Shown in pieces: positions 1-64,000 of a stretch of DNA of 64,000 bases (within the stretch, counting starts at the first letter, position 1; the number at the start of each line of letters is the position of its first letter). The position numbers were made by a program, and so were the translations under genes. Location: the NCBI GenBank assembly GCA_030651475.1, contig JAUSEW010000027.1, positions 41,553 through 105,552 of the forward strand, in the 5' to 3' direction. This DNA comes from Candidatus Levyibacteriota bacterium (GTDB lineage: Bacteria > Patescibacteriota > Microgenomatia > Levybacterales > UBA12049). Below the pieces are notes generated by a model, which ran no database searches, had not been told where the DNA came from, and saw nothing but the letters and a program-made list of their open reading frames with translations.

Positions 1-933
1 ATACCCGCTATATTTGAGAAACAATATGTTATCGGTCTTGAAATTTTTAATTTGAATACTAATTTCCCGGATTTATATCAATTAATTTTTCCTTCATGGG
101 GATCAGGTTTTTTTGGAACAAATATGGCTACAGAAATGTCTATCCAAATAGGAGTAGCCAATATTTTTGCGGTATTTATAAGCCTATACGTTGGATACAT
201 GTTTTTTAGAAAGAAAAAAATAGAATATAGAATAATTTTCTTTTTTATAATATCTTTTATAATTCTTTTATTTTTAATGCAAAAAATTTCCTATCCGATT
301 TGGGCCAACATTCCGCTCGTAAATTATTTTCAATTTCCATGGAGACTTTTAAGCCTTGTTATATTAATCGCTTCATTTCTAGCAGGGAGTATTGTTTTTT
401 ATTGGAAGTCATGGGTTTTGACAATCATTATGATTGCTTTTACTTTTCTTTTGGGAATTGAATACGCAAAACCAGCGTATTATCACTATAGAGATGATTC
501 TTACTATATAACGCGATCTAATTTTATAGATGGAACTAATAGTCCTGGAAACGCGTTCAATACGATTTTTTTTAATGAGAATTTAAAGAAACAAACAAAT
601 AAGGCATTTTTTCTAAAAGGGGATGGCGTTATAACGTCCAAGAAAATTACCAGCAGCTTTTACAATTTTAACATAGAGACTAAATACGAATCGGAAATAG
701 GTATAAATACGGCATATTTTCCAGGATGGTCGGTGTTTGTTGATAGTAAAAAGGTTAAGGTAAATGTAACCCCTAATGGACTTTTTTCTTTCAAGCTTAA
801 TTCGGGAAATCATGACGTAAAAATAGAGTTTGGATCTACAAGTCCAAGAACGATTGGCACAATTTCATCCCTTGTTTTTATATTATTGAGTTTATTTTTC
901 TTAACTAAAGATTTTTTCGCTAGGAACAAATAA
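1..933 (+). CDS. YfhO-like GT-C membrane protein, C-terminal ~310 aa. The gene is 5'-truncated by the window edge (the frame is open from nt 1; the listed TTG 'start' at 52 is artificial).
   Basis: Several predicted TM helices. The C-terminal motif ...AYFPGWSVFVDSKKV...GNHDVKIEFGS... followed by a final TM helix is shared with the C-termini of 46713..50111 and 50482..52401. This matches my memory of the YfhO-family C-terminus. Confidence 0.45.
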   Translation: MPAIFEKQYVIGLEIFNLNTNFPDLYQLIFPSWGSGFFGTNMATEMSIQIGVANIFAVFISLYVGYMFFRKKKIEYRIIFFFIISFIILLFLMQKISYPIWANIPLVNYFQFPWRLLSLVILIASFLAGSIVFYWKSWVLTIIMIAFTFLLGIEYAKPAYYHYRDDSYYITRSNFIDGTNSPGNAFNTIFFNENLKKQTNKAFFLKGDGVITSKKITSSFYNFNIETKYESEIGINTAYFPGWSVFVDSKKVKVNVTPNGLFSFKLNSGNHDVKIEFGSTSPRTIGTISSLVFILLSLFFLTKDFFARNK

Positions 934-985
934 GCTAGAATATGCACTTTTTGATTTGGAATAAGAGCTCTATATTGCTGGGGGT

Positions 986-1927
986 CTATTTAGACGTATA
1001 CTTAATTATGCTTTTTACAATATATTTTGGTCGTTGTTTAACTTCTTCAAAGATTTTTCCTATATACTGTCCCAAAACACTAATTCCCAGGAGTTGAATC
1101 GCGCCGATGAATAAGACGATAACAAGAATAGTAGTTGTTCCTTGAGGAGTATTTGGCAGTAGAAATCTTAAAATTATTTGTACTATCATTGCGACAAGAG
1201 CGATAATAAAAACAGCGAACGAGACAAGAGTCATAATTTCTAAAGGAACATAGGAAAAAGAAAAAATTCCTTTTGATGCCCAATTAAGATTTTTAAGGAA
1301 ATTGTTAGTAGTTTTTCCAAACATTCTTTCAGGACGCATATAAGGAACACCTATTTGCTTAAATCCTACCCATGCGCGTATTCCTCTTAGAAATCTATCT
1401 CTTTCAGGAAACGTTTTGATTATCTTTACTACTTTTTCATCAATCAAGGAGAAATCTCCAGCATCAAGAGGAATACGAATGTAAGACATCATATGAAATA
1501 TTCTGTAGAACAATTTATACAGAATTGACATATAGAGAGGTGCGTCTCTTTCTGTTCTTACTCCATATACAACATCATATCCTTCTTGCCATTTTTTATA
1601 GAATTTTTCTATAATTTCCGGAGGATCTTGGAGATCTCCATCTAGAAGCACAACCGCATCCCCGGATGCAATCTCCATCCCGCTTGTAAATGCCATTTGA
1701 GAATTGAAGTTTCTTGAATGATTTACCCCAATTACATGTTTGTCTTTTTTAGCTAATTGTTCTAGTACTTTTTCTGTATTATCCGGGCTACCATCATTTA
1801 CGAAAATTATTTCGTAATCCACTCCTATTTTTGTGAATACAAAGGACAGCCTTTTATGCATAATAGGAATTGCCTGTTCGTCTTTGTAGCAGGCAATAAT
1901 TGCAGATATTTTCTTTTTCACAGCCAT
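986..1927 (-). CDS. GT2 polyprenyl-phosphate sugar synthase (GtrB/CsbB/ArnC/DPM1-like) with C-terminal TM helices
   Basis: N-terminal GT-A motifs: ISAIIACYKDEQ...EIIFVNDGSPDNT...LLDGDLQDPPE. Two C-terminal hydrophobic helices. Confidence 0.8.
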   Translation of the reverse strand: MAVKKKISAIIACYKDEQAIPIMHKRLSFVFTKIGVDYEIIFVNDGSPDNTEKVLEQLAKKDKHVIGVNHSRNFNSQMAFTSGMEIASGDAVVLLDGDLQDPPEIIEKFYKKWQEGYDVVYGVRTERDAPLYMSILYKLFYRIFHMMSYIRIPLDAGDFSLIDEKVVKIIKTFPERDRFLRGIRAWVGFKQIGVPYMRPERMFGKTTNNFLKNLNWASKGIFSFSYVPLEIMTLVSFAVFIIALVAMIVQIILRFLLPNTPQGTTTILVIVLFIGAIQLLGISVLGQYIGKIFEEVKQRPKYIVKSIIKYTSK

Positions 1928-1931
1928 AATT

Positions 1932-2444
1932 TTATCTTCTTAAATTAATATACCACGGATCTTTACTTTTTATCATCTTTTTAACTACTTCCGGAATTTC
2001 TTGTAAGGTTTTTGGCCATTCCGCCTGAATGTTTTTAAATATTTTCATTATCTGTTTGTCTTCTTCCGCCCAATGACAAAGGGCATGGTCCAGATAATCT
2101 TTATTTCTTCCAGATCCTACTAATTTGACTGGAATTTGTTCATAATCAATATAGTTTCTAATTGTTTCAAATGGACGATAGAGAAGAAATGAACTCATTG
2201 AATAAACAATAGGTATTTTACCTTCTAAGGCGAGGCCTACTGCAATTCCCATCATAGCTTGTTCTGCGGCTCCGCAATTTATAAACCTCTTGGGGAAGTC
2301 CTGTCGTATGCGATCAAATACCTTATATCCTAAGTCGCCAACAACTAACCATATTTTAGGATTTTTCACCATGTTTTTATAAAGCTCATAAGCGAACCAT
2401 CCCCGCATGCTTTCGTGTCTGTATTTTATATCAAATCCCATCAT
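1932..2444 (-). CDS. Transketolase, C-terminal subunit (split transketolase)
   Basis: Pyrimidine-binding/C-terminal transketolase-like sequence (GIAVGLALEGKIPIVYSMSSFL...). A 4-nt ATGA overlap with the upstream N-terminal subunit gene. Confidence 0.7.
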   Translation of the reverse strand: MMGFDIKYRHESMRGWFAYELYKNMVKNPKIWLVVGDLGYKVFDRIRQDFPKRFINCGAAEQAMMGIAVGLALEGKIPIVYSMSSFLLYRPFETIRNYIDYEQIPVKLVGSGRNKDYLDHALCHWAEEDKQIMKIFKNIQAEWPKTLQEIPEVVKKMIKSKDPWYINLRR

Positions 2445-3103
2445 TTTAATAATTCTAAAGCTTTTTCATAATCCTGATTTGTCATAATGTAGTAATGAGC
2501 ATCTTGACCTTTTAAGAAAGGCAGCTGCTGAACATCTGTTCGTTTAATGATGATGTCTGGGCAAAATGCTTTTAGTCTTTTTATTAATTCCATAGAATTA
2601 ATTTTACCGTAAGCTCCATATCCGTTAAGGTTTACGTACACCTTTAAATTATCTAAATTGTTGTCTGTTTTTATTCTCAATGCTTCCCAAATAGATCCTT
2701 CAGCTGCCTCTCCGTCGCTTATCATGCAATAAACATTCTTTGTCTTATTAGCCATTGCCATGCCTAAGGCAATCGGTAAGCCTTGTCCAAGACTTCCAGT
2801 CGTGCACCATATGCCATTTTTTTCATCTCTGCCGGCATGTATCCCATGTTTTTTTAGCAGATATTCTGGATTTCGTCTTTCATGTTTTTCCAAAACACAA
2901 TAGAGAGCAATAGCAGCGTGTCCCTCGGATAATATAAATTTTTCACCTTTTCTTTTCAAATTATATATTTCTTCTATAATATCCAGAGCGGTTAAGCAAC
3001 TCCCTATGTGAGTTTTTTTATATTTATAGGATATTTCAATTATTCTTTTTTTTAAGTCTTTATTTTTCATATAATTTAAGGTACCATTTATAAGTTTCCT
3101 CAA
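2441..3103 (-). CDS. Transketolase, N-terminal TPP-binding subunit (split transketolase)
   Basis: GHAAIALYCVLEKH...GSLGQGLPIALGMAMA thiamine-diphosphate binding motifs. The real start may be the internal Met (MKNKDL...), which would reduce the 44-nt overlap with the downstream gene. Confidence 0.7.
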   Translation of the reverse strand: MRKLINGTLNYMKNKDLKKRIIEISYKYKKTHIGSCLTALDIIEEIYNLKRKGEKFILSEGHAAIALYCVLEKHERRNPEYLLKKHGIHAGRDEKNGIWCTTGSLGQGLPIALGMAMANKTKNVYCMISDGEAAEGSIWEALRIKTDNNLDNLKVYVNLNGYGAYGKINSMELIKRLKAFCPDIIIKRTDVQQLPFLKGQDAHYYIMTNQDYEKALELLK

Positions 3104-4010
3104 GACCTTTTTCTAGACTAAACTTAGGTTTCCATTTTAGGAGTGTTTTGGTTTTTGAGATATCGGCAACCCAGTGTTGAGTGTCCCATATTCTTGTTGG
3201 ATATGCGCCTTTTTCTATTTTAACTTTCTTTTCAGTTATTTGAAAAAGCATTTTTATTACCTCATCATTGGTATATTCAATTCCAGTTCCCATATTTAAT
3301 ATCTGACCTGACAATTTTTTTCCATAGGATAAAGTTTTAATATACATATCAACAACATCTTTTATGTAGATAAAATCTCTGCGTTGTTTTCCTGGAGTAA
3401 GATTTATCGATTTGTCTTCAATTGCAGCTTTGATAATAGTGGGGATGAACCTGTCTTTCTCTTCATATTGTCCGTAAACGGAAAACGGTCTAAGGGTTAC
3501 GATTGGTTTTTTATATTCCCTTGCAAACACCTGACATAGAAGCGTAGCTGATGCTTTAGTAGCGGCATAAAAGCTTATGGGTTCAAGCAAGTCCTTTTCG
3601 TTCATTGGCTTATTTTTAAATCCGTATTCGGAAGAGGAACCTGTATTTATAAATATTGCATAATCAATATCCTTACTTGCCATAAGAAGATTAAGAGTGC
3701 CTTGGATATTAAGATTAATCATTTGTTTTATTGCCTGTTGGTTTCTGTAATTGCTATAAGTTGCTAGATGAATTATGATATCCGGTTTAATTTTACTTAC
3801 TGTTTTGGAAAGCCTTAGGCTGTCAAGAAGATCTATTTTGTATACTCTAATTTTAGAAACTATGTTTTCTAACCTCCAAAGGTCTGTATTTTTTCTTACG
3901 ATAAGATTAATATTATAACCTGTCTTCAGAAGCCGCCTAATCAAATTTGCTCCTATAAAACCAGCTCCTCCGGTAACAAGAACAGTTTTATTTGCTATAA
4001 TACTTTTCAT
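3060..4010 (-). CDS. NAD-dependent sugar-nucleotide epimerase/dehydratase (extended SDR)
   Basis: N-terminal VLVTGGAGFIGANL Rossmann motif and YAATK (YxxxK) catalytic motif. Confidence 0.75.
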   Translation of the reverse strand: MKSIIANKTVLVTGGAGFIGANLIRRLLKTGYNINLIVRKNTDLWRLENIVSKIRVYKIDLLDSLRLSKTVSKIKPDIIIHLATYSNYRNQQAIKQMINLNIQGTLNLLMASKDIDYAIFINTGSSSEYGFKNKPMNEKDLLEPISFYAATKASATLLCQVFAREYKKPIVTLRPFSVYGQYEEKDRFIPTIIKAAIEDKSINLTPGKQRRDFIYIKDVVDMYIKTLSYGKKLSGQILNMGTGIEYTNDEVIKMLFQITEKKVKIEKGAYPTRIWDTQHWVADISKTKTLLKWKPKFSLEKGLEETYKWYLKLYEK

Positions 4011-4905
4011 GGTTGATATTATATGTGCTTTGTGCGGTAAAAATCAACGTACAGAAGTTTTATACAAATCTACATTTAACAAAAGGCAGATAACTAGCGT
4101 TACTTACTCGGCGCGCAGACCTCCAGACAGAATTCATTATAAGATACTTAAATGCCAGAAATGCGGATTAATTTTCTCATCCCCTGTTCTTGAGCCTTCA
4201 AAAATAACAGAATTCTACAGAGAGAGCGTTTGCAGCTACGATGAACAAATCCCTTATCTTATTAAGGCATACATGAGAGAATTTCAGCGGATAGAACCTT
4301 TCTTACCCCAAAATCCAAAAATTTTAGAGATAGGATGCGGAAACGGATTTTTTCTTGAAGCGCTAAAGAAAAGGGGGATAAAAGATTTGTTTGGGGTAGA
4401 ACCTAGTCCGAAAATGGTTTCCGAGGCGCCTTCATATCTCAAAAAGAGGATTACTAGCGATGTTTTTAAGCAAAAACAATTTCCGAATAATAATTTTGAT
4501 GCTGTTTTATGTTTTCACACTCTAGATCATGTTGTCAATCTAAATAAATTCATTAAATCGGTTCGAGAAATTCTTAAACCCGGAGGATTTATTTTTTTTG
4601 TTGTACACAATACAGATAGTATATTTGCAAAACTCTTTGGAGAAAAATGGCCCATTTTTGATATTGAACACATAGTCCTTTTTAACAAGAAAACCCTACG
4701 CACTTTATTTTCTAAACACCAATTTATAAATATTCAGACACTTGATGTTAGAAACTTTTACCCTCTTTCTTATTACGTGAACATGAGTCCAATATCTTTA
4801 AAAATCAAGAATATTTTATTAAATATATTGAATAAATTTAAACTGCAAAATATTAGTTTCCCTTTGGTCGGGAGCAACATTGGAATTATTGCGCAAAAAA
4901 AGTAA
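4009..4905 (+). CDS. Class I SAM-dependent methyltransferase with N-terminal CxxC...CxxC zinc ribbon (short paralog of the TylC3-like C-methyltransferase at 23820..25055)
   Basis: CALCGKN...CQKCG zinc ribbon, then LEIGCGNGFF motif I. The ATG start overlaps the start codon of the divergent gene at 4008-4010. Confidence 0.6.
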   Translation: MVDIICALCGKNQRTEVLYKSTFNKRQITSVTYSARRPPDRIHYKILKCQKCGLIFSSPVLEPSKITEFYRESVCSYDEQIPYLIKAYMREFQRIEPFLPQNPKILEIGCGNGFFLEALKKRGIKDLFGVEPSPKMVSEAPSYLKKRITSDVFKQKQFPNNNFDAVLCFHTLDHVVNLNKFIKSVREILKPGGFIFFVVHNTDSIFAKLFGEKWPIFDIEHIVLFNKKTLRTLFSKHQFINIQTLDVRNFYPLSYYVNMSPISLKIKNILLNILNKFKLQNISFPLVGSNIGIIAQKK

Positions 4906-4943
4906 ATTTTGCTTAAAAAATCCTGCTTTGCTAGAATAAAGAT

Positions 4944-6017
4944 ATGGATATAGCTATTGACGTATCCCCGCTGATTGACGCTCGTAATCTTGCGCATAGA
5001 GTCCGGGGCACAGGATTTTATATAGAAAATCTTAAAAAATCCTTATTGCAATATTATCCACGCAATAAGTATACTTTTTTTACTCGAGGTGAAAATTTAC
5101 CCAAAGATACGGATTTGGTGCATTATCCTTATTTTGAACCATTCTTCTTAACATTACCAATTTACAAAAAATATAAGACAATAGTAACCGTTCACGACTT
5201 AACGCCTTTAGTTTTTCCGAAATTTTTTCCAAGAGGTATAAAAGGAGAACTGAAATGGCAGTTGCAGAAAATCGCCTTACGTAGGGCGGATGCTATAATT
5301 ACAGATTCGCAATCCTCGAAGAAAGATATCGTTAAGAAAGCTGGCATCTCGGACAGTAAAATAAATGTAGTATATTTAGCAGCAACAGAGAGCTTTAGGA
5401 AATTTAATCCTTTCGATCGTAGAATAGCTAAGGTAAAAAAGAAATTTGGTTTACCCGATAAGTTTATATTATACGTTGGAGATGTGACATGGAATAAGAA
5501 CTTGCCTAGGCTGGTAGAAGCGGTAAATAAAATAAACCTACCTCTTGTTATGGCGGGCAAAGCTTTAGTCGATAAATATTTCGATAAGACCAATCCATGG
5601 AATCAAGATCTGATTAAAGTTCAAGAGTTAGCTAAAGGAAGAAATAATATTTTTAGTTTGGGTTTCGTTGAGACGGAGGATTTAGTATCTTTATATAACT
5701 CAGCTACACTTTTCACTATGCCTTCGATATATGAAGGATTTGGTTTGCCAATTCTTGAAGCAATGCAATGCGGATGCCCGGTTGTTACTACGAAAGAAGG
5801 ATCAATACGAGAAGTTACAGGAGAAGCAGGTTTTTACGTTGACGCTTACGATATTAACGATATTTCTAATGGTATAAAAAAAGTGTTTACGAGCGATACT
5901 CTTGGGGAGGAGTTATCTAAAAAAGGGATCATTCAAGCAAAAAAGTTCTCCTGGGAAAAAACCGCAGAAGAAACCCTTAATGTATACAAAAAAGTAGTAA
6001 TGGATGCCACAATTTGA
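4944..6017 (+). CDS. Glycosyltransferase, GT4 family (GT-B fold)
   Basis: C-terminal EGFGLPILEAMQCGCPVVTT E-x7-E region and the typical GT4 two-domain layout. Confidence 0.8.
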   Translation: MDIAIDVSPLIDARNLAHRVRGTGFYIENLKKSLLQYYPRNKYTFFTRGENLPKDTDLVHYPYFEPFFLTLPIYKKYKTIVTVHDLTPLVFPKFFPRGIKGELKWQLQKIALRRADAIITDSQSSKKDIVKKAGISDSKINVVYLAATESFRKFNPFDRRIAKVKKKFGLPDKFILYVGDVTWNKNLPRLVEAVNKINLPLVMAGKALVDKYFDKTNPWNQDLIKVQELAKGRNNIFSLGFVETEDLVSLYNSATLFTMPSIYEGFGLPILEAMQCGCPVVTTKEGSIREVTGEAGFYVDAYDINDISNGIKKVFTSDTLGEELSKKGIIQAKKFSWEKTAEETLNVYKKVVMDATI

Positions 6018-6571
6018 TATCATATCTTAAGATGGAATTTATTAATATTTTAAATAAGGACAAATCCACGATCATTCAAGATGTCATTATGCACCCCTTA
6101 AAGATTAATAAGGATGAATCCGGGATATTGGTTGAGACTCTTAGAACGGATTGGTCTGATATTTACGGTAAAGGTAGAGAATTTGCGATGCAGTATTACT
6201 CTGTTACTCCAAGTGGAATCGCAAGGGATGAAAAAGTATGGCATTATCATCCGACAGTTCAGGAAGACAGATTTTTGGTTATCCAGGGATCAATAATGGT
6301 GGCAATAGCAGATAATCGTGAAGATTCTTCAACTTACGGATTACTCAATCTTTTCCATATGAAGGTTGATGATAATCCTTATGTTCTGTTAATTCCCAAA
6401 AAGGTTTTTCACGGTTTTATGGTAGTTTCTAAAGAACCAGCCGTTCTTCTTAATTTTCCAACTTCTCTTTATAGTCCAAAAGAGGAAGGCAGGATTTCCC
6501 ACAAAGAAGCCCAAATAAAGCTTCCTGATGGATCCTTATTCTCATGGGATAGCGTGCGAAAAAATCTATGA
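6014..6571 (+). CDS. RmlC-like cupin (sugar-nucleotide 3,5-epimerase or 3,4-ketoisomerase-like)
   Basis: ~185 aa. KDESGILVETLR and WHYHP motifs resemble dTDP-4-dehydrorhamnose 3,5-epimerase/cupin sugar isomerases. I cannot tell epimerase from ketoisomerase by eye. Confidence 0.45.
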   Translation: MISYLKMEFINILNKDKSTIIQDVIMHPLKINKDESGILVETLRTDWSDIYGKGREFAMQYYSVTPSGIARDEKVWHYHPTVQEDRFLVIQGSIMVAIADNREDSSTYGLLNLFHMKVDDNPYVLLIPKKVFHGFMVVSKEPAVLLNFPTSLYSPKEEGRISHKEAQIKLPDGSLFSWDSVRKNL

Positions 6572-7830
6572 GAAAAAAAATCCATCAGGTTATCGCGCAT
6601 CCCCTTATTTCAGGAAGTATAATAATTTTTCTTGGTTCATTATCGGCAAATATATTTAATTTTCTTTTTAACATTTTCATGAGTAGAAATCTTACGTTCT
6701 CCGATTATGGGGCATTGGCCAGCCTTATATCGATAATTACGCTTTTTGGTTTTTCGGCGGCAGGAATTGTTCCAACCATTGTTCGGTTTACAGGATCGTA
6801 TTTTGCTAAGGGAAATCTAGCATCAGTGAGGGGATTGTTCTTAAGAATGAACAAAATACTTTTTCTGGTTGGAGCAGTAATTTTCGCCATTTTTGTCTTA
6901 TATAGTCGCAATATAGGAGAGTTTTTTAGGATTAGTGATGAGTTTTTAATTATTCTTGTGGGGCTGAATGTTTTCGCGGGTTTTATCTTTATCATAAATC
7001 AAGCATTGCTTCAGGCAAAGCTGGATTTTATTTTTCTTTCAATAGTAATTTTTATAGGAGCTTTTTTAAAGTTTGTTGTTGGTGTTTCGCTGGTTTTTAC
7101 TGGATTTGCAGTGGGTGGCGCAATGTTGGCATTTTTCGTTGCAGGCTTGATTCCTTATTGTTTAACGTTTCTGCGCTTGCCTTTTTTGCTTCATCGAAGC
7201 GAAAAAAAAACTGTTATTAATTTCGTAACGATGTTCAAATATGCGGGTCCTGCAACATTGGCGTTTTTAGGACTTACTTCATTTATCTCAACAGACATTA
7301 TATTGGTAAAGCACTTTTTTGATCCGATACAGGCAGGAATATATGCGACCCTCTCTCTAATTGGAAGAGTCATTTTCTTTTTCTCGGCTCCTATTGGAAC
7401 GGTTATGTTTCCTCTTATTGTGCAGAAACATACGAAAAAAGAAAGTTATCATTCAATATTCGTCTTGTCTCTACTGCTGGTTTTTGTTGCTTCGGCACTT
7501 TTAACAATTTTCTATTTCTTATTCCCAGAGTTCATGCTATATGTTTTTAGCAAAAAAGAGGAAACAATTCTTGCTGCTCCGCTTGTTGGCTTTTTTGGAA
7601 TGTACGTAACTACGTATTCAATGCTTTTCATATGCACTAATTTCTATTTATCTATTAAAAAAACAAAAGTGTTTATTCCTGTACTTTTTGGGGCTATCCT
7701 TCAAGGAATATTAATATGGTTTTTCCATGAAACTTTTTTTCACATAATCGCTATTTCGCTTGGCATTACGGGTTTACTTCTTATTTTGCTTTTGCTATAT
7801 TACCTAAAGCTTTATGGCGAAACAAAATAA
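6568..7830 (+). CDS. Wzx-like polysaccharide/oligosaccharide flippase (MOP superfamily)
   Basis: 420 aa with about 12 hydrophobic helices and no soluble domain. The N-terminus is typical of polysaccharide biosynthesis (Wzx) proteins. Confidence 0.6.
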   Translation: MRKKIHQVIAHPLISGSIIIFLGSLSANIFNFLFNIFMSRNLTFSDYGALASLISIITLFGFSAAGIVPTIVRFTGSYFAKGNLASVRGLFLRMNKILFLVGAVIFAIFVLYSRNIGEFFRISDEFLIILVGLNVFAGFIFIINQALLQAKLDFIFLSIVIFIGAFLKFVVGVSLVFTGFAVGGAMLAFFVAGLIPYCLTFLRLPFLLHRSEKKTVINFVTMFKYAGPATLAFLGLTSFISTDIILVKHFFDPIQAGIYATLSLIGRVIFFFSAPIGTVMFPLIVQKHTKKESYHSIFVLSLLLVFVASALLTIFYFLFPEFMLYVFSKKEETILAAPLVGFFGMYVTTYSMLFICTNFYLSIKKTKVFIPVLFGAILQGILIWFFHETFFHIIAISLGITGLLLILLLLYYLKLYGETK

Positions 7831-8623
7831 AAGACAACATTTGGTATCCGTTATTATTCCCGCGTTCAAGCAGGAAAAAACGATTCGTGAAGATATACTG
7901 CGCATCAAAAATGTCATGGACGAATTACGGTATGATTATGAAATTATAGTTGTGGTCGATGGACAAGCGGACAAAACATTAGAAAATGCAAAAAAAGCGA
8001 GTTCTAATAAAGTCATAGTTGTAGGTTATGAGCATAATCATGGAAAGGGTTACGCTGTTAGGTATGGGATCGTGCATTCGAAAGGAGACATAGTTGGTTT
8101 TATTGATTCAGGAATGGATCTTAATCCAAATGGGCTTTCGATTATGCTTGAGCAATTTGAATGGCATAATGCGGATATTATAGTGGGCAGCAAACGCCAT
8201 CCAGCTTCTAGAGTTAAATATCCTTTAAGCAGGAAAATAATAAGTTTTCTGTCTCAAATTTTCATTAGATTACTTTTTGGCCTTAATGTACGAGATACGC
8301 AAGTTGGGATGAAATTTTTCAAAAGGGAGGTCATAGGGGATGTTTTCCCTAGATTGTTAGTTAAGGAATTCGCTTTTGATATAGAAATTTTGGTAGTAGC
8401 TTACAATCTGGGTTATAAAAAAATATTTGAGGCTCCCGTTGAAATCAAATATAACTTTGAGACAAGTTTGATTTCTCAAAGCTTAATGTCGGCATTATTT
8501 AAGACTTTTTGGGATTCTTTGGCGATTTTTTACCGGCTAAAAATCTTAAGATATTACGATAGTGCTAATAAAAGAAAATGGAGATATGATCCGGAATTGA
8601 ACCTTAGAGTTAACATAGGATGA
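7814..8623 (+). CDS. Glycosyltransferase, GT2 family
   Basis: VSVIIPAFKQEK...YEIIVVVDGQADKT GT-A N-terminal motifs. Confidence 0.75.
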   Translation: MAKQNKRQHLVSVIIPAFKQEKTIREDILRIKNVMDELRYDYEIIVVVDGQADKTLENAKKASSNKVIVVGYEHNHGKGYAVRYGIVHSKGDIVGFIDSGMDLNPNGLSIMLEQFEWHNADIIVGSKRHPASRVKYPLSRKIISFLSQIFIRLLFGLNVRDTQVGMKFFKREVIGDVFPRLLVKEFAFDIEILVVAYNLGYKKIFEAPVEIKYNFETSLISQSLMSALFKTFWDSLAIFYRLKILRYYDSANKRKWRYDPELNLRVNIG

Positions 8624-9738
8624 GAATATTAATATTTAATTGGCGCGATATTAAGAATCCTTCTTCAGGCGGGGCAGAAATTTTAACTCATGAGCTTGCA
8701 AAAAGATGGGTTAAGTGGGGGCATCATGTAACTTTGTTTGCTTCATTATTTGAAGGAGGATTTTCCAAAGAAAATGTTGATGGGGTAGAGATAATCAGGA
8801 AAGGAAATCCCGATGCTCGTCATCTTTTTAATTCAGTACACTTTTTAGCATATCGAGAATATGAAAAAAACTTCAAGGGTAAATTTGATATTGTTATTGA
8901 CGAGGTCCACGGTCTTCCATTTTTTACACCGTGGTATGTAAAAGAAAAGAAGATAGTTTTAATTTGTGAAGTTGCGGATGATATTTGGATAAAAATGTTC
9001 GGAGGATTTTTTGGCTATATCGGAAGGATTACTGAGATTTTCTATCTTAGACTAGTTTATAAAAAAATTCATTTTATCACAATCTCCAATTCTACTAAAA
9101 TTGATTTGGTTAAGAATGGGGTGGATCGTAAAAACATAAAAGTTTTACCGATGGGGATAAATAGGCCAAAAAATGTCAAGGTTTTGAAAAAAGAAAACAA
9201 TCCCACTATAATTTTCGTAGGACGTTTGGCAAAGACTAAGGGAGTAGAAGATGCTTTGCTTGCTCTATCTAAATTAAAAAGGTGGAATAACGATGTTAAG
9301 TTGTGGATCGTTGGTAGAGGAAATAGCGAATACGAACAACATTTAAGAGATATGGTTAAAAAACTTAGTCTTGAGAATGCGGTTACTTTTTTCGGTTTCG
9401 TGGTTGAGAATAAGAAATTTGAACTAATGTCAAGGGCACACGCATTGATTTCCCCATCGTTTAAGGAAGGATTCGGTTTAACTATTCCGGAAGCAGGAAT
9501 GGTAGGGACTCCGGCTGTTGTTTATAATTCTCCTGGGCTTTCTGAAGTAGTCATAAACCATAAGACTGGATTAGTCTGTAATAAAAATACCACGGAAGAA
9601 TTATTTAGAAATCTGGTTAAGCTTTTTGAAAATAAAAAGCAATATAGGACATTAAGGGATGGAGCGATTGAACAAAGCAGGCAATATGATTGGCAAAAAA
9701 CTGCAAATTATTTTGTGCGAATAATAGAAAACATATGA
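8620..9738 (+). CDS. Glycosyltransferase, GT4 family
   Basis: EGFGLTIPEAGMVGTPAVVYNSPGLSEVV C-terminal GT4 motif. Confidence 0.8.
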   Translation: MRILIFNWRDIKNPSSGGAEILTHELAKRWVKWGHHVTLFASLFEGGFSKENVDGVEIIRKGNPDARHLFNSVHFLAYREYEKNFKGKFDIVIDEVHGLPFFTPWYVKEKKIVLICEVADDIWIKMFGGFFGYIGRITEIFYLRLVYKKIHFITISNSTKIDLVKNGVDRKNIKVLPMGINRPKNVKVLKKENNPTIIFVGRLAKTKGVEDALLALSKLKRWNNDVKLWIVGRGNSEYEQHLRDMVKKLSLENAVTFFGFVVENKKFELMSRAHALISPSFKEGFGLTIPEAGMVGTPAVVYNSPGLSEVVINHKTGLVCNKNTTEELFRNLVKLFENKKQYRTLRDGAIEQSRQYDWQKTANYFVRIIENI

Positions 9739-11876
9739 AATTTTTAGTAAGAAAATATATTCTGCTTGGAATTATACTAACATTTTCCTACTTTCTTATT
9801 CTATTCTCCACAATGTCAGATTATGGAATGAATTGGGATGAGCCTCTGCATTTCTCAAGAGGTTTTGCATACCTTCACTATTTTCTTACTGGCAAAAAAG
9901 ATTTTTCCGGTTTATCTCAAGATAAACCCCATGTGGGAAACCCAGGGTATCCCAATATAAAAAAAGCTTTACAGGAATATGAGGAAAAACAGAAAAAGTT
10001 AACGTCAAACCTGAAAGCAAGCGGATACCAATATGAAGGGTGGACTCCTGAATATTTCCTTAAGAATGATAGCGGACATCCTCCCCTAAGCGACATTTTA
10101 GCAGCAGCTACAAACTATGTTTTTTACAGAAAGTTAGGAGTAATGGATGACTTAAACTCATACCATCTATTCGAAATTTTAACTGGCGGATTAATGCTTT
10201 TTGTAGTTTATATTTTTTCTGCCAGGTATTACGGAATTTTTGCAGGAATCGTTTCCTCTCTTTCTCTCTTTCTGTATCCTTTATTTTTTGGTGAAGTGCA
10301 TTTCAACATAAAAGATCCTCCTGAAGCAGCATTCTATACCCTTACAATCTTTGCTTTTTTTGAAGGAATAATAAGAAGGAAATGGAAATGGATTCTGGCG
10401 TCAAGTATTTCTTGTGGATTTGCGTTGGGCACAAAATTTAATATAGTTTTTCTGCCTTTTATAATTTCTCCCTGGTTCGTTGCTTATGTCTGGGGCAAGT
10501 TTAAATTTTCTAAGCTAATAGCGTTTGCTAAAAAGAATAAAACATTTTTATTCCATTTAGTATTTTATCCATTTATAGTATTTGCCATATTTTTTAGTAC
10601 ATGGCCTTACTTGTGGCAAGATCCATTTAAGAATTTATTGTCTGTAGTGTTATATTACAAAGGAATTGGTACCGGCGCAATTTATCAGTCAGGGTATTTA
10701 TTATTCGGATGGAATACATATGCAATACAATGGATTTTTTATACCACTCCTCCAATAGTAATCTTTTTATCTACAATAGGAATAATTTCTTCTATTTCTC
10801 TATTTAAAAAAGAAGAAAAAAAAACTTCCTTCCTATTTCTAATTTGGTTTATATTTCCAATTTTAAGGGTAAGCGTTCCCGGCTCATCTATATATGGTGG
10901 AGATAGACAAATAATGGAATTTCTTCCCGCAATGGCGCTTCTTTCAGGTTTGGGGGCGTTAATGCTTAAAAACTTTATTGTGAAGATTATTGTCCAATCT
11001 AAAATATTCGCAAAAAGTAGGCTTTACGTTATTAATGTTTCAGTAATGATATTTGTAATTATGTTATTTATGCAAGCAGGATTAAATATAATAAGCCTTC
11101 ATCCAAATGAAAATGTCTATTTTAATAGTTTTATTGGCGGGTTAAAAGGCGCTAAGGAAAGAAATATTTCAGGATGGGGTAACAGTTACGGAAATGCATA
11201 TCTTCAAGGCGTAGATTGGATGAATTCCAATGCTCCCCAAGATGCCAAGTTAGCTCTTATTTCCGCAACTCTTGGGAATATACCACGACCACGGCTAAGG
11301 ACAGATATTAGTTTGTACAATAACCATTGGAGCGGTACGGCAAGAAAAGGAGAATACTTAATGGATATGATCTCTCAAGGGTGGCCCCTGCAAGGATATC
11401 AGTATGAATACTTAGAGACTTTTCTTAATCCGGTTTATGATAAAAAAGTAGATGGGGTAACAATATTCAAGATTTGGAAAAATGACGCAGAGCATGCGAA
11501 AGAAGGTTTCTTAAACGAGGACAGTAATGTAGATATCGTATCAGCGGGGAGAGATGAAAACAACGGATTAAAAATTATTGTTAAGAACAATATTCTCCTA
11601 ACTAAACTTGATCTTTTTTACGATAATTCAGAGTGCGATTTATTGAAGGAAGGAACGGTTCATATTTCGGAAGATGGGATTATATGGCAAAGACAAGCAG
11701 ATAATGTTCCTATTTTGCAGGTTACTACAGATATAGAGCCAAAAGATAAACGTTTGGTTTATTTCTTTGCCGCTAAACCAGCAAAGTTTATATTGATTTA
11801 TCCTGATTCTAAAAATTCTTGCATATTCAATGTTGAAAAAGTTATTATTTCCAAATTGTCAGATATTACGCCATGA
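9735..11876 (+). CDS. GT-C membrane glycosyltransferase, PMT/ArnT-like (GT39/GT83-like), with a ~250 aa C-terminal soluble domain
   Basis: NWDEPLHFSRGF DE loop motif after the first TM helix. About 11-13 TM helices, then a non-membrane C-terminal domain. The start is set at the ATGA overlap (9735); an in-frame upstream ATG at 9690 overlaps the previous gene by 49 nt. Confidence 0.55.
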   Translation: MKFLVRKYILLGIILTFSYFLILFSTMSDYGMNWDEPLHFSRGFAYLHYFLTGKKDFSGLSQDKPHVGNPGYPNIKKALQEYEEKQKKLTSNLKASGYQYEGWTPEYFLKNDSGHPPLSDILAAATNYVFYRKLGVMDDLNSYHLFEILTGGLMLFVVYIFSARYYGIFAGIVSSLSLFLYPLFFGEVHFNIKDPPEAAFYTLTIFAFFEGIIRRKWKWILASSISCGFALGTKFNIVFLPFIISPWFVAYVWGKFKFSKLIAFAKKNKTFLFHLVFYPFIVFAIFFSTWPYLWQDPFKNLLSVVLYYKGIGTGAIYQSGYLLFGWNTYAIQWIFYTTPPIVIFLSTIGIISSISLFKKEEKKTSFLFLIWFIFPILRVSVPGSSIYGGDRQIMEFLPAMALLSGLGALMLKNFIVKIIVQSKIFAKSRLYVINVSVMIFVIMLFMQAGLNIISLHPNENVYFNSFIGGLKGAKERNISGWGNSYGNAYLQGVDWMNSNAPQDAKLALISATLGNIPRPRLRTDISLYNNHWSGTARKGEYLMDMISQGWPLQGYQYEYLETFLNPVYDKKVDGVTIFKIWKNDAEHAKEGFLNEDSNVDIVSAGRDENNGLKIIVKNNILLTKLDLFYDNSECDLLKEGTVHISEDGIIWQRQADNVPILQVTTDIEPKDKRLVYFFAAKPAKFILIYPDSKNSCIFNVEKVIISKLSDITP

Positions 11877-13030
11877 GAATAGCATTTATAACCCACAACT
11901 ATCCTTTATCTTCAAAAGAGAGAGGCAATGCTGGAATTTTCGTTTCAGATATGGCACGGGAGTTCGCAGAAAGAGGGCACAATATTCAGGTTTTCGTTGT
12001 TAACGCATCAGTTACGAAAACAACAGTTTGTTTAGATGGTAGACTTAAAATCCACTTTTTGGGTAAGGGAAGTCTTAGGAAAAGTCTCGGTGAAGTTAAA
12101 TTCTACGATATATTCGATCTGATCAGGCTTTGTATATTATTTATTCAGTCAAAAAATGATATAGAAGCAATCGTTAAGAAAAACCCGGTTGATTTATGTT
12201 TGGCGTTTTGGGCAATTCCGGCTGGTATATTGGCATACCAGATCAAGAAGTCCTTAAAAGTTCCATACGGCATATGGGCTCTTGGTTCAGACATATATGT
12301 TTATCAAAAGTTGCCCATCGTAGGATATTTGATTAAAAAATCTGTTGATAATTCAAATTTTCTTCTTGCAGATGGTATTGATTTGGCCAATAAAATTACT
12401 AAATTTAGCAACAAGATTTGCGCATTTCTTCCTTCAGCGACATCGTTTGGAAATATAAAGAAAATAAAAGTTTCTATAGATGAAAGATTGGTAAATTTTA
12501 TTTTTTTGGGACGTCTCGAAAAGGTGAAAGGTCCCGATATACTTTTATCTTCGCTCGCGATGCTACCAAAAGAGATAAATTACCATGTTTATTTTTTGGG
12601 CGGAGGAGTGCTGCTTGAGAGATTAATCCAAAAAAGCGTAGAATATGGACTAAGAGAAAAAGTTTCGTTTTTGGGAAACGTAGATGATAAAAATATTATA
12701 TTTTCATATCTTGCGAAATCGGATTTATTAGTTATTCCATCGAGAAGCGATAGTATTCCTTTGACTCTGACAGAGGGTGCAAAAGCAGGAATTCCCGTTA
12801 TTGTTTCAGATGCCGGAGATATGCATTTTTTAGTAAAAAAATACAAAATAGGATATACGTTCCCAGCGGGAGATATTAAAAATCTATCAGCGACGTTGGA
12901 AGCATTTATTAAGAACGGAAAAAATAAAAGAAAAAGTTTTGAAAATAATCTAAACGTTTTCGCAAAAGACTTTAATGTATCGCAAATAGCATCAAATTTA
13001 ATAAAAAATATAGAATTATCCAAAAATTGA
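11873..13030 (+). CDS. Glycosyltransferase, GT4 family
   Basis: GT-B layout. FIFLGRLEKVKGPD and SRSDSIPLTLTEG...GIPVIVSD motifs. Confidence 0.7.
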   Translation: MRIAFITHNYPLSSKERGNAGIFVSDMAREFAERGHNIQVFVVNASVTKTTVCLDGRLKIHFLGKGSLRKSLGEVKFYDIFDLIRLCILFIQSKNDIEAIVKKNPVDLCLAFWAIPAGILAYQIKKSLKVPYGIWALGSDIYVYQKLPIVGYLIKKSVDNSNFLLADGIDLANKITKFSNKICAFLPSATSFGNIKKIKVSIDERLVNFIFLGRLEKVKGPDILLSSLAMLPKEINYHVYFLGGGVLLERLIQKSVEYGLREKVSFLGNVDDKNIIFSYLAKSDLLVIPSRSDSIPLTLTEGAKAGIPVIVSDAGDMHFLVKKYKIGYTFPAGDIKNLSATLEAFIKNGKNKRKSFENNLNVFAKDFNVSQIASNLIKNIELSKN

Positions 13031-13031
13031 T

Positions 13032-14438
13032 ATGACTAAAGCATTAATAATTGGAGCTGGGGTAGCGGGAAAGGAGCTTCTTGAAGAGCTTAGGAAACAT
13101 AAAAGCATCAAGGTTGAGGTTGTTGGATTCATAGATGATGATTTGAGAAAGATTGGCAAAAGAGTTTTAGGAGTGCAAGTTTTGGGTCAAATAAATGGTC
13201 TCCGTATGGCGATAAAAAAATATAAGGTTAGTGAGGTGTTTATCGCTATTCCTTCTGCGAAAGGAGGAATAATCAGAAAAATTATAGAAAAATGTAAAGA
13301 TCTAAATATAGCTTTTAAAGTTATCCCAAGAACGCTAGATATTATACAAGGAAAAGTTGCGATTAGTCAGATCAGGGACGTAGATGTTTCCGATCTGATA
13401 GGCAGAGAAATGGTTCAAATGGAGCAAAATGCCCTAATAAATTTTTTTAAGGGGAAAAAGATTCTTATTACAGGAGCATGCGGATCGATTGGACACGAAA
13501 TATGCAGGCAATTGGCGCTTTTTTCTCCAAAAAAACTTATTTTTTATGATTGGTGGGAAAATGGAATGTTTGATCTGGATTTAGAATTTAAATCAAAATT
13601 TACGAATATAAGCACAAAAAGCATAATCGGAGACATAAAGGATGAGGTGAAGGTAGATAGAGTTTTTAAAGAAGAAAAGCCTGATATAATTTTTCATGCC
13701 GCTGCGTATAAGCATGTGCCATTGATGGAAGATAATCCAAGTGAGGCGGTTAAGAATAACGTATTCGGAACGATGGTTATAGCAAAAATTGCCAAAAAAT
13801 ATACATCATCGCATTTCGTATTAATATCGACAGATAAAGCAGTTTATCCAAAAAATGTAATGGGCGCCACAAAACGGATTGCAGAAAGCATTGTATCTGA
13901 ATTTTCAAAAAAATCTTTTACAAAATTTATATCTGTTCGTTTTGGTAATGTTTTAGATAGCTTTGGCAGCGTTTTGCCTTTGTTTAAAAAACAAATAAGT
14001 GAGGGTGGTCCCGTAACAGTTACTCATAAGAATATGCAAAGATTCTTTATGTCCATACCTGAAGCTGTACAGCTTATTTTTCAGGCAACCGTATTTGGAA
14101 AAGGCGGAGAAATTTTCATACTCGATATGGGAGAGCAGATAAGAATAGTAGATTTAGCAAAACTTTTGATAAAACTTTCAGGTCTTGTTCCTCAAAAAGA
14201 TATTAAAATAGTTTATACGGGATTAAGACCTGGGGAAAAGTTTAGCGAGGAACTTTTTACAGAAAAAGAAAATCTAACGAAAACTTTAAATAAAAAGATT
14301 TTTATTGCAGAAAATTCAAATTTGGAATTGAAAGATTCTGAAGGAATAATTAAAACACTCCTGCAGCACGCGAATCATTTTAGTGACGAGATGGTAAGGG
14401 AAGATCTGTCAAAAATTTTTACATCTTTTAAAAACTAA
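13032..14438 (+). CDS. PglF/CapD/WbpM-family UDP-HexNAc 4,6-dehydratase (soluble form, no TM region)
   Basis: N-terminal CoA-binding-like Rossmann region (ALIIGAGVAGKEL), a second Rossmann motif (ILITGACGSIGHEI), and AAAYKHVPLMEDNP / RFGNVLDSFGSVLP motifs typical of CapD/FlaA1/PglF. Confidence 0.8.
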   Translation: MTKALIIGAGVAGKELLEELRKHKSIKVEVVGFIDDDLRKIGKRVLGVQVLGQINGLRMAIKKYKVSEVFIAIPSAKGGIIRKIIEKCKDLNIAFKVIPRTLDIIQGKVAISQIRDVDVSDLIGREMVQMEQNALINFFKGKKILITGACGSIGHEICRQLALFSPKKLIFYDWWENGMFDLDLEFKSKFTNISTKSIIGDIKDEVKVDRVFKEEKPDIIFHAAAYKHVPLMEDNPSEAVKNNVFGTMVIAKIAKKYTSSHFVLISTDKAVYPKNVMGATKRIAESIVSEFSKKSFTKFISVRFGNVLDSFGSVLPLFKKQISEGGPVTVTHKNMQRFFMSIPEAVQLIFQATVFGKGGEIFILDMGEQIRIVDLAKLLIKLSGLVPQKDIKIVYTGLRPGEKFSEELFTEKENLTKTLNKKIFIAENSNLELKDSEGIIKTLLQHANHFSDEMVREDLSKIFTSFKN

Positions 14439-14441
14439 ATT

Positions 14442-15494
14442 ATGATCTCATTTTCAAAAACCGTAATAGGAAAAGAAGAAATAGAAAGCGTTGTAAAAGT
14501 TCTTAAAAGCGGGTGGTTGACTATGGGAGAGGAAACTTTAGCCTTTGAAGAAGAATTTGCAAATTATGTTGGAACTAAATTTGCCGTCGCTTTGAATAGC
14601 TGCACGGCAGGACTTTTTTTAAGTCTCAAAGCTCTAGGTATTGGCATAGGAGATGAAGTAATTGTCCCTTCTTTTACATTTGCATCGACAGTTAACGTAG
14701 TTGTTCATTCTGGAGCAATTCCAGTTTTTGCAGATATAAAAAAAGATGATTTTACTCTTGATCCCAAAAGCGTTGAGAGACTTATAACAAAAAAAACTAA
14801 AGCAATTATGCCTGTTCATTATGCGGGAAGGAAAGCTTTTATAAATTACGAATTACCCGTCGTTGAAGATAGTGCCCATCTTATTCCAAAAAGCGAGGCT
14901 TCAAAAAATCTAACAGCTTACTCATTTTATGCAACCAAAAATATGACAACGGGAGAGGGTGGTATGATAACAACAGACGATGAGAAATTGGCTATTTGGC
15001 TTAGGAAGGCTAGGCTTCACGGTATGTCTAAAGATGCATGGAAAAGATACGATAATCAAGGCAAGTGGAGATACGATATAGAATTTCCTGGTTATAAATT
15101 AAATACCACCGATTTAAATTCCTCTCTTGGGAGAGTTCAGCTTAGAAGGCTTCCTGTTCTGCAGACAAAAAGAACAGATTTAGTTCATTACTACAATAAA
15201 CTTTTGGGATTGAGTAATACGGGAAATCATCTCTATCCCATTCTTGTTGAGAATAGGGATGAATTCATTGAAGATATGGCAAACCATGGTGTTCAGTGCT
15301 CCGTGCATTTCATCCCGGTGCATACGATGACCGCATACAAAAACTGTAAGGTAAGTTTACCCAATACGGAGTATATAGGAGATCGAGTCGTAACTCTTCC
15401 TCTCCATCCTCTTTTGTCTCAAAAAGATATAGAGTATGTTTCTAAATTAGTGATTAAATTTGCAAAAGGATCAAAGTTTGAAAATAAGGCTTGA
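14442..15494 (+). CDS. DegT/DnrJ/EryC1-family PLP-dependent sugar aminotransferase (PglE-like)
   Basis: SFYATKNMTTGEGGMITT motif with the PLP-binding Lys present. Directly downstream of the PglF-like dehydratase. Confidence 0.8.
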   Translation: MISFSKTVIGKEEIESVVKVLKSGWLTMGEETLAFEEEFANYVGTKFAVALNSCTAGLFLSLKALGIGIGDEVIVPSFTFASTVNVVVHSGAIPVFADIKKDDFTLDPKSVERLITKKTKAIMPVHYAGRKAFINYELPVVEDSAHLIPKSEASKNLTAYSFYATKNMTTGEGGMITTDDEKLAIWLRKARLHGMSKDAWKRYDNQGKWRYDIEFPGYKLNTTDLNSSLGRVQLRRLPVLQTKRTDLVHYYNKLLGLSNTGNHLYPILVENRDEFIEDMANHGVQCSVHFIPVHTMTAYKNCKVSLPNTEYIGDRVVTLPLHPLLSQKDIEYVSKLVIKFAKGSKFENKA

Positions 15495-15512
15495 TCAAGC
15501 TTACGGAAGATT

Positions 15513-16100
15513 CTATTGTTTTATCCTATACTCCTCTATTGTTTCAAGATTTCTTTGTGAGAAATAAATAATATTTGTAAAGGCTTGTTTATTTTTTTCG
15601 GGAACTCTTTTAATTAACGATGCGAGCACTTCCTGGTGTTTTAACGAAGCTGTTTTTAATTTTTTAAAAAAATTAGCATTTGGTTTTTGGCGAAACTTAT
15701 ATAATTGCTGAGTTAATAAAGTGTAGTTATTTTCTGCTTTTAAAGCTGTTTGTAGGGCAAGGTCAACCTTATTATTGTCAATAAGCATTGCTGTCGCTAG
15801 AATTCCTTTATCTGTTTGGAGTAGGTAAAATTCGATTTTCTTATTAGGATCTGATATTAAAGATGCAACTATTTTATCCCTAACAACCTTCAGTTTATAT
15901 AAGGGATTATCTGGAAGAATACCTGGATAAGCAAGGTCATATTTAATTATGGTAGATTGAGTTGATTCCTCTGCAAATGAAGTCTGTACAATAGGAAAAA
16001 TAAATAACGAAAATAATATTATAAGTATATGCAATGCGCTTTTTTTTATTTGAGTATTATTAATATAATCGATTATGAATCTAGGCAATAGCATTGTCAA
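15513..16100 (-). CDS. Hypothetical secreted/membrane-anchored protein, DUF5667-like
   Basis: N-terminal hydrophobic helix, then AYPGILPDNPLYKLK, which resembles the LPGDPLY motif of DUF5667 proteins. Otherwise low complexity and Lys-rich. Confidence 0.3.
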   Translation of the reverse strand: MTMLLPRFIIDYINNTQIKKSALHILIILFSLFIFPIVQTSFAEESTQSTIIKYDLAYPGILPDNPLYKLKVVRDKIVASLISDPNKKIEFYLLQTDKGILATAMLIDNNKVDLALQTALKAENNYTLLTQQLYKFRQKPNANFFKKLKTASLKHQEVLASLIKRVPEKNKQAFTNIIYFSQRNLETIEEYRIKQ

Positions 16101-18343
16101 GGTCCAAAAAATTGGAGATTATCAAAATAAAATGACCCTGATGATTTTGTCGCAGTAACATTTAGGGAGACGATAGCGAAGCTTGTGCCATTTGGAGCAA
16201 TTGCAGAAACTGATACTTTTTTCCATTCCGGGTCACCATAAATTCTTGGGGAAAGAGCAACCGCATTACCTGGCAAAATAATTTTGCTTTCCGGGTCTTT
16301 ATAAAAGTCTATTCTTAAAAATCCATCCCTTTCATTCGATTTAAGAATTTGATTGGATTTTATCCAACCCGAAAATGTATATATCTTTCCACCTGTAACG
16401 TTGATTCTTTGAGAAACTATTTTTGGCGCAGTAAAAAAAATATTTTCCCATCTATACTCTAATGCACCTTTTTCAATGCCTTCATTTTTGGCATATAACA
16501 TCTCTACTTTCTTGGAAGGAATTGAATAGGTCTGAAGATGCCAAAAATTCGTGTCATTTATAGTTTCAAATGAAAAGTTTTTAATTAAGTTTTTAGATTC
16601 GGGTAGCAGAGGAGGAAGTTTATAAAATAAAAGATTATCTTGAGCGCACATATCTGGTTTTGACAGTTCTTTTAGCAGCGTTGCTCTTGTTTCGTACTCA
16701 TATAAAGACAAGAGAACGAAATTATTTTCATAGATATCTGATGGGGGAATAAAAAAATCAGTGTCAAATCTATAAGCGTAATATCCCAATGCGTTACTTT
16801 TATTTATAAATGCGTAGTCAGAGTGCGTATCGCGTACTTCTTCGAGGGAAAAATTTTCAGTAGGCTTAATCTCTATCAGTTTATCAAAGTCTTTCGAAGG
16901 AAAAGAAATATATGTTTTGTATGCAACCCTTGGATTATAAGGCATATTATCGGCAATCCACTCTTGGCTTTGCTGATAAACTGTTTTTTGTCCGCAAGCC
17001 CAGCTTGAGCTGAAAGATTGAGTAAAGGGATAATAAAAAACAGAAAGACAAACTATTCCGAAAATAACTTTTGCTTTAACAGTATTAAACTGTTTTATCC
17101 GATTCCAGAAAGTATGGATGAAAACGCCAATAAATAAAGCTAAAAATGGCGTGATGGGTATTGCCAGTCTTTCATATTGCGCGTGCATATAAGAGCTAAT
17201 GTAAATAAAAGTAATAAATGGGATTATTGATAAAAATATAAATTGTTTTGGAAACTTTAGTAAAGTTATTCCTAAGCCGATCAAGGAAGCAATTGTTGGT
17301 ATTTGTCCTAAGCCCTTGAAGAAAATAAAACTCGCATAATAGGGAAGGAATTCATTCGGCGTAAGAGTTGTAATGTTTGGCAATATGCCTTGTCCGTTAG
17401 ACAGAACAAAAGATGCAAGGGACGAGACATAAGTTGATATAGTCGTGCTATACCATGGCAAAACCCATTTTTCCATATCTTGCTGAAAGATGATATGACT
17501 TTGGGAGTTTAGGAAAAGATAGGGTAAGCCGACGAAGATTCCAATGGGCACTGCAATAAAACCAAGTATAATTCTTAACGGCCACATTTTGTTTTTCTGT
17601 TTATCAAGAAGAATTGCAATGGGATAAACAAGTAAAGCAACAGGAAAATACCTAACAGCAGTTGAAAATCCGATCATAAAACCTGAAAGAAGATACCATT
17701 TTAACTTACCTGTTTTAAAAAGATTGACCATAAAAAGAATAGCTAACAAGATAAAGAATGTTGCGGGCACATCTGTTGTGAGATAATGCGAATCGCGAAC
17801 GTGAAACGGAAAAATAGCAAAGGAAAAAGCAGCTAAAAGCGCAATCGGTTTATTTAAAAGCTTCTTAGCTATTAAATAAAGAATAAGCACGCTTGCTGTT
17901 CCTAAAAGCATAACTAATGCTCTTTGAGACCAGAATATCAGCGTTTGGTGTTGACTATATCCAATCTTTGCAACGTATTCGATAAATGAAGGCATCGAAT
18001 AGGTTATGTTAAAAGGTAAAAATACACTCTGTATTCCTTCCATCAGATAGGAGATAAATATAATTGGGAAATACGGAATGGCCGCAAGATAAAAAATGAA
18101 TGACCCGTATTTATATGTATAAGAATTAAAATCGCCTTTTGCAATAATGTTGTAGAATAATTTTTCCGAATATGTTTGCACCCATCCTTCATCAGGGTGA
18201 TTTATGAAGTTGGGATAAAGTCCAAGTATCCGAACAAAGAAAGCAATAAAAAGAATTAATGTTAAAATTTTGTTTCTGCTCATTAATTCCAATATGGGTT
18301 TAACTACATTGCTTAATATCTGTTGAATTTTTTTCTTCTTCAT
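16097..18343 (-). CDS. GT-C membrane glycosyltransferase (PMT/ArnT-like) with a C-terminal beta-sandwich domain that may be carbohydrate-binding (CBM-like)
   Basis: HPDEGWVQTYSE DE motif after TM1. About 12 TM helices in the first ~450 aa. The C-terminal ~180 aa are beta-rich (…GKIYTFSGWIKS…GFLRIDFYKD…) and reminiscent of CBM4/9-type modules. The module family is a guess. Confidence 0.5.
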   Translation of the reverse strand: MKKKKIQQILSNVVKPILELMSRNKILTLILFIAFFVRILGLYPNFINHPDEGWVQTYSEKLFYNIIAKGDFNSYTYKYGSFIFYLAAIPYFPIIFISYLMEGIQSVFLPFNITYSMPSFIEYVAKIGYSQHQTLIFWSQRALVMLLGTASVLILYLIAKKLLNKPIALLAAFSFAIFPFHVRDSHYLTTDVPATFFILLAILFMVNLFKTGKLKWYLLSGFMIGFSTAVRYFPVALLVYPIAILLDKQKNKMWPLRIILGFIAVPIGIFVGLPYLFLNSQSHIIFQQDMEKWVLPWYSTTISTYVSSLASFVLSNGQGILPNITTLTPNEFLPYYASFIFFKGLGQIPTIASLIGLGITLLKFPKQFIFLSIIPFITFIYISSYMHAQYERLAIPITPFLALFIGVFIHTFWNRIKQFNTVKAKVIFGIVCLSVFYYPFTQSFSSSWACGQKTVYQQSQEWIADNMPYNPRVAYKTYISFPSKDFDKLIEIKPTENFSLEEVRDTHSDYAFINKSNALGYYAYRFDTDFFIPPSDIYENNFVLLSLYEYETRATLLKELSKPDMCAQDNLLFYKLPPLLPESKNLIKNFSFETINDTNFWHLQTYSIPSKKVEMLYAKNEGIEKGALEYRWENIFFTAPKIVSQRINVTGGKIYTFSGWIKSNQILKSNERDGFLRIDFYKDPESKIILPGNAVALSPRIYGDPEWKKVSVSAIAPNGTSFAIVSLNVTATKSSGSFYFDNLQFFGP

Positions 18344-18422
18344 CCTTTCAATATTAACAGAATATTTTTGATAATTCCATTACGGGAGAATATTATTATG
18401 TTATAATTCTACTTAAGTTTCA
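18344..18422. promoter_or_regulatory. AT-rich divergent intergenic region with a TATAAT-like element (gttataatt); candidate bidirectional promoter
   Basis: One of the few non-coding gaps. Lies between the divergently transcribed 16097..18343(-) and 18423..19550(+). Confidence 0.3.
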
Positions 18423-19550
18423 ATGAAGTTTTTAGATAATAAAGAATTCGATGTGGTGATAATTGGAGGGGGTTTTTATGGCTGTATGCTGGCATTATTT
18501 TTGCGTGCACATTTTGACAAAGTCCTCATTATTGAAAAAGAAGAAGATCTTTTAACAAAGGCTTCGTATAATAATCAGGCGCGAGTACATAATGGTTATC
18601 ATTATCCGAGAAGCTTTATTACCGCATTAAGGTCTCATGTAAATTTCGCTCAATTTAGTGCGAATTTTAAAGAGGCAATAGAAGATAATTTTACGATGGC
18701 TTATGCTATAGCCTCCAATAATTCAAAAGTGACAAGTTCTCAATTTCTAAAATTTTGCAATCAAGTAGGTTCTCCTATTAAGCCAGCTCCCGAAAAAATA
18801 AAAAGGCTGTTTGATCAAAGATTAATAGAGGAGGTTTTTGCCGTTGAGGAAGTCGTATATAATGCGAGAATATTAAGAGAGCTGTTGAAAGATAAACTGC
18901 AAAAGGCGAGCGTAAAAATTTCATACAATACGGAAGTTACGAAGATAAGTAAACAAAAAGACGGAAACATAAGTATTGTCACTAAAAACAATAATTACAT
19001 AACAGGGAAGCATGTTTTTAATTGCACTTACTCGCAAATAAATACGGTACTTAATAATTCTAATTTACCGTTTCTTCCTTTTAAACATGAATTTACAGAG
19101 ATGCCTTTAATTAGAATGCCAAAAGAATTAAAAAATTTCGGGGTAACGATAATGGACGGTCCATTTTTTTCTATAATGCCTTTTCCTGATAAAAAATTAC
19201 ATACCTTGCATCATGTTCGTTATACTCCACGTTTTGCATGGTCAGATCTAGATAATAAACGTAGAGGTAAAAAAAGAATTGAGCTATCAAGTTTTAAAAA
19301 AGACTCGCATTTTGCATTTATGATGAAAGATGCTCAAAGATATATACCATCCCTGAAAGGGCTTAAGCATTTAGGTTCGATATGGGAGACAAAGACTCTT
19401 TTGATTGAAAATGAGGATAATGATAGGCGGCCGATTTTATATAGAAAAGACTACGGGATAAAAAATTTTCATATTGTCATGGGCGGTAAAATAGACAATA
19501 TCTATGATGCTATAAATGAGATTAAAAGACAGAATCCGGATTTTAACTAA
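18423..19550 (+). CDS. FAD/NAD(P)-binding oxidoreductase
   Basis: N-terminal DVVIIGGGFYGCMLALFL dinucleotide-binding motif. Confidence 0.55.
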   Translation: MKFLDNKEFDVVIIGGGFYGCMLALFLRAHFDKVLIIEKEEDLLTKASYNNQARVHNGYHYPRSFITALRSHVNFAQFSANFKEAIEDNFTMAYAIASNNSKVTSSQFLKFCNQVGSPIKPAPEKIKRLFDQRLIEEVFAVEEVVYNARILRELLKDKLQKASVKISYNTEVTKISKQKDGNISIVTKNNNYITGKHVFNCTYSQINTVLNNSNLPFLPFKHEFTEMPLIRMPKELKNFGVTIMDGPFFSIMPFPDKKLHTLHHVRYTPRFAWSDLDNKRRGKKRIELSSFKKDSHFAFMMKDAQRYIPSLKGLKHLGSIWETKTLLIENEDNDRRPILYRKDYGIKNFHIVMGGKIDNIYDAINEIKRQNPDFN

Positions 19551-20329
19551 GGATTATAAGCATTTGCAAGAATTTTTAATACAGTAAATAGCAAATCCAT
19601 GTTTCCCCTTATGCCTGTAATTTTTGTAGGAATTTCTCCTTTTGGGTAAATTCTGCTAACAGGAATCTCTTTAGTCTTAAGCCCAAGCTGATTGGCTCTT
19701 GCTGTAAGATAGAATATTAATTCATATCTATCGAAAATTTTCCTAAATGGTTTAACTTTTGGGTGAAGCAGATACTTTTTGCTATATGCCCTAAAGCCGT
19801 TAGTGGTATCAGTATACCAATAACGCGCTGCAAGACTTAAAAGAGGCGCATGAAGAAAACGTATTCCAATAGCTCGAAGAAGAGGGGTGTTTACCCATAC
19901 GCCGCCTTTAATAAAGCGGGATCCTTGAACATAATCAAATCCTTCATCTAGGGCGCGAACGAAATCGGGTATGGCATCTATACCGTCTTTTCCGTTGCCG
20001 TCTATGGTAATCACGCCTTCGTATCCTTGTTCTAAAGCGTATGCGAATCCCATCCGAAGTTGTGCGCTTTGTCTTCCTTTTTCTTTTAGCACCAATAAGC
20101 TTCTGACCTTATTCTTTTTTAAAAAATTAGCGTCTGTTGACCCATCGGTACTGCCTTTGTCAAGGATGATAATATCAACCAGAGAAGCATATTTGTTCAT
20201 TGCTATCAATTGCTGTTTGAATTTTTCTCCTTCGTTTACAACAGGAATACAAATGCAGTATTTTGTTTCTTTTGGCTTAAACTCAAGCAAAGCGTAGGGT
20301 GGTATTTCCCAGTTAGTTTGCCTTAACAT
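19547..20329 (-). CDS. Glycosyltransferase, GT2 family (DPM1-like, soluble)
   Basis: CICIPVVNEGEKF...IIILDKGSTDGSTD...GSRF...TNGFRAY motifs. Confidence 0.7.
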   Translation of the reverse strand: MLRQTNWEIPPYALLEFKPKETKYCICIPVVNEGEKFKQQLIAMNKYASLVDIIILDKGSTDGSTDANFLKKNKVRSLLVLKEKGRQSAQLRMGFAYALEQGYEGVITIDGNGKDGIDAIPDFVRALDEGFDYVQGSRFIKGGVWVNTPLLRAIGIRFLHAPLLSLAARYWYTDTTNGFRAYSKKYLLHPKVKPFRKIFDRYELIFYLTARANQLGLKTKEIPVSRIYPKGEIPTKITGIRGNMDLLFTVLKILANAYNP

Positions 20330-20346
20330 AATTTTTCCTATTTGTA

Positions 20347-21168
20347 TTATCTGTAAATTCCAGTTACTAATGCAAGTGCTTTATCAACGCGTTCTATGTT
20401 AGAATCATTATCGGATGAGCGCATCTCTATAGAAATCCATTTATTATCGTTATAATTCAGTTTTTTTAAAACTGCGGCAATTTTTCCATTATCAACTTTC
20501 CCTTCTTTTTCTATGGGTTCAAGGTATGGTTCGCTAATATGAAAATGCTTAAGGATGCTTAAGCCATTTTTTATAGAGTCTTCGTAGGATTCTCTATTTA
20601 TCGTCATAGTGCTTGTGTCAAGATGAAGTCTGAAATGGGGATGATTAACTGCTGTTACCAGTTTTATTGCGTCATTGGTATTGAGGATAAAATCCGCACC
20701 GTACTGCGGAGGATTTGGCTCAATGCAGAAAAATATATTATATGGTCGGCAAATTTCTGCGATTTTGTAAAAAAATTCACAGGCGATTCCTAAAGCTTTA
20801 TTATGTTCTAACCCATTAACTTTTCTATTCTTGGGAGATCCAAATACCATTATTCTGGAGTCTAAAAGAAATGATAAGTGGATAATACGAGAAATGTAGT
20901 CTATGGTTTTTGCCCTTGTTTCTTTAGAATCAAATATGGTTAATTCCGGATGACCAAATAAAAGAGATTGCATAGCGATAATACGAATGCCATTATCTAG
21001 CCAATAATTTTTATATCTTTTTACCTCTTTATCGTTTGCCTCAAGGGGATTTTTCCAAATTTTTGTTGGGGCAACTTCTATTCCGGAAATTTTGTATTTT
21101 TTCAATATCTTTGCAATTTCCCCATCTTCTTCTTTGTTCCAGGCGATATTTGAGATTGCTATATTCAT
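20347..21168 (-). CDS. Xylose-isomerase-like TIM-barrel protein (sugar phosphate isomerase/epimerase family)
   Basis: Overall resemblance to the AP-endonuclease-2/xylose-isomerase-like TIM-barrel family (IAISNIAWNKEED...GIEVAP...). Moderate certainty only. Confidence 0.45.
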   Translation of the reverse strand: MNIAISNIAWNKEEDGEIAKILKKYKISGIEVAPTKIWKNPLEANDKEVKRYKNYWLDNGIRIIAMQSLLFGHPELTIFDSKETRAKTIDYISRIIHLSFLLDSRIMVFGSPKNRKVNGLEHNKALGIACEFFYKIAEICRPYNIFFCIEPNPPQYGADFILNTNDAIKLVTAVNHPHFRLHLDTSTMTINRESYEDSIKNGLSILKHFHISEPYLEPIEKEGKVDNGKIAAVLKKLNYNDNKWISIEMRSSDNDSNIERVDKALALVTGIYR

Positions 21169-21932
21169 TTTATTTTGCTTTTTATAAATTCCTTAAGTTC
21201 ACTTAATGTTACTTCTTTATCGTATAGGTATTTAGTTTTTGACCCATATAAATAACCGTATTTGGTGAGCATGTTATAGTTTACAGGCGGATTTTTCGTA
21301 ACATTAGTAAAATCCAAATCAAGCGTATATTTAGCAACCTCTTTTACGGAAAGAGGCTCTACGGCTAGATGAACTAACTTAAGGGAATTTTTTATAGCGA
21401 GCTGTATGTCTTTCCAGATATTTTCCAAATTGTACCACTGAAACTTGTTTTCTTTATGAATTAAATCCCAGCGGTTATTGTATATTAAGTCAAAAACAGC
21501 ATTTTTTTTAAGGCCTTCGCCAAAAGTTTGCGGCAATCTGATAATAATTGCATTAGGAAACGTTTTTGCTATGAATTTTTCAAGGTTATATCGATTACGT
21601 CCATACCCTTGAGTGAGTTTTGCAGGATTAATCAGAGTATCTTCGTCTACGTTATAGGGGTTTGGATATACATCCACTGTCGATATTAGGATAAAAAGCT
21701 TTGTTTTAATATGTTTCAAGCAATCAATAAATTTCTCAATTTTTTCCCAGTCTTTTTTCGGTTCGAGATTTGCTTGCCATTTCAAAGACGCAGTTGCGGC
21801 GCTTACTACCAAATCGTAGTTTTTACCCCCTATATCTTTAATGTTTTTGGAATTATATAAATCGTCAAATTTTGTTTGTTGGATAAGATTTCCACCAATA
21901 AAACCACTATAGCCTATTAAAGCAGATAACAT
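21165..21932 (-). CDS. Rossmann-fold NAD(P)-binding protein, divergent epimerase/reductase-like (RmlD-like?)
   Basis: N-terminal ALIGYSGFIGGNL glycine-rich motif. Short (255 aa). No clear YxxxK, so the catalytic class is uncertain. Confidence 0.35.
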   Translation of the reverse strand: MLSALIGYSGFIGGNLIQQTKFDDLYNSKNIKDIGGKNYDLVVSAATASLKWQANLEPKKDWEKIEKFIDCLKHIKTKLFILISTVDVYPNPYNVDEDTLINPAKLTQGYGRNRYNLEKFIAKTFPNAIIIRLPQTFGEGLKKNAVFDLIYNNRWDLIHKENKFQWYNLENIWKDIQLAIKNSLKLVHLAVEPLSVKEVAKYTLDLDFTNVTKNPPVNYNMLTKYGYLYGSKTKYLYDKEVTLSELKEFIKSKIK

Positions 21933-21935
21933 AAG

Positions 21936-22931
21936 CTAAACCACATTTACGTTTCGTTTTTTTCTAAGAATTACTGATTTGTCTATCTCATCAGCTATAA
22001 AATAAAGCGGTTCATTTCGGGACTCATTCATTATTCTTATAATGTATTCGGAAATTAGAGTTAATAAGGAAAATAATAGAAAAAACATAGTGCCTAAAAC
22101 CGTAGCGACGCTAATCCAGCCCTGCGGAGCAATATTTTTCCCAAAAAATAATTCAAGTAAAACTATAATAAAGATATAGATTATAAAAAGTAAGCTAAAT
22201 AGCATTCCCAAAAAGCTAAATATTCTCATTGGCCTAAATGAGTTTGAAATAATTATGTCAGCTACATTGAGAAGAAGTACGGGAAAGCTTTCTTTCTTTA
22301 GTTTGTAACGGAAGGTCTTTAAAGGTTTATAATCAACTGCGCACTTTTTAAACCCAATTAGATAGTTGATATAGCTAAAATTTCTGCTTTTTCTTCGTGT
22401 GCGAGTTATAGAATTGATTGCTTTTCTATTCAACGCAATTAAATAATTTTGGCTGTAATAAAATTCGTGGGTGGAGATTTTTTTTACGATTCTCAAAAAA
22501 AGACTGCTTAAGAATCCGTATCTTGTGATATCTTTTGACGGTTTTCCGATTACAACGTCGTAATCTTCCAAAAGCTTATTTGTCAAAACAGCAAGCATTT
22601 CCGGCGGATCCAAATATATATTAAATAAAATAGCGTAATCTCCGATGCAGTTATCAAGTCCCGCTGTTAGAGCGATTTCTTTATCGTATTGTTTAGACAG
22701 CCTTAAAGTTCTAATATAGGGAATAGTTTTTCCTATTTTTCTTATTTCCTGTATTGTGTTATCCAAAGAATTATTATCAACGACCAAAATTTCGTAATCT
22801 ACATCAAGTTTCAAAAGTTCTTTATTTATCTCTTTTAACCTATTTCCCACAATGTCTTCGTCGTTTTCTGTGACGACGATTACGGAAACTATCGCATCTT
22901 GCAGTAATAATTCTCTGTGTTGCTTCTTCAT
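21936..22931 (-). CDS. GT2 polyprenyl-phosphate sugar synthase (GtrB/CsbB-like) with C-terminal TM helices
   Basis: VSVIVVTENDED...YEILVVDNNSLDNT GT-A domain and two C-terminal TM helices (FLGMLFSLLFIIYIFIIVLL... and VATVLGTMFFLLFSLLTLI). Confidence 0.75.
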   Translation of the reverse strand: MKKQHRELLLQDAIVSVIVVTENDEDIVGNRLKEINKELLKLDVDYEILVVDNNSLDNTIQEIRKIGKTIPYIRTLRLSKQYDKEIALTAGLDNCIGDYAILFNIYLDPPEMLAVLTNKLLEDYDVVIGKPSKDITRYGFLSSLFLRIVKKISTHEFYYSQNYLIALNRKAINSITRTRRKSRNFSYINYLIGFKKCAVDYKPLKTFRYKLKKESFPVLLLNVADIIISNSFRPMRIFSFLGMLFSLLFIIYIFIIVLLELFFGKNIAPQGWISVATVLGTMFFLLFSLLTLISEYIIRIMNESRNEPLYFIADEIDKSVILRKKRNVNVV

Positions 22932-23068
22932 TCGCTTTAAATTATATAATATCTGGTTATGTTATGTCTAATTAGATGTGGTGGGAAAGCAAAACCGTTT
23001 CCTCCCAATAGCGGTAGACTAAAAATCTTTGATACATTTGTTTAAAAGAAAGCTGTATAATTGAAGTA
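22932..23068. promoter_or_regulatory. Divergent intergenic region (137 bp) with multiple TATAAT-like boxes and a GGGAAAgcaaaaccgTTTCCtCCC imperfect inverted repeat
   Basis: Lies between 21936..22931(-) and 23069..23827(+). Read directly. Confidence 0.3.
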
Positions 23069-23827
23069 ATGAAGACTACTATCAAAAGCCCAAAAGTAAT
23101 CGGGATTATCTTGACATACAAACACGCATCTTTTTTGGAAGACCTCTATCACAGTTTACCGGAAGGGGTTTTCGATAGCATCATTGTTTCCAATGACGAG
23201 AGTGGAGATAACATTGGCGTTATTGCCGAAAAGCTTGGTATTCCATATTTTTCCCACCCGCGCTTAGGATACGGAGGTAACATTAAATATGGATTACAAA
23301 AAGCTCTTGAAATGGGTGGGGAATATATGGTGGAAATCCACGGAGACGGACAGTATGGTACTTTGGGTATCATCCCGGGAATTCAAAAAATGAAAAAAGG
23401 TTATGATTTTATCTTAGGTTCGAGATTTACAGATTTAAATCTTCCCTTAAAAGATAAAATGCCGTTTCTTAAGTATTTGGCGAATATCGGCTTGAGTTTT
23501 CTTGATCGTCTAATCCTGCGGTTGCCGCTTTCCGAATTCCACACAGGCTTTCGCATCTACAGCCGGCGGCTTTTGACCAAAGCTGACTTAAAACATACAT
23601 CCAATGATCACTTATTTAGTTTTCAGATAATCGCTCTTGCCGCATACCATAATTTAAAAGTAGGGGAGATTCCTGTGAGAGGTGATTATGCTCACGAACA
23701 TAGTTCGATTAGCATTAGGGAGTCTGTTAAATATACCTTTCAGACATTTGACGTTTTAGCGCAGTATCTTTGGACTCGTTTGGGATTTGAGACCAAGCTT
23801 TTTAAACGTAGCAAACACTCTATATAA
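23069..23827 (+). CDS. Glycosyltransferase, GT2 family (DPM1-like)
   Basis: IGIILTYKHASF...SNDESGDN...GSRF...TGFRIY motifs. Confidence 0.7.
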   Translation: MKTTIKSPKVIGIILTYKHASFLEDLYHSLPEGVFDSIIVSNDESGDNIGVIAEKLGIPYFSHPRLGYGGNIKYGLQKALEMGGEYMVEIHGDGQYGTLGIIPGIQKMKKGYDFILGSRFTDLNLPLKDKMPFLKYLANIGLSFLDRLILRLPLSEFHTGFRIYSRRLLTKADLKHTSNDHLFSFQIIALAAYHNLKVGEIPVRGDYAHEHSSISIRESVKYTFQTFDVLAQYLWTRLGFETKLFKRSKHSI

Positions 23828-25055
23828 TTGTTACCTTCGGAATCGGCACTATAAATTTAACGTTTTTGTTTTTTAGCCACGACTCATTTTTCATAATTGA
23901 GGAAGCGTAATTCCATGCCAAAATTAAAACATAATCGGGAAGATTTTTTTTGATGTGTTCAGGCGGTAATATAGGAATGTGTGTGCCTGGAGTAAATTTT
24001 CCCTGTTTAAATGCGGTCGTGTCTGCAATATAGTCAATTATCTCTGTTCCAATCCCGCAATATTGAAGTAAGGTATTGCCCTTGGCAGCTGCGCCATAAC
24101 CTACTATTTTTTTATTTTGTTTTTTTAGACCGATCAACAGTTTCAATAGTTTTTTCTTGATTTTTTGCGGAACAGTGCCGAACTTCTTGTATGTCTTAAG
24201 ATTATGGAGGCCGTTTTCTTCTTCAAGGTTTTGCATTTTCAGGACTCTTTTGTTAACAGGGAACAATAAGGGCTTATGTCCGGCGAATACGCGTATAGAT
24301 CCGCCTTGAGTATCAACACGCTCAACATCAAATATTTGTAATCCCCAGATATCCAAAAGCTTTACCAAGGGGAAAAGTGAAAAATAACAGATATGCTCAT
24401 GGTAGGTGTTATCGAATTCATTTTTCTTAATTAAATCGCCTAAATATTGCACTTCGAATATAAAAATGCCTTTTTCGTCAAGCAATTTTTTCACGCCTGC
24501 AATTATTCCATGCAAGTTGTTTGTATGGGCTAGAATATTATTGGCGGTGATTATACCGGCATGACCGTATTCTTTCACAATATTTTTGGCAACGTTTAGA
24601 TTAAAAAACAGAGCTTTGGTTTCAATACCATTTCTTCTGGCTATTCTAGCAACATTTTTTGCCGGATCAACGCCTAATACCTTAGCGCCTAATTTTTGAA
24701 AATGCTTAAGAAGTATGCCGTCATTGCTGCCAATATCCAGAATGAACTGTTTTGTTTGGGTAGGAAATTTTCTGTAAACATCTTCAGCGTACTTTCTAAA
24801 ATGCTCATGTAACGGTTGTGATGCCCCGGTAAAATAAGCATAGTCTTCAAACAGCATTTTCCTATCGACCCAATCTTTAAGCTGCGCCAGATGACACGCT
24901 GGGCAATAATAAACCCGTAGCGGGAATTTAAGCTCCGGGCGTTTTAGACCCGCCTTATTTAGGCAAGAATTGGCAAGCGCGATTTTACCAAGATCCAAGT
25001 ATTTAATAAGACGTGGATTACTACAGATAATACATTTTTTATTCTTCTTAAGCAT
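23820..25055 (-). CDS. Zinc-ribbon SAM-dependent C-methyltransferase, TylC3/NDP-hexose C-methyltransferase-like (three-domain architecture)
   Basis: N-terminal CIICSN...CPACH zinc ribbon. Central ILDIGSNDGILL motif I. About 150 aa C-terminal extension as in the C-methyltransferase C-terminal domain family. Confidence 0.6.
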   Translation of the reverse strand: MLKKNKKCIICSNPRLIKYLDLGKIALANSCLNKAGLKRPELKFPLRVYYCPACHLAQLKDWVDRKMLFEDYAYFTGASQPLHEHFRKYAEDVYRKFPTQTKQFILDIGSNDGILLKHFQKLGAKVLGVDPAKNVARIARRNGIETKALFFNLNVAKNIVKEYGHAGIITANNILAHTNNLHGIIAGVKKLLDEKGIFIFEVQYLGDLIKKNEFDNTYHEHICYFSLFPLVKLLDIWGLQIFDVERVDTQGGSIRVFAGHKPLLFPVNKRVLKMQNLEEENGLHNLKTYKKFGTVPQKIKKKLLKLLIGLKKQNKKIVGYGAAAKGNTLLQYCGIGTEIIDYIADTTAFKQGKFTPGTHIPILPPEHIKKNLPDYVLILAWNYASSIMKNESWLKNKNVKFIVPIPKVTII

Positions 25056-25108
25056 TAATGTGCATTTTCACATACAATGGGCAAAGAAGTCAAGACGATA
25101 CTTAAGCC

Positions 25109-26740
25109 CTAGTTGGGGTATATAATTTTATATAATTGCTCATCTTGTTCCCCGTTAATTAATTTAAGTCCGGGATAATCTTTGGGGTTAGTTGAAAGAA
25201 ATAAAACAGCAGGATGCAATTCGCCTGGAGTTGCAATAATGTAGTCGGCTTTTTGCAAATGAGCATAAGTCAATAATTCGTTTAAATCCGAAACAACAGG
25301 CGTATATATAATAAGACTTTTGCTGTAAAAGCCATATGCTTCATGCTTTGACATAAGTCTTTTCCCTGGATCATTTTTCATTAACCATTCATCCTGACTA
25401 ATAATGGTAGATTTTTTAATTGATGTATTTTTTATCTCCTTTAGGATCGATGGCGTGTAAAAAGCATTTGATGATAAAAACACAATAAAAAACAATATTA
25501 GACTTACAATATTAAATTTCATTATTTTTTTTTGTATGTAAGACAACTTGATTGATCCAAAAGCTATGCCTAAAGGTATAAGCGGGTATAGCCAGTATAT
25601 ATATCTTTCATCCCCATTGGGAGCAAAAAACATGACAATTTCAAAGAAAATCAAAGGAACCAGGAATAGAAATGTAAATGTATTATAATCGCGAGTTTTA
25701 AAAAGCATCCATATCGCTCCAAAGAAAAAGGCAAGCATGCCAACCGCAGAAAAGTTTTTATATAGATAGGTTTGTGAGAAATAGTCGAATCTGGTATTGG
25801 CATCTCGGAACCACGCTTCATGAGTTTTTGTTAAAATAGAGAAAAATCCTTTGCCAAATTCAGATTTGACATTAAATGTCTCTGTGCTAAAAAAATCCTG
25901 CGCCCAAGTAGAAGTTTTTGCAGTATTAAAATTAAAAGGACTGTGTAGTTGTGCAGCCGCAGACGCTTTTGCGAGAGGAACAGATTGTTTATATTTATTT
26001 TGCATTGCTATTTGATAAGGTAAATATATAATGGAAAATCCTAAAAGTATAAAAATAGAGATTAAGGCAATTTGTTTATGTAATACCTTATTTTTTAGAA
26101 AGAAAAATACAAGATACATTGCTGATGTGAAAAGAAAACTCGTAAATATAAAAATCCCTTCAGCTTTAGTAAGCGCTGCAAAGCTTAAAAATATTCCGGA
26201 AAAGAAAGCAAAAATATTTCTTTTTGTTTGAAAGCACTTTAAATATAAATAAATCCCCATCCATATTAGAAAAACAAGTAATGCTTCCGTAAGTGCTTGG
26301 GTAGAACTATACGCAAGAGATTTAAAGAATATGACAAAAAAGCATATTAAGATTGTGGTAATTCGGCCAAAATAAACCCTTGAGATTAGATATATTGGTA
26401 GAATAAGTAGAGATCCAAAAACCAAAGATACAATTCGACCAGTCAATCCCCAATCCTGTACAAAGAAATGGAAAAGAGCAGATACTATTGGGAAAAACGG
26501 ACTCCACCACGGATGAAAAATTTTTGCAAAATCCCCATCAAGCAAGCTTCTTGCAATGTCCATATAGATAGCATCATCGGAATATAAACCGTAGGATGGT
26601 TGGCTAAAGAGCACAATATACCTAACACTGAAGCTAAGGAAAACAAGAAATAACAAAAGCAATAAGTCAAAATTAAGAAAAATCTTCTTTGATAAAAATT
26701 TGAGAATATGACTTATGCTATTAATTATCTTAATTAACAT
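25109..26740 (-). CDS. GT-C membrane glycosyltransferase, PMT/ArnT-like (GT39/GT83-like)
   Basis: LYSDDAIYMDIARSLLDG DD motif after TM1. Multi-TM N-terminal half and a C-terminal soluble domain. Confidence 0.55.
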   Translation of the reverse strand: MLIKIINSISHILKFLSKKIFLNFDLLLLLFLVFLSFSVRYIVLFSQPSYGLYSDDAIYMDIARSLLDGDFAKIFHPWWSPFFPIVSALFHFFVQDWGLTGRIVSLVFGSLLILPIYLISRVYFGRITTILICFFVIFFKSLAYSSTQALTEALLVFLIWMGIYLYLKCFQTKRNIFAFFSGIFLSFAALTKAEGIFIFTSFLFTSAMYLVFFFLKNKVLHKQIALISIFILLGFSIIYLPYQIAMQNKYKQSVPLAKASAAAQLHSPFNFNTAKTSTWAQDFFSTETFNVKSEFGKGFFSILTKTHEAWFRDANTRFDYFSQTYLYKNFSAVGMLAFFFGAIWMLFKTRDYNTFTFLFLVPLIFFEIVMFFAPNGDERYIYWLYPLIPLGIAFGSIKLSYIQKKIMKFNIVSLILFFIVFLSSNAFYTPSILKEIKNTSIKKSTIISQDEWLMKNDPGKRLMSKHEAYGFYSKSLIIYTPVVSDLNELLTYAHLQKADYIIATPGELHPAVLFLSTNPKDYPGLKLINGEQDEQLYKIIYPN

Positions 26741-26848
26741 TTAATATATATTTATTTACACGTAATTATAGCATACGCAGTAAGGGGATCAAGCGTTAGT
26801 TTATGTATTTTCATTCAGTTTAATAGTATAATGTTTACTTAGGATCTA
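26741..26848. promoter_or_regulatory. Divergent intergenic region with a TATAAT box (agtataatg) about 20 nt upstream of 26849
   Basis: Lies between 25109..26740(-) and 26849..27679(+). Confidence 0.3.
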
Positions 26849-27679
26849 ATGAAAAATATTTTAGTTTCTGCAATTATATCAACGAAGAATGAAGAATCTG
26901 TTATCGAAAAACTTCTTTTAAGCTTGAAAAGGCAAGCATATAAATTTGTTGAAATTATTGTAGTTGATAATAATTCTTCGGATAAGACAAAGATTATCTC
27001 GAAAAAATACGCAGATTTTGTATTTAATAAAGGTCCGGAAAGAAGCGCTCAAAGAAACTTCGGCGCGCAAAAAGGTAAGGGAGAATATTTATTGTTTTTG
27101 GACGCGGATATGGAGTTAACGCCGACAGTAATCGAAGAATGCGTTAAAATAGCTCAAAGTTCATCTTTTGGGGGAGTAATTATTCCGGAAGAATCATTTG
27201 GGAAAGGTTTTTGGGCGAAGGTTAAGGCTTTTGAACGCAGCTTTTATGTAGGAGATACTGCTATGGAAGCAGCGCGTTTTTATTCAAAAAAAGTTTTTAA
27301 TGAATTAGGAAAATTTGACGAAACCATTACGGGGCCAGAAGATTGGGATCTGTCAGACAGAGTAAGTAAAAAGTTTGATATTGGAAGAATAAAAAGTTTC
27401 ATATTGCATAACGAAGGAACGTTGTCCTTATGGAAACTTTTGAAAAAAAAATATTACTATGCAAAAGGAGCAAGAAACTATATATCCAAGAATAAAATTA
27501 GCACTTTTTCTCCAAAGACGATATCCTTTTTAAGGTCGTCATTCTATAGAAATCCCGAAAAGATTATATTTCATCCTATTCTATTTTGTGCTATGATGGT
27601 AATGCTTTTTGCAGAGCTAGTTGCCGGTGGAATCGGTTATTGTAGCACTGCATTTTTTGGTAAAAAAAACAACTTATGA
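26849..27679 (+). CDS. Glycosyltransferase, GT2 family
   Basis: VSAIISTKNEES...EIIVVDNNSSDKT...FLDADMEL motifs. Confidence 0.7.
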   Translation: MKNILVSAIISTKNEESVIEKLLLSLKRQAYKFVEIIVVDNNSSDKTKIISKKYADFVFNKGPERSAQRNFGAQKGKGEYLLFLDADMELTPTVIEECVKIAQSSSFGGVIIPEESFGKGFWAKVKAFERSFYVGDTAMEAARFYSKKVFNELGKFDETITGPEDWDLSDRVSKKFDIGRIKSFILHNEGTLSLWKLLKKKYYYAKGARNYISKNKISTFSPKTISFLRSSFYRNPEKIIFHPILFCAMMVMLFAELVAGGIGYCSTAFFGKKNNL

Positions 27680-28665
27680 AAAAAATCTTAGTAACTGGCG
27701 GAGCAGGCTATATAGGTTCCGTATTGACTGCAGATTTACTGGATAAGGGATTTAAAGTTAGAGTATTTGATAGATTTATGTTTGGGGGAGAAAGTCTGCT
27801 TTCTTTCGTAAACAACAAGAATCTCGAGATTTTGAAGGGAGACGTGAGGGATAGCGATAGGCTTAAAATTGCAGTTAACGGTGTAGATAGCATAATTCAT
27901 TTAGCTGCATTGGTCGGGGAACCTGCCTGCAGGGAAAATCCAAAGGTTACGAAAGAAATTAACCATAAAGCAGCAGGGGAATTAGCGAGTCTTGCTAGAG
28001 AAAACGGCGTAGAACGCTTCATTTTCGTATCCACATGCAGTAATTATGGAATTTCTAAAGCAAATGAAAAGGCTACGGAAGAATCGGAGCTTAACCCGCT
28101 TTCTTTATACGCGGAGACAAAAATTGAAGCGGAGAAGTTTATTTTAGGGTTAACTTCTGATAATTTTCATCCAACCGTTCTTAGACTTGCTACCATATTC
28201 GGATTATCTCCAAGAATGAGATTTAATCTAATGGTAAATGAAGTAGCAAGAGAGACTGCAGTGAGTGGTAAATTTTCCATATATAATAAAAACGCGTGGA
28301 GGCCATTTCTTCACGTCCAAGATGTAAGCAATGCATTCCTAACGGTTTTACAGTCAAGTAATAATCAAATAAGTGGGAAGATTTTTAATGTTGTCGGAGA
28401 GAATATCCAAAAGGCTTATCTTATAGAACTTGCCAAGAAATTTAATCCGCAGTTTGAGATTGAAGTAAATGAAAGCGGGAAAGACGACAAGAGGGACTAT
28501 AGAGTATCAGCAAATAAAATTATGGATAAACTAGGCTGGAAACCAAGAATAACTGTTAAGGATGGATTTTTGGAAATATTTAATGCCGTAAGAAATGGTT
28601 TATTTTTAGATCCGTATGAGTTCAGATATAATGCTTGGTTTGATAATAAAGTATTTAAAAGATGA
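27676..28665 (+). CDS. NAD-dependent sugar-nucleotide epimerase/dehydratase (extended SDR)
   Basis: ILVTGGAGYIGSVL and YAETK motifs. Confidence 0.75.
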   Translation: MKKILVTGGAGYIGSVLTADLLDKGFKVRVFDRFMFGGESLLSFVNNKNLEILKGDVRDSDRLKIAVNGVDSIIHLAALVGEPACRENPKVTKEINHKAAGELASLARENGVERFIFVSTCSNYGISKANEKATEESELNPLSLYAETKIEAEKFILGLTSDNFHPTVLRLATIFGLSPRMRFNLMVNEVARETAVSGKFSIYNKNAWRPFLHVQDVSNAFLTVLQSSNNQISGKIFNVVGENIQKAYLIELAKKFNPQFEIEVNESGKDDKRDYRVSANKIMDKLGWKPRITVKDGFLEIFNAVRNGLFLDPYEFRYNAWFDNKVFKR

Positions 28666-29390
28666 AAAATATTATCGAAAAATTAAAGATTTACGGTCCC
28701 AAAACTTTTTTTTCATTCGCTATAAGCGAATTAAGAAATAAATTATTAATGCAATTAATAAAAGGATCTTATAGCCAGAAGGGCGAAGATTTGATAATCG
28801 ATAAGCTTCTCGAAAATAAAAAAAGAGGTTTCTATGTAGACGTAGGAGCTTATGATCCGAAACGCTTTAGCAATACCTATCGTTTTTACCAAAAGGGATG
28901 GCGCGGAATAAATATAGAACCAGATACACTTAATTACGAAAAGTTTTTAGCTGAAAGGAATAGAGATACAAATCTTAATATTGGAGTGGGAAATGGGGAA
29001 TCGAGTTTGGTTTTTTATAAATTTGTTCCGGATACGCTTTCTACATTTTCGAAAAAAGAGGCAGGGGAGTACAAAAAACAAGGATACAGATTGGTAGACA
29101 CAATAAAAGTTAAAATAGAGAGTCTTTCTAGTATATTTTCAAAATATTGCAAAAACAAAAAGATTGATTTTATTTCTGTGGATACAGAGGGTTATGATTT
29201 GGAAGTGCTTAAAAGCAACGATTGGGATAAATTTAGGCCGACTCTAATATGTGTCGAATCATTTGAACACCATAAAGGCGGGGGAAAAGCTATAGAATAC
29301 GATTACATAGAGCCTTTTTTGTCTAAAGTTGGATATAAGAAAGTTTTTGAAAACGGACTAAACTGTATCTACACGCTTAAAAGCGTTTAA
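28662..29390 (+). CDS. FkbM-family methyltransferase
   Basis: FYVDVGAYDPKRFSNTYRF (DVGAxxG-type) motif typical of FkbM methyltransferases. Confidence 0.65.
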   Translation: MKNIIEKLKIYGPKTFFSFAISELRNKLLMQLIKGSYSQKGEDLIIDKLLENKKRGFYVDVGAYDPKRFSNTYRFYQKGWRGINIEPDTLNYEKFLAERNRDTNLNIGVGNGESSLVFYKFVPDTLSTFSKKEAGEYKKQGYRLVDTIKVKIESLSSIFSKYCKNKKIDFISVDTEGYDLEVLKSNDWDKFRPTLICVESFEHHKGGGKAIEYDYIEPFLSKVGYKKVFENGLNCIYTLKSV

Positions 29391-29393
29391 TGT

Positions 29394-30476
29394 ATGAAGA
29401 TTATTAGACAGATGGATCCCTGGATTGACAGGGAAGAAGAAAAAGAAGTAATTAAGGTGATGCGATCCGGATGGATAACTGAGGCTGACGAGACAAAAAG
29501 ATTTGAAAAGATGATCGCAGATTTTACAGGGAGTAAGTATTGTTCTGTCGTAACTAATGGAACCGTAAGTCTCTATCTCGCACTTAAAGCATTAGGAATT
29601 GGGGAGGGGGATGAGGTCATCGTGCCGGACATGACAATGGTAGCTTCTCCAAATGCGGTTATTATGGCGAATGCAAAACCTGTTTTTGTAGACATTGAGA
29701 AAGACACATTATGTCTTTCCTTAGATGAGGTTGAAAAAAAGATTTCTAAAAAAACTAAAGCAATTATGATTGTTGCTCTTAACGGTAGAGCGCCTGATAT
29801 GCATAGAGCTCTTAAAATCGCAAAAGACAATAATCTATTTGTTGTTGAGGATGCAGCGCAAGCTCTTGGCTCTTACTTTCATGGAAAACATTTGGGAACG
29901 TTTGGGGATATCGGAAGTTTCTCATTCAGTACCCCAAAAGTGATTACAACAGCCCAAGGAGGAGCGCTTGTTACCGACAGAAAAGACCTTTACGATAAGA
30001 TAATCCGACTGAAAGATTTTGGGAGAGTTAATAGATCATCCCAAAATCACGATGAAATTGGTTTTAATTTTAAGTTTACAGATATTCTCGCAGCAATAGG
30101 AGTCGTACAGATGAAAAAGCTGCCAACGAGGCTTAATAGAAAAAAAGAGATGTACAATAGCTACAAGCAAGAGCTTAAGAATCTAAAGCAAATACAATTT
30201 ATAGCTACAGATCTTTCTCAAACATCTCCTTGGTTTATGGATATTTTTGTTTCCGATCCAAAGGCTCTTCAAGGTTTTCTGAAAAACAAAAATATAGGAA
30301 CCAGACTTTTTTATCCTGCTATTCATACAACCGAACCGTATAAATCAGAAAATCAATATAAAAATTCTTTATGGGCATCGGAGCATGGATTATGGCTTCC
30401 ATCATCAGCTTTCTTAACAGATTCTGATATAATGCATATCTGCAAAGAAATAAAAAGTTTTTATGAAAAAAACTGA
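29394..30476 (+). CDS. DegT/DnrJ/EryC1-family PLP-dependent sugar aminotransferase
   Basis: SFSFSTPKVITTAQGGALVT with Lys present. N-terminal small-domain motifs. Confidence 0.8.
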   Translation: MKIIRQMDPWIDREEEKEVIKVMRSGWITEADETKRFEKMIADFTGSKYCSVVTNGTVSLYLALKALGIGEGDEVIVPDMTMVASPNAVIMANAKPVFVDIEKDTLCLSLDEVEKKISKKTKAIMIVALNGRAPDMHRALKIAKDNNLFVVEDAAQALGSYFHGKHLGTFGDIGSFSFSTPKVITTAQGGALVTDRKDLYDKIIRLKDFGRVNRSSQNHDEIGFNFKFTDILAAIGVVQMKKLPTRLNRKKEMYNSYKQELKNLKQIQFIATDLSQTSPWFMDIFVSDPKALQGFLKNKNIGTRLFYPAIHTTEPYKSENQYKNSLWASEHGLWLPSSAFLTDSDIMHICKEIKSFYEKN

Positions 30477-31545
30477 ACAAGATATCAAAAAAATTCTTAA
30501 CAACAGAACAGTTCTTATAACAGGAGCAGATGGTTTTGTTGCCTCACATCTGACGGAAAAGTTAGTGGAGTACGGATCGAATGTTCACATATTAATTCGA
30601 GCAACTTCTTCCGGAATGCTGCATAATCTTCCCCATCTCAGGGGGAAAATGGTTGTTCATCATGGAGACTTAACAGACAAGCAGGCAATAAAGGAAGTAT
30701 TGAAGATAATAAAAAACGAGGGACCAAAACCGATCATATTTCACTTAGGGGCGCAGGCCCATGTTGGCGAATCTTGGAAAAGATCGTATGAGACATTTAA
30801 CACAAATGCTCTTGGAACATTAAATCTTTTGCAAACAATTGTCGATTTAGATATTGATCTATTTAAGTTGGATACGGCTGGAACCTCTGAAGAATATGGC
30901 AATGTAAATCCTGAAGTTAAAGATCAATACAGATTTGATAAAAATGGTGGTCTTATCTTGGATGAGAAATCACCTTTAAATCCACAGAGTATCTATGCCA
31001 CATCCAAAGTAGCGGCAGATTTTCTAACTCGAAATTTTTATGGTGGATATGGAATTCCTACAGTCGTAACAAGAATGTTCAATAACTATGGTCCTAGACA
31101 GAATCCAAGATTTATAACTGGAACAATCATAACGCAAGCTTTAGATAAGGATTCAGTTGAATTGGGTACTCTAACCCCAAAAAGAGATTTTTGCTTTGTA
31201 GAGGATGGAGCGATGGGACATATAAATGTTGCGCTTTTTGGTAATCCTGGAGAAGTGTATGTTTATGGTTATGGAGAAACGATCTCAATTGGAGATTGGT
31301 ACAACCTGATTATAGAGGTGGGGCGTGAAGAAGGATATTGGAAAGACAAAAAATTAATAAATCGAGCAAGCGGAAAAAGAGGTAGGCTTGGGAAAAGCGA
31401 AGTTGAAGAATTGAGAGTTGACTATACGAAATTAAATAAGCTTACGGGTTGGACTCCAAAATTTTCATGGAAAGAAGGACTTGCAGAAACCATCAAATGG
31501 TATGCTGAAAATAAGGATAAGTGGATAGGGAGGATAGATTGGTAA
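30463..31545 (+). CDS. Gmd-like NDP-hexose 4,6-dehydratase (GDP-mannose 4,6-dehydratase family)
   Basis: Matches remembered E. coli Gmd along its length: VLITGADGFVASHL, IRATSSG, HHGDLTD, HLGAQAHV, TSEEYG, YATSKV...FNNYGPRQ. Contains an unusual ~40 aa insertion. Confidence 0.6.
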   Translation: MKKTEQDIKKILNNRTVLITGADGFVASHLTEKLVEYGSNVHILIRATSSGMLHNLPHLRGKMVVHHGDLTDKQAIKEVLKIIKNEGPKPIIFHLGAQAHVGESWKRSYETFNTNALGTLNLLQTIVDLDIDLFKLDTAGTSEEYGNVNPEVKDQYRFDKNGGLILDEKSPLNPQSIYATSKVAADFLTRNFYGGYGIPTVVTRMFNNYGPRQNPRFITGTIITQALDKDSVELGTLTPKRDFCFVEDGAMGHINVALFGNPGEVYVYGYGETISIGDWYNLIIEVGREEGYWKDKKLINRASGKRGRLGKSEVEELRVDYTKLNKLTGWTPKFSWKEGLAETIKWYAENKDKWIGRIDW

Positions 31546-31546
31546 A

Positions 31547-32479
31547 ATGATTAATGTTGGATTTTGGAAAAACAAAAAGATTCTCGTAACAGGCGGGAAA
31601 GGGTTTGTTGGTAGTCACGTAATTGATAATCTTATAAAAAAGCGTAAAGTTAATCCCTCTGATATCGTGGTTCCGGACAGTAGTAAATTTGACCTTCGTT
31701 TATTTGATAGCGCAAAAAGAGTTGTTAGGGGAATTGACATAGTGTTGCATCTTGCTGCTGACGTTGGAGGTATTGGATACAGCAGCAGTCATCCTGCGAC
31801 CCAAATGAGGAATTGTTTTTTGATGGATGCGAATATATTTGAAGCCGCAGCGAAAGAAAAAGTGCAAAAGTTCGTTTGCGTATCTTCTGCGGTAGCGTAT
31901 CCTGTTGATGCCATATCACCTCTTAATGAAAAAGATTTATTCAAAGGTGAGCCGGCTAAAGGTGGATATGGCTACGGTTTTGCTAAAAGGATGTCAGTTG
32001 TTATGACTAGGGCTTATAAGGAAGAAAAAGGATTAAATGCCTGCGTTTTGCTTTCAGCAAATAGTTATGGACCAAGACAGGATTTTGATTTGGAAAGCGG
32101 TCATGTTATACCTTCATTAATACGGAAATGCTTTACGTTTGAAAGGCTTGAGGTTTGGGGAGACGGAAGTCAAATTAGAGATTTTTTCTACGTCAAAGAT
32201 TTCGCAGAGGGTATTGTCTTAGCAGCTGAAAAACTCGAAGGTTCGGAACCCGTGAATATAGGTTCAGGATCAGGAACAAGCATAAAAGAACTAGTAAAAT
32301 TGATTGTTAGACTAACGGGTTTTAAAGATGAAGTATATTTTGATACAACAAAACCACAAGGGCAAAAAATAAGGGTTGTAGATATTAATAGGGCACGAAA
32401 ATTAATGGGTTTTAAACCCAAATACTCGTTAGAAAAAGGTCTTTTAGAAACGATTAGTTGGTACAAAAAGAGTTTATGA
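31547..32479 (+). CDS. GDP-4-keto-6-deoxymannose 3,5-epimerase/4-reductase family (GDP-L-fucose synthase Fcl/ColC-like)
   Basis: Collinear with remembered E. coli Fcl: [31 protein letters not shown] (cf. [24 protein letters not shown]), [24 protein letters not shown]. Confidence 0.7.
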
Positions 32480-33036
32480 ATATTGTTAGCATTTATTACA
32501 AGCTTAGCGCTCTGCTTGGTAATTTTAAAAAATTACTTTTCATTAATAGCTATCAGGCCGGCAAAAATTTTAAACTGGGTTTTAGCGGAGGAATAATAGG
32601 GGATAAAGAGAAGATAATTATTGGCAATAATGTAGGTTTATCGGGTTGGTTAATAAGCGACGGAGGAAAAATTATAGTAGGAGATAATACGATAATAAAT
32701 AAAAATACCATTATAAGATCAATGAGGTTGGTCAAAATTGGAAAATATTGTGATATTGCCAGTGATTGTGCGATTCAGGATCACAACAGCAGATCCTTAG
32801 ATTATAGGGAGAGGAGAAAATATATGCTGACTGGTAATTTCGACGAGAAAGTTTTAAACTCTCCCGTTATTATAGGAGATGACGTCTGGATTGGTCGTAG
32901 GGTAACTATTCTGAAGGGAGTTACCGTAGGAAATGGAGCAATTTTAGCAACAAATGCTGTTGTTACGAAAGATGTTCCTTCATTATCTATCGTCGCCGGC
33001 AATCCCGCTAAAATAGTTAAGAAACTAGATTATTAA
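32476..33036 (+). CDS. Hexapeptide-repeat (left-handed beta-helix) acetyltransferase
   Basis: [37 protein letters not shown] hexapeptide repeats. The start is set at the ATGA overlap (32476); an in-frame upstream ATG at 32458 overlaps the previous gene by 22 nt. Confidence 0.7.
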
Positions 33037-33044
33037 CTTTAAGT

Positions 33045-33989
33045 TTATGTATTTATTAGGGATTTGTATTTGTTGACAATTCGTTTTATTCCCTTCTTAT
33101 AGTCTATTGTAGGCTTCCAGCCAAGTCGTGAAATTTTTGATGTATTAGCAACGAAGTTTGTGATTCCCACTGCTTTATGAAATTCCGGTGGCTCAATTTC
33201 GACAATTTCTGATTTTTTTTCTGTTATTTCGTGTAAGCAACTAATCATATCTTTAAAAAGAACAGATTTTCCAAAACCTATCAGAAAAGTATCATTATCT
33301 ATATTTTTATTTTCCAAAAAATTTAAAGCAGAAATTATATCGTCAACATGAATATAATCTCTGCAAAAATTTCCACCCCTATAGACTGAAAGAGTTTCTC
33401 CTTTTACTGCCTGCATTATAATATAATTAAGTACGCCCTTTTTTTTATTATCATAATCTTCATTTTCACTATATACATTGGTCAATCTACATATTAAATA
33501 TGGTATGTCATAAAGACGGGAATATAGCTTAATTATGCTTTCAGCGCAGAGTTTTGTTGCAGGATAAATTGCAAGAGGATTTGTTTTGGACTCTTCGTTA
33601 ATTGGAATTTTAGTTTGGTCATATACATTCCCGTAAACGAAAAAAGTTGAGAGAAAAACTATTTTCGGTTTCTTTTTTAAGTCTCTACACGTTTCCAAAA
33701 GCCTAATAGTGCCATTAATATTTGTTTCGACATCAAGATAGGGATTGGTGAGTACGTTGTAATTATCAACAGTGCTTGCGAGATGATAAATAATGTCAAT
33801 TCCTTCAAGGTCTTGTCTCTGTATGTTCGCGAGATCCTTCAGGATTATTTTTGTATTCTTTCTAGCTAATCTCTCCTTGTGTTTTTCAGAGCGTGTCAAT
33901 ATCGTAACGCTTCCCTCAAGAGAATTGGCCAGAGCAGATCCTATAAGGCCATAGCCTCCCGTAATAAGATAAGAAGTATTTTTCGTCAT
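33045..33989 (-). CDS. NAD-dependent sugar-nucleotide epimerase/dehydratase (extended SDR)
   Basis: YLITGGYGLIGSAL Rossmann motif and YPATK catalytic motif. Confidence 0.7.
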   Translation of the reverse strand: MTKNTSYLITGGYGLIGSALANSLEGSVTILTRSEKHKERLARKNTKIILKDLANIQRQDLEGIDIIYHLASTVDNYNVLTNPYLDVETNINGTIRLLETCRDLKKKPKIVFLSTFFVYGNVYDQTKIPINEESKTNPLAIYPATKLCAESIIKLYSRLYDIPYLICRLTNVYSENEDYDNKKKGVLNYIIMQAVKGETLSVYRGGNFCRDYIHVDDIISALNFLENKNIDNDTFLIGFGKSVLFKDMISCLHEITEKKSEIVEIEPPEFHKAVGITNFVANTSKISRLGWKPTIDYKKGIKRIVNKYKSLINT

Positions 33990-34062
33990 GTTAGTATTGT
34001 AACAAATTGAACGCTCGTGGTCTATTGCAAACTAGTTGTTATTGCATTAAAATAAAGCCTAC
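33990..34062. promoter_or_regulatory. Divergent intergenic region; candidate promoters for 33045..33989(-) and 34063..35274(+)
   Basis: 73-bp AT-rich gap between divergent genes. Confidence 0.25.
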
Positions 34063-35274
34063 ATGCTTAAAAGCAATCAGGGAACAATAAATAAAAAAAT
34101 ATTGTATGCAGAGGCAGTATATGGAGATGAAGAAAAACAGGCGGTAATGCGTTCAATGGACAACAAATGGTTGGCTTCAGGTCCTTTGGTTAAAGAATTC
34201 GAAGAAAAGGTAGCTAAACTTTTTGGGAAAAAATATGGAATTGCCGTAAATTCCGGTTCTTCGGCAGATCTTCTTGCGATTCAAAGTCTCCGTCTTCCGA
34301 AAGGCGCTGAAGTAATTACTCCGGCGTGCACATTTTCAACTACTGTTTCCTCCATTGTTCACAATAATCTAGTCCCTGTTTTTATAGATACTGTGATTGG
34401 CAGATATACCATTAATGAAGATTTGGTAGAAAAAGCTATTACAAAAAAAACCAAAATTATTTTTGTTCCTCAATTAGTTGGTGGCGTTTGCGATATGGCT
34501 AGGCTTAGAAAAATAGCTAACAAACATAATCTTATTTTAATAGACGATTCTTGTGATACATTCGCTCCTTATTTTAATTCCAAAACTGCGGCTTCATATA
34601 GCGATTTAACAACGACCTCATTCTATGGATCACACATAATTACGGCTCTTGGATTTGGCGGAATGGTTTTGGTCGATGACGAAAAACTAAGGGACAGAAT
34701 TTATACTCTTCGTGATTGGGGTAGAGTAGGAAACGATAAAGAAGCATTCGAAAATAGATTTAATTTTTCTATAGACGAAATTCCATATGATGCAAAATTT
34801 CTTTATTCGGAGCTTGGATATAACTTAAAAATGAATGAGGCAGCTGCGGCATTTGGTCTTGTGCAGTTAAGAAGGTTGGATGGTTTTCTAAAGAAACGTA
34901 CCTATAACTTTAAAAAACTTAAAAAATTCTTTAGTAAATATGAGAAGTGGTTTGTTCTTCCTTATCTTCTGGAAGGAGCGCAAACAAATTGGCTTGCTTT
35001 TCCTTTGACGGTTAAAAAAGATGCGCCTTTTTCCCGTTATGATTTTTTGAAACATATGGAATCTAAAGGGATTCAAACAAGAGTACTTTTTTCAGGAAAT
35101 ATCGTTAGGCACCCGGTCTATAAAGATATTAAATTTAAGGTTAGTGGATCGTTAAAAAATGCAGATACCATTATGGCATCCTCTTTATTATTGGGTTGCC
35201 ATCAAGCTCTTACAGACACAGACATAGATTACATTGCCAAATCTGCAGACGAATTCTTCAAGAGATATGCTTAA
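34063..35274 (+). CDS. DegT-family PLP/PMP enzyme with His replacing the active-site Lys: candidate NDP-4-keto-6-deoxyhexose 3-dehydratase (ColD/E1-like)
   Basis: Aligns with the DegT fold but reads SFYGSHIITALGFGG where the paralogs have SFxxxK. His-for-Lys is the known hallmark of ColD and E1 dehydratases. Confidence 0.55.
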   Translation: MLKSNQGTINKKILYAEAVYGDEEKQAVMRSMDNKWLASGPLVKEFEEKVAKLFGKKYGIAVNSGSSADLLAIQSLRLPKGAEVITPACTFSTTVSSIVHNNLVPVFIDTVIGRYTINEDLVEKAITKKTKIIFVPQLVGGVCDMARLRKIANKHNLILIDDSCDTFAPYFNSKTAASYSDLTTTSFYGSHIITALGFGGMVLVDDEKLRDRIYTLRDWGRVGNDKEAFENRFNFSIDEIPYDAKFLYSELGYNLKMNEAAAAFGLVQLRRLDGFLKKRTYNFKKLKKFFSKYEKWFVLPYLLEGAQTNWLAFPLTVKKDAPFSRYDFLKHMESKGIQTRVLFSGNIVRHPVYKDIKFKVSGSLKNADTIMASSLLLGCHQALTDTDIDYIAKSADEFFKRYA

Positions 35275-36286
35275 TCCTCTGGTCACAATAATAATTGTAA
35301 ATTGGAACGGTAGAGCTCTTTTGGAAGATTGCCTTTCTTCCTTGTTGAAAATTTCTTACAAAAATAAAGAAGTTACCTTTGTAGATAATGCATCAACTGA
35401 TGGTTCTTTGGAATACGCCAAAAAAATGTACCCGGGGATGAAAATTATCCAAAATTCAAAAAATTTAGGTTATGCCGAAGGCCATGAAGAGGCAATAAAA
35501 AAAGCAAAAGGAGAATTAGTTTTGCTTTTAAGTACAGACACTATTGTCAAAGAAAATATGCTGTCTGCCATGGTTTCAGCTATTTACAAGGAAAAAAATA
35601 TTGGAGCGGTTATGCCAAAACTGCTTATGCATCCTAATACGAATTTAATAGATTCCATTGGATCTTTTTTTGTCCGAAGCGGAGTTTCGTATCACTATGG
35701 TCGGGAAAAAGACTCAAAACTCCCAATTTATAATAAAAAAATGGAGATTTATTCCGCCAAAGGAGCATGCCTTCTTTTTAGAAAAGAAGTTCTTGAGAAA
35801 ACTGGATTATTCGATAAAGATTATTTCGCATATTTTGAGGAGACTGATTTGTGCCACAGGATATGGCTCTCCGGCTATAAAGTTATATATACTCCGGACA
35901 CCGAGGTTTACCATAAGGGAGCAGGAACTTCAAAAAAAATTGCAAGAGCATACATACAATTTCACTCATTTAAAAATAGACTTATGACTTATCTTAAAAA
36001 TTTATCAGCAGTAAATATAATAAAAGTATTGCCTCTAACTCTTTTGGTTTATCAGGCTATTTTTCTCCTTTTCTTATTAACCGGAAAATTTAGAATTGCT
36101 TTTGCTATCCAGGGGGCAATTATCTGGAATTTTTTGAATATTGGAAAAACTTTGAAAAAAAGAAAATACGTCCAGGAGGAAATTAGAAAGGTAAGAGATG
36201 AGGACTTTTTACCTAACATTACAAGGAAAGTAAGACTTAGCTATTATTATTATATGTTTAGAGGCTTAAACTTGTATAAGGATTAA
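35267..36286 (+). CDS. Glycosyltransferase, GT2 family, with C-terminal TM helices
   Basis: VTIIIVNWNGRALL...VTFVDNASTDGS...LLSTDTIV motifs. The start is set at the ATGCTTAA overlap (35267) rather than the upstream ATG (35234). Confidence 0.7.
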   Translation: MLNPLVTIIIVNWNGRALLEDCLSSLLKISYKNKEVTFVDNASTDGSLEYAKKMYPGMKIIQNSKNLGYAEGHEEAIKKAKGELVLLLSTDTIVKENMLSAMVSAIYKEKNIGAVMPKLLMHPNTNLIDSIGSFFVRSGVSYHYGREKDSKLPIYNKKMEIYSAKGACLLFRKEVLEKTGLFDKDYFAYFEETDLCHRIWLSGYKVIYTPDTEVYHKGAGTSKKIARAYIQFHSFKNRLMTYLKNLSAVNIIKVLPLTLLVYQAIFLLFLLTGKFRIAFAIQGAIIWNFLNIGKTLKKRKYVQEEIRKVRDEDFLPNITRKVRLSYYYYMFRGLNLYKD

Positions 36287-37453
36287 ATGAAGAATAATAG
36301 GAAAATTAGAATTGTAATTTCGCTTCACGAATTCTATGAGGCAGGTTCTGCATATGAGCTTAGGAATTTTTTGCTAGAAAATTATAAGGCGGACATGCTT
36401 TTCATCTCCCACCCCCTCCTTCTAAGAAAGGAGTCCTACAATTTTAGTTCGAGATATGAATATTTTAAAGACAGCATATTGATAAAAAAAAACAATGCTT
36501 TTCATTGGGTTTTGCCGGAACCTTTCTTGTATATTAAGGATTTTCTATACACACTGATATGGACAATTTTTATTGGTCAAAAATATGATCTATTCTTTGG
36601 TTACAACCCTCTAGACGCATTTTGTGGCATTCTGTTAAGAAGTATTGGAAGAGTTAAAAAAGTTGTTTATTACAATATAGACTTCACCCCAATTCGTTTT
36701 CAGAACAAAATCCTTGACTACATTTATCATCTGTTCGATAAGTACGCTGCTTACTACGCTGATCTTAATTGGGTTGGGACAAAGAGAACTATAAAAGCAA
36801 GAATAAATTATGGGTTATCTCTAAAAAGAATGGCGAAAACAATTATAGTTCCAGACGGCAATCATTCCCTCAGGATAAAACAAAAAAAGTCCTCGCAAGT
36901 AAAAAAAGAAAACATAGTTTACTTGGGAGGTATATACAAAAAGCAGGGAATAGATCTCATTATTGAGGCTCTCCCAAAGCTCAATAAATTGATTAAAGGT
37001 TTGGAGTTCACAGTCATAGGAGATGGTGAATATCTAGACACACTCAAAGAAAAGGTAAAGAGTTTAAAACTTAATAACGTAAGATTTCTAGGATACATAG
37101 AAGATTTATTTAAAGTAGAAGATATCTTAACGAGTTCGGGAATAGCGGTCGCACCCTACCTTCCCGATAAGAATAGTTTTACTTACTATTCCGATCCGGG
37201 GAAACCAAAATGGTATCTTGCCTGTGGCTTGCCAGTTATTATAACGAATGTTCCGGCGATTGCCGAGGTAATAGAACGAAGAAAGGCGGGAAAAATGATA
37301 AACTACGATAAAGAGGAATTAATAAAAGCGGTTTTAGAAATAATGCATAAAGGAAATTATGAGGAATACAGAAAAAATTCAAGGAAAATGGGACTTTCTT
37401 TTGATTGGTCGATTATTTTTAAAAAGGCATTATCGCAAACTTTGAGAATATAA
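36287..37453 (+). CDS. Glycosyltransferase, GT-B fold (GT4-like, divergent)
   Basis: C-terminal domain with IVYLGGIYKKQGIDLIIEA...FTVIGDGEY and ACGLPVIITNVPAIAEVI, typical of GT-B C-domains. Confidence 0.55.
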   Translation: MKNNRKIRIVISLHEFYEAGSAYELRNFLLENYKADMLFISHPLLLRKESYNFSSRYEYFKDSILIKKNNAFHWVLPEPFLYIKDFLYTLIWTIFIGQKYDLFFGYNPLDAFCGILLRSIGRVKKVVYYNIDFTPIRFQNKILDYIYHLFDKYAAYYADLNWVGTKRTIKARINYGLSLKRMAKTIIVPDGNHSLRIKQKKSSQVKKENIVYLGGIYKKQGIDLIIEALPKLNKLIKGLEFTVIGDGEYLDTLKEKVKSLKLNNVRFLGYIEDLFKVEDILTSSGIAVAPYLPDKNSFTYYSDPGKPKWYLACGLPVIITNVPAIAEVIERRKAGKMINYDKEELIKAVLEIMHKGNYEEYRKNSRKMGLSFDWSIIFKKALSQTLRI

Positions 37454-37457
37454 ACGC

Positions 37458-39092
37458 ATGAAAATTAACAGACTGATTATCTTTTCGATAATTTTATTTG
37501 CTATTATTTTAGCAACTTATCATCAGCTATTTCAAACTTTCTATCAGCAGGATGAATGGATAGCTTTGGGTCATATAATGACTCAAACATTCCCCAAATA
37601 TTTTGAACAGTTTAGTAAAACAGCTCTCTTAGGTGGTGGAGGAAGACCGTTATCAGTTCCCTTGCAATATTTTTTGTTTAGCAACTTTCCTTTTCAGGCT
37701 GCCCCATTTGTAGTATTTGCTTTAGTGTTCCATTTTCTGAATAGCTTATTGGTCTTTCTTTTGGCTAAAAAAATAACAAGAAATTTCTTAATTGCTTCTA
37801 TTTCAGCTATTTTTTTTGCTACCTCTTCGGTTTCCCATCAGGCAGTGTCTTGGATTGGGGCAAGTCCAACAACCTTGCCTTCAGCCTTTTTTGCCTTGTT
37901 TTCTATTTTACTTTACTTTCATTTTCTGGAAAATGAGAAGCGAAAGTTTTTTTATCTATCTTTATTTTTCGCTTTGATTTCTTTCTTTTTCAAAGAAAGC
38001 GGTATATTTATTTTTATTCTCCTGCCCTTAATTTATAGGATCTATAAGAAGGTCTCTTTTTATAATTCGCTCAAAAAACATTTTGTAATAATAATTTATT
38101 TATGCGTTGCTGTTTTATCAAGAGTTTACGACCTTTTTTTTGTAAATACTGGCTTAACAACAACCTTCGTGACACGAAACAGCAATACGGTAGAAAGGAT
38201 AATCCTGCATTCTTTTGTCTACCCTTTTGAGTCTCTCTCTCAAGTATTTATATTCCCCTCAATTATGTGGAAATTTTCCCATTTTTTTCTTTCCGTTGTT
38301 TTTCCTTTCGTACTGCACAGTCCTTCAGGAGTCCTAGCGACGGAAACAATGGGGGCCGAAGTTATTTCAATAGCGCTTTCCTCTATTATCTTAATTCTCA
38401 TATTTTTAGTTTACAGAAACGATAAGAAAAACAGGAAAATCATTTTGTTTACTTTACTATTTTTCTTCTTAAGTTTTCTTCCCTATGTTTTTCTTGAAAG
38501 AGGAAATGCATATCTTGACTCGCGCTATTTCTATCTTGGTGTTGTTCCCGCATCTATTATTTTCTCTTTGTTGGTTAATTCAATAAAAAATAGATTAAGT
38601 AAAAACTATTTTTTTCCAATTGCGCTTTTGATAATTATATTTTTTTATAGTCAGATAAAATTTATAAATAATGAACTTGGCTATCAAGTAAATCTTGCGA
38701 GGGAAAGGAAAAATTTTCTGATGTCTTTGAAAAAACTTTATCCAGCGGTACCTACAAATTCCGTTTTTTATATAACTGGTAATCGTGACTTTTATGTTCC
38801 CGATCATAAGATTCCTTTTCAACAGGGAATGGGATATACCCTTATGGTTTGGTATTATAAAACCGGAATTATACCAAAAGAATTTATGAATTCCTTTCTC
38901 TGGGATATTAAAGAGGAGGGCTACAGAGAAAAAGAGAATAAAGGATTTGGTTACTATTGGAACCTAGGTCATCTTTCAACTGATTTAAAAAGAAACGAAA
39001 TAAATAAAAATCGAGTCATAGCTCTTTTTTATGACGCTGACAAAGAAAAACTCGTAGATATAACTAAAAGCGTGAGAGAGGAGCTGAAATAG
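37458..39092 (+). CDS. Polytopic membrane protein, GT-C-like. Paralog of the C-terminal half of 56712..59870.
   Basis: YQQDEWIALGHIM DE motif after TM1. About 12 TM helices. Collinear similarity to residues ~560-1052 of the fusion protein (FFKESGIFIFILLPLIY vs LFHELGIMAPFLVILYD). Confidence 0.45.
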   Translation: MKINRLIIFSIILFAIILATYHQLFQTFYQQDEWIALGHIMTQTFPKYFEQFSKTALLGGGGRPLSVPLQYFLFSNFPFQAAPFVVFALVFHFLNSLLVFLLAKKITRNFLIASISAIFFATSSVSHQAVSWIGASPTTLPSAFFALFSILLYFHFLENEKRKFFYLSLFFALISFFFKESGIFIFILLPLIYRIYKKVSFYNSLKKHFVIIIYLCVAVLSRVYDLFFVNTGLTTTFVTRNSNTVERIILHSFVYPFESLSQVFIFPSIMWKFSHFFLSVVFPFVLHSPSGVLATETMGAEVISIALSSIILILIFLVYRNDKKNRKIILFTLLFFFLSFLPYVFLERGNAYLDSRYFYLGVVPASIIFSLLVNSIKNRLSKNYFFPIALLIIIFFYSQIKFINNELGYQVNLARERKNFLMSLKKLYPAVPTNSVFYITGNRDFYVPDHKIPFQQGMGYTLMVWYYKTGIIPKEFMNSFLWDIKEEGYREKENKGFGYYWNLGHLSTDLKRNEINKNRVIALFYDADKEKLVDITKSVREELK

Positions 39093-40165
39093 TGTCAAAA
39101 AAACCTCTAGTTAATATAATTATAGTTACCTACAATCAGTTTAAGTTTATAAGAGAATGTATTAGTTCAGTAATAAATTCGGATTATTCAAATATAAAAA
39201 TATATCTAGTAGATAACAATTCGAATGAAAAAGATTACAAAAAGCTTTACGAAGATTTTAAAAAAAACAGAAAAATTACTTTCTTCAGGTTAAGTGAGAA
39301 TAGAGGTTTCGGAGCGGGGTGCAATTATGTTTTAAAGCTAATAAAAAACGGCTATATAGTTTTTCTAAATGATGACGCCATAGTTACGAAAAATTGGTTA
39401 AATCCAATTATTGACTATATGGAAAATCATCCCGATGTTGGAGCGGCTCAGCCAAAAATTAAAGATATGAAAAGAAAAAAATATTTTCAGCATGCTGGAG
39501 CGGCGGGAGGTTTTATGGATGTTTATGGATATCCTTTCTGCCGAGGGAGAATTTTCTACGACGTCGAGGAGGATAATGGTCAATACGACAACGTAATTGA
39601 CGTTGTATGGTGTTCGGGGAATTGTTTGGTAACTAGATTGGAAGTGCTAAAAAAAGTGGGTTTTTTTGATGAAATATTCTTTATGTATGCGGAAGAAGCG
39701 GATCTATGTTGGAGAATGAATAAAGCAGGTTACAGATTAGTCTTCATTCCTTCGTCTGTTGTTTATCACTATGGCATTGGTGGCCCCAATAGGCAGTCTT
39801 ATAAAAAAATATTCTGGCATCACAGAAATGGCTTAATAATGTTAATGAAAAATTATTCAATAACGGAAATTATAAGATACCTTCCCGTAAGATTTTTTTT
39901 GGACTTTGTAACTTTTTGGTATTATCTTCTCGCAAACAGAATAATGTCAAATGCGCTTGCTTTAGCTGTTGCATATTTGAGCTTTCTTTATTTACTTCCA
40001 AAAGTTACATACGGGAGATTTAAAAAATTCCCACAAAAAAAAATTAACAAAACCCTATCTTATCCACTGTATAACGGTAGTATTGTTTTTGATTATTTTT
40101 TATTGGGTAAGAAAAAATTTACGGATTTAAATAAGATACATATGGAAGATAAAATTTTGCAATGA
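39092..40165 (+). CDS. Glycosyltransferase, GT2 family (WbbL/rhamnosyltransferase-like), GTG start, C-terminal TM helices
   Basis: NIIIVTYNQFKFI...YLVDNNSNE...GFGAGCN...FLNDDAIV motifs. Confidence 0.75.
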   Translation: MSKKPLVNIIIVTYNQFKFIRECISSVINSDYSNIKIYLVDNNSNEKDYKKLYEDFKKNRKITFFRLSENRGFGAGCNYVLKLIKNGYIVFLNDDAIVTKNWLNPIIDYMENHPDVGAAQPKIKDMKRKKYFQHAGAAGGFMDVYGYPFCRGRIFYDVEEDNGQYDNVIDVVWCSGNCLVTRLEVLKKVGFFDEIFFMYAEEADLCWRMNKAGYRLVFIPSSVVYHYGIGGPNRQSYKKIFWHHRNGLIMLMKNYSITEIIRYLPVRFFLDFVTFWYYLLANRIMSNALALAVAYLSFLYLLPKVTYGRFKKFPQKKINKTLSYPLYNGSIVFDYFLLGKKKFTDLNKIHMEDKILQ

Positions 40166-40231
40166 AGATTCCTGGTATTCAGTAAACCACTTTTTTGTCT
40201 TCTTTAGCGATAAAGATTAAGATTACGTTTT

Positions 40232-40870
40232 TCATCTCCTCACCCCTTTTTTATTATAATTATCTATATCGGCTTGTTTAAAAAATTTAACTCCCACATA
40301 ATATTTATTACCTTTATCTACAAAATAACCATAGGAGCGATCTTTAAAAGTACAAGCCCGTAATCTGTATATGGTCTCCTTATCAAATTCCTGAAAGCTA
40401 GTTATTTCTTTTTTCCAATGATAAGTACCTTTTCCAATCTGTGGCTTACTCTCGATTTTACCCATCTTAATTTTTGGCCAGACATCAATGAATAATTTAA
40501 ACATTTCTTTATTGATTCTCTCTTCCAGGTCGCTTGCTATATCCGTAGGATAAACCTTGACCTCCTTTTGGGCGATAACTTCTCCTTTGTCAACCTGTTC
40601 ATTCACATAATGGATTGTTACCCCCGCTGGTGTACCGTCAATTAAAGGCCAAATATGAGTATGCACACCCCTATTGTATGGGAGATAGCCTGGGTGCAGA
40701 TTTATTGTTGGTACCCTTAACTGATCTTTGGTTAATATTTTATCGTAGTATGCCACGATACGAAAATCAGGATCTTTACTGACAATAGTTTCTCCCTGTT
40801 GTTTTAAATAATCTTTAACCTGCTGACCTATTGGTTTGATTGATAAAACTTGAATTTTCATAATGAGCAC
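40232..40870 (-). CDS. Sugar N-formyltransferase (Fmt/PurN/ArnA-N-terminal-domain family)
   Basis: INLHPGYLPYNRGVHTHIWPLIDGTPAGVTIHYVNEQVDKGEVIAQ carries the Asn/His/Asp formyltransferase catalytic signature. No tRNA-binding C-terminal domain (212 aa), as in sugar N-formyltransferases. Confidence 0.7.
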   Translation of the reverse strand: MLIMKIQVLSIKPIGQQVKDYLKQQGETIVSKDPDFRIVAYYDKILTKDQLRVPTINLHPGYLPYNRGVHTHIWPLIDGTPAGVTIHYVNEQVDKGEVIAQKEVKVYPTDIASDLEERINKEMFKLFIDVWPKIKMGKIESKPQIGKGTYHWKKEITSFQEFDKETIYRLRACTFKDRSYGYFVDKGNKYYVGVKFFKQADIDNYNKKGVRR

Positions 40871-41415
40871 AAAATTGATGGTCCCGGTTGGGTCTCTATG
40901 AATTCTAATTTAATACTCCCAAACATCTCCTGAGTATATAGTTTTTTACCTCCCGGAAGATTAACATAGGTATTCCCACTCAATGCTTTTATAATATCTT
41001 TAATTCCATCCACGAATTTACCGTGTGGAATTTCTGATGATAAATAAATAGGCGTCTTAATTTTTAAGACTTGACATATGGCCTTAATAGTTAGATAAAT
41101 ATTATGACTTAATGTATATTTTTGATCCATTATGTCTACAAAAAGGGAATATATATGATAATTAAATCTAGGGGTAAATAGGCGAAACCTTTTTTTATCC
41201 GCCTCAATGTCTTTAAAATAACATTCATTAATTTTGGCATAATCTGAATGTTTTCTTAACCGAAAAGTAAATAGTTTAGGAAAATAATTTCGATTAATCC
41301 AACCGCCTTTTATATATTTAGCGTCATCATATAAAACAAATTTATCAACACTTTTAATGAGCTTAAAAAATCCAGGATACGGAAATAAATAGGGTTGCAT
41401 AACAGCAATTTTCAT
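40858..41415 (-). CDS. WbqC-like family protein (function unknown; recurrently linked to amino-sugar/formyltransferase genes)
   Basis: N-terminus MKIAVMQPYLFPYPGFFKLIKSVDKFVLYDD matches my memory of the WbqC-like family N-terminus. Confidence 0.5.
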   Translation of the reverse strand: MKIAVMQPYLFPYPGFFKLIKSVDKFVLYDDAKYIKGGWINRNYFPKLFTFRLRKHSDYAKINECYFKDIEADKKRFRLFTPRFNYHIYSLFVDIMDQKYTLSHNIYLTIKAICQVLKIKTPIYLSSEIPHGKFVDGIKDIIKALSGNTYVNLPGGKKLYTQEMFGSIKLEFIETQPGPSILCSL

Positions 41416-42077
41416 TATTCACAAACGAAAAAAATACTGGAACATAAATCTGGATATTTCTTGCCCAATTGATAACAACCTTCCATATATTCTGGGGAGA
41501 CAATTTTCCCTAATTGATCTATCTGAAAATTAGCTAAGGCTTTAAAAAAGACCCCTCCTCTATGGACAACCTTCAGTCCTGCTTTTTTAATATCCCGTTC
41601 CATTGTGTCTAACGTATATGTTCTGTAATGCCCATGTTTTATCTCGTCTTTAGTAACTGCTGCATTATGGTCAATTAACCCCATATGAACAGCTATTTGT
41701 CTAGATGGAGCATTGGCGTTGGGACAGGCTATGAATGCTCTGCCTTTGAGATATTCCTTGACTTGTTTTAAAGCCAATACTGCATCCTTAATGTGTTCTA
41801 AGGTATGAACCATCACGATATTATCGTATTTTTCAGGCAATTGAGCCTTTTCAATGGTTGTTTTATAAAACTTAACTTTTACTTCAGGCTCAAATTCAGG
41901 ATCAACGCACGTCACGTTACTAAATCGCATCATCAGTTTTTTAGTCATTACATTTTTCCAACTTCCCACTTCCAATAAATTCCCCTTTTTGAAGAAGGGT
42001 TCGAAAGACCTGATCATATATTCGTGCATCAATGCGTCGAAATTATAGAAGTATAAGCCCGAAACCATATTTCCCAT
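41415..42077 (-). CDS. Class I SAM-dependent methyltransferase
   Basis: GNLLEVGSWKN motif I-like and IVMVHTLEHI motif. Confidence 0.5.
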   Translation of the reverse strand: MGNMVSGLYFYNFDALMHEYMIRSFEPFFKKGNLLEVGSWKNVMTKKLMMRFSNVTCVDPEFEPEVKVKFYKTTIEKAQLPEKYDNIVMVHTLEHIKDAVLALKQVKEYLKGRAFIACPNANAPSRQIAVHMGLIDHNAAVTKDEIKHGHYRTYTLDTMERDIKKAGLKVVHRGGVFFKALANFQIDQLGKIVSPEYMEGCYQLGKKYPDLCSSIFFVCE

Positions 42078-42879
42078 AGGTATTGCCCAAATAAATCATG
42101 TAGTCACCAAACACTGTTGGGTAGTGCTGCATTTCCGAATCCCATCCTTTTTTAGAAAGTGGAATTTTAAAATCAGTCCTAGTCCAGTTTTCTAAGTCAG
42201 TTGAGTATGCGTATCCAATTCTATAGTTGGCCTTATCCCAATCCCTATAAGTAAAATACATGTGGTACTTTCCATCTCTGTAATGGACATCTGGTCCTGC
42301 CTGACACTCGTTTTCTGGTCCTTCAATTAATAGTTTGCCATTAAGAGCAATTTTGTAAACTGGTTTATGGGTGTTTTTGTACTTTAACCACTTTGTACCG
42401 CTTATGTAAAACAAATACCATTTATTATTAAAATGTCTAATCTTTGGTCCACCTTTAAGATATGGCGAATCAATGCTATCTGTTAAAATGGGTCCTTCGC
42501 CAACTTTTGTGAAATGTTCTCCATCTCCTATAGCTTTGCCAATAGCGATGGTAAAAGGGATTGAACCGTGCGGACGTGTCCAACCAGCATAGTACATTAA
42601 ATAATCTTTACCATCTTTGATGACTGACACTGGATAAGTACCATACTCATCAAAGGTTCCAGGCTTACCTAGTGGCAGAAGCGGTCCTTTATTAACCCTT
42701 AGAATCTTCCAATCTTCATCAAAATCAGCATAGCCCGCTACACTTACCGGATCGTTATCTTTTTGGTGTCTGTGGGTAAAATAGACTCTAACAAAACCAT
42801 CCATCTGTATGACAGAAGGGGCTTGAGCATAATCCAAACCATAATCTTGTGGTCTAAAAATTCTCCCTAATTTTTTCAT
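42043..42879 (-). CDS. Five-bladed beta-propeller protein of the GH43/GH32/GH130 superfamily (glycosidase or glycoside-phosphorylase-like)
   Basis: FRPQDY...APSVIQMDGFVRVYFTHR and repeated aromatic/Gly-rich blade-like segments (YLMYYAGW, WYLFYISG, YHMYFTY). The family assignment is tentative. Confidence 0.4.
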   Translation of the reverse strand: MKKLGRIFRPQDYGLDYAQAPSVIQMDGFVRVYFTHRHQKDNDPVSVAGYADFDEDWKILRVNKGPLLPLGKPGTFDEYGTYPVSVIKDGKDYLMYYAGWTRPHGSIPFTIAIGKAIGDGEHFTKVGEGPILTDSIDSPYLKGGPKIRHFNNKWYLFYISGTKWLKYKNTHKPVYKIALNGKLLIEGPENECQAGPDVHYRDGKYHMYFTYRDWDKANYRIGYAYSTDLENWTRTDFKIPLSKKGWDSEMQHYPTVFGDYMIYLGNTYGKYGFGLILL

Positions 42880-43835
42880 GTTGTCACCCCTTTAACAATT
42901 TTAATTATTGAATCCTGTTCCTTATTGGCTAGTTCATAATATAAAGGTAAGCACAAGGCCAGCTTGGCCATATTTTCTGCCAGCGGACAGCTTTGGTTTC
43001 CAAAGATATTGTTTAATGATGGATAAAAGTATCTTCTTGGGAAGATGCCATGCTTATTAAGCGCTTCAATAATCCTTGTGGGATCGGAAGTACACATTAA
43101 AGGATAATAACTCACATCCTTATAATTTGTGCCAAATGCATCATTGTATCTATCAACTAGCTTTTGATACTTTGCAACCACCTTGTCTATATCTTGTAAA
43201 TTACATAGTCCCATTGCCGCGTGGAATTCAGACATTTTAGCGTTTATTCCTACCCCCTGAAAAGCATATTCACTCTTATAGCCAAAATTTCTCATCCATC
43301 TTGCTTTTTCAGCTATTTCATCGTTATTGGTTACAACCGCACCCCCTTCTGCTGTCTGAAATATCTTAGTTGCGTGGAATGAAACGATGGACACATCCCC
43401 ATAATTCATAATTGATTTACCTTTAACTTTGACTGCAAAGGCATGAGAAGCATCGTAAATAACAGGTCTTGCTTTAATCATTTGGGGTATGCCGTAGGTG
43501 TGGGTTACTAAGGCCGGACCCTTGAATTCCTCGTCTAAATCAACAAACTTGGGCGTTATACCTAGCCACATTGGAGCAGAAATAGTTGCAATAAAACTAA
43601 AGGGGGAAACATATATCTCTTTTTTAACATCCAGTGCTTTTAGAGCGATTTCGATTGCCGAAGTGCCATTAGATACACAAACTACGTGTCTTACGCCCCA
43701 ATAGGCTTTTAATTTATTTTCCAACTCCTGAACGAGATTTCCATCATTGGTTAACCAATTAGTCTTCCATATCTTTTTAAGATATTTATTATACTCTATT
43801 AGAGGCGGTAAATAAGTCCTAGAAACAAAGATCAT
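42876..43835 (-). CDS. DegT/DnrJ/EryC1-family PLP-dependent sugar aminotransferase (compact, 319 aa)
   Basis: VSIVSFHATKIFQTAEGGAVVT with Lys present. Confidence 0.75.
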   Translation of the reverse strand: MIFVSRTYLPPLIEYNKYLKKIWKTNWLTNDGNLVQELENKLKAYWGVRHVVCVSNGTSAIEIALKALDVKKEIYVSPFSFIATISAPMWLGITPKFVDLDEEFKGPALVTHTYGIPQMIKARPVIYDASHAFAVKVKGKSIMNYGDVSIVSFHATKIFQTAEGGAVVTNNDEIAEKARWMRNFGYKSEYAFQGVGINAKMSEFHAAMGLCNLQDIDKVVAKYQKLVDRYNDAFGTNYKDVSYYPLMCTSDPTRIIEALNKHGIFPRRYFYPSLNNIFGNQSCPLAENMAKLALCLPLYYELANKEQDSIIKIVKGVTT

Positions 43836-44004
43836 ATTTATCTAAAAAATTTGAAATTCATTCGCTCTTTTATCACACAATCCTAACACACCGATTGTCC
43901 AATTGCAATTCAGTATTTATTAATATTATAATGTGAACTAACATTGCGTCGTAGTTTCGCAATTAAGTTAAAAATAAAAGCCCAAGCAAAATTGTACTAA
44001 TTTT
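43836..44004. promoter_or_regulatory. Largest intergenic gap (169 bp), divergent, with a TATTATAAT element; candidate promoters for the N-formyl-sugar operon (-) and the long + strand operon (44005..63432)
   Basis: attaatattataatgtga read directly. It sits at the head of about 19 kb of co-directional, mostly overlapping genes. Confidence 0.35.
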
Positions 44005-45009
44005 ATGATTAAATGGCCAAAAGTATCACTTGCCCTATTTACCTTAAATGGGGGTGAAGGCGTAAGGAGGTGCTTGGAATCAGTTAGAAAACAAGTATAC
44101 CCAAAAGATAAAATTGAAATTATCGTAATCGATAATAATTCTACAGATGACAGTGTAGACATAGCCAAAAAATATACAAATAAAATAGTTGTAAACAGTA
44201 GGGATGGTTATTTGAATCGAGCAGAGTCGATGAGAATGGCGACTGGCGACTTCGTTTTTATGATACTTGAACAGGATATTGAACTTAGAAGTAAGTATTT
44301 TCTTCAAAAGATGATTAGTCCATTAATTGAAGACGAAAGATTGGTTGCAAGTTTTACAAGGGAGTATCCCAAAAAAGATCAGCCTTGGGTTACAAGATTT
44401 ATCTCTTATAATCCTGCTCAGTGCGATCCCCTTTTCGAATATTTAACACCATCAATTAAAAGCACAATTGTTGAAAAAAAACAAAATTATTTTATCTGTA
44501 AATTTATTGAAGGTAAAATTCCTCCAGTAACGCATATGTTTTTTAGGATTTCTGCTCTTAAAAAATCTGGCGTTTGGAATCAGAAAAGAGATGCCGATCA
44601 CGATACTGTAATAAAACTTATAGAGTATGGATATAATTTATTTGCTTATGTTCCTGATGCAGGCGATTATCATTATCATGCCAAAAATTTAAAAGAACTC
44701 ATCGGGAAAAGAATAAGAAATTTAAATAGACATTATTTTATCTATCATGAAACTACCAAGTATAAATGGGTTGATGTAAACAATAAACAAGAAGTAATAA
44801 AAATGATAATATGGGTTCTTTACGCCAACTCATTAATTTTTCCAGCAATAAGAGGAATTATTAGATTTATAAAATATAAGGATTGGGCATTATTGCTCGA
44901 ACCTGTTATTGCTGTTTCCGTAACAGATGTGCTTATTTGGACATTTCTAAGAAACAAAGCGGGAAGAAAAATAATTATCGATTCACTAAGATCTCTTATG
45001 TTAAAATAA
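44005..45009 (+). CDS. Glycosyltransferase, GT2 family
   Basis: VSLALFTLNGGEG...IEIIVIDNNSTDDS motifs. Confidence 0.65.
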   Translation: MIKWPKVSLALFTLNGGEGVRRCLESVRKQVYPKDKIEIIVIDNNSTDDSVDIAKKYTNKIVVNSRDGYLNRAESMRMATGDFVFMILEQDIELRSKYFLQKMISPLIEDERLVASFTREYPKKDQPWVTRFISYNPAQCDPLFEYLTPSIKSTIVEKKQNYFICKFIEGKIPPVTHMFFRISALKKSGVWNQKRDADHDTVIKLIEYGYNLFAYVPDAGDYHYHAKNLKELIGKRIRNLNRHYFIYHETTKYKWVDVNNKQEVIKMIIWVLYANSLIFPAIRGIIRFIKYKDWALLLEPVIAVSVTDVLIWTFLRNKAGRKIIIDSLRSLMLK

Positions 45010-45010
45010 C

Positions 45011-46735
45011 ATGAAAGTACTAGGGATTCATTTTCAGAGTCATGATACGTCTGTTGCTCTAGTCGAAAATGGCAATATTCTTTACGCCGCTAGCAACGAG
45101 CGTTTTTCAAGAAGAAAAATGGATGCTAATCCTCCTTTGGATGCTTTGAAAGATTGTCTTTCATACTCAAAGACAAAGCCACAAGATATCGATAAGGTTG
45201 TTTTCGTTGGGGATCCGTTTCCGTATTCTTACGTGGGGAGATTAAAAGAATTATCATGGCCATTTATATATACAAAAGGACGTTATCTTTTATGGTGGAG
45301 AAAACCGCATCTTATTTTATGGGAGTTATTTATTGCAACAGGGATTCCTAGCTTTTTATACAGAGAGTTACTTCCACGCATTTTAATTAGGGGAAAACTT
45401 AATGGATTTAAAGGAAAATATTCATATGTGCATCACCATTTTGCTCACATGTATTCTGCTTATTACACATCCGGTTGGAAAGACTGTCTTGTTATGTGCA
45501 GTGAAGGTTCTGGATTTTCTGAAACAATGTCTATCTATCATGTAAGGAAGGGGGAATGGATAAAAGTGGTAGAAAATTATTTACCTCATTCGGCAGGCAA
45601 ATTTTATGAACTGGTTACTGTTATGTTAGGTTTTAATGTATTGAGGCACCCAGGGAAAATCACCGGACTAGCAGCATATGGTAATCCAAACACAGTATAT
45701 AATGCAGTAAAAGATCTTTTATCGGTTAACGGGTTAAAGCTTAAGCTCAATTACGAAAAGTATTTAAAGTGGGGAATTAACTATTCCCTTACGAAGACTT
45801 TACCGAAAGAGTTAAGGGGAAATAGAAGGGAAGATATTGCTGCTGCATTTCAAAAGAGACTTGAAGAATGCATAGTCGAAATTGTCAAAAAAGCAGTAGA
45901 AAAAACCGGAGAAAAGAAGCTTTCGTTTGCGGGTGGGGTGGCGGCCAATGTTAAGCTTAACCAAAGACTGCATGAAGAAGCGGGAATAAATGAAATTTAT
46001 ATACATCAGGCAATGGGGGACGATGGCTTAGCTCTGGGTGCAGCATTACACACAGCGTTTTTAAATGGATTTCAAATAAAGCAATCGGATAATGTTTATT
46101 TCGGACCGGATTTTAGCGAACAAGAAATTAAAAAGAGTTTAAATAAATTTAATTTAAAATTTAGTAAAGAAAATAACATAGAGATAAAAATAGCAAAGCT
46201 TTTAGCAGAAAGTAAAATTGTGGCCAGGTTTAATGGAAGAATGGAATATGGGCCCAGAGCATTGGGCAATAGATCCATTCTTTACAAAACGACAGACAGA
46301 GGGGTTAACAATTGGCTTAATAAACGTCTTAAAAAAAGATCGGATTTTATGCCTTTTGCGCCCGTGACTCTTGATTCGTTCGCAGATAAATGCTTCAAAA
46401 ACCTTAAAGGAGCTGAATATGCTGCTCGATTTATGACAATTACTTTCGATGTCACGTCTTATATGAAAAAGCTTTCCCCTGCTGTTGTTCATGTGGATGG
46501 TACCGCAAGACCGCAGATTATAAGAAGTAAAGATAACCCCAGTTATTATAAACTACTTGAGGAATACTACAAACTAACCGGTATACCGTCTCTTATTAAC
46601 ACAAGTTTCAATATGCATGAAGACCCAATAGTTTGTAGTCCGGATGATGCAATAGAATCATTTTTAAGCGGAAGTCTAGATTATTTGGCAATTGGCAATT
46701 ATTTAGTAAGTTATGAGCAAAATAATAAAAAATAG
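45011..46735 (+). CDS. Carbamoyltransferase (NodU/CmcH/NovN/TobZ family)
   Basis: N-terminus VLGIHFQSHDTSVALVENGNILYAASNERFSRRK is the canonical Carbam_trans_N signature. HHHFAHMYSAYY metal-binding His cluster. About 570 aa, typical for the family. Confidence 0.85.
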   Translation: MKVLGIHFQSHDTSVALVENGNILYAASNERFSRRKMDANPPLDALKDCLSYSKTKPQDIDKVVFVGDPFPYSYVGRLKELSWPFIYTKGRYLLWWRKPHLILWELFIATGIPSFLYRELLPRILIRGKLNGFKGKYSYVHHHFAHMYSAYYTSGWKDCLVMCSEGSGFSETMSIYHVRKGEWIKVVENYLPHSAGKFYELVTVMLGFNVLRHPGKITGLAAYGNPNTVYNAVKDLLSVNGLKLKLNYEKYLKWGINYSLTKTLPKELRGNRREDIAAAFQKRLEECIVEIVKKAVEKTGEKKLSFAGGVAANVKLNQRLHEEAGINEIYIHQAMGDDGLALGAALHTAFLNGFQIKQSDNVYFGPDFSEQEIKKSLNKFNLKFSKENNIEIKIAKLLAESKIVARFNGRMEYGPRALGNRSILYKTTDRGVNNWLNKRLKKRSDFMPFAPVTLDSFADKCFKNLKGAEYAARFMTITFDVTSYMKKLSPAVVHVDGTARPQIIRSKDNPSYYKLLEEYYKLTGIPSLINTSFNMHEDPIVCSPDDAIESFLSGSLDYLAIGNYLVSYEQNNKK

Positions 46736-49700
46736 CAAATTTTTTGAAATATTGTTTATTTTTTTAATATCCCTTACTCCTTTTCTTTGGCTTCGAAATG
46801 GGCAAGTGATACTGGGGCATGATTCGGGTTTTCGTTTAGACTCGTTTACATATTGGCTCAATCTTCTTTACTCTTGGAACCCAATTCCCAATTTTGGTTC
46901 TGATTGGTCAATATTCAAAGGATTTCTCATCACCCAGCTTCCTGAAGCTTTATTTACGACACTAACGGGATCATTAGGTGATGGTCAACTGCTAACGTTT
47001 ATTTTCTGGTTTTTCGCTATAGGACTTTCTATGTATATTTTCGTTAACTCCTTCCATAAAGACAGTAAATTTTGGTTTTTAAGAATATTTGCAAGTACGT
47101 TTTATATGTATAATTTTTTTCTTTTGCAGGCGTGGTTTATCGCGGAGAGAGCGAAATTTTCGATTTACATAGCATTACCATTATGTGTGCTTTTATTATA
47201 TAAAACATTAACAAAGCAGATATCCTTATGGAAGGGTCTTTTCTTCTTTTCTCTACTTTTATTCTTCTTTAATGCCGGAGGCGCGCCAACATTCCTTGGC
47301 TCCTTTTTTGTTTCTTTTGCTGCAACGCTTATATATTTTGCTATAAGAAACTTTCAAAAAGGCGGTATACGTGAGCTTACATATGCTCTTAAGGTTGGTA
47401 TTTTGTTTCTTGTGGGATTCATTATAGTAAATGCCTATTGGATTCTTCCCCAAGCCTATTTGATGTTTCATAATTATAGTTCTTCGTTGGTTGCAAGCGG
47501 AGGGATAAACGGAATTATAGGATGGGAAGCAACAATAAGTAAAAACGCGAGTTTAATAAATTTGCTGCGCTTACAGGGAATACCTGATTGGTACAAAAAT
47601 CCAATCCATCCTTATTCATCATTTTATCTAGAAAATGTTTTTCTTATTGGGTTTAGTTTTTTATTCCCGATCATATTGGTAGGATCACTTATTTTGATTG
47701 CTGCTAAGGGATGGAAAAATCACAATAGGCAACTTCTACTGTTAATATTGGCTTTGTTTCTTATCGGCATTATTTTTACAGCAGGTTCGCATCCGCCAAC
47801 TGGTTTCTTATACGTATTACTCATTAAATATATACCGGTTTTTCCTATTTTCAGATCTTCATTCTACAAATTTGGTGTTACTTTTTGGTTTCCAGCTATT
47901 TTTCTTATTTCGTATGGACTTTATGCTATCCTTACGAATTACATAAAGAATAAAAAATTGTACTTTTTATGTTCAGCCTTAGCTGTTGTTGCTATTCTTG
48001 CTTTTCACTTTCCTTACTTTAGCGCCAATTTCTTTACATGGAATAAGCCATATTCTACGAGAGTAAAAATTCCAAGCTATGTAGCCACGATGTCTAATTA
48101 CATAAATACTCTTCCTTCATCCACGCGAATACTTTTGCTGCCAAGCCTTGATCCGGTTTTTCATGCAGATATAACTGATTGGAATTTCTGGAGCTTGGAT
48201 TTGCTGCCTCGTTTAACAACAAATAAATCTATAGTTGCCGATAGTGCCGGGGCTCCTCCGATTATAGGAAATATGTATAGAGCGATTGAGCTTGGAAACG
48301 AAGAACAGTTTTTACGTTTAGCATACATAAGCGGTGTTAATAAGATACTCTGGAGAGATGATGCCGTTTATAGCAACGGAACGAAAGTCAATGCGCAACT
48401 GCATTATAGAGAAAATACAATTAAAAGCTTTCATTCCCTACGACTTTTAAAGCAAGAGGGAAAGTGGAGATTATACGATATTGCGTTTGCCAAATTGCCT
48501 ATGGATTTTTTTGTTCCTGATAATATTAGCGTAAATTCAAAATACAATTCATACCAAGGACAGCTTATGGCAGAAAAATCAACAACAGGCTCTGCTTTAT
48601 TAGAAGACGCGAAATTTTCCTTGGGTAATGTTGTTAATAAGCAATATATTCAGGCGAATTGCGTATTGTGCGAAATGCACGCTTTCGAAAATATTGCAGC
48701 ACGGATTGATGTTCCTCAATTACGCCTTTTGCCGAATTCAAAACTCTATTTTTTAGTGAAGGCTAAAGAATATATAGGTCTACTAAGGACTAAGGGTTAC
48801 GAAGCTAGGGCGTTAACGGACATGATTTATTCATACAGAAGAATAGCTGAAATAAATAATTTATTAAGGAAAAACAATGATGATCATAATTTTAACCAAG
48901 AAGTTTTTTCAAACATTTCTCGTTTCAAAAAAAATATAAATAATGCTCTGGCAGAGGCGAATCTATTGTCTGTAGAGAAACGAAACGATCTTCTTATAAG
49001 AATATATGCATACCTTTACCACGAAAATAGCAGTACTAATTCATTTATCCATAATAGTCAGGCTAACGCAGCCATTGACAATCTTGAGTTATTTATTGTC
49101 CAAAAAATGAACATGTTGGAGAATACAATATGGATGACTAAAGATAAAACAGATAAGAAATATTTTGTTGATATTCCATTCGCCGGAAATTACTCTTTAG
49201 TATTTACTAACATAGGTCAAGTAACGCCAAGCGAAATATATCTTGACGGAGAGAGAATAAATGCTCAAGACGCCCGTATGGAAAAGGGGACCCATAAATT
49301 AGAAGTTATATATTCTCCGCTTGAAAATATGTTAGTTAAGCCAGCCGATGGGGAACTCTCTTTCAATATTCCCAACGGGGAGAAGGAGAGATTTACTCTT
49401 AAGCCGCTTTCCCGCGCAAATTTATACACAGTGTCATTTGATTATCGTTTTAATAGCGGTATTCCGCCAAATATAAAAATTACTCAAGATGCGATTGAAA
49501 GCGATAATAAGTACGAGCTTACACGGAAAGACGGAGAGCTATTGAGCGCAGAAGGAACATGGAATAGATATGAATATATTGTGGGTGGCGATCCTAATTC
49601 GAAAAATTTCTCCTTAGATTTCCTTATTTGCTGCAAGAACGGAAAAAATTCTAACTTTACAATTAAAAATTTAAATGTGGCTCAATTGTTCGAACCGGGA

Positions 49701-50111
49701 GTTAATTTTGTCAGTACGAATACAAATGTTCAAGATACTCGGGTTGGGAATATCTCCTATAGACAGCTTGACCCTACGAAATATATTGTTTCCGTTCATA
49801 ACGCAGCTACTCCATATGTCTTGTCGTCTAGGATCGGATACGATGCTGGTTGGAAAGCTCTTGTTCTTGATTCATCCAAATCGCAAAATAATAGCAGTTT
49901 TGCTACTGCTTTATTCCAGAATGGGCTACAACAAATTACTCCTTATAAGACAAACACTTTTGCCAACGCTTGGTATATAAATAAAAAAGGGAGTTATGAT
50001 GTGCTTATAGAATATGAGCCGCAGCGATTCTTTTACATTGGCGGGTTAATTTCTCTGATTTCTTTCCCGCTTTTGGCATCACTATTTATTTTTAAAGGAA
50101 AAAAACAATGA
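46713..50111 (+). CDS. Large (1132 aa) YfhO-like GT-C membrane protein: N-terminal multi-TM domain, ~600 aa extracytoplasmic beta-rich domain, C-terminal TM anchor
   Basis: About 13 TM helices in the first ~470 aa. The C-terminal GYDAGWKALVLDSS...KGSYDVLIEYEP...TM motif is shared with 1..933 and 50482..52401. Confidence 0.45.
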   Translation: MSKIIKNSKFFEILFIFLISLTPFLWLRNGQVILGHDSGFRLDSFTYWLNLLYSWNPIPNFGSDWSIFKGFLITQLPEALFTTLTGSLGDGQLLTFIFWFFAIGLSMYIFVNSFHKDSKFWFLRIFASTFYMYNFFLLQAWFIAERAKFSIYIALPLCVLLLYKTLTKQISLWKGLFFFSLLLFFFNAGGAPTFLGSFFVSFAATLIYFAIRNFQKGGIRELTYALKVGILFLVGFIIVNAYWILPQAYLMFHNYSSSLVASGGINGIIGWEATISKNASLINLLRLQGIPDWYKNPIHPYSSFYLENVFLIGFSFLFPIILVGSLILIAAKGWKNHNRQLLLLILALFLIGIIFTAGSHPPTGFLYVLLIKYIPVFPIFRSSFYKFGVTFWFPAIFLISYGLYAILTNYIKNKKLYFLCSALAVVAILAFHFPYFSANFFTWNKPYSTRVKIPSYVATMSNYINTLPSSTRILLLPSLDPVFHADITDWNFWSLDLLPRLTTNKSIVADSAGAPPIIGNMYRAIELGNEEQFLRLAYISGVNKILWRDDAVYSNGTKVNAQLHYRENTIKSFHSLRLLKQEGKWRLYDIAFAKLPMDFFVPDNISVNSKYNSYQGQLMAEKSTTGSALLEDAKFSLGNVVNKQYIQANCVLCEMHAFENIAARIDVPQLRLLPNSKLYFLVKAKEYIGLLRTKGYEARALTDMIYSYRRIAEINNLLRKNNDDHNFNQEVFSNISRFKKNINNALAEANLLSVEKRNDLLIRIYAYLYHENSSTNSFIHNSQANAAIDNLELFIVQKMNMLENTIWMTKDKTDKKYFVDIPFAGNYSLVFTNIGQVTPSEIYLDGERINAQDARMEKGTHKLEVIYSPLENMLVKPADGELSFNIPNGEKERFTLKPLSRANLYTVSFDYRFNSGIPPNIKITQDAIESDNKYELTRKDGELLSAEGTWNRYEYIVGGDPNSKNFSLDFLICCKNGKNSNFTIKNLNVAQLFEPGVNFVSTNTNVQDTRVGNISYRQLDPTKYIVSVHNAATPYVLSSRIGYDAGWKALVLDSSKSQNNSSFATALFQNGLQQITPYKTNTFANAWYINKKGSYDVLIEYEPQRFFYIGGLISLISFPLLASLFIFKGKKQ

Positions 50112-50485
50112 AAAGATTACTAAATTTATTTTTAAATTTGTCTAAGAAAACGGAAAAAGTTACTTCTGAATATCAGGGGAGACTTTTATTCTTGATGATT
50201 ATCCTTTTAACTCTAACTGTTTTTGCAAATTTACCTTATTTTAATATTCTACTAACAATCTCTAACATTATATGGATTATGATTTTGGTTTCTTTATTCA
50301 TTTTTCGAATACGGATGAAAAATTTATTATTGATAGCGATTATTCTTATTGGAACTGCTCTAATCAGCGTTTTAGCTGATAATCGAGAAGTGGCGGAAAT
50401 TTTAGGAAATTCGATTTACCTTATCTTAATCATAGTTTTTACTTCCAATTTCGTTGAATATTTAAAAGAAATTAAAAAATCATGA
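50108..50485 (+). CDS. Small polytopic membrane protein (3-4 TM), unknown function
   Basis: 125 aa, mostly hydrophobic. ATGA-coupled between the two YfhO-like genes. Confidence 0.35.
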   Translation: MKRLLNLFLNLSKKTEKVTSEYQGRLLFLMIILLTLTVFANLPYFNILLTISNIIWIMILVSLFIFRIRMKNLLLIAIILIGTALISVLADNREVAEILGNSIYLILIIVFTSNFVEYLKEIKKS

Positions 50486-52401
50486 TGTTTAATTTTCCTT
50501 TCCTTGATTGGTTTTCTCAGAAAATAATCGTGGGCGGAGATTGGCGGTTTTTTTGGCCGGAAAACATTGGTGACTTCGTTACCTTTCCGACCGCCTGGGA
50601 TGCAAGTCTAAATACAGGTTTAGGTTCTCCATCTTTTAGCCTCATGTGGATAAATACTTATCTCAATTTTACTGCCGTATTTAGCAAGCTTGGTCTATCA
50701 TGGAATTTAATCGGTTTGTTATTTTGGATGCTGCCTGCCATAGCTCTGTCCTTTTTTTCCGCTTTTTATTGTTTCAAATATCTTTTTCCAAAAAGAACAA
50801 AATATGGGATTCTGGCTGGGATTATTTATCTCTTTAACACGTATTTCCTGATGGTATTTACCGGAGGCCAATTGGGTATCTCTCTGGCTTATTCCATCGC
50901 TCCTTTTGTATTTTTAACTTTCACAAAAAGCATAGATAATCCGACTTTTAGAAAAAGTTTGTTTTCTTCTTTGGTACTCGGATTACAAATGCTTTTTGAT
51001 CCAAGGTTGGTATATATAACCTTCATAGCAATATTCATTTATTGGCTATTTAACATAAAAAATATGAAACAGGTAATTTTTGCTTTCGTTCTTCCTTTTC
51101 TAATAGGATTCATGCTCCATAGCTATTGGATTGTTCCTCTAATCTTGACAAGATCATCTTCCATACAGGCGGGCTTTACTAGCTTGTTGGGGTTAAGATT
51201 TTTTAGTTTTTCTGATTTCTCACACTCTTTATCTTTTCTTCATCCAAATTGGCCGGAAAATATATTCGGTAAAGTATATTTCCTGAAACCTGAATTTTTA
51301 TTACTTCCAATACTGGCTTTTTCATCATTACTTTTTATTAAGAAAGAGACTAAGGAAAAGAAAAAAAATATATTATTTTTTGCAATTTTAGGATTACTTG
51401 GAGCATTTTTGGCAAAGGGAGCAAGCGATCCATTTGGTATAACATATGAGTTTGCGTTTCGATATATTCCTGGATTTGTTGCGTTTAGGGATCCTACGAA
51501 ATTCTATTTGCTGATATCTTTGTCTTACTCAATGCTTATACCCTTTGCGATCTTGTCTTTATCTAATTGGATTTCTTTACGATTCAAAATGAAAGGTTAT
51601 ATATCAAACGTCCTGTTAGTGGTTTCCATTTCTTACGTTTTGGTTTTGGCAAGTCCTGTTCTCGTGAGGCAATTTAATCGAATAGCTACGCCCCATATGA
51701 TACCTAATGACTACGTAGAATTAAAGAATTTCTTAGGCATCCAGCCTCAATTCTTTCGCACCCTTTGGATTCCTTCCATGCAAAGATTTGGTTTTTTTTC
51801 CAATAATCATCCTGCAATTTCGGGCATTAATAATTTTAACGCAAACGCACCTAAGGATTTTGATACATTTCTTAGTGAGGCCGCGGTTCAATACGTAATA
51901 GTACCGTACGATTCGGAAAAGGAGTTATTCTTAAAAGACAGGAAATATGATGAGAAGCAGTATGATCAAACGGTAAAGTCGTTAAGAAATATAGAATGGC
52001 TAAAGAAAATAGAGGGTTTTGGGAAAATTGCGGTTTTTGAAAACTCAAATTATAAAGATCATTTTTGGAGCCGTAACTCAAACCTTAAAATTAATTATAA
52101 GTATATTAATTCCACAAAATATTATGTTGATATTGAAAATTCCAAAAAAGGAGATGTTTTGGTATTTTCGGAGGGGTTTGATAAAAATTGGCAAGCGCAA
52201 ATTGACAGTAGTTTGATAAATTCAAAGCCCTATGATAAGCTCTATAATAGCTTTGTTTTGTCAAAGGGCGGAAGCTACACGGTTGAAGTTGTTTATTCTG
52301 TCCAGAAGTGGGTAAATATGGGATTAATTGTGAGTTTTGCTACCTTAACGATTTTGATAGGCAGTTTGCTATATATACAAATTAAAAATAAATATGATTA
52401 G
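50482..52401 (+). CDS. YfhO-like GT-C membrane protein (639 aa)
   Basis: Multi-TM N-terminal domain. C-terminal FSEGFDKNWQAQIDSS...KGGSYTVEVVYS...TM motif paralogous to 46713..50111 and 1..933. Confidence 0.45.
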   Translation: MMFNFPFLDWFSQKIIVGGDWRFFWPENIGDFVTFPTAWDASLNTGLGSPSFSLMWINTYLNFTAVFSKLGLSWNLIGLLFWMLPAIALSFFSAFYCFKYLFPKRTKYGILAGIIYLFNTYFLMVFTGGQLGISLAYSIAPFVFLTFTKSIDNPTFRKSLFSSLVLGLQMLFDPRLVYITFIAIFIYWLFNIKNMKQVIFAFVLPFLIGFMLHSYWIVPLILTRSSSIQAGFTSLLGLRFFSFSDFSHSLSFLHPNWPENIFGKVYFLKPEFLLLPILAFSSLLFIKKETKEKKKNILFFAILGLLGAFLAKGASDPFGITYEFAFRYIPGFVAFRDPTKFYLLISLSYSMLIPFAILSLSNWISLRFKMKGYISNVLLVVSISYVLVLASPVLVRQFNRIATPHMIPNDYVELKNFLGIQPQFFRTLWIPSMQRFGFFSNNHPAISGINNFNANAPKDFDTFLSEAAVQYVIVPYDSEKELFLKDRKYDEKQYDQTVKSLRNIEWLKKIEGFGKIAVFENSNYKDHFWSRNSNLKINYKYINSTKYYVDIENSKKGDVLVFSEGFDKNWQAQIDSSLINSKPYDKLYNSFVLSKGGSYTVEVVYSVQKWVNMGLIVSFATLTILIGSLLYIQIKNKYD

Positions 52402-53320
52402 TTTTGTTATTCCGGTTTTTAATGAGGAGGAAAGTCTTACCCCTTTTTATGAAGATTTAAAGTCTTCCCTTAAGGACAGGAAGGAATATGAGATTGTTTT
52501 TATTGACGATGGGTCAACTGATAAATCATTGCGAATATTAAAAGATCTGCATAGCAAGAATTCGAATATAAGAATTTTTTCGTTTAGAAAAAATCAAGGT
52601 AAGTCAGAAGCTTTAACATTAGGTTTTGGTAAAGCAAAAGGAGATTGTATAGTTACACTGGATGCGGATTTGCAGGATAGGCCTTCCGAAGCCCCAAAAC
52701 TTATAGAAAAGCTTAAAGAAGAAGATTTTGATCTTGCTTGCGGATGGAGAAAGAATAGGAAAGATCCATTGCGTAAAGTTATCTCTTCCAAATTCTTTAA
52801 CTTTCTTGCTTCGTTTTTCTGGGGATTAAAACTTCATGATTACAATTGCGGACTGAAGGCATACGCAAAAGATGCTGCCAAAAGCTTAAGGCTTTATGGC
52901 GGGATGCACAGATTTATTCCTCTTCTTGTCCACGAGCAGGGATTTAAGGTTTGTGAAATGCCAGTTAACCATGACGAAAGGAAATACGGTAAGTCAAAAT
53001 ACGGTTTTTCCAAGCTTTGGAATGATTTACCGGATATATTCACTATGTTGTTTCTAACAAGATATAGTAAAAGACCCCTTCATTTTTTTGGTCCAATAGG
53101 ATTCATCTTTCTGACAATAGGAGGAGCGATTTTAGCATATCTCTTTGCGATTAAAATCATGGGTCAAGGCATCGGAGACAGACCATTATTGTTTCTCGGG
53201 ATGATTCTTGTTCTAAGCGGTTTCCAAGTTTTATTTACAGGATTTTTGGCAGATATAATAATAAATACTTCAAGTAAGGAAACTAAAGACTTTCCCATTA
53301 AGTATTCAAGCGAAAAATAG
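52394..53320 (+). CDS. GT2 polyprenyl-phosphate sugar synthase (GtrB/CsbB/ArnC-like) with C-terminal TM helices
   Basis: ISFVIPVFNEEESL...EIVFIDDGSTDKS...LDADLQDRPSE GT-A domain, with two C-terminal TM helices. Confidence 0.8.
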   Translation: MISFVIPVFNEEESLTPFYEDLKSSLKDRKEYEIVFIDDGSTDKSLRILKDLHSKNSNIRIFSFRKNQGKSEALTLGFGKAKGDCIVTLDADLQDRPSEAPKLIEKLKEEDFDLACGWRKNRKDPLRKVISSKFFNFLASFFWGLKLHDYNCGLKAYAKDAAKSLRLYGGMHRFIPLLVHEQGFKVCEMPVNHDERKYGKSKYGFSKLWNDLPDIFTMLFLTRYSKRPLHFFGPIGFIFLTIGGAILAYLFAIKIMGQGIGDRPLLFLGMILVLSGFQVLFTGFLADIIINTSSKETKDFPIKYSSEK

Positions 53321-53334
53321 AATTGGCATAGCAT

Positions 53335-53565
53335 ATGAAGCCGCAAGATATTGTTTTTTTTATAATTCTGGCAGTTTTGATTTGGAAAAAAGACCCTAGG
53401 CGGGCAGCTTTCGCAGGAATAATTTCTCTTATTGCCTCAATTCCGCTTTTTTCTTTTTGGGTATTTTTTACAGCAGAAAGACTTACTTGGTACGCAGCCG
53501 CATTTTTCCTCCTCTCAATCGTACTTATTGTTTTTAATTCTAAAAGCCTAAAGAATAAAGAATAA
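53335..53565 (+). CDS. Small membrane protein (2-3 TM), unknown function; GtrA-position accessory?
   Basis: 76 aa, hydrophobic. Sits immediately downstream of the GtrB-like gene. Confidence 0.3.
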   Translation: MKPQDIVFFIILAVLIWKKDPRRAAFAGIISLIASIPLFSFWVFFTAERLTWYAAAFFLLSIVLIVFNSKSLKNKE

Positions 53566-53566
53566 T

Positions 53567-54124
53567 ATGAAAATAGGAATTGACGTTTCACAGCTTGCTT
53601 TTGAGGATACTGGAGTAGCGAATTATCTTTCGAATTTAATTAAGCATTTATTAGCTACAGATAAGAAAAATCAGTATATACTGTTTTATTCATCATTGAG
53701 GAGAAAATTTCCCCACTTCGCCAAGGCTTCCCTCGACTACGCTCGGGACAAGTCGGCGGGCAAGCAAAATTTCAAAATAAAGAGTTTTAGATTTCCGCCT
53801 ATGCTTTTGGATTTACTTTGGAATAAACTTCATATGGTGCCGATAGAGTGGCTGATTGGGGATGTTGATATTTTTATAACTTCTGACTGGACAGAACCGC
53901 CAACTAGAAAAGCGAAGAAAGCTACGATTCTATACGACTTAATTGTCTATAAATATCCGAACGAAACTGATAATAAAATTGTTGAGACACAAAAAAGAAA
54001 GCTTAAGTGGGTTAAAAAAGAGTCTGACATGGTTTTTTGCATATCTGAATCAACTGCAAAAGACGCGGAAGAGGTTTTAGGCATTGATAAAAATAAATTA
54101 AGGATTATTTATCCGGGAATTTAA
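53567..54124 (+). CDS. GT4 N-terminal-domain-only ORF: truncated paralog of the downstream GT4 (possible pseudogene or split GT-B)
   Basis: MKIGIDVSQLAFEDTGVANYL... parallels MIIGIDGNEANVEKRVGIGEY... of the next gene. Ends ...RIIYPGI* exactly where the paralog continues ...VTYPGIKEEL... into its C-domain. Confidence 0.4.
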   Translation: MKIGIDVSQLAFEDTGVANYLSNLIKHLLATDKKNQYILFYSSLRRKFPHFAKASLDYARDKSAGKQNFKIKSFRFPPMLLDLLWNKLHMVPIEWLIGDVDIFITSDWTEPPTRKAKKATILYDLIVYKYPNETDNKIVETQKRKLKWVKKESDMVFCISESTAKDAEEVLGIDKNKLRIIYPGI

Positions 54125-54128
54125 CATT

Positions 54129-55268
54129 ATGATTATTGGAATAGATGGTAATGAGGCGAATGTTGAGAAAAGAGTGGGGATTGGGGAATATGCGTTCGAA
54201 CTGCTTGAGCAATTCGAGAAATTTAGAATTCAGAATTTAGAATTCAGAATTTATTTGAAAAATGAGTCAATAAACGATATGCCGAAAGAAAGAAAGGGAT
54301 GGCAATATCGTGTAATCGGGCCAAGAAAGCTTTGGACTCAATTTGGTTTACCTCTGGATTTATTTTTTCATAAACCAAGACCTGATGTTTTTTTTACGCC
54401 TACTCATTACGCGCCTCGTTTTTCTCCGGTACCAACCGTAATATCCATAATGGATTTGTCTTACGTTCACTTTCCAAAACTTTTTAAAAAATCAGACTTG
54501 TATCAGCTGAAAAATTGGACAGCTTATTCGGCAAAAAATGCGAAAAAAATCTTAACTATCAGTAAATTCAGCAAAGATGATATAATCAAAACATATCAAA
54601 TACCAGGAGATAGGGTTGTGGTTACGTATCCTGGAATTAAAGAAGAATTAGGAATTATGAATCAAGTTTACCCTGAGCAAAGTCGAAGGGAATCAAGCGA
54701 ACTTCAAAGCAAGTATGGAATTAAGGGGAAATATATTTTGTTTGTAGGAACGTTACAACCAAGAAAGAACATTATTCGTTTGATCGAAGCATTTAGTAAA
54801 ATTTCCTTAATCCTTAATCCTTTATCATTAATCATTATCGGTAAGAAGGGGTGGATGTATGAAGAAATTTTGGAAGCGCCAAAAAAGTTTAACATTGTAA
54901 ATAGAGTCAAATTCTTGGAATTCGTGTCCAACGAAGACCTTCCGTTTTTATACCAAAACGCAGAGTGTTTTGTCTTGCCTTCGCTTTATGAAGGATTTGG
55001 TCTGCCGGTTTTGGAAGCAATGAGATATGGGTGCCCTTGCGTTATTAGCAACATTAGCAGTTTGCCTGAAGCAGGCGGAGATGCGGCTTTTTATTTTGAT
55101 CCAAGTAACGCATCAGATATTGCTGCGAAAATAGAAATGGTTTTAAATGACGAAAAATTAAGAAAAGAAATGATAGAAAAAGGTTATAAACAGGTTAAAA
55201 AGTTTAGCTGGGAAAAAACAGCACAAGAGACGCTGAAGGTCTTGGAGGAAGTAGCAAGAAATGGATAG
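54129..55268 (+). CDS. Glycosyltransferase, GT4 family
   Basis: EGFGLPVLEAMRYGCPCVISN motif and full two-domain GT-B layout. Confidence 0.8.
   Translation: MIIGIDGNEANVEKRVGIGEYAFELLEQFEKFRIQNLEFRIYLKNESINDMPKERKGWQYRVIGPRKLWTQFGLPLDLFFHKPRPDVFFTPTHYAPRFSPVPTVISIMDLSYVHFPKLFKKSDLYQLKNWTAYSAKNAKKILTISKFSKDDIIKTYQIPGDRVVVTYPGIKEELGIMNQVYPEQSRRESSELQSKYGIKGKYILFVGTLQPRKNIIRLIEAFSKISLILNPLSLIIIGKKGWMYEEILEAPKKFNIVNRVKFLEFVSNEDLPFLYQNAECFVLPSLYEGFGLPVLEAMRYGCPCVISNISSLPEAGGDAAFYFDPSNASDIAAKIEMVLNDEKLRKEMIEKGYKQVKKFSWEKTAQETLKVLEEVARNG
54219..54254. repeat. About 2.5 copies of a 14-bp tandem repeat (AATTTAGAATTCAG-like) inside the GT4 CDS
   Basis: aaatttagaattca gaatttagaattca gaatttat read directly from the sequence. 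Encodes FRIQNLEFRIY. Confidence 0.7.
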
Positions 55269-55812
55269 AATAATCAGAAGAATAAATACGGTTTTACTGG
55301 AATTTGAAATTATGCTGCTTCATATCGTTGGGATTATTCCTTCGCATTGTATACGCAGATTTTTTTATAGGCTGGCGGGAATTAAAATAGGTCGTGGATC
55401 TACCATCCATACAGGAGCAAGATTTTATAATCCTGCCAACATTGAAATAGGGGAAGATTCGATAATTGGGGAAGGAGCGGTTTTGGATGGCCGTGATAAG
55501 CTAATTATAGGTAATCATGTTGATATAGCCTCGGAAGTTATGATTTACAATTCGGAACATGATTTGGCAAGCAATGATTTTCACGCCATAACAGGAAAAG
55601 TTGCGATAGGTGACTACGTTTTTATCGGGCCAAGAGCGATTATTCTTCCGGGGGTAACTATTGGTAAAGGAGCGGTTGTTGGCGCAGGAGCGGTTGTGAC
55701 GAAAAATGTTGACGAAGGCTCAATAGTTGGCGGAGTTCCGGCAAAGCCCATTGGCCTAAGAAATATAAAGGATTTAAATTATAAACTTGGCAGGGCTGCT
55801 TGGTTTAGATAA
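55261..55812 (+). CDS. Hexapeptide-repeat (LbH) acetyltransferase (WcaF/maltose O-acetyltransferase-like)
   Basis: IGNHVDIASEVMIYNSEHD...IGDYVFIGPRAIILPGVTIGKGAVVGAGAVVTKNV repeats. Confidence 0.75.
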   Translation: MDRIIRRINTVLLEFEIMLLHIVGIIPSHCIRRFFYRLAGIKIGRGSTIHTGARFYNPANIEIGEDSIIGEGAVLDGRDKLIIGNHVDIASEVMIYNSEHDLASNDFHAITGKVAIGDYVFIGPRAIILPGVTIGKGAVVGAGAVVTKNVDEGSIVGGVPAKPIGLRNIKDLNYKLGRAAWFR

Positions 55813-55827
55813 AAGATAACAAAGTAA

Positions 55828-56715
55828 ATGGTGGAATTATCAATAATTATACTTAATTACAAGACTTCAGACTTAACAATTGCCTGTCTTAAATCTATAA
55901 TTTCCAAATTCAACAAAGAGCTGGAGTTCGGTAGATTCGAAATAATAGTCGCGGATAATGGCTCCAAGGACGCTTCGGTAGAAAGTATTAAGTATTATGT
56001 ATCAAGTATTAAGTATAAAAATATTAAAATTTTAGAAAATAAAGAAAACTTGGGTTTTGCCAAAGGAATGAATAAGGCATCGCAAAACGCAAAAGGAAAA
56101 TATCTGCTATTTCTAAATTCCGACACTGAAATGCTTGATAAAGGACTTACGGACATGATTGAATTTTTGGATTCTAACAAAAAAGTTGCCATTTTAGGCG
56201 GAAAGTTTATGAATAAAGATGGTTCGCTCCAGCCATCCTGCGGAAAATTCTATACGCTTTTTAATCTTTTTCTAATGCTTATCGGCACAGAAAGGCTTGG
56301 GTTTCTGCGTGAGAGCCCATCTATTGTTAAAAAAGTTGATTGGGTAAGCGGGGGATTTATGATGGTAAAACGCGATATATTCAAAAAATTGGGTTGTTTT
56401 GACGAGAATTTCTTTATGTATATGGAAGATATGGATATTTGCTATAGAGCGAAAAAAGAAGGTTGGGATACGTATTTTTTCCCCAGAGCTTGCGTAGTTC
56501 ATAATGGGCATGGAAGCAGCAGCAGGACATTTGCTATAATTAATATATATAAGGGTATTTTGTATTTTTACAAAAAACACAACAGCTATTGGCAGTATAT
56601 TTTAGCCAGGACGTTACTTACTGCGAAGGCAATAACTGCAATCTTTTTTGGGTTCCTAACTAACAATATCTATCTTAAAAATACCTACAAAAGCGTTATA
56701 AGAATCGAGCTATGA
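55828..56715 (+). CDS. Glycosyltransferase, GT2 family
   Basis: LSIIILNYKTSDLT...EIIVADNGSKD...GFAKGMN...FLNSDTEM motifs. Confidence 0.75.
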   Translation: MVELSIIILNYKTSDLTIACLKSIISKFNKELEFGRFEIIVADNGSKDASVESIKYYVSSIKYKNIKILENKENLGFAKGMNKASQNAKGKYLLFLNSDTEMLDKGLTDMIEFLDSNKKVAILGGKFMNKDGSLQPSCGKFYTLFNLFLMLIGTERLGFLRESPSIVKKVDWVSGGFMMVKRDIFKKLGCFDENFFMYMEDMDICYRAKKEGWDTYFFPRACVVHNGHGSSSRTFAIINIYKGILYFYKKHNSYWQYILARTLLTAKAITAIFFGFLTNNIYLKNTYKSVIRIEL

Positions 56716-59700
56716 AAATATTACGTTTCATTTCGAATAATTTTTTGTTTCTGATTACTCTTTTTCTGCTGGCGTTTATTCCTCTTTATCCCAAACTGCC
56801 TATTGTTAATGTACAGCATACCTGGGTTTATATCCGCGCAGAAGACTTTATCGTTACGCTTGTTGTTATTCTATGGATTTTCTTACTCTTGCTTAAGAAA
56901 GTTACGCTAAAAACCCCGCTTACCTTACCTATAATATTATTTTGGCTTGCTGGCGGAATAGCAACTCTTCATGGGGTGCTTTTCATTTTCCCAACACTTT
57001 CGGACGTTTTTTCCAACGTAGCATTTTTAAGCTTTCTAAGAAGGATAGAATATATATTTTTATTCTTCATTGCTTTTACAAGCATAAAAGAAAAAAAGTT
57101 TATATCTTACGTTACTATTGGGTTGGCGGTTACGCTCCTTCTAGTTGTAGGATACGGTTTGGGGCAGAAATTTTTAGGATTTCCTGCGTATTTGACAATG
57201 AATGAAGAATTTGCCAAAGGAGTTCCTATTCAGCTGTCAGAGCTTTCTCGAATTCCATCTACATTTGCAGGTCATTATGATTTGGCAGCCTATTTGGTTT
57301 TGATAGTTCCTTTAATCACAAGTATGGTTTTCGGATTTAAAAACTGGTTTGTAAAGATGTTCTTATTGGGTACGGCAGCTTTGGGTTTTGTATTGCTTGC
57401 TATGACGGTATCTAGGGTTTCCTTTTTCGTACTCTTAATTTCTATGGTCGTGATGCTTATCTTGCAAAAAAAAAGACTGCTTATTATATCTTTATTTTTA
57501 ATAGTTATTGTATTTTTAAGCTTTTCTTCAAGTCTTCTGCAGCGGTTCGGAAATACTCTCAAAGAAGTAAACGTATTGGTTGACGTAAACACAGGGGGAG
57601 CGATAGGCGAAGTAAAAGAAGTTCCTGCTAAATATTTTGAAAATAAAATTGTCAAAAGACAATTTATCTCAAATGAAGAAGCTAAACTATCTAGTGCATC
57701 TGCAATTCTGCCTTTCTCATTAATTCCTCCTGTGGCATCTCTTATAGTAGAACCAAATAGTCCGACCGGAGAAAATTTGCCGCAAGGAACAAGCTACGTA
57801 AACCTTCCTCTTTCTCCCATTACCAAAAAAGTACAGCAGTTCTTTTATCAAAAATCTAATAATAGGGGGGGAATAATAGCAGAGGAAATAACTGTTTCCT
57901 ACGGAGACTTTGTGATGAAGAAAGCTTTGGCCTATGATCTTTCATTTACGACCAGATTTCAGGGAGAATGGCCAAAAACGCTACTGGCTTTTACTCGAAG
58001 CATTTTTTTAGGAAGCGGTTATGGATCAGTTAGCCTTGCCGTAGATAATAATTACTTGCGAATTTTGGGAGAAACGGGAGCATTTGGATTTATCTCTTTC
58101 TTATCGATTTTCTTAATTGCAGGCATATATATAAAAAAAATACTTCCAAACGTAGATTCCCCTATTGTCCGAAGCTTCATCTTAGGTTTTATCGCCGGTA
58201 CATTCGGATTATTATTAAATGCACTTCTTATCGATGTCTTTGAGGCATCGAAAATTGCTTTTACATACTGGCTTCTAATGGGAGTAACGCTTGGAACCTT
58301 AGAGCTATATAGAAAAGAAGAAATAGATCTTTATCAAAATTTCAAAAAAGTAGTAATTTCCACGTACGCAATTATTATTTATCTATTTACAATTATGATA
58401 GGATTATTCTCTTCTGCTTTCGGTTATTATTTTGTTGGCGATGACTTTACCTGGTTTAGATGGATTGTGGATTGCTATAGCGGAGCCATTAAAAATGGGT
58501 TACAACAATGTCAGCCTTTTGCCATAACGATTATTCAGTACTTTACGCAGGCTGATGGATTTTTTTACCGCCCGGGAGCAAAATTGTACTTTGATTTGAT
58601 GTATTCAGTATTTTGGCTTAATCAATCAATGTATCATTTCGTTTCATTTTTTCTTCATTTTTCCGTTGCAGTATTGGTATTCTTGATTTCTAAAAGGATT
58701 TTAAAAAATTATTTCTTGGCTATTGTTAGCGGCGTATTTTTTCTTATACTTAGCGGAGGATCTGAAGCGATTTTTTGGATTTCTTCTACGGGTTTTCTTT
58801 TTAACGCAATGTTCGCTCTTCTTGGATTACTCTTTTTTATTTATTGGAAGGAAAGAGGAAAAATAATTTACCTTGTTATTTCCTGCGTCTCCATTGCCTT
58901 AAGCTTATTATTTCACGAACTTGGAATTATGGCGCCATTTCTCGTAATTCTTTACGATACTGTTTTTGGAGAAAAATCCGCAGCAAATAAATTATCTAGG
59001 AAATCATCCTATCTATTTTTACTATCCCCAATTTTGCCCTATCTGATTTTACGCCTCGTAGCGGGAAGTCATTGGTTCAATGGTGACTATAGCTATAACT
59101 TACTTAAGCTTCCGTACAATATTATCGGCAATGCAATTGGATATATAATGCTTACTTTTTTTGGACCCGCATCCTTATCTTTTTATGAGGGGTTAAGGAA
59201 TTTCTCAAGAGCGCATTCAATATTTGCAATAGTAGCGTCACTTATTATGATTTTCCTTATTATTAAATTTTATCGACTGGTGGTTAAAAACATAGATTTG
59301 GAAGAGGAAAAAATTGTGACCTTTGGATTTTTGTTTTTCATATTAGCGCTATTACCGTTTCTAGGACTAGGCAACATTGCCTCTCGCTATAGTTATCTGT
59401 CTTCCTTTGGACTTATGATTCTTTTTGTATTCTTTCTCAAAAAAGCATATGGTTATTTACTTTTTAACGGTAAATATATCGCCATGTCAAGCGTAGTTTT
59501 AATAGCGATTATCTTTAGTATGGCGCAACTTTTTCAATTGCAAAAATTAAGTTCAGATTGGCGAGTAGCCGGTGAAAAGTCACAAAATTTTCTTATATCT
59601 CTTAATAAAGTTTATACGGAGGATTGGGCAAAGGAACACGTTCAATTGTATTTTGTTGATACCCCAATTCGAAACGGAGAAGCATGGATATTCCCCGTTG

Positions 59701-59870
59701 GGCTTCCCGATGCAATATGGCTTACTGTAAAAAACAATAATCTTTCAATTTTCCAGCCTTCAAATTTACAGCAAGCTTTAGATCAGGCGGGAACATCATC
59801 GAATGCAAAAGTTTTAAAGTTTGATAGCGATGGAAATATTACAGAAGTATTTAGAGTAAAAACACAATGA
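56712..59870 (+). CDS. Fusion membrane protein: N-terminal O-antigen polymerase/ligase-like (Wzy_C/WaaL-like) domain plus C-terminal GT-C-like multi-TM domain (1052 aa)
   Basis: Residues ~1-520: about 10 TM helices, a large extracytoplasmic loop, then VDNNYLRILGETGAFGFISFL (cf. the HNxYL..L.E.G..G Wzy_C signature). Residues ~540-1052: a second ~12-TM domain beginning FGYYFVGDDFTWFRW (DD motif), paralogous to 37458..39092. Confidence 0.5.
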   Translation: MKILRFISNNFLFLITLFLLAFIPLYPKLPIVNVQHTWVYIRAEDFIVTLVVILWIFLLLLKKVTLKTPLTLPIILFWLAGGIATLHGVLFIFPTLSDVFSNVAFLSFLRRIEYIFLFFIAFTSIKEKKFISYVTIGLAVTLLLVVGYGLGQKFLGFPAYLTMNEEFAKGVPIQLSELSRIPSTFAGHYDLAAYLVLIVPLITSMVFGFKNWFVKMFLLGTAALGFVLLAMTVSRVSFFVLLISMVVMLILQKKRLLIISLFLIVIVFLSFSSSLLQRFGNTLKEVNVLVDVNTGGAIGEVKEVPAKYFENKIVKRQFISNEEAKLSSASAILPFSLIPPVASLIVEPNSPTGENLPQGTSYVNLPLSPITKKVQQFFYQKSNNRGGIIAEEITVSYGDFVMKKALAYDLSFTTRFQGEWPKTLLAFTRSIFLGSGYGSVSLAVDNNYLRILGETGAFGFISFLSIFLIAGIYIKKILPNVDSPIVRSFILGFIAGTFGLLLNALLIDVFEASKIAFTYWLLMGVTLGTLELYRKEEIDLYQNFKKVVISTYAIIIYLFTIMIGLFSSAFGYYFVGDDFTWFRWIVDCYSGAIKNGLQQCQPFAITIIQYFTQADGFFYRPGAKLYFDLMYSVFWLNQSMYHFVSFFLHFSVAVLVFLISKRILKNYFLAIVSGVFFLILSGGSEAIFWISSTGFLFNAMFALLGLLFFIYWKERGKIIYLVISCVSIALSLLFHELGIMAPFLVILYDTVFGEKSAANKLSRKSSYLFLLSPILPYLILRLVAGSHWFNGDYSYNLLKLPYNIIGNAIGYIMLTFFGPASLSFYEGLRNFSRAHSIFAIVASLIMIFLIIKFYRLVVKNIDLEEEKIVTFGFLFFILALLPFLGLGNIASRYSYLSSFGLMILFVFFLKKAYGYLLFNGKYIAMSSVVLIAIIFSMAQLFQLQKLSSDWRVAGEKSQNFLISLNKVYTEDWAKEHVQLYFVDTPIRNGEAWIFPVGLPDAIWLTVKNNNLSIFQPSNLQQALDQAGTSSNAKVLKFDSDGNITEVFRVKTQ

Positions 59871-61339
59871 AAAAGCTTGAGACTCTTATTTTATTTTTAA
59901 TTCTCATAGGCGGATTTATAGTAAGATTTTATAATTTCAGTAGTCCTGTTGCGGATTGGCATTCGTGGCGTCAGAGCGACACGTCGGCAGTTTCCAGAAA
60001 TTTTATCAAGTTTGGTTTTGATATTCTGCATCCGCGCTTTGACGATTTATCAAATGGAGTTTCTTTAATAGATAATCCTAATGGACATAGATTTGTGGAA
60101 TTTCCTATTTATAATGTTTTTCAGGCAGGACTGTTTAAATTTTCTGCACATTGGACTTTGGAGGAATGGGGAAGAATTGTTACTATATTTTCTTCATTAA
60201 CTGCAGTTGTCTTTCTCTATTTATTGCTTAAGAAACATATCTCCGCTCGTGCAGGTTTGATAGGAGCATTCTTTTATGCTTTTGTTCCATATAACATTTA
60301 TTTCAGCCGAACTATTCTTCCGGATCCTTTGATGATCGCATTTTTCTTAGGAGGTTTATTCTTCTTTGACCAGTATCTGGATGGAAAATCTACCGGAGGC
60401 AAGTATACATATTATCTATTGGCAATAATACTAACCGCAGCAGCACTTCTTATGAAACCATTCGTGGTTTTTTTCTTTTTGGCATATTTGTATCTAATCT
60501 TTATGGAAAGGGGATTAGCGGGTTTTAAGAGGTTGGATGTATGGTTATTTTTTATTATTTCTATAGCGCCGTTTATTCTTTGGAGAGTGTGGATGCAGCA
60601 ATATCCGGAGGGAATTCCGCAGAGTAATTGGCTATTTAACGGAACAGGAATAAGATTTAAGGGAGCGTGGTTTTGGTGGATTTTTGCAGAAAGAATAGCG
60701 CGTGAGATGCTTGGATTTTGGGGATTGCCATTTGTCGTATTGGGAATGATAGCAAAGACAGGGAAGAAAGAAGGATGGTTCTTTTTAACCTTTGCTGCAT
60801 CATCTTTGGCTTATCTTACGGTTTTTGCCACAGGCAATGTTCAGCATGATTACTACCAAATTCTTATAGTTCCTGCTCTTGCTATATTTTTCGCAAAGGG
60901 AATTGACTGGGCGCTTTCTTTAGCTAGCGATCGTATGCAGTATTTAATTACATTATCCGTTATTACCGTAACTACATTATTTATGTTAATGTTTGGGTGG
61001 TTTGTGGTAAGAGATTTTTATTCGATACAGCATCCTTCTATAATTGAGGCCGGTCAGGCAGTTGATATGCTTACTCCAAAAGACGCAAAAGTTATCGCTC
61101 CGTACAATGGAGATACGACATTTTTATATTTCACAAAAAGACAGGGATGGCCTGTTTTTGAGAGGACGCTTAAAGAGTTTAAGAAAGCAGGAGCATCTCA
61201 TATCGCATTTGCCGATCCAACCAAAGAAGAATTAAATTTCCAAACGTTATTTAAACCGGTAGCTATAACAGCAACGTACGCAATATTCGATCTCAATAAG
61301 CCAACCCCGCAAGGCTTACTGGAACAGAAAAAGAACTAA
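59867..61339 (+). CDS. GT-C membrane glycosyltransferase, PMT_2/ArnT-like (GT39/GT83-like)
   Basis: VADWHSWRQSDTSAVSRNF after TM1 matches the D..HsWRQ.DT..iaRnf consensus of the PMT_2/ArnT-like family as I remember it. About 12 TM helices. Confidence 0.6.
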   Translation: MKKLETLILFLILIGGFIVRFYNFSSPVADWHSWRQSDTSAVSRNFIKFGFDILHPRFDDLSNGVSLIDNPNGHRFVEFPIYNVFQAGLFKFSAHWTLEEWGRIVTIFSSLTAVVFLYLLLKKHISARAGLIGAFFYAFVPYNIYFSRTILPDPLMIAFFLGGLFFFDQYLDGKSTGGKYTYYLLAIILTAAALLMKPFVVFFFLAYLYLIFMERGLAGFKRLDVWLFFIISIAPFILWRVWMQQYPEGIPQSNWLFNGTGIRFKGAWFWWIFAERIAREMLGFWGLPFVVLGMIAKTGKKEGWFFLTFAASSLAYLTVFATGNVQHDYYQILIVPALAIFFAKGIDWALSLASDRMQYLITLSVITVTTLFMLMFGWFVVRDFYSIQHPSIIEAGQAVDMLTPKDAKVIAPYNGDTTFLYFTKRQGWPVFERTLKEFKKAGASHIAFADPTKEELNFQTLFKPVAITATYAIFDLNKPTPQGLLEQKKN

Positions 61340-61340
61340 G

Positions 61341-62534
61341 ATGAAAATATTGCTCGTATCATCATTTTTGCCCTATCCTCTTTATTCCGGCGGGCACATC
61401 CGTTTATACAATCTCATAAAAGGTTTATCCGGAAAACACAAGATAACTCTTGTCTGCGAAAAAAGAGATTATCAAACAGAAAAGGATGTTTTGGAGGTAG
61501 AAAAAATTTGTGAAAAGGTAATAACGGTTGATAGAAGAAAACAGTGGTCTTGGCAAAATATAGCAGTATCAGGTTTCTCTATAAATCCATTTTTAGCAGT
61601 TGGCCACACGAATAATGATATGAGAAACAAAATTGGCGAATTATTAAGCAATACGGATTTTGATTTAATTCACGTTGAAACTTTTTACGTTTTGCAAAAT
61701 GTACCCCAGACTAAAATCCCTATTGTTCTAGCAGAGCATAATATAGAGCATTTAGTTTATGAGCGTTTTGCCAAAAATGCGCCCTTTTTTATAAAGCCGT
61801 TTCTGTATGTAGATATCGCTAAGATGAAATATCAAGAACAAAAGGCTTGGGATAGAGCAGGAAAGTTAATTGCGGTATCAAGTCAGGATAAAGAAATGAT
61901 GGGAAAAAGAAACGTTGAGATCGTATCAAACGGAGTAGACATTAATAAGTTTAAAGTTAGAAGTGAGAAGTCAGAAGTTGAAGGTTCTGAGAAGAGAATT
62001 TTGTTTATTGGCGATTTTAAATGGATAGAGAATAGAGATGCGGTCAAATGGATATTAAAGGAGATATGGCCTGAAATAAAATCAAAAATCAAAAATCAAA
62101 AATCAAAATTAATACTTTGGATAGTTGGGAGAAGGATTCCGCAAGAGATTAGAAATTTAGGAGGAGAAAATGTTATTTTTGATGAGAATGCTCCGGAAAA
62201 TACTAATTTAATTTACCAGAAAGCAGATGTATTGTTAGCGCCAATTCGAGTTGGAGGAGGAACAAGCTTTAAAATTCTGGAGGCAATGGCAAGCGGAGTG
62301 CCTGTTGTCACAACAGATCTTGGAAATTCGGTTAATGCACAAGCGGGCAGGGAAATTATTATTGCAGAAAATTCATCGGATTTTGCAAAAAAGACAATAG
62401 AAATTTTAACCAATAACAAGGCTTATATAGATATTGCAAATAACGCAAGAAAATTCATAGAAGAAAATTATACTTGGGAAAAAATTATTAAAAAATTAGA
62501 AGCGGTTTATGAGGAGGCAGTTAAAAATGATTGA
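61341..62534 (+). CDS. Glycosyltransferase, GT4 family
   Basis: GGGTSFKILEAMASGVPVVTTDLGN motif and GT-B layout. Confidence 0.8.
   Translation: MKILLVSSFLPYPLYSGGHIRLYNLIKGLSGKHKITLVCEKRDYQTEKDVLEVEKICEKVITVDRRKQWSWQNIAVSGFSINPFLAVGHTNNDMRNKIGELLSNTDFDLIHVETFYVLQNVPQTKIPIVLAEHNIEHLVYERFAKNAPFFIKPFLYVDIAKMKYQEQKAWDRAGKLIAVSSQDKEMMGKRNVEIVSNGVDINKFKVRSEKSEVEGSEKRILFIGDFKWIENRDAVKWILKEIWPEIKSKIKNQKSKLILWIVGRRIPQEIRNLGGENVIFDENAPENTNLIYQKADVLLAPIRVGGGTSFKILEAMASGVPVVTTDLGNSVNAQAGREIIIAENSSDFAKKTIEILTNNKAYIDIANNARKFIEENYTWEKIIKKLEAVYEEAVKND
62078..62105. repeat. (AAAATCA)x4 heptanucleotide tandem repeat inside the GT4 CDS
   Basis: aaaatca aaaatca aaaatca aaaatca read directly. Encodes KSKIKNQKSKL. 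Confidence 0.9.
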
Positions 62535-63432
62535 TTTATCAATAATAATCGTTAATTACAATACGAAGGTTTTTCTAAAGAATTTATTAGATTCGATTGA
62601 GAAGTCTATTTCAAAAAAGATTACCTATGAAGTTATTGCTGTTGATAATGCATCAACTGATGCTTCGGCATCAGCAATTTCCAATTTCCAATTTCCAATT
62701 TCCAATTTACGACTGATTATAAACAAAAAGAATTTGGGGTTTGCGAAAGCGAATAATCAGGGAATAAGAGCTTCACAGGAAAGCCGTTACCTTTTATTTC
62801 TAAATCCCGATACTTTGATGCAGGAAAATACAATTGAAGAAATGATTAAGTTTATGGACACACATGAAGACGCAGGCGCAGCTACGTGCAAAATCGTAAT
62901 GCCAAATGGAGAGATTGATGATGCAAGCCATCGGGGTTTTCCAACGCCTTGGAACTCATTTTCGTATTTTTCCGGTTTTTCAAAAATATTCCCAAAATCA
63001 AAATTATTTAGCGGGTACAATTTGGGATGGATGGATTTTGGGAAAGCGCATGAAATAGATGCCTGCGCAGGAGCATTTATGGTAGTAAGACGTTCAGCTG
63101 GAGAAGCGATTGGCTGGTGGGACGAAGATTATTTTTTTTATGGAGAAGATTTGGATTTTTGCTATATGTTAAAACAAAAAGGCTGGAAGGTTTATTACGT
63201 CCCGCAAGTTTGGATATTGCATTACAAAGGGGTTGCCGGAGGAATTAAGAAAATTTCGCAGAATATTAGTACGGCAGATTTGGAAACCAAAAGAAGAGCA
63301 ACCAAAGCAAGATTTTCTGCCATGAAAATCTTCTACAAAAAACACTATGAAAAAAAATATCCCAAAATCACAACCTGGCTTGTTAAGCTGGCAATAAACC
63401 TAAAATTACGTTTAGCTATGAAGAATGCGTAG
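62527..63432 (+). CDS. Glycosyltransferase, GT2 family
   Basis: LSIIIVNYNTKVFL...VIAVDNASTDAS...GFAKANN...FLNPDTLM motifs. The start is set at the ATGATTGA overlap (62527) rather than 62509. Confidence 0.75.
   Translation: MIDLSIIIVNYNTKVFLKNLLDSIEKSISKKITYEVIAVDNASTDASASAISNFQFPISNLRLIINKKNLGFAKANNQGIRASQESRYLLFLNPDTLMQENTIEEMIKFMDTHEDAGAATCKIVMPNGEIDDASHRGFPTPWNSFSYFSGFSKIFPKSKLFSGYNLGWMDFGKAHEIDACAGAFMVVRRSAGEAIGWWDEDYFFYGEDLDFCYMLKQKGWKVYYVPQVWILHYKGVAGGIKKISQNISTADLETKRRATKARFSAMKIFYKKHYEKKYPKITTWLVKLAINLKLRLAMKNA
62677..62704. repeat. (ATTTCCA)x4 heptanucleotide tandem repeat inside the GT2 CDS
   Basis: atttcca x4 followed by attt, read directly. Encodes SNFQFPISNL. Confidence 0.9.
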
Positions 63433-63434
63433 GT

Positions 63435-63977
63435 TTAAAGAGCTTTTTTCCATGTTTTTGCGTGTCTACCTTTCCCAAATTTATCAGGTAAGAACCCGTA
63501 ACTTTCATCACATACCCTATCGTAGAAACCCCAACTTGCTTTATATCGTGGTCCGCTATTGAGCACTAATTGTTTTTTTCCTAATTTTTTGGCTTCATTA
63601 CAGACTGCGGTGAATAGTTTTCTGCCAATACCTCCTCCCCTAAAAACTTCGCCCGAAACAAAATTATTCAATAACTCTATAGACAACTCAGGAGTAGTGT
63701 TGAAATGTCTAAGCATATCCGGATCGGGTTGAGAATAAGCAGTGCATCCTAAAACTTTTCCCGTCTCATCTTTTGCAACAAAATAAGTACGAGTTCTTCC
63801 GTATTGGTCTTGTCCGCCTTTCATATAGCGTTTTATGTCATCTATTTCATTTAGCAATATTTCACCAGCATCGCTTCTTACATGTTGTATCAATATTGGT
63901 TCTAGCTGAGCTATATCATTTTCCCCCAGGGGATGAATCTCTACATTTATAATTTTAGCTTGTTCTTCATTAGCCAT
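63435..63977 (-). CDS. GNAT-family N-acetyltransferase
   Basis: RGGGIGRKLFTAVCNEAKKLGKKQLVL acetyl-CoA-binding motif A region. Confidence 0.65.
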   Translation of the reverse strand: MANEEQAKIINVEIHPLGENDIAQLEPILIQHVRSDAGEILLNEIDDIKRYMKGGQDQYGRTRTYFVAKDETGKVLGCTAYSQPDPDMLRHFNTTPELSIELLNNFVSGEVFRGGGIGRKLFTAVCNEAKKLGKKQLVLNSGPRYKASWGFYDRVCDESYGFLPDKFGKGRHAKTWKKAL

Positions 63978-64000
63978 AAATAAATTATATCATAGCTTAT

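Follow-up and report, generated by a model that had tools for sequence, protein, structure and literature searches.

An E1-like Patescibacteria homolog of the histidine-type nucleotide-sugar 3-dehydratases without three of the four Fe-S ligands of E1

Three DegT-family paralogs in the 64 kb stretch of DNA analysed here (the window) carry a lysine at the position that forms the Schiff base with the cofactor, whereas a fourth DegT-like protein, encoded on the + strand at 34063..35274, carries a histidine. We asked which reaction such a protein would catalyze, by which chemistry, and on which sugar. A sequence-only reading of the window had pointed out the substitution, proposed a 3-dehydratase of the ColD/E1 type, and placed the locus on the way to a 3,6-dideoxyhexose.

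Family membership and the active-site histidine

The ORF runs uninterrupted in a single frame and encodes 403 aa, of which residues 22-393 match the Pfam family DegT_DnrJ_EryC1 (PF01041) with 292.8 bits. The top NCBIfam model is RfbH, with a score of 373.4 bits that does not pass the cut-off of 423 for the RfbH equivalog model PRK15407. A sequence search of the PDB placed E1 first (288 bits) and ColD next (174 bits). Foldseek likewise returned the aminotransferase fold, with TM scores of 0.79-0.89 to many DegT-family structures, among them E1 (0.89, at 36% identity) and ColD (0.84). The AlphaFold2 model of the protein is good overall, with a pLDDT of 85.6. An exact-sequence lookup of the protein gave no match; names for close homologs are already on record, as JGI pipelines call them 'CDP-6-deoxy-D-xylo-4-hexulose-3-dehydrase'.

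The active-site motif SFYGSHIIT (34618..34644, + strand) puts Ser190-His191 at the position of the Schiff-base lysine, with the His191 codon at 34633-34635. The corresponding motifs of the Lys-type paralogs are SFYATKNMT (14922-14948, +; gene at 14442-15494, +), SFSTPKVIT (29922-29948, +; in an aminotransferase gene at 29394..30476, +, that served as comparator), and SFHATKIF (43359-43382, -; gene at 42876-43835, -). His191 aligns with the Schiff-base lysine of GDP-perosamine synthase (sffgnK) and with His220 of E1, a position shown as 'k' in the H220K mutant 3bb8. For ColD, we took the register from the 'Ser+5' position and a MAFFT alignment, which equate His191 with residue 188 (mutated in 3b8x, H188N), and set aside a pairwise HMMER alignment that displaces the ColD motif by one residue. 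The MAFFT column at His191 holds K in two of the window paralogs and H in all 127 non-mutant homologs, so that the difference from the Lys-type paralogs is borne out by motif positions and alignment column alike. Moreover, SF[Y][GA]SH is present in 120 of 120 close homologs, and the substitution is therefore not a chance or sequencing event. The position of His191 is given here by sequence register; the AlphaFold2 model does not confirm it, because the loop of residues 189-197 is its one stretch of low confidence, with pLDDT below 50.

The cofactor-binding positions SGSS 64-67, T90/F91, D162, S186, and N254 are invariant in an alignment of 27 sequences. We take D162, S186, S64-S67, T90/F91, and N254 to play the roles usual in the family, which include the aspartate at the pyridine nitrogen, the phosphate-binding Ser/Gly-Ser, and the stacking aromatic residue.

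As the protein shares its fold with the sugar aminotransferases, we considered that it might not be a dehydratase in vivo and might instead transaminate sugars, or catalyze another PLP-dependent reaction such as epimerization, by means of the histidine. SpnQ transaminates when given no reductase, and the H220K variant of E1 transaminates as well, but wild-type ColD and E1 show no transamination in such conditions (PMC8987622). An internal aldimine is impossible with His, the window already encodes three Lys-type DegT aminotransferases, and the histidine is kept throughout the dehydratase-related superclade. We regard this alternative as unlikely.

The family counts 1,242 clusters (50% identity, E<=1e-30), and among the best 150 of these clusters, each of the 127 whose representative is full-length has the histidine. 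The 403-aa protein (the query) belongs to a Cys-less clade that accounts for 38 of the 127. The sequence-only reading had called a sugar of this type unusual outside Gram-negative O-antigens; at the sequence level this was overstated, because the His-type family is abundant. Its assignment to the ColD/E1 type, on the other hand, gains support from E1 and then ColD as the nearest solved relatives and from the invariance of His in both sets of homologs (120 and 127 sequences). We conclude that the product of this gene, which lies in a glycan island of a Patescibacteria (CPR) organism, is very likely, as judged by homology, a nucleotide-sugar 3-dehydratase of the ColD/E1 kind. It is a fresh case of an already known kind of enzyme.

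The Fe-S loop and the route of the reaction

The best match, colinear over its full length, is E1 of Yersinia pseudotuberculosis (AscC/DdhC/RfbH; CDP-6-deoxy-L-threo-D-glycero-4-hexulose 3-dehydrase; PDB 3BCX), with which the query shares the histidine at the lysine position, an RDWGR motif, and a cysteine equivalent to C193. The [2Fe-2S] motif of E1, C-X57-C-X1-C-X7-C (C193, C251, C253, C261), was reportedly described by Agnihotri et al. in 2004, and we confirmed its spacing on the 3bcx sequence. The query does not match this motif. Alignment with 3bcx showed that its loop LRDWGRVGNDKEAFENRFN (residues 216-234; 34708..34764, +), the counterpart of RDWGRdCyCapGCDntCkkRF in E1, is Cys-free and shorter by 5 residues. 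C251, C253, and C261 have no counterpart in the query, so that three of the four cluster cysteines are gone and C164 (C193 in E1) is the sole equivalent left. Among the 116 close homologs that could be scored, 115 likewise have no Cys in this loop. Further differences from E1 lie beside the histidine, where the query reads Ser-His-Ile and E1 Ala-His-His, at Phe246, which is Tyr in E1, and in the surroundings of the gene, where E3, a CDP-glucose 4,6-dehydratase equivalog, and a cytidylyltransferase are all missing.

Four cysteines of the query are conserved in the alignment of 27 sequences (C89, C143, C164, and C379). A substitute Fe-S site built from these was considered and rejected, as C89 and C143 vary across the wider clade, and 10 of its 38 representatives have Ala in place of C164.

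No E3-type reductase (a plant-ferredoxin or FNR-type ORF, Fer2/FAD_binding_6) was found within the window or in the neighbourhoods of relatives at loci L001, L002, L008, and L010. This search covered 64 kb of the genome, and a partner could sit elsewhere. The sequence-only reading had held that absence of an E3 would favour a ColD-type mechanism, and the result falls on that side.

Could the query nonetheless be a true E1-type enzyme that carries out two one-electron reductions through a Fe-S cluster of its own, served by an E3-like reductase, or by a general ferredoxin/flavodoxin reductase, whose gene lies outside the examined 64 kb? E1 is its nearest relative in both sequence and fold, C164 is kept and is invariant among close homologs, and a dedicated E3 is not obligatory, as SpnQ shows (PMC8987622). 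However, three of the four ligands are absent from a shortened loop, the clade offers no replacement set of four conserved cysteines, the RfbH score lies below the equivalog cut-off, and neither the window nor four related neighbourhoods yielded an E3. We judge such a system very unlikely. As far as its sequence tells, the query is not a bona fide E1, E1-like though it is.

ColD of Escherichia coli O55 (GDP-4-keto-6-deoxy-D-mannose 3-dehydratase; PDB 2GMS/3B8X) likewise lacks the Fe-S ligands and needs no reductase partner, and it shares with the query the Ser-His dyad (S187-H188 in ColD) and a Phe at the equivalent of position 246. The double substitution S187N/H188K is reported to shift ColD toward aminotransferase activity. 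Ser precedes the His in 33 of 38 representatives of the query clade, in 8 of 11 of the ColD clade, and in 4 of 58 Fe-S-type representatives, 50 of which have Ala instead; Phe246 follows the same pattern in the query and ColD clades, while 16 of 21 other Cys-less representatives have Tyr, and this Ser/Phe signature is confounded by phylogeny. It counts against a ColD-like reading that the sequence of the query resembles that of the Fe-S enzyme E1 more than that of ColD, with which identity is about 28% (174 bits). In a crude neighbour-joining tree, the query sits in its big Cys-less clade (bootstrap 33/60), apart from the E1 clade and from the ColD clade (49/60 for the ColD core).

The mechanistic classes of His-type 3-dehydratases have been reviewed (PMC8987622). 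Because the query clade is Cys-less and has the Ser-His dyad of ColD, where Fe-S types have Ala-His, we infer a ColD-like PLP/glutamate cycle. In this cycle, PMP would condense with the C4 ketone of an NDP-4-keto-6-deoxyhexose to form a Schiff base. His191, at the lysine position, would take the proton from C4', with expulsion of the hydroxyl at C3. Since three of the four [2Fe-2S] ligands are missing and no E3-type reductase lies nearby, the enamine adduct would most likely be hydrolysed off as in ColD to give NDP-4-keto-3,6-dideoxyhexose, ammonia, and PLP, with L-glutamate regenerating PMP. Reduction at C4 would fall to the adjacent divergent SDR, and the overlapping downstream GT2 would add the 3,6-dideoxyhexose to a surface glycan of the Patescibacteria organism. 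Taken as a whole, a fold-type-I DegT-family 3-dehydratase with a ColD-like PLP/glutamate cycle and with SDR and GT2 partners is the best explanation of the locus, and one that we consider moderately probable.

The substrate could also differ from that of ColD or E1, such that the protein, like SpnQ or UrdQ, converts an NDP-4-keto-2,6-dideoxyhexose to a 2,3,6-trideoxy sugar. SpnQ of Saccharopolyspora spinosa (TDP-4-keto-2,6-dideoxy-D-glucose 3-dehydrase) belongs to the same His-type family (PMC8987622), has no dedicated E3, and acts on a dTDP sugar, and the query clade is itself tied to dTDP-sugar enzymes. Unlike the query, SpnQ has the [2Fe-2S] motif; it needs ferredoxin/flavodoxin reductase pairs and takes a 2,6-dideoxy substrate (PMC8987622). 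Moreover, no signature of a Nudix-type 2,3-dehydratase or a 3-ketoreductase appeared among the scanned ORFs, and a trideoxy-sugar route seems very improbable. Another solved relative, PDB 9WVY ('putative NDP-4-keto-6-deoxyglucose-3-dehydratase'), for which our literature search found no publication, is also of the His type (SFYAGHH) and has a short Cys-free loop (lrafgrnp---dyrlgrf), but it matches the query with only 134 bits and reads Gly-His-His where the query has Ser-His-Ile.

Neighbouring genes and the sugar

The gene divergent from the dehydratase (33045..33989, - strand) encodes an extended SDR (Pfam Epimerase, 140 bits) that keeps the GxxGxxG and YxxxK motifs and has 'STFFVYG' in place of the Asp/Glu pair of 4,6-dehydratases; it is a probable NDP-4-keto-3,6-dideoxyhexose 4-reductase. 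On the other side, a GT2 glycosyltransferase gene (35234..36286, +; Pfam Glycos_transf_2) overlaps the 3' end of the dehydratase gene, and its product is the probable transferase for the sugar made. Orthologs of the SDR, 75-80% identical, adjoin the dehydratase homolog in L001, L004, and L008, and the GT2 lies directly downstream of the homolog in these three loci and in L005 (61-89% identity). The triad of SDR, dehydratase, and GT2 is thus kept in L001, L004, and L008.

So tight and widespread a linkage, together with the SDR fusions common in the clade, could be read as a sign that the adjacent or fused SDR delivers a hydride from NAD(P)H to the PMP-glucoseen adduct, in a 3-dehydratase free of both Fe-S cluster and glutamate. 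Members of the Fe-S type, however, bear the same SDR/RmlD-like fusions, and there the SDR is the next enzyme of the pathway, a 4-ketoreductase. The ColD-like Ser-His signature indicates hydrolytic release, and we know of no precedent for hydride delivery by an SDR to such an adduct. This variant appears highly improbable, and we retain the ColD-like cycle with the SDR as 4-reductase.

The 4-keto-6-deoxy substrate could be supplied by the product of a gene at 30463..31545 (+), a candidate NDP-hexose 4,6-dehydratase with GTSEEYG and YATSK motifs (Pfam GDP_Man_Dehyd, 206.8 bits). Its NCBIfam scores all lie below the respective cut-offs (LegB 184, dTDP-glucose dehydratase 142, and Gmd 106 bits, the last against a cut-off of 415), and its top match in the PDB is a dTDP-glucose 4,6-dehydratase (114 bits). 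Next to it, a gene at 31547..32479 (+) encodes an epimerase/reductase resembling GDP-L-fucose synthase (Fcl/ColC-like; GDPFucSynFcl 199.6 bits, cut-off 500), with GDP-L-fucose synthases as its PDB matches (129-136 bits); provided that GDP is the carrier, this enzyme would round off a colitose-type route. Lying 2-3 kb upstream of the dehydratase gene, the two genes may add to the likeness with ColD, but both score below the equivalog cut-offs, the 4,6-dehydratase does not qualify as a Gmd equivalog, and the pair is not conserved beside homologs: no counterpart of 30463..31545 was seen beside the homolog in L001 or L008. The CDP-glucose 4,6-dehydratase model TIGR02622 scored at best 83 bits in the window (cut-off 278), and no ORF of at least 150 aa in the window has an NTP_transferase (nucleotidyltransferase) domain.

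Members of the query clade are fused to SDRs, to bona fide RmlB and RmlC, to RmlD-like domains, and to a GT2. RmlB and RmlC are enzymes of the dTDP pathway. Their fusions, which also set the clade off from ColD, hint at dTDP as the nucleotide carrier, while GDP is suggested by the Fcl-like gene of the window; the NCBIfam and PDB scores of the neighbouring SDRs mix dTDP and GDP matches, far below equivalog cut-offs. Of the sugar proposed by the sequence-only reading, a 3,6-dideoxyhexose is implied by the family, whereas the colitose, abequose, or paratose class, which depends on nucleotide carrier and stereochemistry, goes beyond the data. A C3-dehydratase in such company is known from Campylobacter jejuni, where experiments established a path from a 4,6-dehydratase through a Glu/PLP C3-dehydratase and a cupin C5-epimerase to an SDR C4-reductase (PMC10440746). 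The same domain set, as found in HS:5/HS:11, is fused or adjacent to members of the query clade, although the Campylobacter enzymes, which we compared by description, are of the ColD cluster and act on GDP-heptose (PMC10440746).

A Cys-less clade and its significance

Close relatives with a name or label come from Patescibacteria, Candidatus Levybacteria, Daviesbacteria, and one 'archaeon' record. A contig search with the single protein returned at least four loci, from Patescibacteria, and relatives are also found on 19 predicted viral contigs. A possible E3 fusion as a mark of the Fe-S types was examined and gave no contrast, as SDR and RmlD-like fusions occur in both groups. In the literature, we found no biochemical work on any member of the query clade and no paper that joins Patescibacteria with dideoxyhexoses or rfbH.

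We tentatively propose, at somewhat less than even chances, that the query clade is a third lineage of His-type 3-dehydratases, of E1-like descent, Fe-S-free, with the ColD-like Ser-His/Phe246 signature, and apparently spread by phage. Since clade members are fused to RmlB and RmlC that are authentic, its substrate would probably be dTDP-4-keto-6-deoxyglucose. If so, dTDP-3,6-dideoxyhexoses (3-deoxy-rhamnose, that is ascarylose, or sugars of the paratose/abequose type) would occur on Patescibacteria surfaces, and the family would have lost or acquired the Fe-S/E3 requirement on more than one occasion.

For annotation, a large clade labelled 'E1' by automated pipelines appears, from its sequences, to be without the ligands for the Fe-S/E3 chemistry of E1, and the KEGG-style label 'CDP-4-dehydro-6-deoxyglucose reductase, E1' probably misstates both its nucleotide and its mechanism. 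Whether a 3-dehydratase needs a reductase may be predictable from the residue pair, Ala-His or Ser-His, in its sequence. The 3,6-dideoxyhexoses are best known as immunodominant determinants of enterobacterial O-antigens. Our results suggest that an ultrasmall, host-dependent Patescibacteria organism bears a 3,6-dideoxyhexose on its surface glycan.

The DegT-family ORF and its histidine

The 3-dehydratase homolog at 34063-35274 (+), here the query, is a single unbroken 403-aa ORF that Pfam DegT_DnrJ_EryC1 matches at 292.8 bits over almost its full length. Its motif SFYGSHIIT (34618-34644, +) carries His at residue 191, and the three other DegT-like ORFs in the window, at 14442-15494 (+), 29394-30476 (+) and 42876-43835 (-), all have Lys in the same motif, as the sequence-only reading had claimed. 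Alignment paired the query His with residue 'h' of E1 (3bcx), with 'k' of its H220K mutant (3bb8), and with the Schiff-base Lys (sffgnK) of GDP-perosamine synthase. In a 130-sequence MAFFT alignment, this column holds K in two window paralogs (the two passing the coverage filter) and H in all homologs but ColD 3b8x, an H188N mutant. The pairwise HMMER alignment of query and ColD was off by one residue, and the register was set by a 'Ser+5' rule (query S186...H191; ColD S183...H188; E1 S215...H220). SFY[GA]SH recurs in every one of 120 close homologs, which are 64-96% identical, so the substitution does not reflect noise. Together, the E1, GDP-perosamine synthase and MAFFT registers bear out the claim that His replaces Lys here.

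Among solved relatives, Yersinia E1 scored best at 288 bits, followed by ColD at 174, with genuine aminotransferases scoring below both, an order that upholds the proposed ColD/E1-type reading. The AlphaFold2 model (pLDDT 85.6, pTM 0.87) was closest to E1 (TM 0.89, 36% identity), then ColD (TM 0.84); because the His loop (189-197) is its only segment with pLDDT <50, it is silent on the direction of the His. RfbH was the top NCBIfam model, at 373.4 bits, under its equivalog cut-off of 423. The source organism belongs to the Patescibacteria/CPR: named homologs at ~70-77% identity come from Candidatus Levybacteria and Daviesbacteria, and a locus from a 'Patescibacteria group bacterium' MAG is 95% identical and colinear with the window. 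Textbook knowledge already covers the fold, the His signature and the two mechanisms (PMC8987622), and pipelines already call such proteins 'E1'. Judged from its sequence, the query is very likely a member of the His-type group of sugar 3-dehydratases and works as they do.

Iron-sulfur site, family tree and predicted catalytic cycle

In place of the E1 loop RDWGRdCyCapGCDntCkkRF the query has RDWGRVGNDKEAFENRF, which is five residues shorter and Cys-free. The E1 [2Fe-2S] ligands were reportedly assigned by Agnihotri et al. in 2004 as C193, C251, C253 and C261 (motif C-X57-C-X1-C-X7-C), a spacing that fits the 3bcx sequence. C164, equivalent to E1 C193, is the only one of these ligands left in the query, and no close homolog has more than one Cys in that loop. 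The cluster is present in E1 and SpnQ and absent from ColD (PMC8987622). An alternative four-Cys cluster site was also considered: four Cys are kept among the query's close homologs, yet this set varies in the wider clade and C164 is Ala in 10 of its 38 representatives, so such a site is unlikely.

Across the 64 kb window, no ORF matched Fer2, FAD_binding_6 or NAD_binding_1, and sequence motifs of ferredoxin or FNR occurred in no real gene. The search for an E3-type reductase that the sequence-only reading had called for returned none there or in four related neighbourhoods (L001, L002, L008, L010). A DAO-family FAD oxidoreductase at 18423-19550 (+), which recurs in relatives' islands (L002/L003 3688-4743; start of L008), is not E3-type.

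When 1.84 billion cluster representatives were searched exhaustively with HMMER, 1,242 clusters matched the query with E<=1e-30. Among the best 150 of these, 127 were full-length over the domain and all 127 carry the His; the loop holds at least three Cys in 58 (Fe-S type, E1 among them) and none or one in 69. A neighbour-joining tree rooted on Lys paralogs placed the query in a wholly Cys-less clade of 38 representatives, apart from the Fe-S clade with E1 and from a smaller Cys-less clade with ColD; bootstrapping recovered the exact query clade in 33/60 and the ColD core in 49/60 replicates, and the topology is a guide only. By our criteria only two positions, 190 and 246, split the query clade from the Fe-S clade, and at both it matches the ColD clade. 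Position 190, before the His, is Ser in 33/38 query-clade, 8/11 ColD-clade, 12/21 other Cys-less and 4/58 Fe-S-type representatives, with Ala in 50/58 of the latter. Position 246 is Phe in 33/38 query-clade, 8/11 ColD-clade and 4/21 other Cys-less representatives, and Tyr in 16/21 other Cys-less and 47/58 Fe-S-type ones. The query differs from E1 proper in the features that define E1, namely the equivalog score, the Fe-S motif, and an E3 partner and CDP-pathway genes in the window; it shares the Fe-S-free, Ser-His character of ColD but sits outside the ColD clade.

Query Ser190 occupies the position of ColD Ser187, one of two residues mutated in 3GR9 (entry title: ColD H188K/S187N), reportedly the variant that turns ColD into an aminotransferase. 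From this match we infer a ColD-like cycle, in which product release would be hydrolytic and PMP would be regenerated from glutamate.

Gene neighbourhood and glycan island

Divergent from the dehydratase gene lies an extended-SDR gene (33045-33989, -) with an NAD motif and YxxxK; it reads 'STFFVYG', without the acidic pair that marks 4,6-dehydratases. Downstream, the dehydratase gene overlaps a GT2 gene, followed by a GT4, a 544-aa uncharacterised ORF and a second GT2. The SDR-dehydratase-GT2 triad is kept in three related loci (L001, L004, L008) at 61-95% identity. Fusion partners in the query clade include SDRs, RmlB, RmlC and RmlD-like domains and a GT2; the fused RmlB (TIGR01181, 388 bits; cut-off 365) and RmlC (TIGR01221, 165 bits; cut-off 155.75) are bona fide, and in L010 an RmlC-like gene directly follows the dehydratase homolog. 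The same domain set makes up the 3,6-dideoxyheptose route of C. jejuni, which was established by experiment and comprises a 4,6-dehydratase, a PLP/Glu C3-dehydratase, a C5-epimerase and a C4-reductase (PMC10440746). Two further genes lie upstream of the dehydratase gene, one 4,6-dehydratase-like (30463-31545) and one resembling GDP-fucose synthase (31547-32479). As a pair they would mimic Gmd/ColC; their scores fall well short of equivalog cut-offs, and neither is conserved beside the homolog in L001 or L008. No nucleotidyltransferase was found in the 64 kb window, which leaves dTDP, GDP and CDP all as candidate carrier nucleotides.

The whole window (1-64000) is one glycan-synthesis island. 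Its GT2/GT4 genes number at least 14, and it also encodes five GT-C membrane proteins resembling PMT/YfhO (starts 52, 9690, 16097 (-), 25109 (-) and 59867), alongside the three Lys-type DegT genes, a formyltransferase (40232, -), WbqC (40858, -) and a carbamoyltransferase (45011). At 23820-25055 (-) and 1932-3103 (-) lie an NDP-hexose C-methyltransferase (Methyltransf_13/14) and a split pair of transketolase-like N and Pyr domains; both adjoin an SDR and a GT2 and may point to branched-chain sugars being made in other parts of the island. Pfam matches none of three very large plus-strand ORFs at 46713-50111 (1132 aa), 50482-52401 (639 aa) and 56712-59870 (1052 aa). The first two have conserved homologs (34-50% identity) close to the dehydratase homolog of L008 and of L010, and since the L010 counterparts show weak GT-C_AftD matches, these ORFs may be novel GT-C glycosyltransferases.

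Intein-like insertions, viral contigs and distribution of the lineage

Six homologous cluster representatives outside the window (P0121, P0144, P0159, P0196, P0227, P0263) carry a ~260-aa insertion with classic intein ends (DDS|C...VHN|CD) just before the conserved Cys that is E1 ligand C193 and window Cys164 (codon 34552-34554); such intein-like insertions occur in both Cys-less and Fe-S-type homologs. A 99-kb metagenomic contig (L009) encodes a 70%-identical query homolog (10001-11218) followed by two SDR genes, along with an SU10-like portal and a major capsid protein. Scanning IMG/VR returned 19 predicted viral contigs (L011-L029) whose encoded relatives are 42-64% identical; on most of them, an SDR-like gene lies directly upstream. 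The homologs and SDRs on these contigs suggest that phages carry deoxysugar genes. Another contig, L005 (CAYPUE010000004.1), is binned as 'uncultured Gammaproteobacteria'; being colinear with the Patescibacteria-like window over 34063-45009, with proteins 88-96% identical, it is probably mis-binned.

With 1,242 clusters, Patescibacteria and viral contigs represented, the suggestion that such enzymes are unusual outside Gram-negative O-antigens finds no support at the sequence level. The novelty is mild: the query stands for a large, uncharacterised lineage that resembles E1 in sequence, is probably ColD-like, occurs in Patescibacteria and recurs on predicted viral contigs.

Follow-up and report, generated by a model that had tools for sequence, protein, structure and literature searches.

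Amino sugars with an acyl group attached via an amino-acid spacer occur in numerous O antigens, capsules and flagellin glycans. The closest loci with a known glycan product are those of E. coli O121 (rfbB-rfbA-DegT-WbqC-GNAT) and O123/O186 (rfbB-rfbA-wzx-DegT-WbqC-hypothetical-GNAT-MaoC); DNA homologues of the O121 rfb DegT gene are annotated vioA. The O121 glycan contains Qui4N bearing N-acetylglycine (Qui4N-Gly-Ac), and in O123/O58 the Qui4N is acylated by N-(3-hydroxybutanoyl)-D-alanine (PMC7685785). The E. coli O-antigen review that describes these structures assigns no enzyme to the ligation of the amino-acid spacer (PMC7685785).

The second related system is a cassette with the order DegT-WbqC-propellerA-propellerB-GNAT-methyltransferase, one copy of which lies in the fliA-fliC island of Dickeya zeae WH1 (PMC9650423). 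For 80 genome loci sampled from many phyla, we counted the genes lying up to 6 kb from the propeller; the cassette context was present in all of them. Of these loci, 79 have a second propeller, 74 WbqC, 71 a methyltransferase, 67 a DegT aminotransferase and 57 a GNAT; none has a formyltransferase. Another 39 viral contigs carry WbqC-propeller-GNAT::MT or WbqC-propeller-(GNAT)MT arrangements, and both GNAT::methyltransferase and propeller::GNAT gene fusions exist. The propeller family comprises 930 clusters at E ≤ 1e-30 from many phyla and viral contigs, and the cassette occurs in Bacteroidota, Proteobacteria, Chloroflexota, Nitrospirota, the Candidate Phyla Radiation (CPR) and viral contigs.

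Layout of the module and its phage-borne copies

The locus described here lies in a window of 64,000 nucleotides from a Candidatus Levyibacteriota bacterium. The ORF list of the window contains five co-directional, overlapping minus-strand ORFs that span 40232..43835 (Table 1), with overlaps between consecutive genes of 4, 35, 1 and 13 nt. The first-pass annotation had described a tight unit of these five families for an N-formylated and possibly methylated amino-deoxy sugar. All five ORFs are indeed present, on the minus strand and overlapping, and our analysis supports an N-acylated (formylated), probably methylated product. The formyltransferase probably starts at its fourth codon, an ATG at 40861, which would give a protein of 209 aa and an ATGA-type overlap with the WbqC stop. 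The intergenic region on the 5′ side is common to the module and a divergently transcribed GT2 gene (44005..45009); a consensus promoter scan returned 26 sites against 18.5 expected and is uninformative in DNA this rich in AT.

Table 1. Features of the five-gene module and its 5′ flank
Feature	Position	Strand	Remarks
VioA-like DegT/PLP sugar aminotransferase	42876..43835	-	319 aa, compacted
A-type five-bladed beta-propeller, GH43/GH130/GH137 superfamily, uncharacterised family	42043..42879	-	278 aa, loop-deleted
Class I SAM methyltransferase, cassette type	41415..42077	-	220 aa
WbqC family protein, compact form	40858..41415	-	185 aa
Short PseJ/VioF-type N-formyltransferase	40232..40870	-	212 aa from GTG
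Intergenic region 5′ of module, presumed promoter region	43836..44004	.	sole non-coding gap, 5′ side

The module shares with the cassette an orthologous DegT (40% identity), WbqC, an A-type propeller and a methyltransferase (57% identity to that of Mucilaginibacter), all adjacent and co-oriented. Whereas the canonical cassette has two propellers, the module has one and no B-type; the GNAT is replaced by the formyltransferase, the genes stand in a different order, DegT-propeller-MT-WbqC-FT, and all proteins are shorter than their cassette counterparts through loop deletions. The module thus represents a formyl version, in compact form, of a widespread, uncharacterised cassette.

The identical five-gene set, in the same order, is present in SU10-like phage contigs at 60–83% identity, beside capsid genes, and the similarity stops exactly at the module borders. 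No version of the module lacks WbqC, not even the minimal ones of phages and CPR bacteria. The SU10-like phages that carry the module probably infect CPR bacteria.

Aminotransferase and formyltransferase

The module DegT matches PF01041 (DegT_DnrJ_EryC1; 5.4e-64, split over two stretches) and has both the DegT fold and the PLP-binding lysine, Lys157 in the motif SFHATK, which aligns with the lysine motif of DesI. Its top NCBIfam models are DesI and then PseC, each below its cut-off, and no NCBIfam equivalog cut-off is reached. Among PDB entries it matches DesI (2po3, 1.7e-32) and perosamine synthases best, all of them C4 enzymes. The protein is 35% identical to the rfb DegT of E. coli O121/O123 and only 22–25% identical to the window's three further DegTs. 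As judged from its sequence, it is an orthologue of the VioA-type aminotransferases that act at C4, which suggests that it too aminates this position, and its predicted substrate is an NDP-4-keto-6-deoxyhexose. Three observations weigh against our preferred explanation: the protein is some 40–50 residues shorter than its solved relatives, the window contains no nucleotidyltransferase, and none of its candidate 4,6-dehydratases comes up to a curated cut-off. A PglF/PseB-like dehydratase is encoded at 13032..14438, with a DegT of its own adjoining.

The formyltransferase matches Formyl_trans_N (PF00551, 9.7e-22) and N_formyltrans_C (PF18216, 2.2e-7); these were the only domains found, with no match to the C-terminal tRNA-binding domain of Fmt. 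The Formyl_trans_N profile is covered at positions 70–180 only, positions 1–69 being unmatched, as in short-form PseJ. The best PDB matches are PseJ (6ci2, 6.7e-26) and the F domain of LgrA (1e-19), followed by WbtJ, Rv3404c and VioF. An Asn-His-Asp triad and the folate motif HPGYLP are shared with the Anoxybacillus PseJ of 6ci2, WbtJ, VioF, Rv3404c and the LgrA domain; the short N-terminal subdomain resembles that of PseJ, and the small C-terminal dimerisation domain those of WbtJ and VioF. The triad residues Asn57, His59 and Asp94 align with INLH and D-x-G of solved PseJ and do not vary across 20 aligned homologues (33–69% identity), so the N/H/D signature reported in the first-pass annotation holds, as does the lack of a tRNA-binding domain. 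On the equivalog model for dTDP-4-amino-4,6-dideoxyglucose formyltransferase (NF005755), the protein scores 91.3 bits (cut-off 238). The enzyme groups by sequence with 4-amino-sugar formyltransferases. All of its nearest solved relatives act on 4-amino sugars (PseJ, WbtJ, Rv3404c, VioF) except the LgrA F domain, which acts on an aminoacyl amine. The acceptor of the module enzyme may be an aminoacyl amine instead of a sugar amine.

The rank of PseJ as best solved match of the formyltransferase, together with that of PseC as second-best NCBIfam model for the DegT, raises the question of a pathway of the pseudaminic acid type, in which these two enzymes would lead to a 7-formamido nonulosonic acid. 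We consider this improbable. No NeuB/PseI-type synthase, PseG or CMP-transferase (PseF) is encoded by the window ORFs of 150 aa or more that were scanned, the DegT groups with VioA-type cassette DegTs, the homologous context in E. coli is dTDP-Qui4N, and the PglF/PseB-like dehydratase has a DegT of its own next to it.

A 3-formamido sugar (Qui3NFo or Fuc3NFo) is still less probable. In its favour, the WlaRD and FdtF systems offer an analogy, and the window does contain a cupin-type gene, at 6014..6571, which was the suggested 3,4-ketoisomerase. The product of this gene matches RmlC 3,5-epimerase models (PF00908, 6.7e-16; TIGR01221, 8e-13) and not FdtA, and it is encoded on the other strand at a distance of 34 kb. 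The DegT and the formyltransferase are each closest to C4-specific enzymes; because the former is VioA-type and the latter groups with 4-amino-sugar formyltransferases, no 3,4-ketoisomerase is expected.

WbqC and the nature of the acyl group

The WbqC protein matches PF08889 at 9.6e-31 (107.8 bits; gathering threshold 21.3) and contains the family motifs QPY..PY.GY, WINRN and YIN..GG, with the conserved residues Q7, Y9, P12, Y13, G15, N41, R42, N43, Y150, N152, G155 and G156. A sequence profile search found no solved relative. The predicted fold is a HUP/class I aminoacyl-tRNA synthetase (aaRS)-like Rossmann fold, and 177 of its 185 residues superpose on the Rossmann core of BshC. BshC and MshC, the cysteine:glucosaminyl ligases of bacillithiol and mycothiol synthesis, join an amino-acid carboxylate to an amino-sugar amine, and the chemistry that we propose for WbqC is of the same reaction type. 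BshC, the best structural match, is itself not known to be settled biochemically, and this weighs against our preferred explanation. In contrast to BshC/MshC and to class I aminoacyl-tRNA synthetase cores, to which it is ∼11% identical, WbqC is a single small domain with no recognisable HIGH or KMSKS motif to support ATP use, a further point against our preferred explanation.

The E. coli O121/Shigella dysenteriae type 7 genes for Qui4N(N-acetylglycyl) (rfbB-rfbA-vioA-wbqC-GNAT) and the O123/O186 genes have in common with the module a VioA-like DegT, WbqC and a small N-acyltransferase. Their product is a 4-amino-4,6-dideoxyhexose with a capped substituent on the amine, as is the product we propose here. 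The two systems differ in the cap, which is acetyl or hydroxybutanoyl, added by a GNAT, in E. coli and would be formyl in the module; in WbqC, which has ∼230 aa in E. coli and 185 aa here (31–38% identity); and in RmlA and RmlB, which adjoin in the E. coli loci and are absent from the window. Also, the E. coli loci have neither propeller nor methyltransferase, and the module has both; that O121 makes Qui4N-Gly-Ac without them counts against our preferred explanation. The predicted fold and the E. coli context together suggest that WbqC modifies the same amine as the acyltransferase and is probably not a passive neighbour. WbqC may be a ligase that places an amino-acid spacer on the sugar 4-amine, beneath the formyl group.

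The alternative is the plain formamido sugar put forward initially. In this reading the formyltransferase would act directly on the amine of an NDP-4-amino-4,6-dideoxyhexose made by the DegT, and a sugar resembling Qui4NFo would result, as it does in Francisella or Providencia; WbqC, the propeller and the methyltransferase would each have an accessory role of their own, for example in O-methylation or transfer. Characterised Qui4NFo pathways are not known to need more than an aminotransferase and a formyltransferase, and the solved relatives WbtJ, Rv3404c, VioF and PseJ formylate sugar 4-amines directly. Because the N_formyltrans_C domain found here is typical of such enzymes, the product could be a plain 4-formamido sugar. 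Nevertheless, we regard this as the less likely reading: WbqC is retained even in the minimal phage and CPR modules, in E. coli the Qui4N residues that it accompanies are exactly the ones with an amino-acid spacer, and there the spacer is capped by a GNAT homologous (O121 against cassette GNAT, 1.6e-15) to the one that the formyltransferase replaces.

Propeller, methyltransferase and the proposed pathway

Profile matches of the propeller are weak: GH32N (4e-5), GH43 (2e-3) and the NCBIfam GH130 mannobiose phosphorylase model (4.7e-7). The GH43 model gives 17.8 bits (threshold 32.2) and the GH130 model 29.5 bits (cut-off 450), and GH32N reaches 23.8 against a threshold of 22.1 overall, yet no single stretch passes. 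By sequence at curated thresholds the protein thus falls outside GH130, GH43 and GH32. An AlphaFold2 model (pLDDT 89) and fold searches confirm the five-bladed propeller recognised in the first-pass annotation; no single family is favoured. Five blades and conserved acidic residues of the central cavity are shared with GH130 beta-mannoside phosphorylases, GH43, GH137, GH159 and GH117 proteins, at only 13–17% identity. Residues D77, E78, E191, D197 and D247 are invariant; the profile alignments to 7fip are not strong enough to place them in register with known catalytic residues. In its acidic and basic residues the protein retains an arrangement like that of glycosidases and phosphorylases.

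This fold, and the public annotation of the family as 'glycosylase', would fit a degradative hydrolase or phosphorylase that merely happens to lie within the operon. We judge that to be the least probable of the explanations considered: the cassette context recurs in every sampled genome locus and in 39 of 39 viral loci, fusions to GNAT exist, no N-terminal signal peptide is seen on reading the sequence, and no match comes up to a usable CAZy-type family cut-off. Unlike the glycoside hydrolases, the propeller family has a cytoplasmic, biosynthetic context. The propeller is a regular, integral biosynthetic component of the cassette, and is predicted from conservation and gene fusion to be a partner of the N-acyltransferase.

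The methyltransferase matches Methyltransf_23 (1.2e-14, 54.8 bits; threshold 27), and this Rossmann-type domain above threshold identifies it by sequence as a class I SAM methyltransferase. It matches PDB entries 2p7h/2p7i, a structural-genomics 'hypothetical protein', at 3.3e-73, and its homologues also match NodS. The propeller and the methyltransferase had been called unexpected in this operon; they are in fact among the most constant members of the cassette and are found fused to its acyltransferase. The statement that the propeller has no counterpart in biochemically characterised pathways stands, and applies to WbqC as well. We found no enzyme activity reported anywhere for the propeller family, the 2p7h-type methyltransferase family or WbqC, no functional study of WbqC in the literature, and no structural glycan data for the Candidatus Levybacteria lineage.

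We propose, with a probability of about 0.6, that the locus is a translationally coupled, horizontally mobile module that converts an NDP-4-keto-6-deoxyhexose in five steps into a 4-N-acylated, methylated 4-amino-4,6-dideoxyhexose for cell-surface or virion glycans. The starting sugar would be supplied from elsewhere in the genome and aminated at C4 by the VioA-like DegT, as its orthology indicates. WbqC, with its BshC/class I aaRS-like nucleotide-binding fold, would then most likely ligate an amino acid of the Gly or Ala type to the 4-amine, a step suggested by the fold and by the Qui4N-Gly-Ac of O121 and Qui4N-D-Ala-hydroxybutanoyl of O123. In place of the canonical GNAT, the PseJ/VioF-like formyltransferase would cap the free amine of this presumed acceptor with a formyl group from N10-formyl-tetrahydrofolate, and the 2p7h-type enzyme would methylate the product. 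Conservation and gene fusions suggest that the A-type propeller and the acyltransferase work on the same intermediate. The product sugar is most likely viosamine-type, N-formylated and methylated.

A more specific version of this scheme is tentative. Here WbqC would be the missing amino-acid-to-amino-sugar ligase, a minimal BshC/class I aaRS-like enzyme using ATP or aminoacyl-tRNA, and the propeller a new biosynthetic enzyme on a glycoside-hydrolase fold that acts jointly with the N-acyltransferase and the methyltransferase. The product would be an N-formyl-aminoacyl, methylated viosamine-type sugar, and the five-gene module would be exchanged by CPR bacteria and SU10-like phages, possibly for virion glycosylation or host-surface remodelling.

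The locus ties together a common cassette without an assigned function, two E. coli serogroups whose glycan structures are known and a fold-based hypothesis for WbqC that is concrete and testable. It also shows a protein of glycoside-hydrolase fold as an integral biosynthetic component of that cassette. Experimental glycobiology is almost absent from this CPR lineage, and the phage-borne module beside capsid genes offers a handle on surface glycosylation and phage–host interplay in the CPR.

Organisation of the module and its gene families

Five consecutive minus-strand ORFs at 40232..43835 overlap by 4, 35, 1 and 13 nt in the order DegT aminotransferase, propeller protein, methyltransferase, WbqC and formyltransferase, and the genes around them lie on the plus strand. 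Profile searches assign DegT (5.4e-64), the class I methyltransferase (Methyltransf_23, 1.2e-14), WbqC (9.6e-31) and the formyltransferase (Formyl_trans_N, 9.7e-22, and N_formyltrans_C) to their families; the 278-aa propeller protein matches GH32N, GH43 and GH130, all weakly. The methyltransferase also matches the structural-genomics protein 2p7h (3.3e-73), and a public protein of a Candidatus Levybacteria MAG that is identical (100%) to the propeller is labelled 'glycosylase'. The module is real and tightly organised: the ORFs, the overlaps and most of the family labels of the first-pass annotation were borne out. A promoter and terminator scan around it was uninformative in this AT-rich DNA (GC of the window ∼34%).

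DegT retains the PLP lysine (Lys157, in SFHATK), and its nearest relatives, DesI and perosamine synthase, are aminotransferases that act at C4. It shares 40% identity with the DegT of the widespread cassette described below and 35% with the DegTs of the rfb clusters of E. coli O121 and O123, but only 22–25% with the three other DegTs in the window. DNA homologues of the O121 gene in other E. coli are annotated vioA.

The earlier formyltransferase label, with its N/H/D signature, also stands, since the triad N57/H59/D94 is invariant in 20 aligned homologues and the Fmt C-terminal domain is absent. Among solved structures PseJ comes first (6.7e-26), then the gramicidin synthetase formylation domain, and after it WbtJ, Rv3404c and VioF; in all cases the substrate is a 4-amino sugar or an aminoacyl amine. 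Most of the N-terminal subdomain is missing (Pfam profile positions 1–69 are unmatched), as it is in the short crystallised PseJ.

A widespread cassette around the propeller family

The propeller and the methyltransferase had been taken for oddities in the operon, a view that the wider family overturns. The propeller family comprises 2,318 word-indexed matches and 930 representative clusters at E ≤ 1e-30. We sampled 80 loci in genomes of Bacteroidota, Beta- and Gammaproteobacteria, Campylobacterota, Chloroflexota, Nitrospirota, Omnitrophota, Myxococcota and the Candidate Phyla Radiation (CPR), and found a near-invariant neighbourhood, DegT-WbqC-propellerA-propellerB-GNAT-methyltransferase, often with a GT2 gene next. 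Within ≤6 kb of the propeller, a second propeller occurs in 79/80 loci, WbqC in 74/80, a methyltransferase in 71/80, DegT in 67/80 and a GNAT acyltransferase in 57/80; a formyltransferase occurs in none (0/80).

The set WbqC-propeller-(GNAT)methyltransferase, with a propeller of the A type, is also present on 39 IMG/VR viral contigs (L087–L125). Many of these have a methyltransferase ORF of ∼1.15–1.2 kb, which fits a GNAT::methyltransferase fusion in size, and the fusion was confirmed by Pfam in L103, the sole locus scanned. On L103, the set (8647..12093) comes after a short DegT-like ORF and several glycosyltransferase genes. Propeller::GNAT fusions of 470–477 aa form three independent representative clusters (P0322, P0335 and P0356). 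In Dickeya zeae WH1, genes for a methyltransferase, a glycosylase, WbqC, DegT and hypothetical proteins are inserted between fliA and fliC (PMC9650423); this is the gene set of the cassette, at a site typical for flagellin-glycosylation genes. The near-invariant neighbourhood, the viral contigs, the fusions and the Dickeya set therefore identify the propeller as a biosynthetic protein constantly paired with the acyltransferase and not a stray hydrolase; a degradative role is contradicted by gene context and fusions.

The window propeller is the A-type paralogue and keeps the invariant D77, E78, E191, D197 and D247 together with a set of basic residues; B-type propellers have lost D197 and the K146/R148 pair. 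No signal peptide was seen on reading the window protein. Three giant proteins of the family (P0297, P0364 and P0374; 1,935–5,844 aa) contain 10–53 propeller-like stretches, and the two that were scanned, P0364 and P0374, strongly match the GH130 Pfam model (P0297, with 5,844 aa, lay outside the scan).

Compared with the cassette, every protein of the window module is shortened through loop deletions, a single propeller is present and the formyltransferase occupies the usual place of the GNAT. These differences make it a new, formyl-type variant of the cassette, which is widespread yet unstudied. DegT and WbqC seem to be the irreducible pair, because two CPR-type loci carry reduced versions: UDP-GlcNAc 2-epimerase-DegT-methyltransferase-WbqC-GT2, with the propeller absent (L084, NCBI GCA_040959955.1), and DegT-formyltransferase(148 aa)-Methyltransf_24-WbqC-261 aa-methyltransferase (L085, GCA_023267635.1). 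When the cassette of an Enterobacteriaceae MAG was compared directly with E. coli genomes at the DNA level, there were zero matches.

WbqC and the proposed pathway

A literature search found no functional study of WbqC. In E. coli, WbqC genes lie in two clusters whose chemistry is known: the O121 cluster reads rfbB-rfbA-DegT-WbqC-GNAT-wzx(O121), with a GNAT homologous to that of the cassette, and the O123/O186 cluster reads rfbB-rfbA-wzx-DegT-WbqC-hypothetical-GNAT-MaoC dehydratase. Parolis et al. reportedly located the O121 glycine on Qui4N in 1997. The O121 O antigen contains amide-linked N-acetylglycine (E. coli O-antigen review, PMC7685785), and VioA with VioB gives plain Qui4NAc (PMC7685785; PMC9271549); VioA without WbqC exists, for example, in the O116-type cluster. 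WbqC is predicted to share the fold of the cysteine:glucosamine ligases BshC and MshC. From the correlation and the fold match we infer that WbqC would attach an amino acid to the 4-amine and that the next acyltransferase, here the formyltransferase, would cap it. Since HIGH and KMSKS motifs are not obvious in WbqC, it may equally well depend on aminoacyl-tRNA, as cyclodipeptide synthases do.

The 320–324-aa hypothetical proteins encoded directly after WbqC in E. coli O123/O186 (L128, 10800..11774) and Enterobacter roggenkampii (L127, 10692..11654) were considered as propeller homologues and rejected, as similarity is absent. They are 33% identical to each other and look like a divergent PLP-fold protein, with a motif, YSPRK..G.PDGG, that recalls PLP enzymes of the DegT fold; a link to the D-alanine in the O123 sugar is conceivable. 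The Enterobacter gene is followed by one for an ATP-grasp ligase.

In the proposed pathway, an NDP-4-keto-6-deoxyhexose made elsewhere in the genome would be aminated at C4, and the 4-amine would then be acylated, either by an amino acid that is subsequently N-formylated (favoured) or by formyl directly. Methylation would follow, and the product would go to one of the island's many glycosyltransferases. The central idea of the first-pass annotation, an N-formylated amino sugar, survives in modified form. Unlike the window module, the O121 pathway has no propeller, and so the role of the propeller must lie beyond amination, aminoacylation and capping.

Neither an RmlA homologue nor a nucleotidyltransferase was found in the window, and its candidate dehydratases score below all curated cut-offs; RmlA or RmlB lies ≤10 kb away in only ∼10% of the cassette loci. 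A 3-formamido sugar made via the suggested cupin 3,4-ketoisomerase partner at 6014..6571 was rejected, as this gene is RmlC-like, and so was a complete Pse/Leg nonulosonate (pseudaminic acid) pathway, for which a NeuB-type synthase, PseG and a CMP-transferase were not found among the scanned window ORFs (≥150 aa).

Phage copies and the surrounding glycan island

Exact-protein look-ups found the same five genes, in the same order and with 60–83% amino-acid identity, on two phage-like contigs, L126 (Logan SRR13949431_3336286) and L130 (ENA ERZ28563660 scaffold_1466). Both carry an SU10-type major head protein gene (phrog_1328, 1.7e-50, in L126, which also encodes a portal protein), and the module lies directly downstream of the capsid genes, beside glycosyltransferases. 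A third contig, L131 (Logan ERR3804374_10996), has a terminase gene, a faint SU10 adaptor match, a formyltransferase in common with the window, in a DegT-formyltransferase arrangement, and a split transketolase pair. The three contigs measure 17–44 kb, with portal, SU10-type major head, terminase and adaptor genes among them, and one of the formyltransferases was found on 12 contigs of up to 44 kb. Scanning viral contigs with a single sequence, that of the compact WbqC, gave zero matches. Similarity between the window and the phage contigs ends at the module borders; given this and the common gene order, the module is a mobile unit exchanged between the lineage of the window and its probable phages. 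Its position next to capsid genes suggests that phages of CPR bacteria use it to glycosylate their virions or to remodel the host surface.

The whole window (1..64000) is one glycan-biosynthesis island. Besides the genes in the table, it encodes at least six SDR enzymes, two hexapeptide acyltransferases, >12 GT2/GT4 proteins and at least five GT-C membrane proteins of the PMT_2/YfhO type. It was also scanned for tRNAs and Rfam families, with no hit.

Features of the module and the surrounding island
Feature	Position	Strand	Detail
Split transketolase-like pair	1932..3103 with 3060..4010	-	Transket_pyr 170 aa + Transketolase_N 220 aa
PglF/PseB-like dehydratase	13032..14438		
Four DegT aminotransferases (module DegT included)	14442, 29394, 34063, 42876		
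Sugar C-methyltransferase	23820..25055		Methyltransf_14/13
FkbM methyltransferase	28662..29390		
Formyltransferase	40232..40870	-	module
WbqC	40858..41415	-	module
Methyltransferase	41415..42077	-	module
Propeller	42043..42879	-	module
DegT	42876..43835	-	module
GT2, divergent from module	44005..45009	+	C-terminal end with two hydrophobic segments, as in GtrB/ArnC-type polyprenyl-phosphate glycosyltransferases
O-carbamoyltransferase	45011..46735		

The end of the divergent GT2, a gene outside the phage-shared module, and the many GT-C proteins nearby suggest that lipid-phosphate sugars serve as donors. The split transketolase-like pair adjoins an SDR 4,6-dehydratase-like gene and is 50–56% identical to the pair on L131. 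Pairs of this kind usually attach two-carbon branches to keto sugars, so a branched-chain sugar may be a further product of the window.

What is added to the first-pass annotation is mainly the cassette, the phage setting and a function for WbqC that can be tested. The window locus itself belongs to a common family, but this propeller/cassette family hides at least two enzyme activities yet unknown.

Follow-up and report, generated by a model that had tools for sequence, protein, structure and literature searches.

In Bacillus subtilis, csbB, which encodes a GT2 polyprenyl-phosphate-sugar synthase, and yfhO, which encodes a GT-C glycosyltransferase, form a pair that glycosylates teichoic acids. 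Together with GtcA, these proteins make up a three-component system for glycosylation of lipoteichoic and wall teichoic acids in Bacillus, Listeria and Staphylococcus (PMC5836110, PMC8035078); in the three-component scheme in general, the GT-C partners are very diverse in sequence (PMC8035078). The pentofuranose system of Citrobacter youngae includes the GT136 enzyme ORF12, a GT-C protein that spans the membrane 11 times, has its catalytic Asp close to TM1 and binds the glycan acceptor through a C-terminal carbohydrate-binding module (CBM); it acts alongside a flippase and a synthase of the lipid-linked monosaccharide (PMC11127046). Acceptor-binding CBMs on GT-C enzymes have precedent in both AftD and ORF12, and the catalytic Asp follows TM1 in GT-C enzymes of solved structure (PMC11127046); in AftD the residue D41 is essential (bioRxiv 10.1101/2019.12.22.885152).

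The window analyzed here comprises 64,000 nt from a Candidatus Levyibacteriota bacterium (GCA_030651475.1, contig JAUSEW010000027.1, positions 41,553–105,552, forward strand); all coordinates below are positions within it. Candidatus Levybacteria (Patescibacteria, Microgenomates; CPR) are ultra-small and uncultivated, and to our knowledge the cell envelope of Patescibacteria is almost unexplored; a literature search on GT-C enzymes of Patescibacteria/CPR returned no papers. Between 46713 and 53320 lie four plus-strand genes, each overlapping the next (by 4, 4 and 8 nt, in order): gene A, a gene for a 125-aa protein with four TM helices, gene B, and a gene for a 308-aa GT2. We think it rather probable that these translationally coupled genes form a module by which a cell-surface glycan is glycosylated on the extracytoplasmic side.

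The product of gene A (1132 aa; 46713..50111, +) is predicted to be a membrane glycosyltransferase of GT-C type that resembles AftD and has a large outer domain; that of gene B (639 aa; 50482..52401, +) is a compact GT-C paralog. BLASTP with composition-based statistics aligns their membrane domains at 25% identity over 413 aa (E 9e-9) and their C-terminal regions (A 998–1121, B 527–625) at 27% identity over 124 aa (E 3e-7); comparison of the two family profiles by hhalign gives a probability of 99.3% (E 2.5e-20, 563 columns). On this sequence evidence A and B are true paralogs. Because the BLASTP and hhalign matches lie well beyond chance, the C-terminal motif that the initial annotation noted in both proteins is real, and not a compositional artefact of Lys and Ser residues. 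The two families have many members, all confined to Microgenomates; they are uncharacterized and stand unannotated as "hypothetical protein".

AlphaFold models of A and B (pLDDT 84) are clear GT-C folds, with the helix arrangement of the superfamily and an acidic residue in the predicted first extracytoplasmic loop. An invariant Asp lies just past the TM1 position in both families, and further motifs are common to the two (in A numbering W55, N134, P156, PDW 291–293, with PNW as a variant, and PGF..FR...K 375–386); this pattern of conservation fits an active enzyme. Neither A nor B of the window reaches a Pfam or NCBIfam glycosyltransferase threshold, and the A- and B-family profiles found no significant match among PDB sequences, with weak CBM matches for A 884–996 alone; the GT-C assignment therefore rests on the predicted structures and on the matches of relatives. 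Among 37 B-family members, those matches are confined to GT-C-type families (PTPS_related, YfhO, DUF6541 and AftD).

Protein A can be described as B plus TM1 plus an insertion of ~400 aa that holds a DUF5667 helical bundle and a CBM-like beta-sandwich. Its membrane core (aa 1–441; 46713..48035, +), delimited by DSSP of the model, hydropathy and invariant columns, has ~11 TM helices; TM1 (aa 8–25) is followed by the first outer loop with the invariant residues G35-H36-D37 and R41, of which D37 (codon 46821–46823) is the candidate catalytic Asp. The initial annotation had envisaged a beta-rich outer domain of ~600 aa; the model shows instead a composite of ~660 aa (about aa 442–1101), built from an alpha/beta domain (442–650), an all-helical bundle (657–805) and beta-sandwiches (814–1101). 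The first of these is an extracytoplasmic soluble GT-C domain (48036..48662, +) that model and hhalign place in B as well, and is closed by an invariant CxxC (C650, C653). The bundle (48681..49127, +), five long helices in the model, belongs to the insertion not found in B and resembles DUF5667: A 672–750 scores 25 bits, under the Pfam gathering cut-off of 27, and 23 of 37 A-family members match (best E 1.1e-8). Next come a beta-sandwich region (aa 814–996; 49152..49700, +) with a CBM4/9/22-like module at ~aa 884–996 that is missing from B, and the C-terminal beta-sandwich with its terminal TM helix (aa 997–1132, helix 1102–1131; 49701..50111, +), which is supported by BLASTP, model and the invariant residues W1047, N1085, W1087 and P1103.

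Protein B consists of a membrane core (aa 1–403), the alpha/beta domain (404–535), a beta-sandwich (536–607) and a terminal TM helix (608–638), and carries an invariant G19-D20 (D20 codon 50539–50541). TM1 is missing from the window's B and from its clade, and the model of the N-terminal 20 residues has pLDDT <50. In this clade, the catalytic loop would thus need to be translocated in the form of an N-terminal tail, an unusual arrangement for GT-C enzymes. These features would fit a reading in which A or B, or both, and the TM1-less clade in particular, are inactive scaffolds or pseudoenzymes. We regard this as extremely improbable: D20 and ~45 further positions do not vary among 37 diverse members of the B family, TM1-less ones included, and the family is both conserved and very large (1935 clusters at 50% identity, E≤1e-30).

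The initial annotation read the locus as a CsbB–YfhO-type module expanded to three paralogs, and set a search with the Pfam YfhO model (PF09586) as a check beforehand, naming the lack of a significant match as grounds for refutation. For the two main proteins this is the outcome: neither A nor B matches the model even at E≤1, and at E≤0.01 it is matched by none of 37 A-family and two of 37 B-family members. One of these two matches, that of P0173, was mapped: it scores 27.1 bits (gathering score 28.5) and covers model positions 756–834 of 835. The YfhO membrane (catalytic) domain is left uncovered by every mapped match, both of family members and of protein C, the product of the truncated open reading frame at 1..933. 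What is found is the YfhO-type C-terminal beta-sandwich with terminal TM helix, in the models of A and B and in the HMM matches of P0173 and protein C, which are weak but consistent.

Protein C (1..933, +; the C-terminal 310 of 544 aa) is, by Pfam and hhalign, a GT-C-clan membrane protein of the PF10131 (PTPS_related) family. Its C-terminus is a YfhO-like sandwich with a TM helix, and the part inside the window matches Pfam YfhO at 28.6 bits (model positions 757–823); the full-length sequence, taken from locus L084, scores 59 bits against PF10131 and 30.5 bits against YfhO, the latter at the YfhO end only. PF10131 is also matched by four of 37 B-family members, but not by A and B themselves. 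The initial annotation had the truncated reading frame bearing the A/B C-terminal motif. Pairwise BLASTP against A and B is not significant (E 0.3 and 0.74); at the level of family profiles, however, protein C aligns with B (hhalign probability 97%, E 1e-10, 483 columns), in an alignment that runs from the membrane domain to the terminal TM helix, C-terminal sandwich included. By profile comparison, then, protein C is a remote homolog of B and not a recent paralog, and the proposed three-paralog expansion was overstated. Protein C also differs from A and B in having no alpha/beta outer domain.

Convergent with protein C lies the gene for a second GtrB-type polyprenyl-phosphate glycosyltransferase (313 aa; 986..1927, −), which matches GtrB in the PDB (5ekp, E 1.3e-73 over aa 6–306), has two C-terminal TM helices and scores 244.7 bits against NCBIfam PgfS (cut-off 500). 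The case for a "second module" formed by this GT2 and protein C is weak, because a GtrB-like GT2 is nearby in only one of three other genomes checked; elsewhere protein C is flanked by an upstream gene of the MptA_B family and a downstream GT4 gene. The coordinates of all these reading frames, the truncated one and the convergent GT2 included, agree exactly with those annotated initially.

Comparisons to AftD give a different picture for A. The window's A does not match Pfam GT-C_AftD (PF11847; gathering score 26 bits) at E≤1; 11 of 37 A-family members do so at E≤0.01, with scores reaching 41 bits across ~520 positions of the model (P0020, 41.1 bits over 23–541 of 661; P0069, 33.1 bits), as does one of 37 B-family members (33.6 bits). 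Among structural relatives in the PDB, AftD and AftA rank first, and PMT and ArnT are also among the best. On the HMM matches of family members and on structure, A's nearest characterized relative is AftD and not YfhO, with the qualification that YfhO and AftD were ranked against each other by Pfam HMMs alone because the PDB matches include no YfhO structure.

A genuine CsbB–YfhO system with three paralogs, glycosylating teichoic acids as in Bacillus subtilis, would account for the direct coupling of a CsbB/GtrB-type GT2 to a GT-C gene, for the matches of P0173 and protein C to the YfhO end (27–30 bits), and for the homology of the B family to the PF10131/YfhO-tail family. It is nevertheless very unlikely, given that A and B lack a YfhO match, that the mapped matches of relatives miss the membrane domain, that A is closest to AftD by both HMM and structure, that protein C is primarily a PF10131 protein, and that neither teichoic-acid genes nor a GtrA/GtcA-family flippase were seen among the window's reading frames scanned with Pfam. 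What stands of the initial reading is the coupling of two paralogs to a GtrB/CsbB/ArnC-type synthase; since A and B are translationally coupled to such a synthase, the logic of three-component extracytoplasmic glycosylation is the best reading of the locus.

That synthase, the 308-aa GT2 (52394..53320, +), is a polyprenyl-phosphate glycosyltransferase of the GtrB/ArnC/CsbB type; hydropathy shows a pair of C-terminal TM helices (235–253, 265–283). It matches Pfam Glycos_transf_2 (E 4e-36) and, over its full length, ArnC (9hwj, E 7e-43, aa 2–289), GtrB sll0501 (E 2e-26) and DPMS (E 4e-18) in the PDB; the NCBIfam models ArnC and PgfS are matched below their equivalog cut-offs (ArnC 158 against 529). 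Both GT2s of the window are thus of full-length GtrB/ArnC type, as initially proposed. Of 66 species-level loci, 36 carry a close homolog (≥45% identity) downstream of B, 25 of these at a distance of no more than 1.5 kb; in the other 30, the ~6 kb that follow B contain none.

More constant than the GT2 is a tiny membrane protein (76 aa, 2–3 TM helices; 53335..53565, +), a conserved neighbor of B and the GT2: of 66 loci, 56 encode it downstream of B, 22 of them no more than 400 nt away. It has no significant match in Pfam, and none to GtrA. It is followed by a plus-strand block (53567..59870) in which Pfam identifies an N-terminal-half fragment of a GT4, a complete GT4, a hexapeptide acyltransferase and a GT2, together with a 1052-aa polytopic membrane protein; in 62 loci examined downstream of B, the GT4 is found in 45, the acyltransferase in 40 and the 1052-aa protein in 32. 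The 1052-aa protein as a further paralog of A and B was ruled out (hhalign probability 0.3%).

In many genomes the GT2 is missing beside B, whose steadier neighbors are the tiny protein, the GT4 pair and the acyltransferase, and this raises the question of whether A and B are tied to the GT2 at all. They might instead act as polymerase- or ligase-like enzymes on another lipid-linked donor, such as an oligosaccharide on polyprenyl diphosphate, and the island's Wzx-like flippase and many cytoplasmic glycosyltransferases would build a lipid-linked repeat unit. We consider this quite unlikely, as the B and GT2 genes overlap in the window and are closely linked in the 25 loci mentioned, and as the best structural relatives (AftD, AftA, PMT and ArnT) all use polyprenyl-monophosphate monosaccharide donors.

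The small membrane protein between A and B (125 aa, ~4 TM helices; 50108..50485, +) carries the conserved motifs LPYFNI and AE..GN..Y. Homologs occupy the same position at about two dozen other loci; where A is missing, the domain forms the C-terminus of 330–350-aa proteins encoded upstream of B. Pfam searches of 23 family members gave no match to GtrA (PF04138; E≤1) or to any other family, and its identification as a GtrA-family flippase was rejected; the resemblance is in size and helix number alone. A "split GT-C", in which the 125-aa protein supplies B's missing TM1 in trans, was likewise rejected, because the protein tracks the presence of A and not the loss of TM1: it is also found upstream of TM1-bearing B proteins (e.g., L012, L054, L067), and TM1-less B genes occur without it (L005, L006, L007, L014, L015, L062).

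One could imagine A, B and this four-TM domain as a glycosylation machine specific to Microgenomates, in which the domain is a new obligatory partner (a non-GtrA flippase or an adaptor presenting the acceptor) and the TM1-less B functions via a translocated N-terminal tail; we hold this to be unlikely. In that arrangement the small domain is always just upstream of B, either free-standing after A or, where there is no A, fused to an outer domain.

The surroundings of the module are rich in related functions. Across the 64 kb are encoded sugar-nucleotide modification enzymes, GT2 and GT4 enzymes, a Wzx-like flippase and other GT-C proteins: the window is a glycan island, and the module sits inside it. 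Immediately upstream, the gene for a 574-aa carbamoyltransferase (45011..46735, +; Pfam Carbam_trans_N and Carbam_trans_C) shares the last 23 nt of its 3' end with the start of A, a position kept in the closest relatives (L009 and L011). A promoter and terminator scan of 43500..56000 gave fewer sites than shuffled sequence and is uninformative.

This setting bears on the nature of the acceptor. Glycosylation of proteins (S-layer, pilin or other surface proteins) by A and B, as carried out by the Pgf system of streptococci (PgfS with PgfM1/PgfM2), PMT or PglB/AglB-type enzymes, seems an unlikely alternative: the glycan-acting AftD and AftA rank first among structural relatives, A holds a CBM-like module, NCBIfam Pgf scores all fall far under the equivalog cut-offs, and the neighboring genes resemble those of polysaccharide assembly.

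Under the favored reading of a glycan-modifying module, the 308-aa GT2 would take the sugar of a nucleotide sugar and attach it to polyprenyl (undecaprenyl) phosphate at the cytoplasmic face, as its family membership implies for GtrB/ArnC/CsbB-like enzymes. The lipid-linked sugar would then be flipped across the membrane, with the 125-aa and 76-aa proteins as candidates for this step. On the outer face A and B, with the modeled fold as guide, would transfer it to an acceptor polymer, a reaction in which D37 of A and D20 of B, invariant Asp residues in the first outer loop, would be catalytic. The AftD-type layout of A (core, soluble domain, DUF5667 bundle, CBM-like sandwich, C-terminal sandwich and anchor) suggests, by analogy, that A holds a polysaccharide acceptor. 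B is the minimal version; it probably forms another linkage or works at another site. Two modes may be considered: decoration of a finished polymer, in the style of YfhO or GtrC, or its extension and branching, in the style of AftD.

Surface glycans of Patescibacteria have a probable role in attachment to host cells, and the A and B families stand at the heart of a glycan island conserved in Levy-, Roizman- and Gottesmanbacteria. The analysis gives two large families of "hypothetical proteins" a predicted fold and a likely mechanism, extends the AftD-type layout of GT-C core, carbohydrate-binding modules and C-terminal anchor beyond Actinobacteria, and corrects the annotation lead from YfhO to AftD-like/GT-C, with A D37 and B D20 as the residues to probe.

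Comparison with known systems places the locus as follows. From ArnC/ArnT and GtrB/GtrC, which modify lipid A and O-antigen in Gram-negative bacteria, it differs in its much larger GT-C partners with extra outer domains, in that no ArnE/F or GtrA flippase was found here, and in NCBIfam scores far under the equivalog cut-offs. GT136 ORF12, compared by description and not by sequence, shares with A the 11 TM helices, the Asp near TM1 and a CBM; its system differs in having a polyprenyl phosphoribose synthase as donor synthase and a MATE protein as flippase (PMC11127046).

AftD (PDB 6W98/6WBX) shares with A the layout of GT-C core, soluble GT-C domain, CBM and C-terminal membrane segment, but sequence identity is only 10–15%. 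A has one CBM-like module against three and one C-terminal TM helix against five, and its DUF5667 bundle is not in the five-domain list of the AftD paper; no acyl-carrier-protein partner is indicated for A, and the host is a CPR bacterium rather than an actinobacterium (mycobacteria). The donor synthase beside A and B is a GT2 of GtrB/ArnC type, in place of the PRPP-based decaprenyl-phospho-arabinose pathway; this adjacency, with no UbiA-type synthase among the scanned reading frames of the window, argues against an arabinofuranose pathway, an argument that concerns the pathway and not the activity itself.

In comparison to CsbB/GtcA/YfhO, the module has two tandem GT-C paralogs with an unrelated four-TM protein between them, and no GtrA/GtcA flippase was found. 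The likenesses are a C-terminal sandwich and TM helix resembling the YfhO end in B-family members and protein C and, by analogy, a membrane-anchored GT2 for a C55-P-sugar whose gene adjoins that of a GT-C enzyme that would transfer the sugar outside. Extracytoplasmic glycosylation systems of this type are already well known, and the locus is no new kind of system.

The four consecutive genes lie on the + strand at exactly the coordinates of the initial annotation: the GT-C protein A (46713..50111, 1132 aa), a membrane protein (50108..50485, 125 aa), the second GT-C protein B (50482..52401, 639 aa) and a GT2 enzyme (52394..53320, 308 aa). They overlap successively by 4, 4 and 8 nt, and the start of A is itself overlapped by a carbamoyltransferase gene upstream. 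BLASTP aligned A and B in the membrane domain (413 aa, 25% identity, E 9e-9) and at the C-terminus (124 aa, 27% identity, E 3e-7), and the two family profiles, each of 37 homologs, align in hhalign with a probability of 99.3% (E 2.5e-20). Because both kinds of alignment are significant, the C-terminal motif common to A and B reflects homology, as first proposed, and not composition; by sequence comparison the two proteins are paralogs.

A and B had been taken for members of the YfhO family. Neither matches Pfam YfhO (PF09586), even at E<=1: the single Pfam match of A is to DUF5667, below threshold, B has no match whatsoever, and NCBIfam returned nothing useful for either. A Pfam scan of every alignment member found no YfhO in the A family (0/37), where the matches are DUF5667 (23/37), GT-C_AftD (11/37, best E 7.6e-11) and CBM_4_9 (3/37). 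B-family members match PTPS_related (4/37), YfhO (2/37), DUF6541 (2/37) and GT-C_AftD (1/37). The YfhO match that was mapped, in the homolog P0173, covers model positions 756-834 of 835 only, the last 80; the homolog P0020 matches the AftD model at 41 bits over positions 23-541 of 661. Likeness to YfhO therefore holds for the C-terminal module of sandwich plus helix, which resembles the YfhO tail, and fails for the rest of the protein. Despite that tail, a true YfhO system acting on teichoic acids is very unlikely.

Sequence profiles of A and B gave no significant match to PDB sequences, so the fold assignment rests on structural models and on the Pfam matches of relatives. The AlphaFold2 models, computed on the family alignments, are confident predictions (pLDDT 83.9 and pTM 0.78 for A; 84.4 and 0.84 for B) and show a GT-C fold in both. 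Three AftD entries head the Foldseek ranking (E 6e-15 to 6e-13), followed by an STT3-containing complex (E 8e-6), in a list that lacks YfhO, no YfhO structure being among the PDB matches; further structure values listed are STT3B 19.5, AftA 19.1, Pmt4 18.5, PglB 16.2 and ArnT 13.8.

AftD comprises a GT-C core, a soluble GT-C domain, three CBMs and a C-terminal membrane segment, with K39, D41, E251, K361 and D474 as essential residues (bioRxiv 10.1101/2019.12.22.885152), and A has this layout in reduced form. Its membrane core of ~11 helices (aa 1-441, from model, hydropathy and conservation) begins with TM1 (aa 8-25) and a first outer loop with invariant G35-H36-D37 and R41. There follow an outer alpha/beta domain (aa 442-650) with an invariant CxxC at its end, a DUF5667-like bundle of five helices (aa 657-805), beta-sandwiches that include a CBM-like module (aa 814-996), a last beta-sandwich (aa 997-1101) and a terminal TM helix (aa 1102-1131). 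The outer part of A, described initially as simply beta-rich, is thus composite in the model. B consists of a membrane core (to aa ~403, with invariant G19-D20), an alpha/beta domain (aa 404-535), a final sandwich (aa 536-607) and a terminal helix (aa 608-638); A is B plus TM1 and an insertion of ~400 aa. We favour a polysaccharide as the acceptor of A, since A carries a CBM-like module and resembles AftD; set against these features, glycosylation of proteins by A and B appears unlikely.

Both families conserve, among other positions, an Asp after the TM1 position, W55/W39, N134/N119, P156/P141, PDW/PNW and PGF..FR...K. The catalytic Asp comes after TM1 in solved GT-C enzymes (PMC11127046), and with these residues retained it is highly unlikely that one or both of A and B are inactive. 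Most of the B family has TM1 (MK..TM helix..WF..GGDW); at the B N-terminus, compared between the window (50482..50600) and loci L004-L083, the clade that includes the window copy (start M..GGDWRFFWPENI) lacks it. No in-frame upstream extension of the B ORF is possible in the window, so the loop with the invariant Asp would need translocation as an N-terminal tail. The CxxC of the A family (C650 and C653, sequence CVLC, window 48660..48671), at the junction of alpha/beta domain and helical bundle, may form a disulfide or bind a metal. DUF5667, fused into the enzyme in A, is elsewhere a separate 195-aa protein (15513..16100 (-); 36.7 bits, N-terminal TM helix), encoded directly downstream of a PMT_2-type GT-C gene (16097..18343 (-)) with a 4-nt overlap. 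In these bacteria DUF5667 may accompany GT-C enzymes repeatedly, as an accessory module.

The truncated ORF running from the window start to 933, the C-terminal part only of a protein (protein C), had been counted as a third paralog. Compared pairwise with A and with B it shows no significant similarity. A copy on a neighbouring contig (L084) encodes the full 544-aa protein C, identical to the homolog P0379 and annotated on record as '6-pyruvoyl-tetrahydropterin synthase-related protein'; it matches PF10131 (PTPS_related) at 59 bits and the YfhO tail at 30.5 bits. Its family profile aligns with that of B over 483 columns (probability 97%, E 1e-10), from the membrane domain to the C-terminal sandwich and helix, and with that of A over 46 columns only. 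The PF10131 match and the profile-level alignment place protein C in another, remotely homologous family: the relationship stands, recent paralogy does not. Convergent with the truncated ORF there is, as initially reported, a second GtrB-like GT2 (986..1927 (-), 313 aa; GtrB E 1.3e-73). In three other genomes protein C has an MptA_B-family gene and a GT4 as constant neighbours, and a GtrB-like GT2 nearby in one of the three.

Synteny was assessed over 80 species-level loci obtained with the B profile and two obtained via A homologs. Downstream of B lie a 76-aa membrane protein (56 of 66 loci), a close homolog of the 308-aa GT2 (36/66, within 1.5 kb in 25) and, among loci with a flank of at least 5.5 kb, a GT4 (45/62), a hexapeptide acyltransferase (40/62) and a 1052-aa membrane protein (32/62); a full-length A homolog lies upstream in 27 of the 69 loci with enough flank. 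These counts identify B as the constant core and A as a frequent accessory. Loci with A carry a small 4-TM protein between A and B, the 125-aa protein of the window, which defines a conserved domain with motifs LPYFNI and AE..GN..Y; in those without A, the gene upstream of B often encodes a protein of 330-350 aa that ends in the small 4-TM domain (E down to 5e-15, hmmsearch on a small local set), preceded by an N-terminal TM helix and a ~170-aa outer domain (L013:4916-5917, L040:4904-5950 and similar). No member of the small family matches GtrA or any other Pfam family. Beyond the GT2 lies a GT4 pair (53567..55268 (+)), a 185-aa ORF with the N-terminal (Glyco_transf_4) half only and then a complete GT4; as the pair is kept in most related loci, the half-GT4 is probably a functional gene and not a fragment.

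The 308-aa GT2 matches ArnC over its full length (aa 2-289, E 7e-43), then GtrB (E 2e-26) and dolichol-phosphate mannose synthase (E 4e-18), and has two C-terminal TM helices. These matches, which establish GT2 family membership, and that of the 313-aa enzyme to GtrB indicate that both are polyprenyl-phosphate glycosyltransferases; neither reaches an NCBIfam equivalog cut-off that would define its sugar. The 308-aa enzyme would place a sugar on polyprenyl phosphate in the cytoplasm, the lipid-linked sugar would cross the membrane by flipping, and A and B would pass it to a surface polymer outside, which they may either decorate or extend; flippase, sugar and acceptor are putative. Gene overlap speaks for a coupling of the GT2 to A and B, and so does synteny, which is frequent, not universal; that A and B act independently of it, as the incomplete synteny might suggest, is distinctly unlikely beside that overlap. 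The substrate of ArnC is a 4-formamido sugar. The island encodes a sugar N-formyltransferase with a WbqC-like protein (40232..41415 (-) cited) and four DegT-type aminotransferases; an N-formylated amino sugar as donor is a possible lead only.

Judged by gene content, the whole window is one surface-glycan biosynthesis island. It further encodes four PMT_2-type GT-C proteins, ~10 GT2 and seven GT4 enzymes, methyltransferases, a carbamoyltransferase, acyltransferases, epimerases/dehydratases and a Wzx-like flippase; GtrA-family and UbiA-type proteins were not seen in it. Two further unassigned polytopic proteins, of 544 aa (37458..39092 (+)) and 1052 aa (56712..59870 (+)), have no Pfam match and may be GT-C-like enzymes. 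In the former, TM1 is followed by a YQQDEW motif; the latter resembles it in its second half (27% identity, tblastn cross-hits), with a GDDFTWFRW motif. A homolog of this 544-aa protein directly precedes A in L001, L003, L054, L056, L059, L067 and L074. In all, the membrane proteins of GT-C type or GT-C-like character in window 1..64000 number nine or more, which is unusually dense for a CPR genome of ~1 Mb. Beside GtrB-type GT2 genes in these islands a split transketolase-like pair recurs, with the N half and the pyrimidine-binding/C half each encoded by a short gene of its own (1932..3103 (-), L001:1303-3104, L086:8913-9653); it suggests synthesis of branched-chain or two-carbon-extended sugars.

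Identical proteins are on deposit as Q7R31_02915 and Q7R31_02925, both 'hypothetical protein', from a Candidatus Levybacteria MAG (252,992-bp contig; Patescibacteria group, Microgenomates group). Homologs come nearly all from Levy-, Roizman- and Gottesmanbacteria and unclassified Patescibacteria, some under placeholder names. Of 1.84 billion cluster representatives scanned in full with HMMER, 1,935 match the B family at E<=1e-30 and 9,636 do so at E<=1e-3, which makes it a large family.

The kind of system is already known, and in the known three-component system the sequences of the GT-C components vary greatly (PMC8035078). The new elements are modest: fold and, by inference, function for two large unannotated Microgenomates families, a B clade without TM1, a conserved small membrane protein as a putative partner, and an AftD-like layout outside Actinobacteria.
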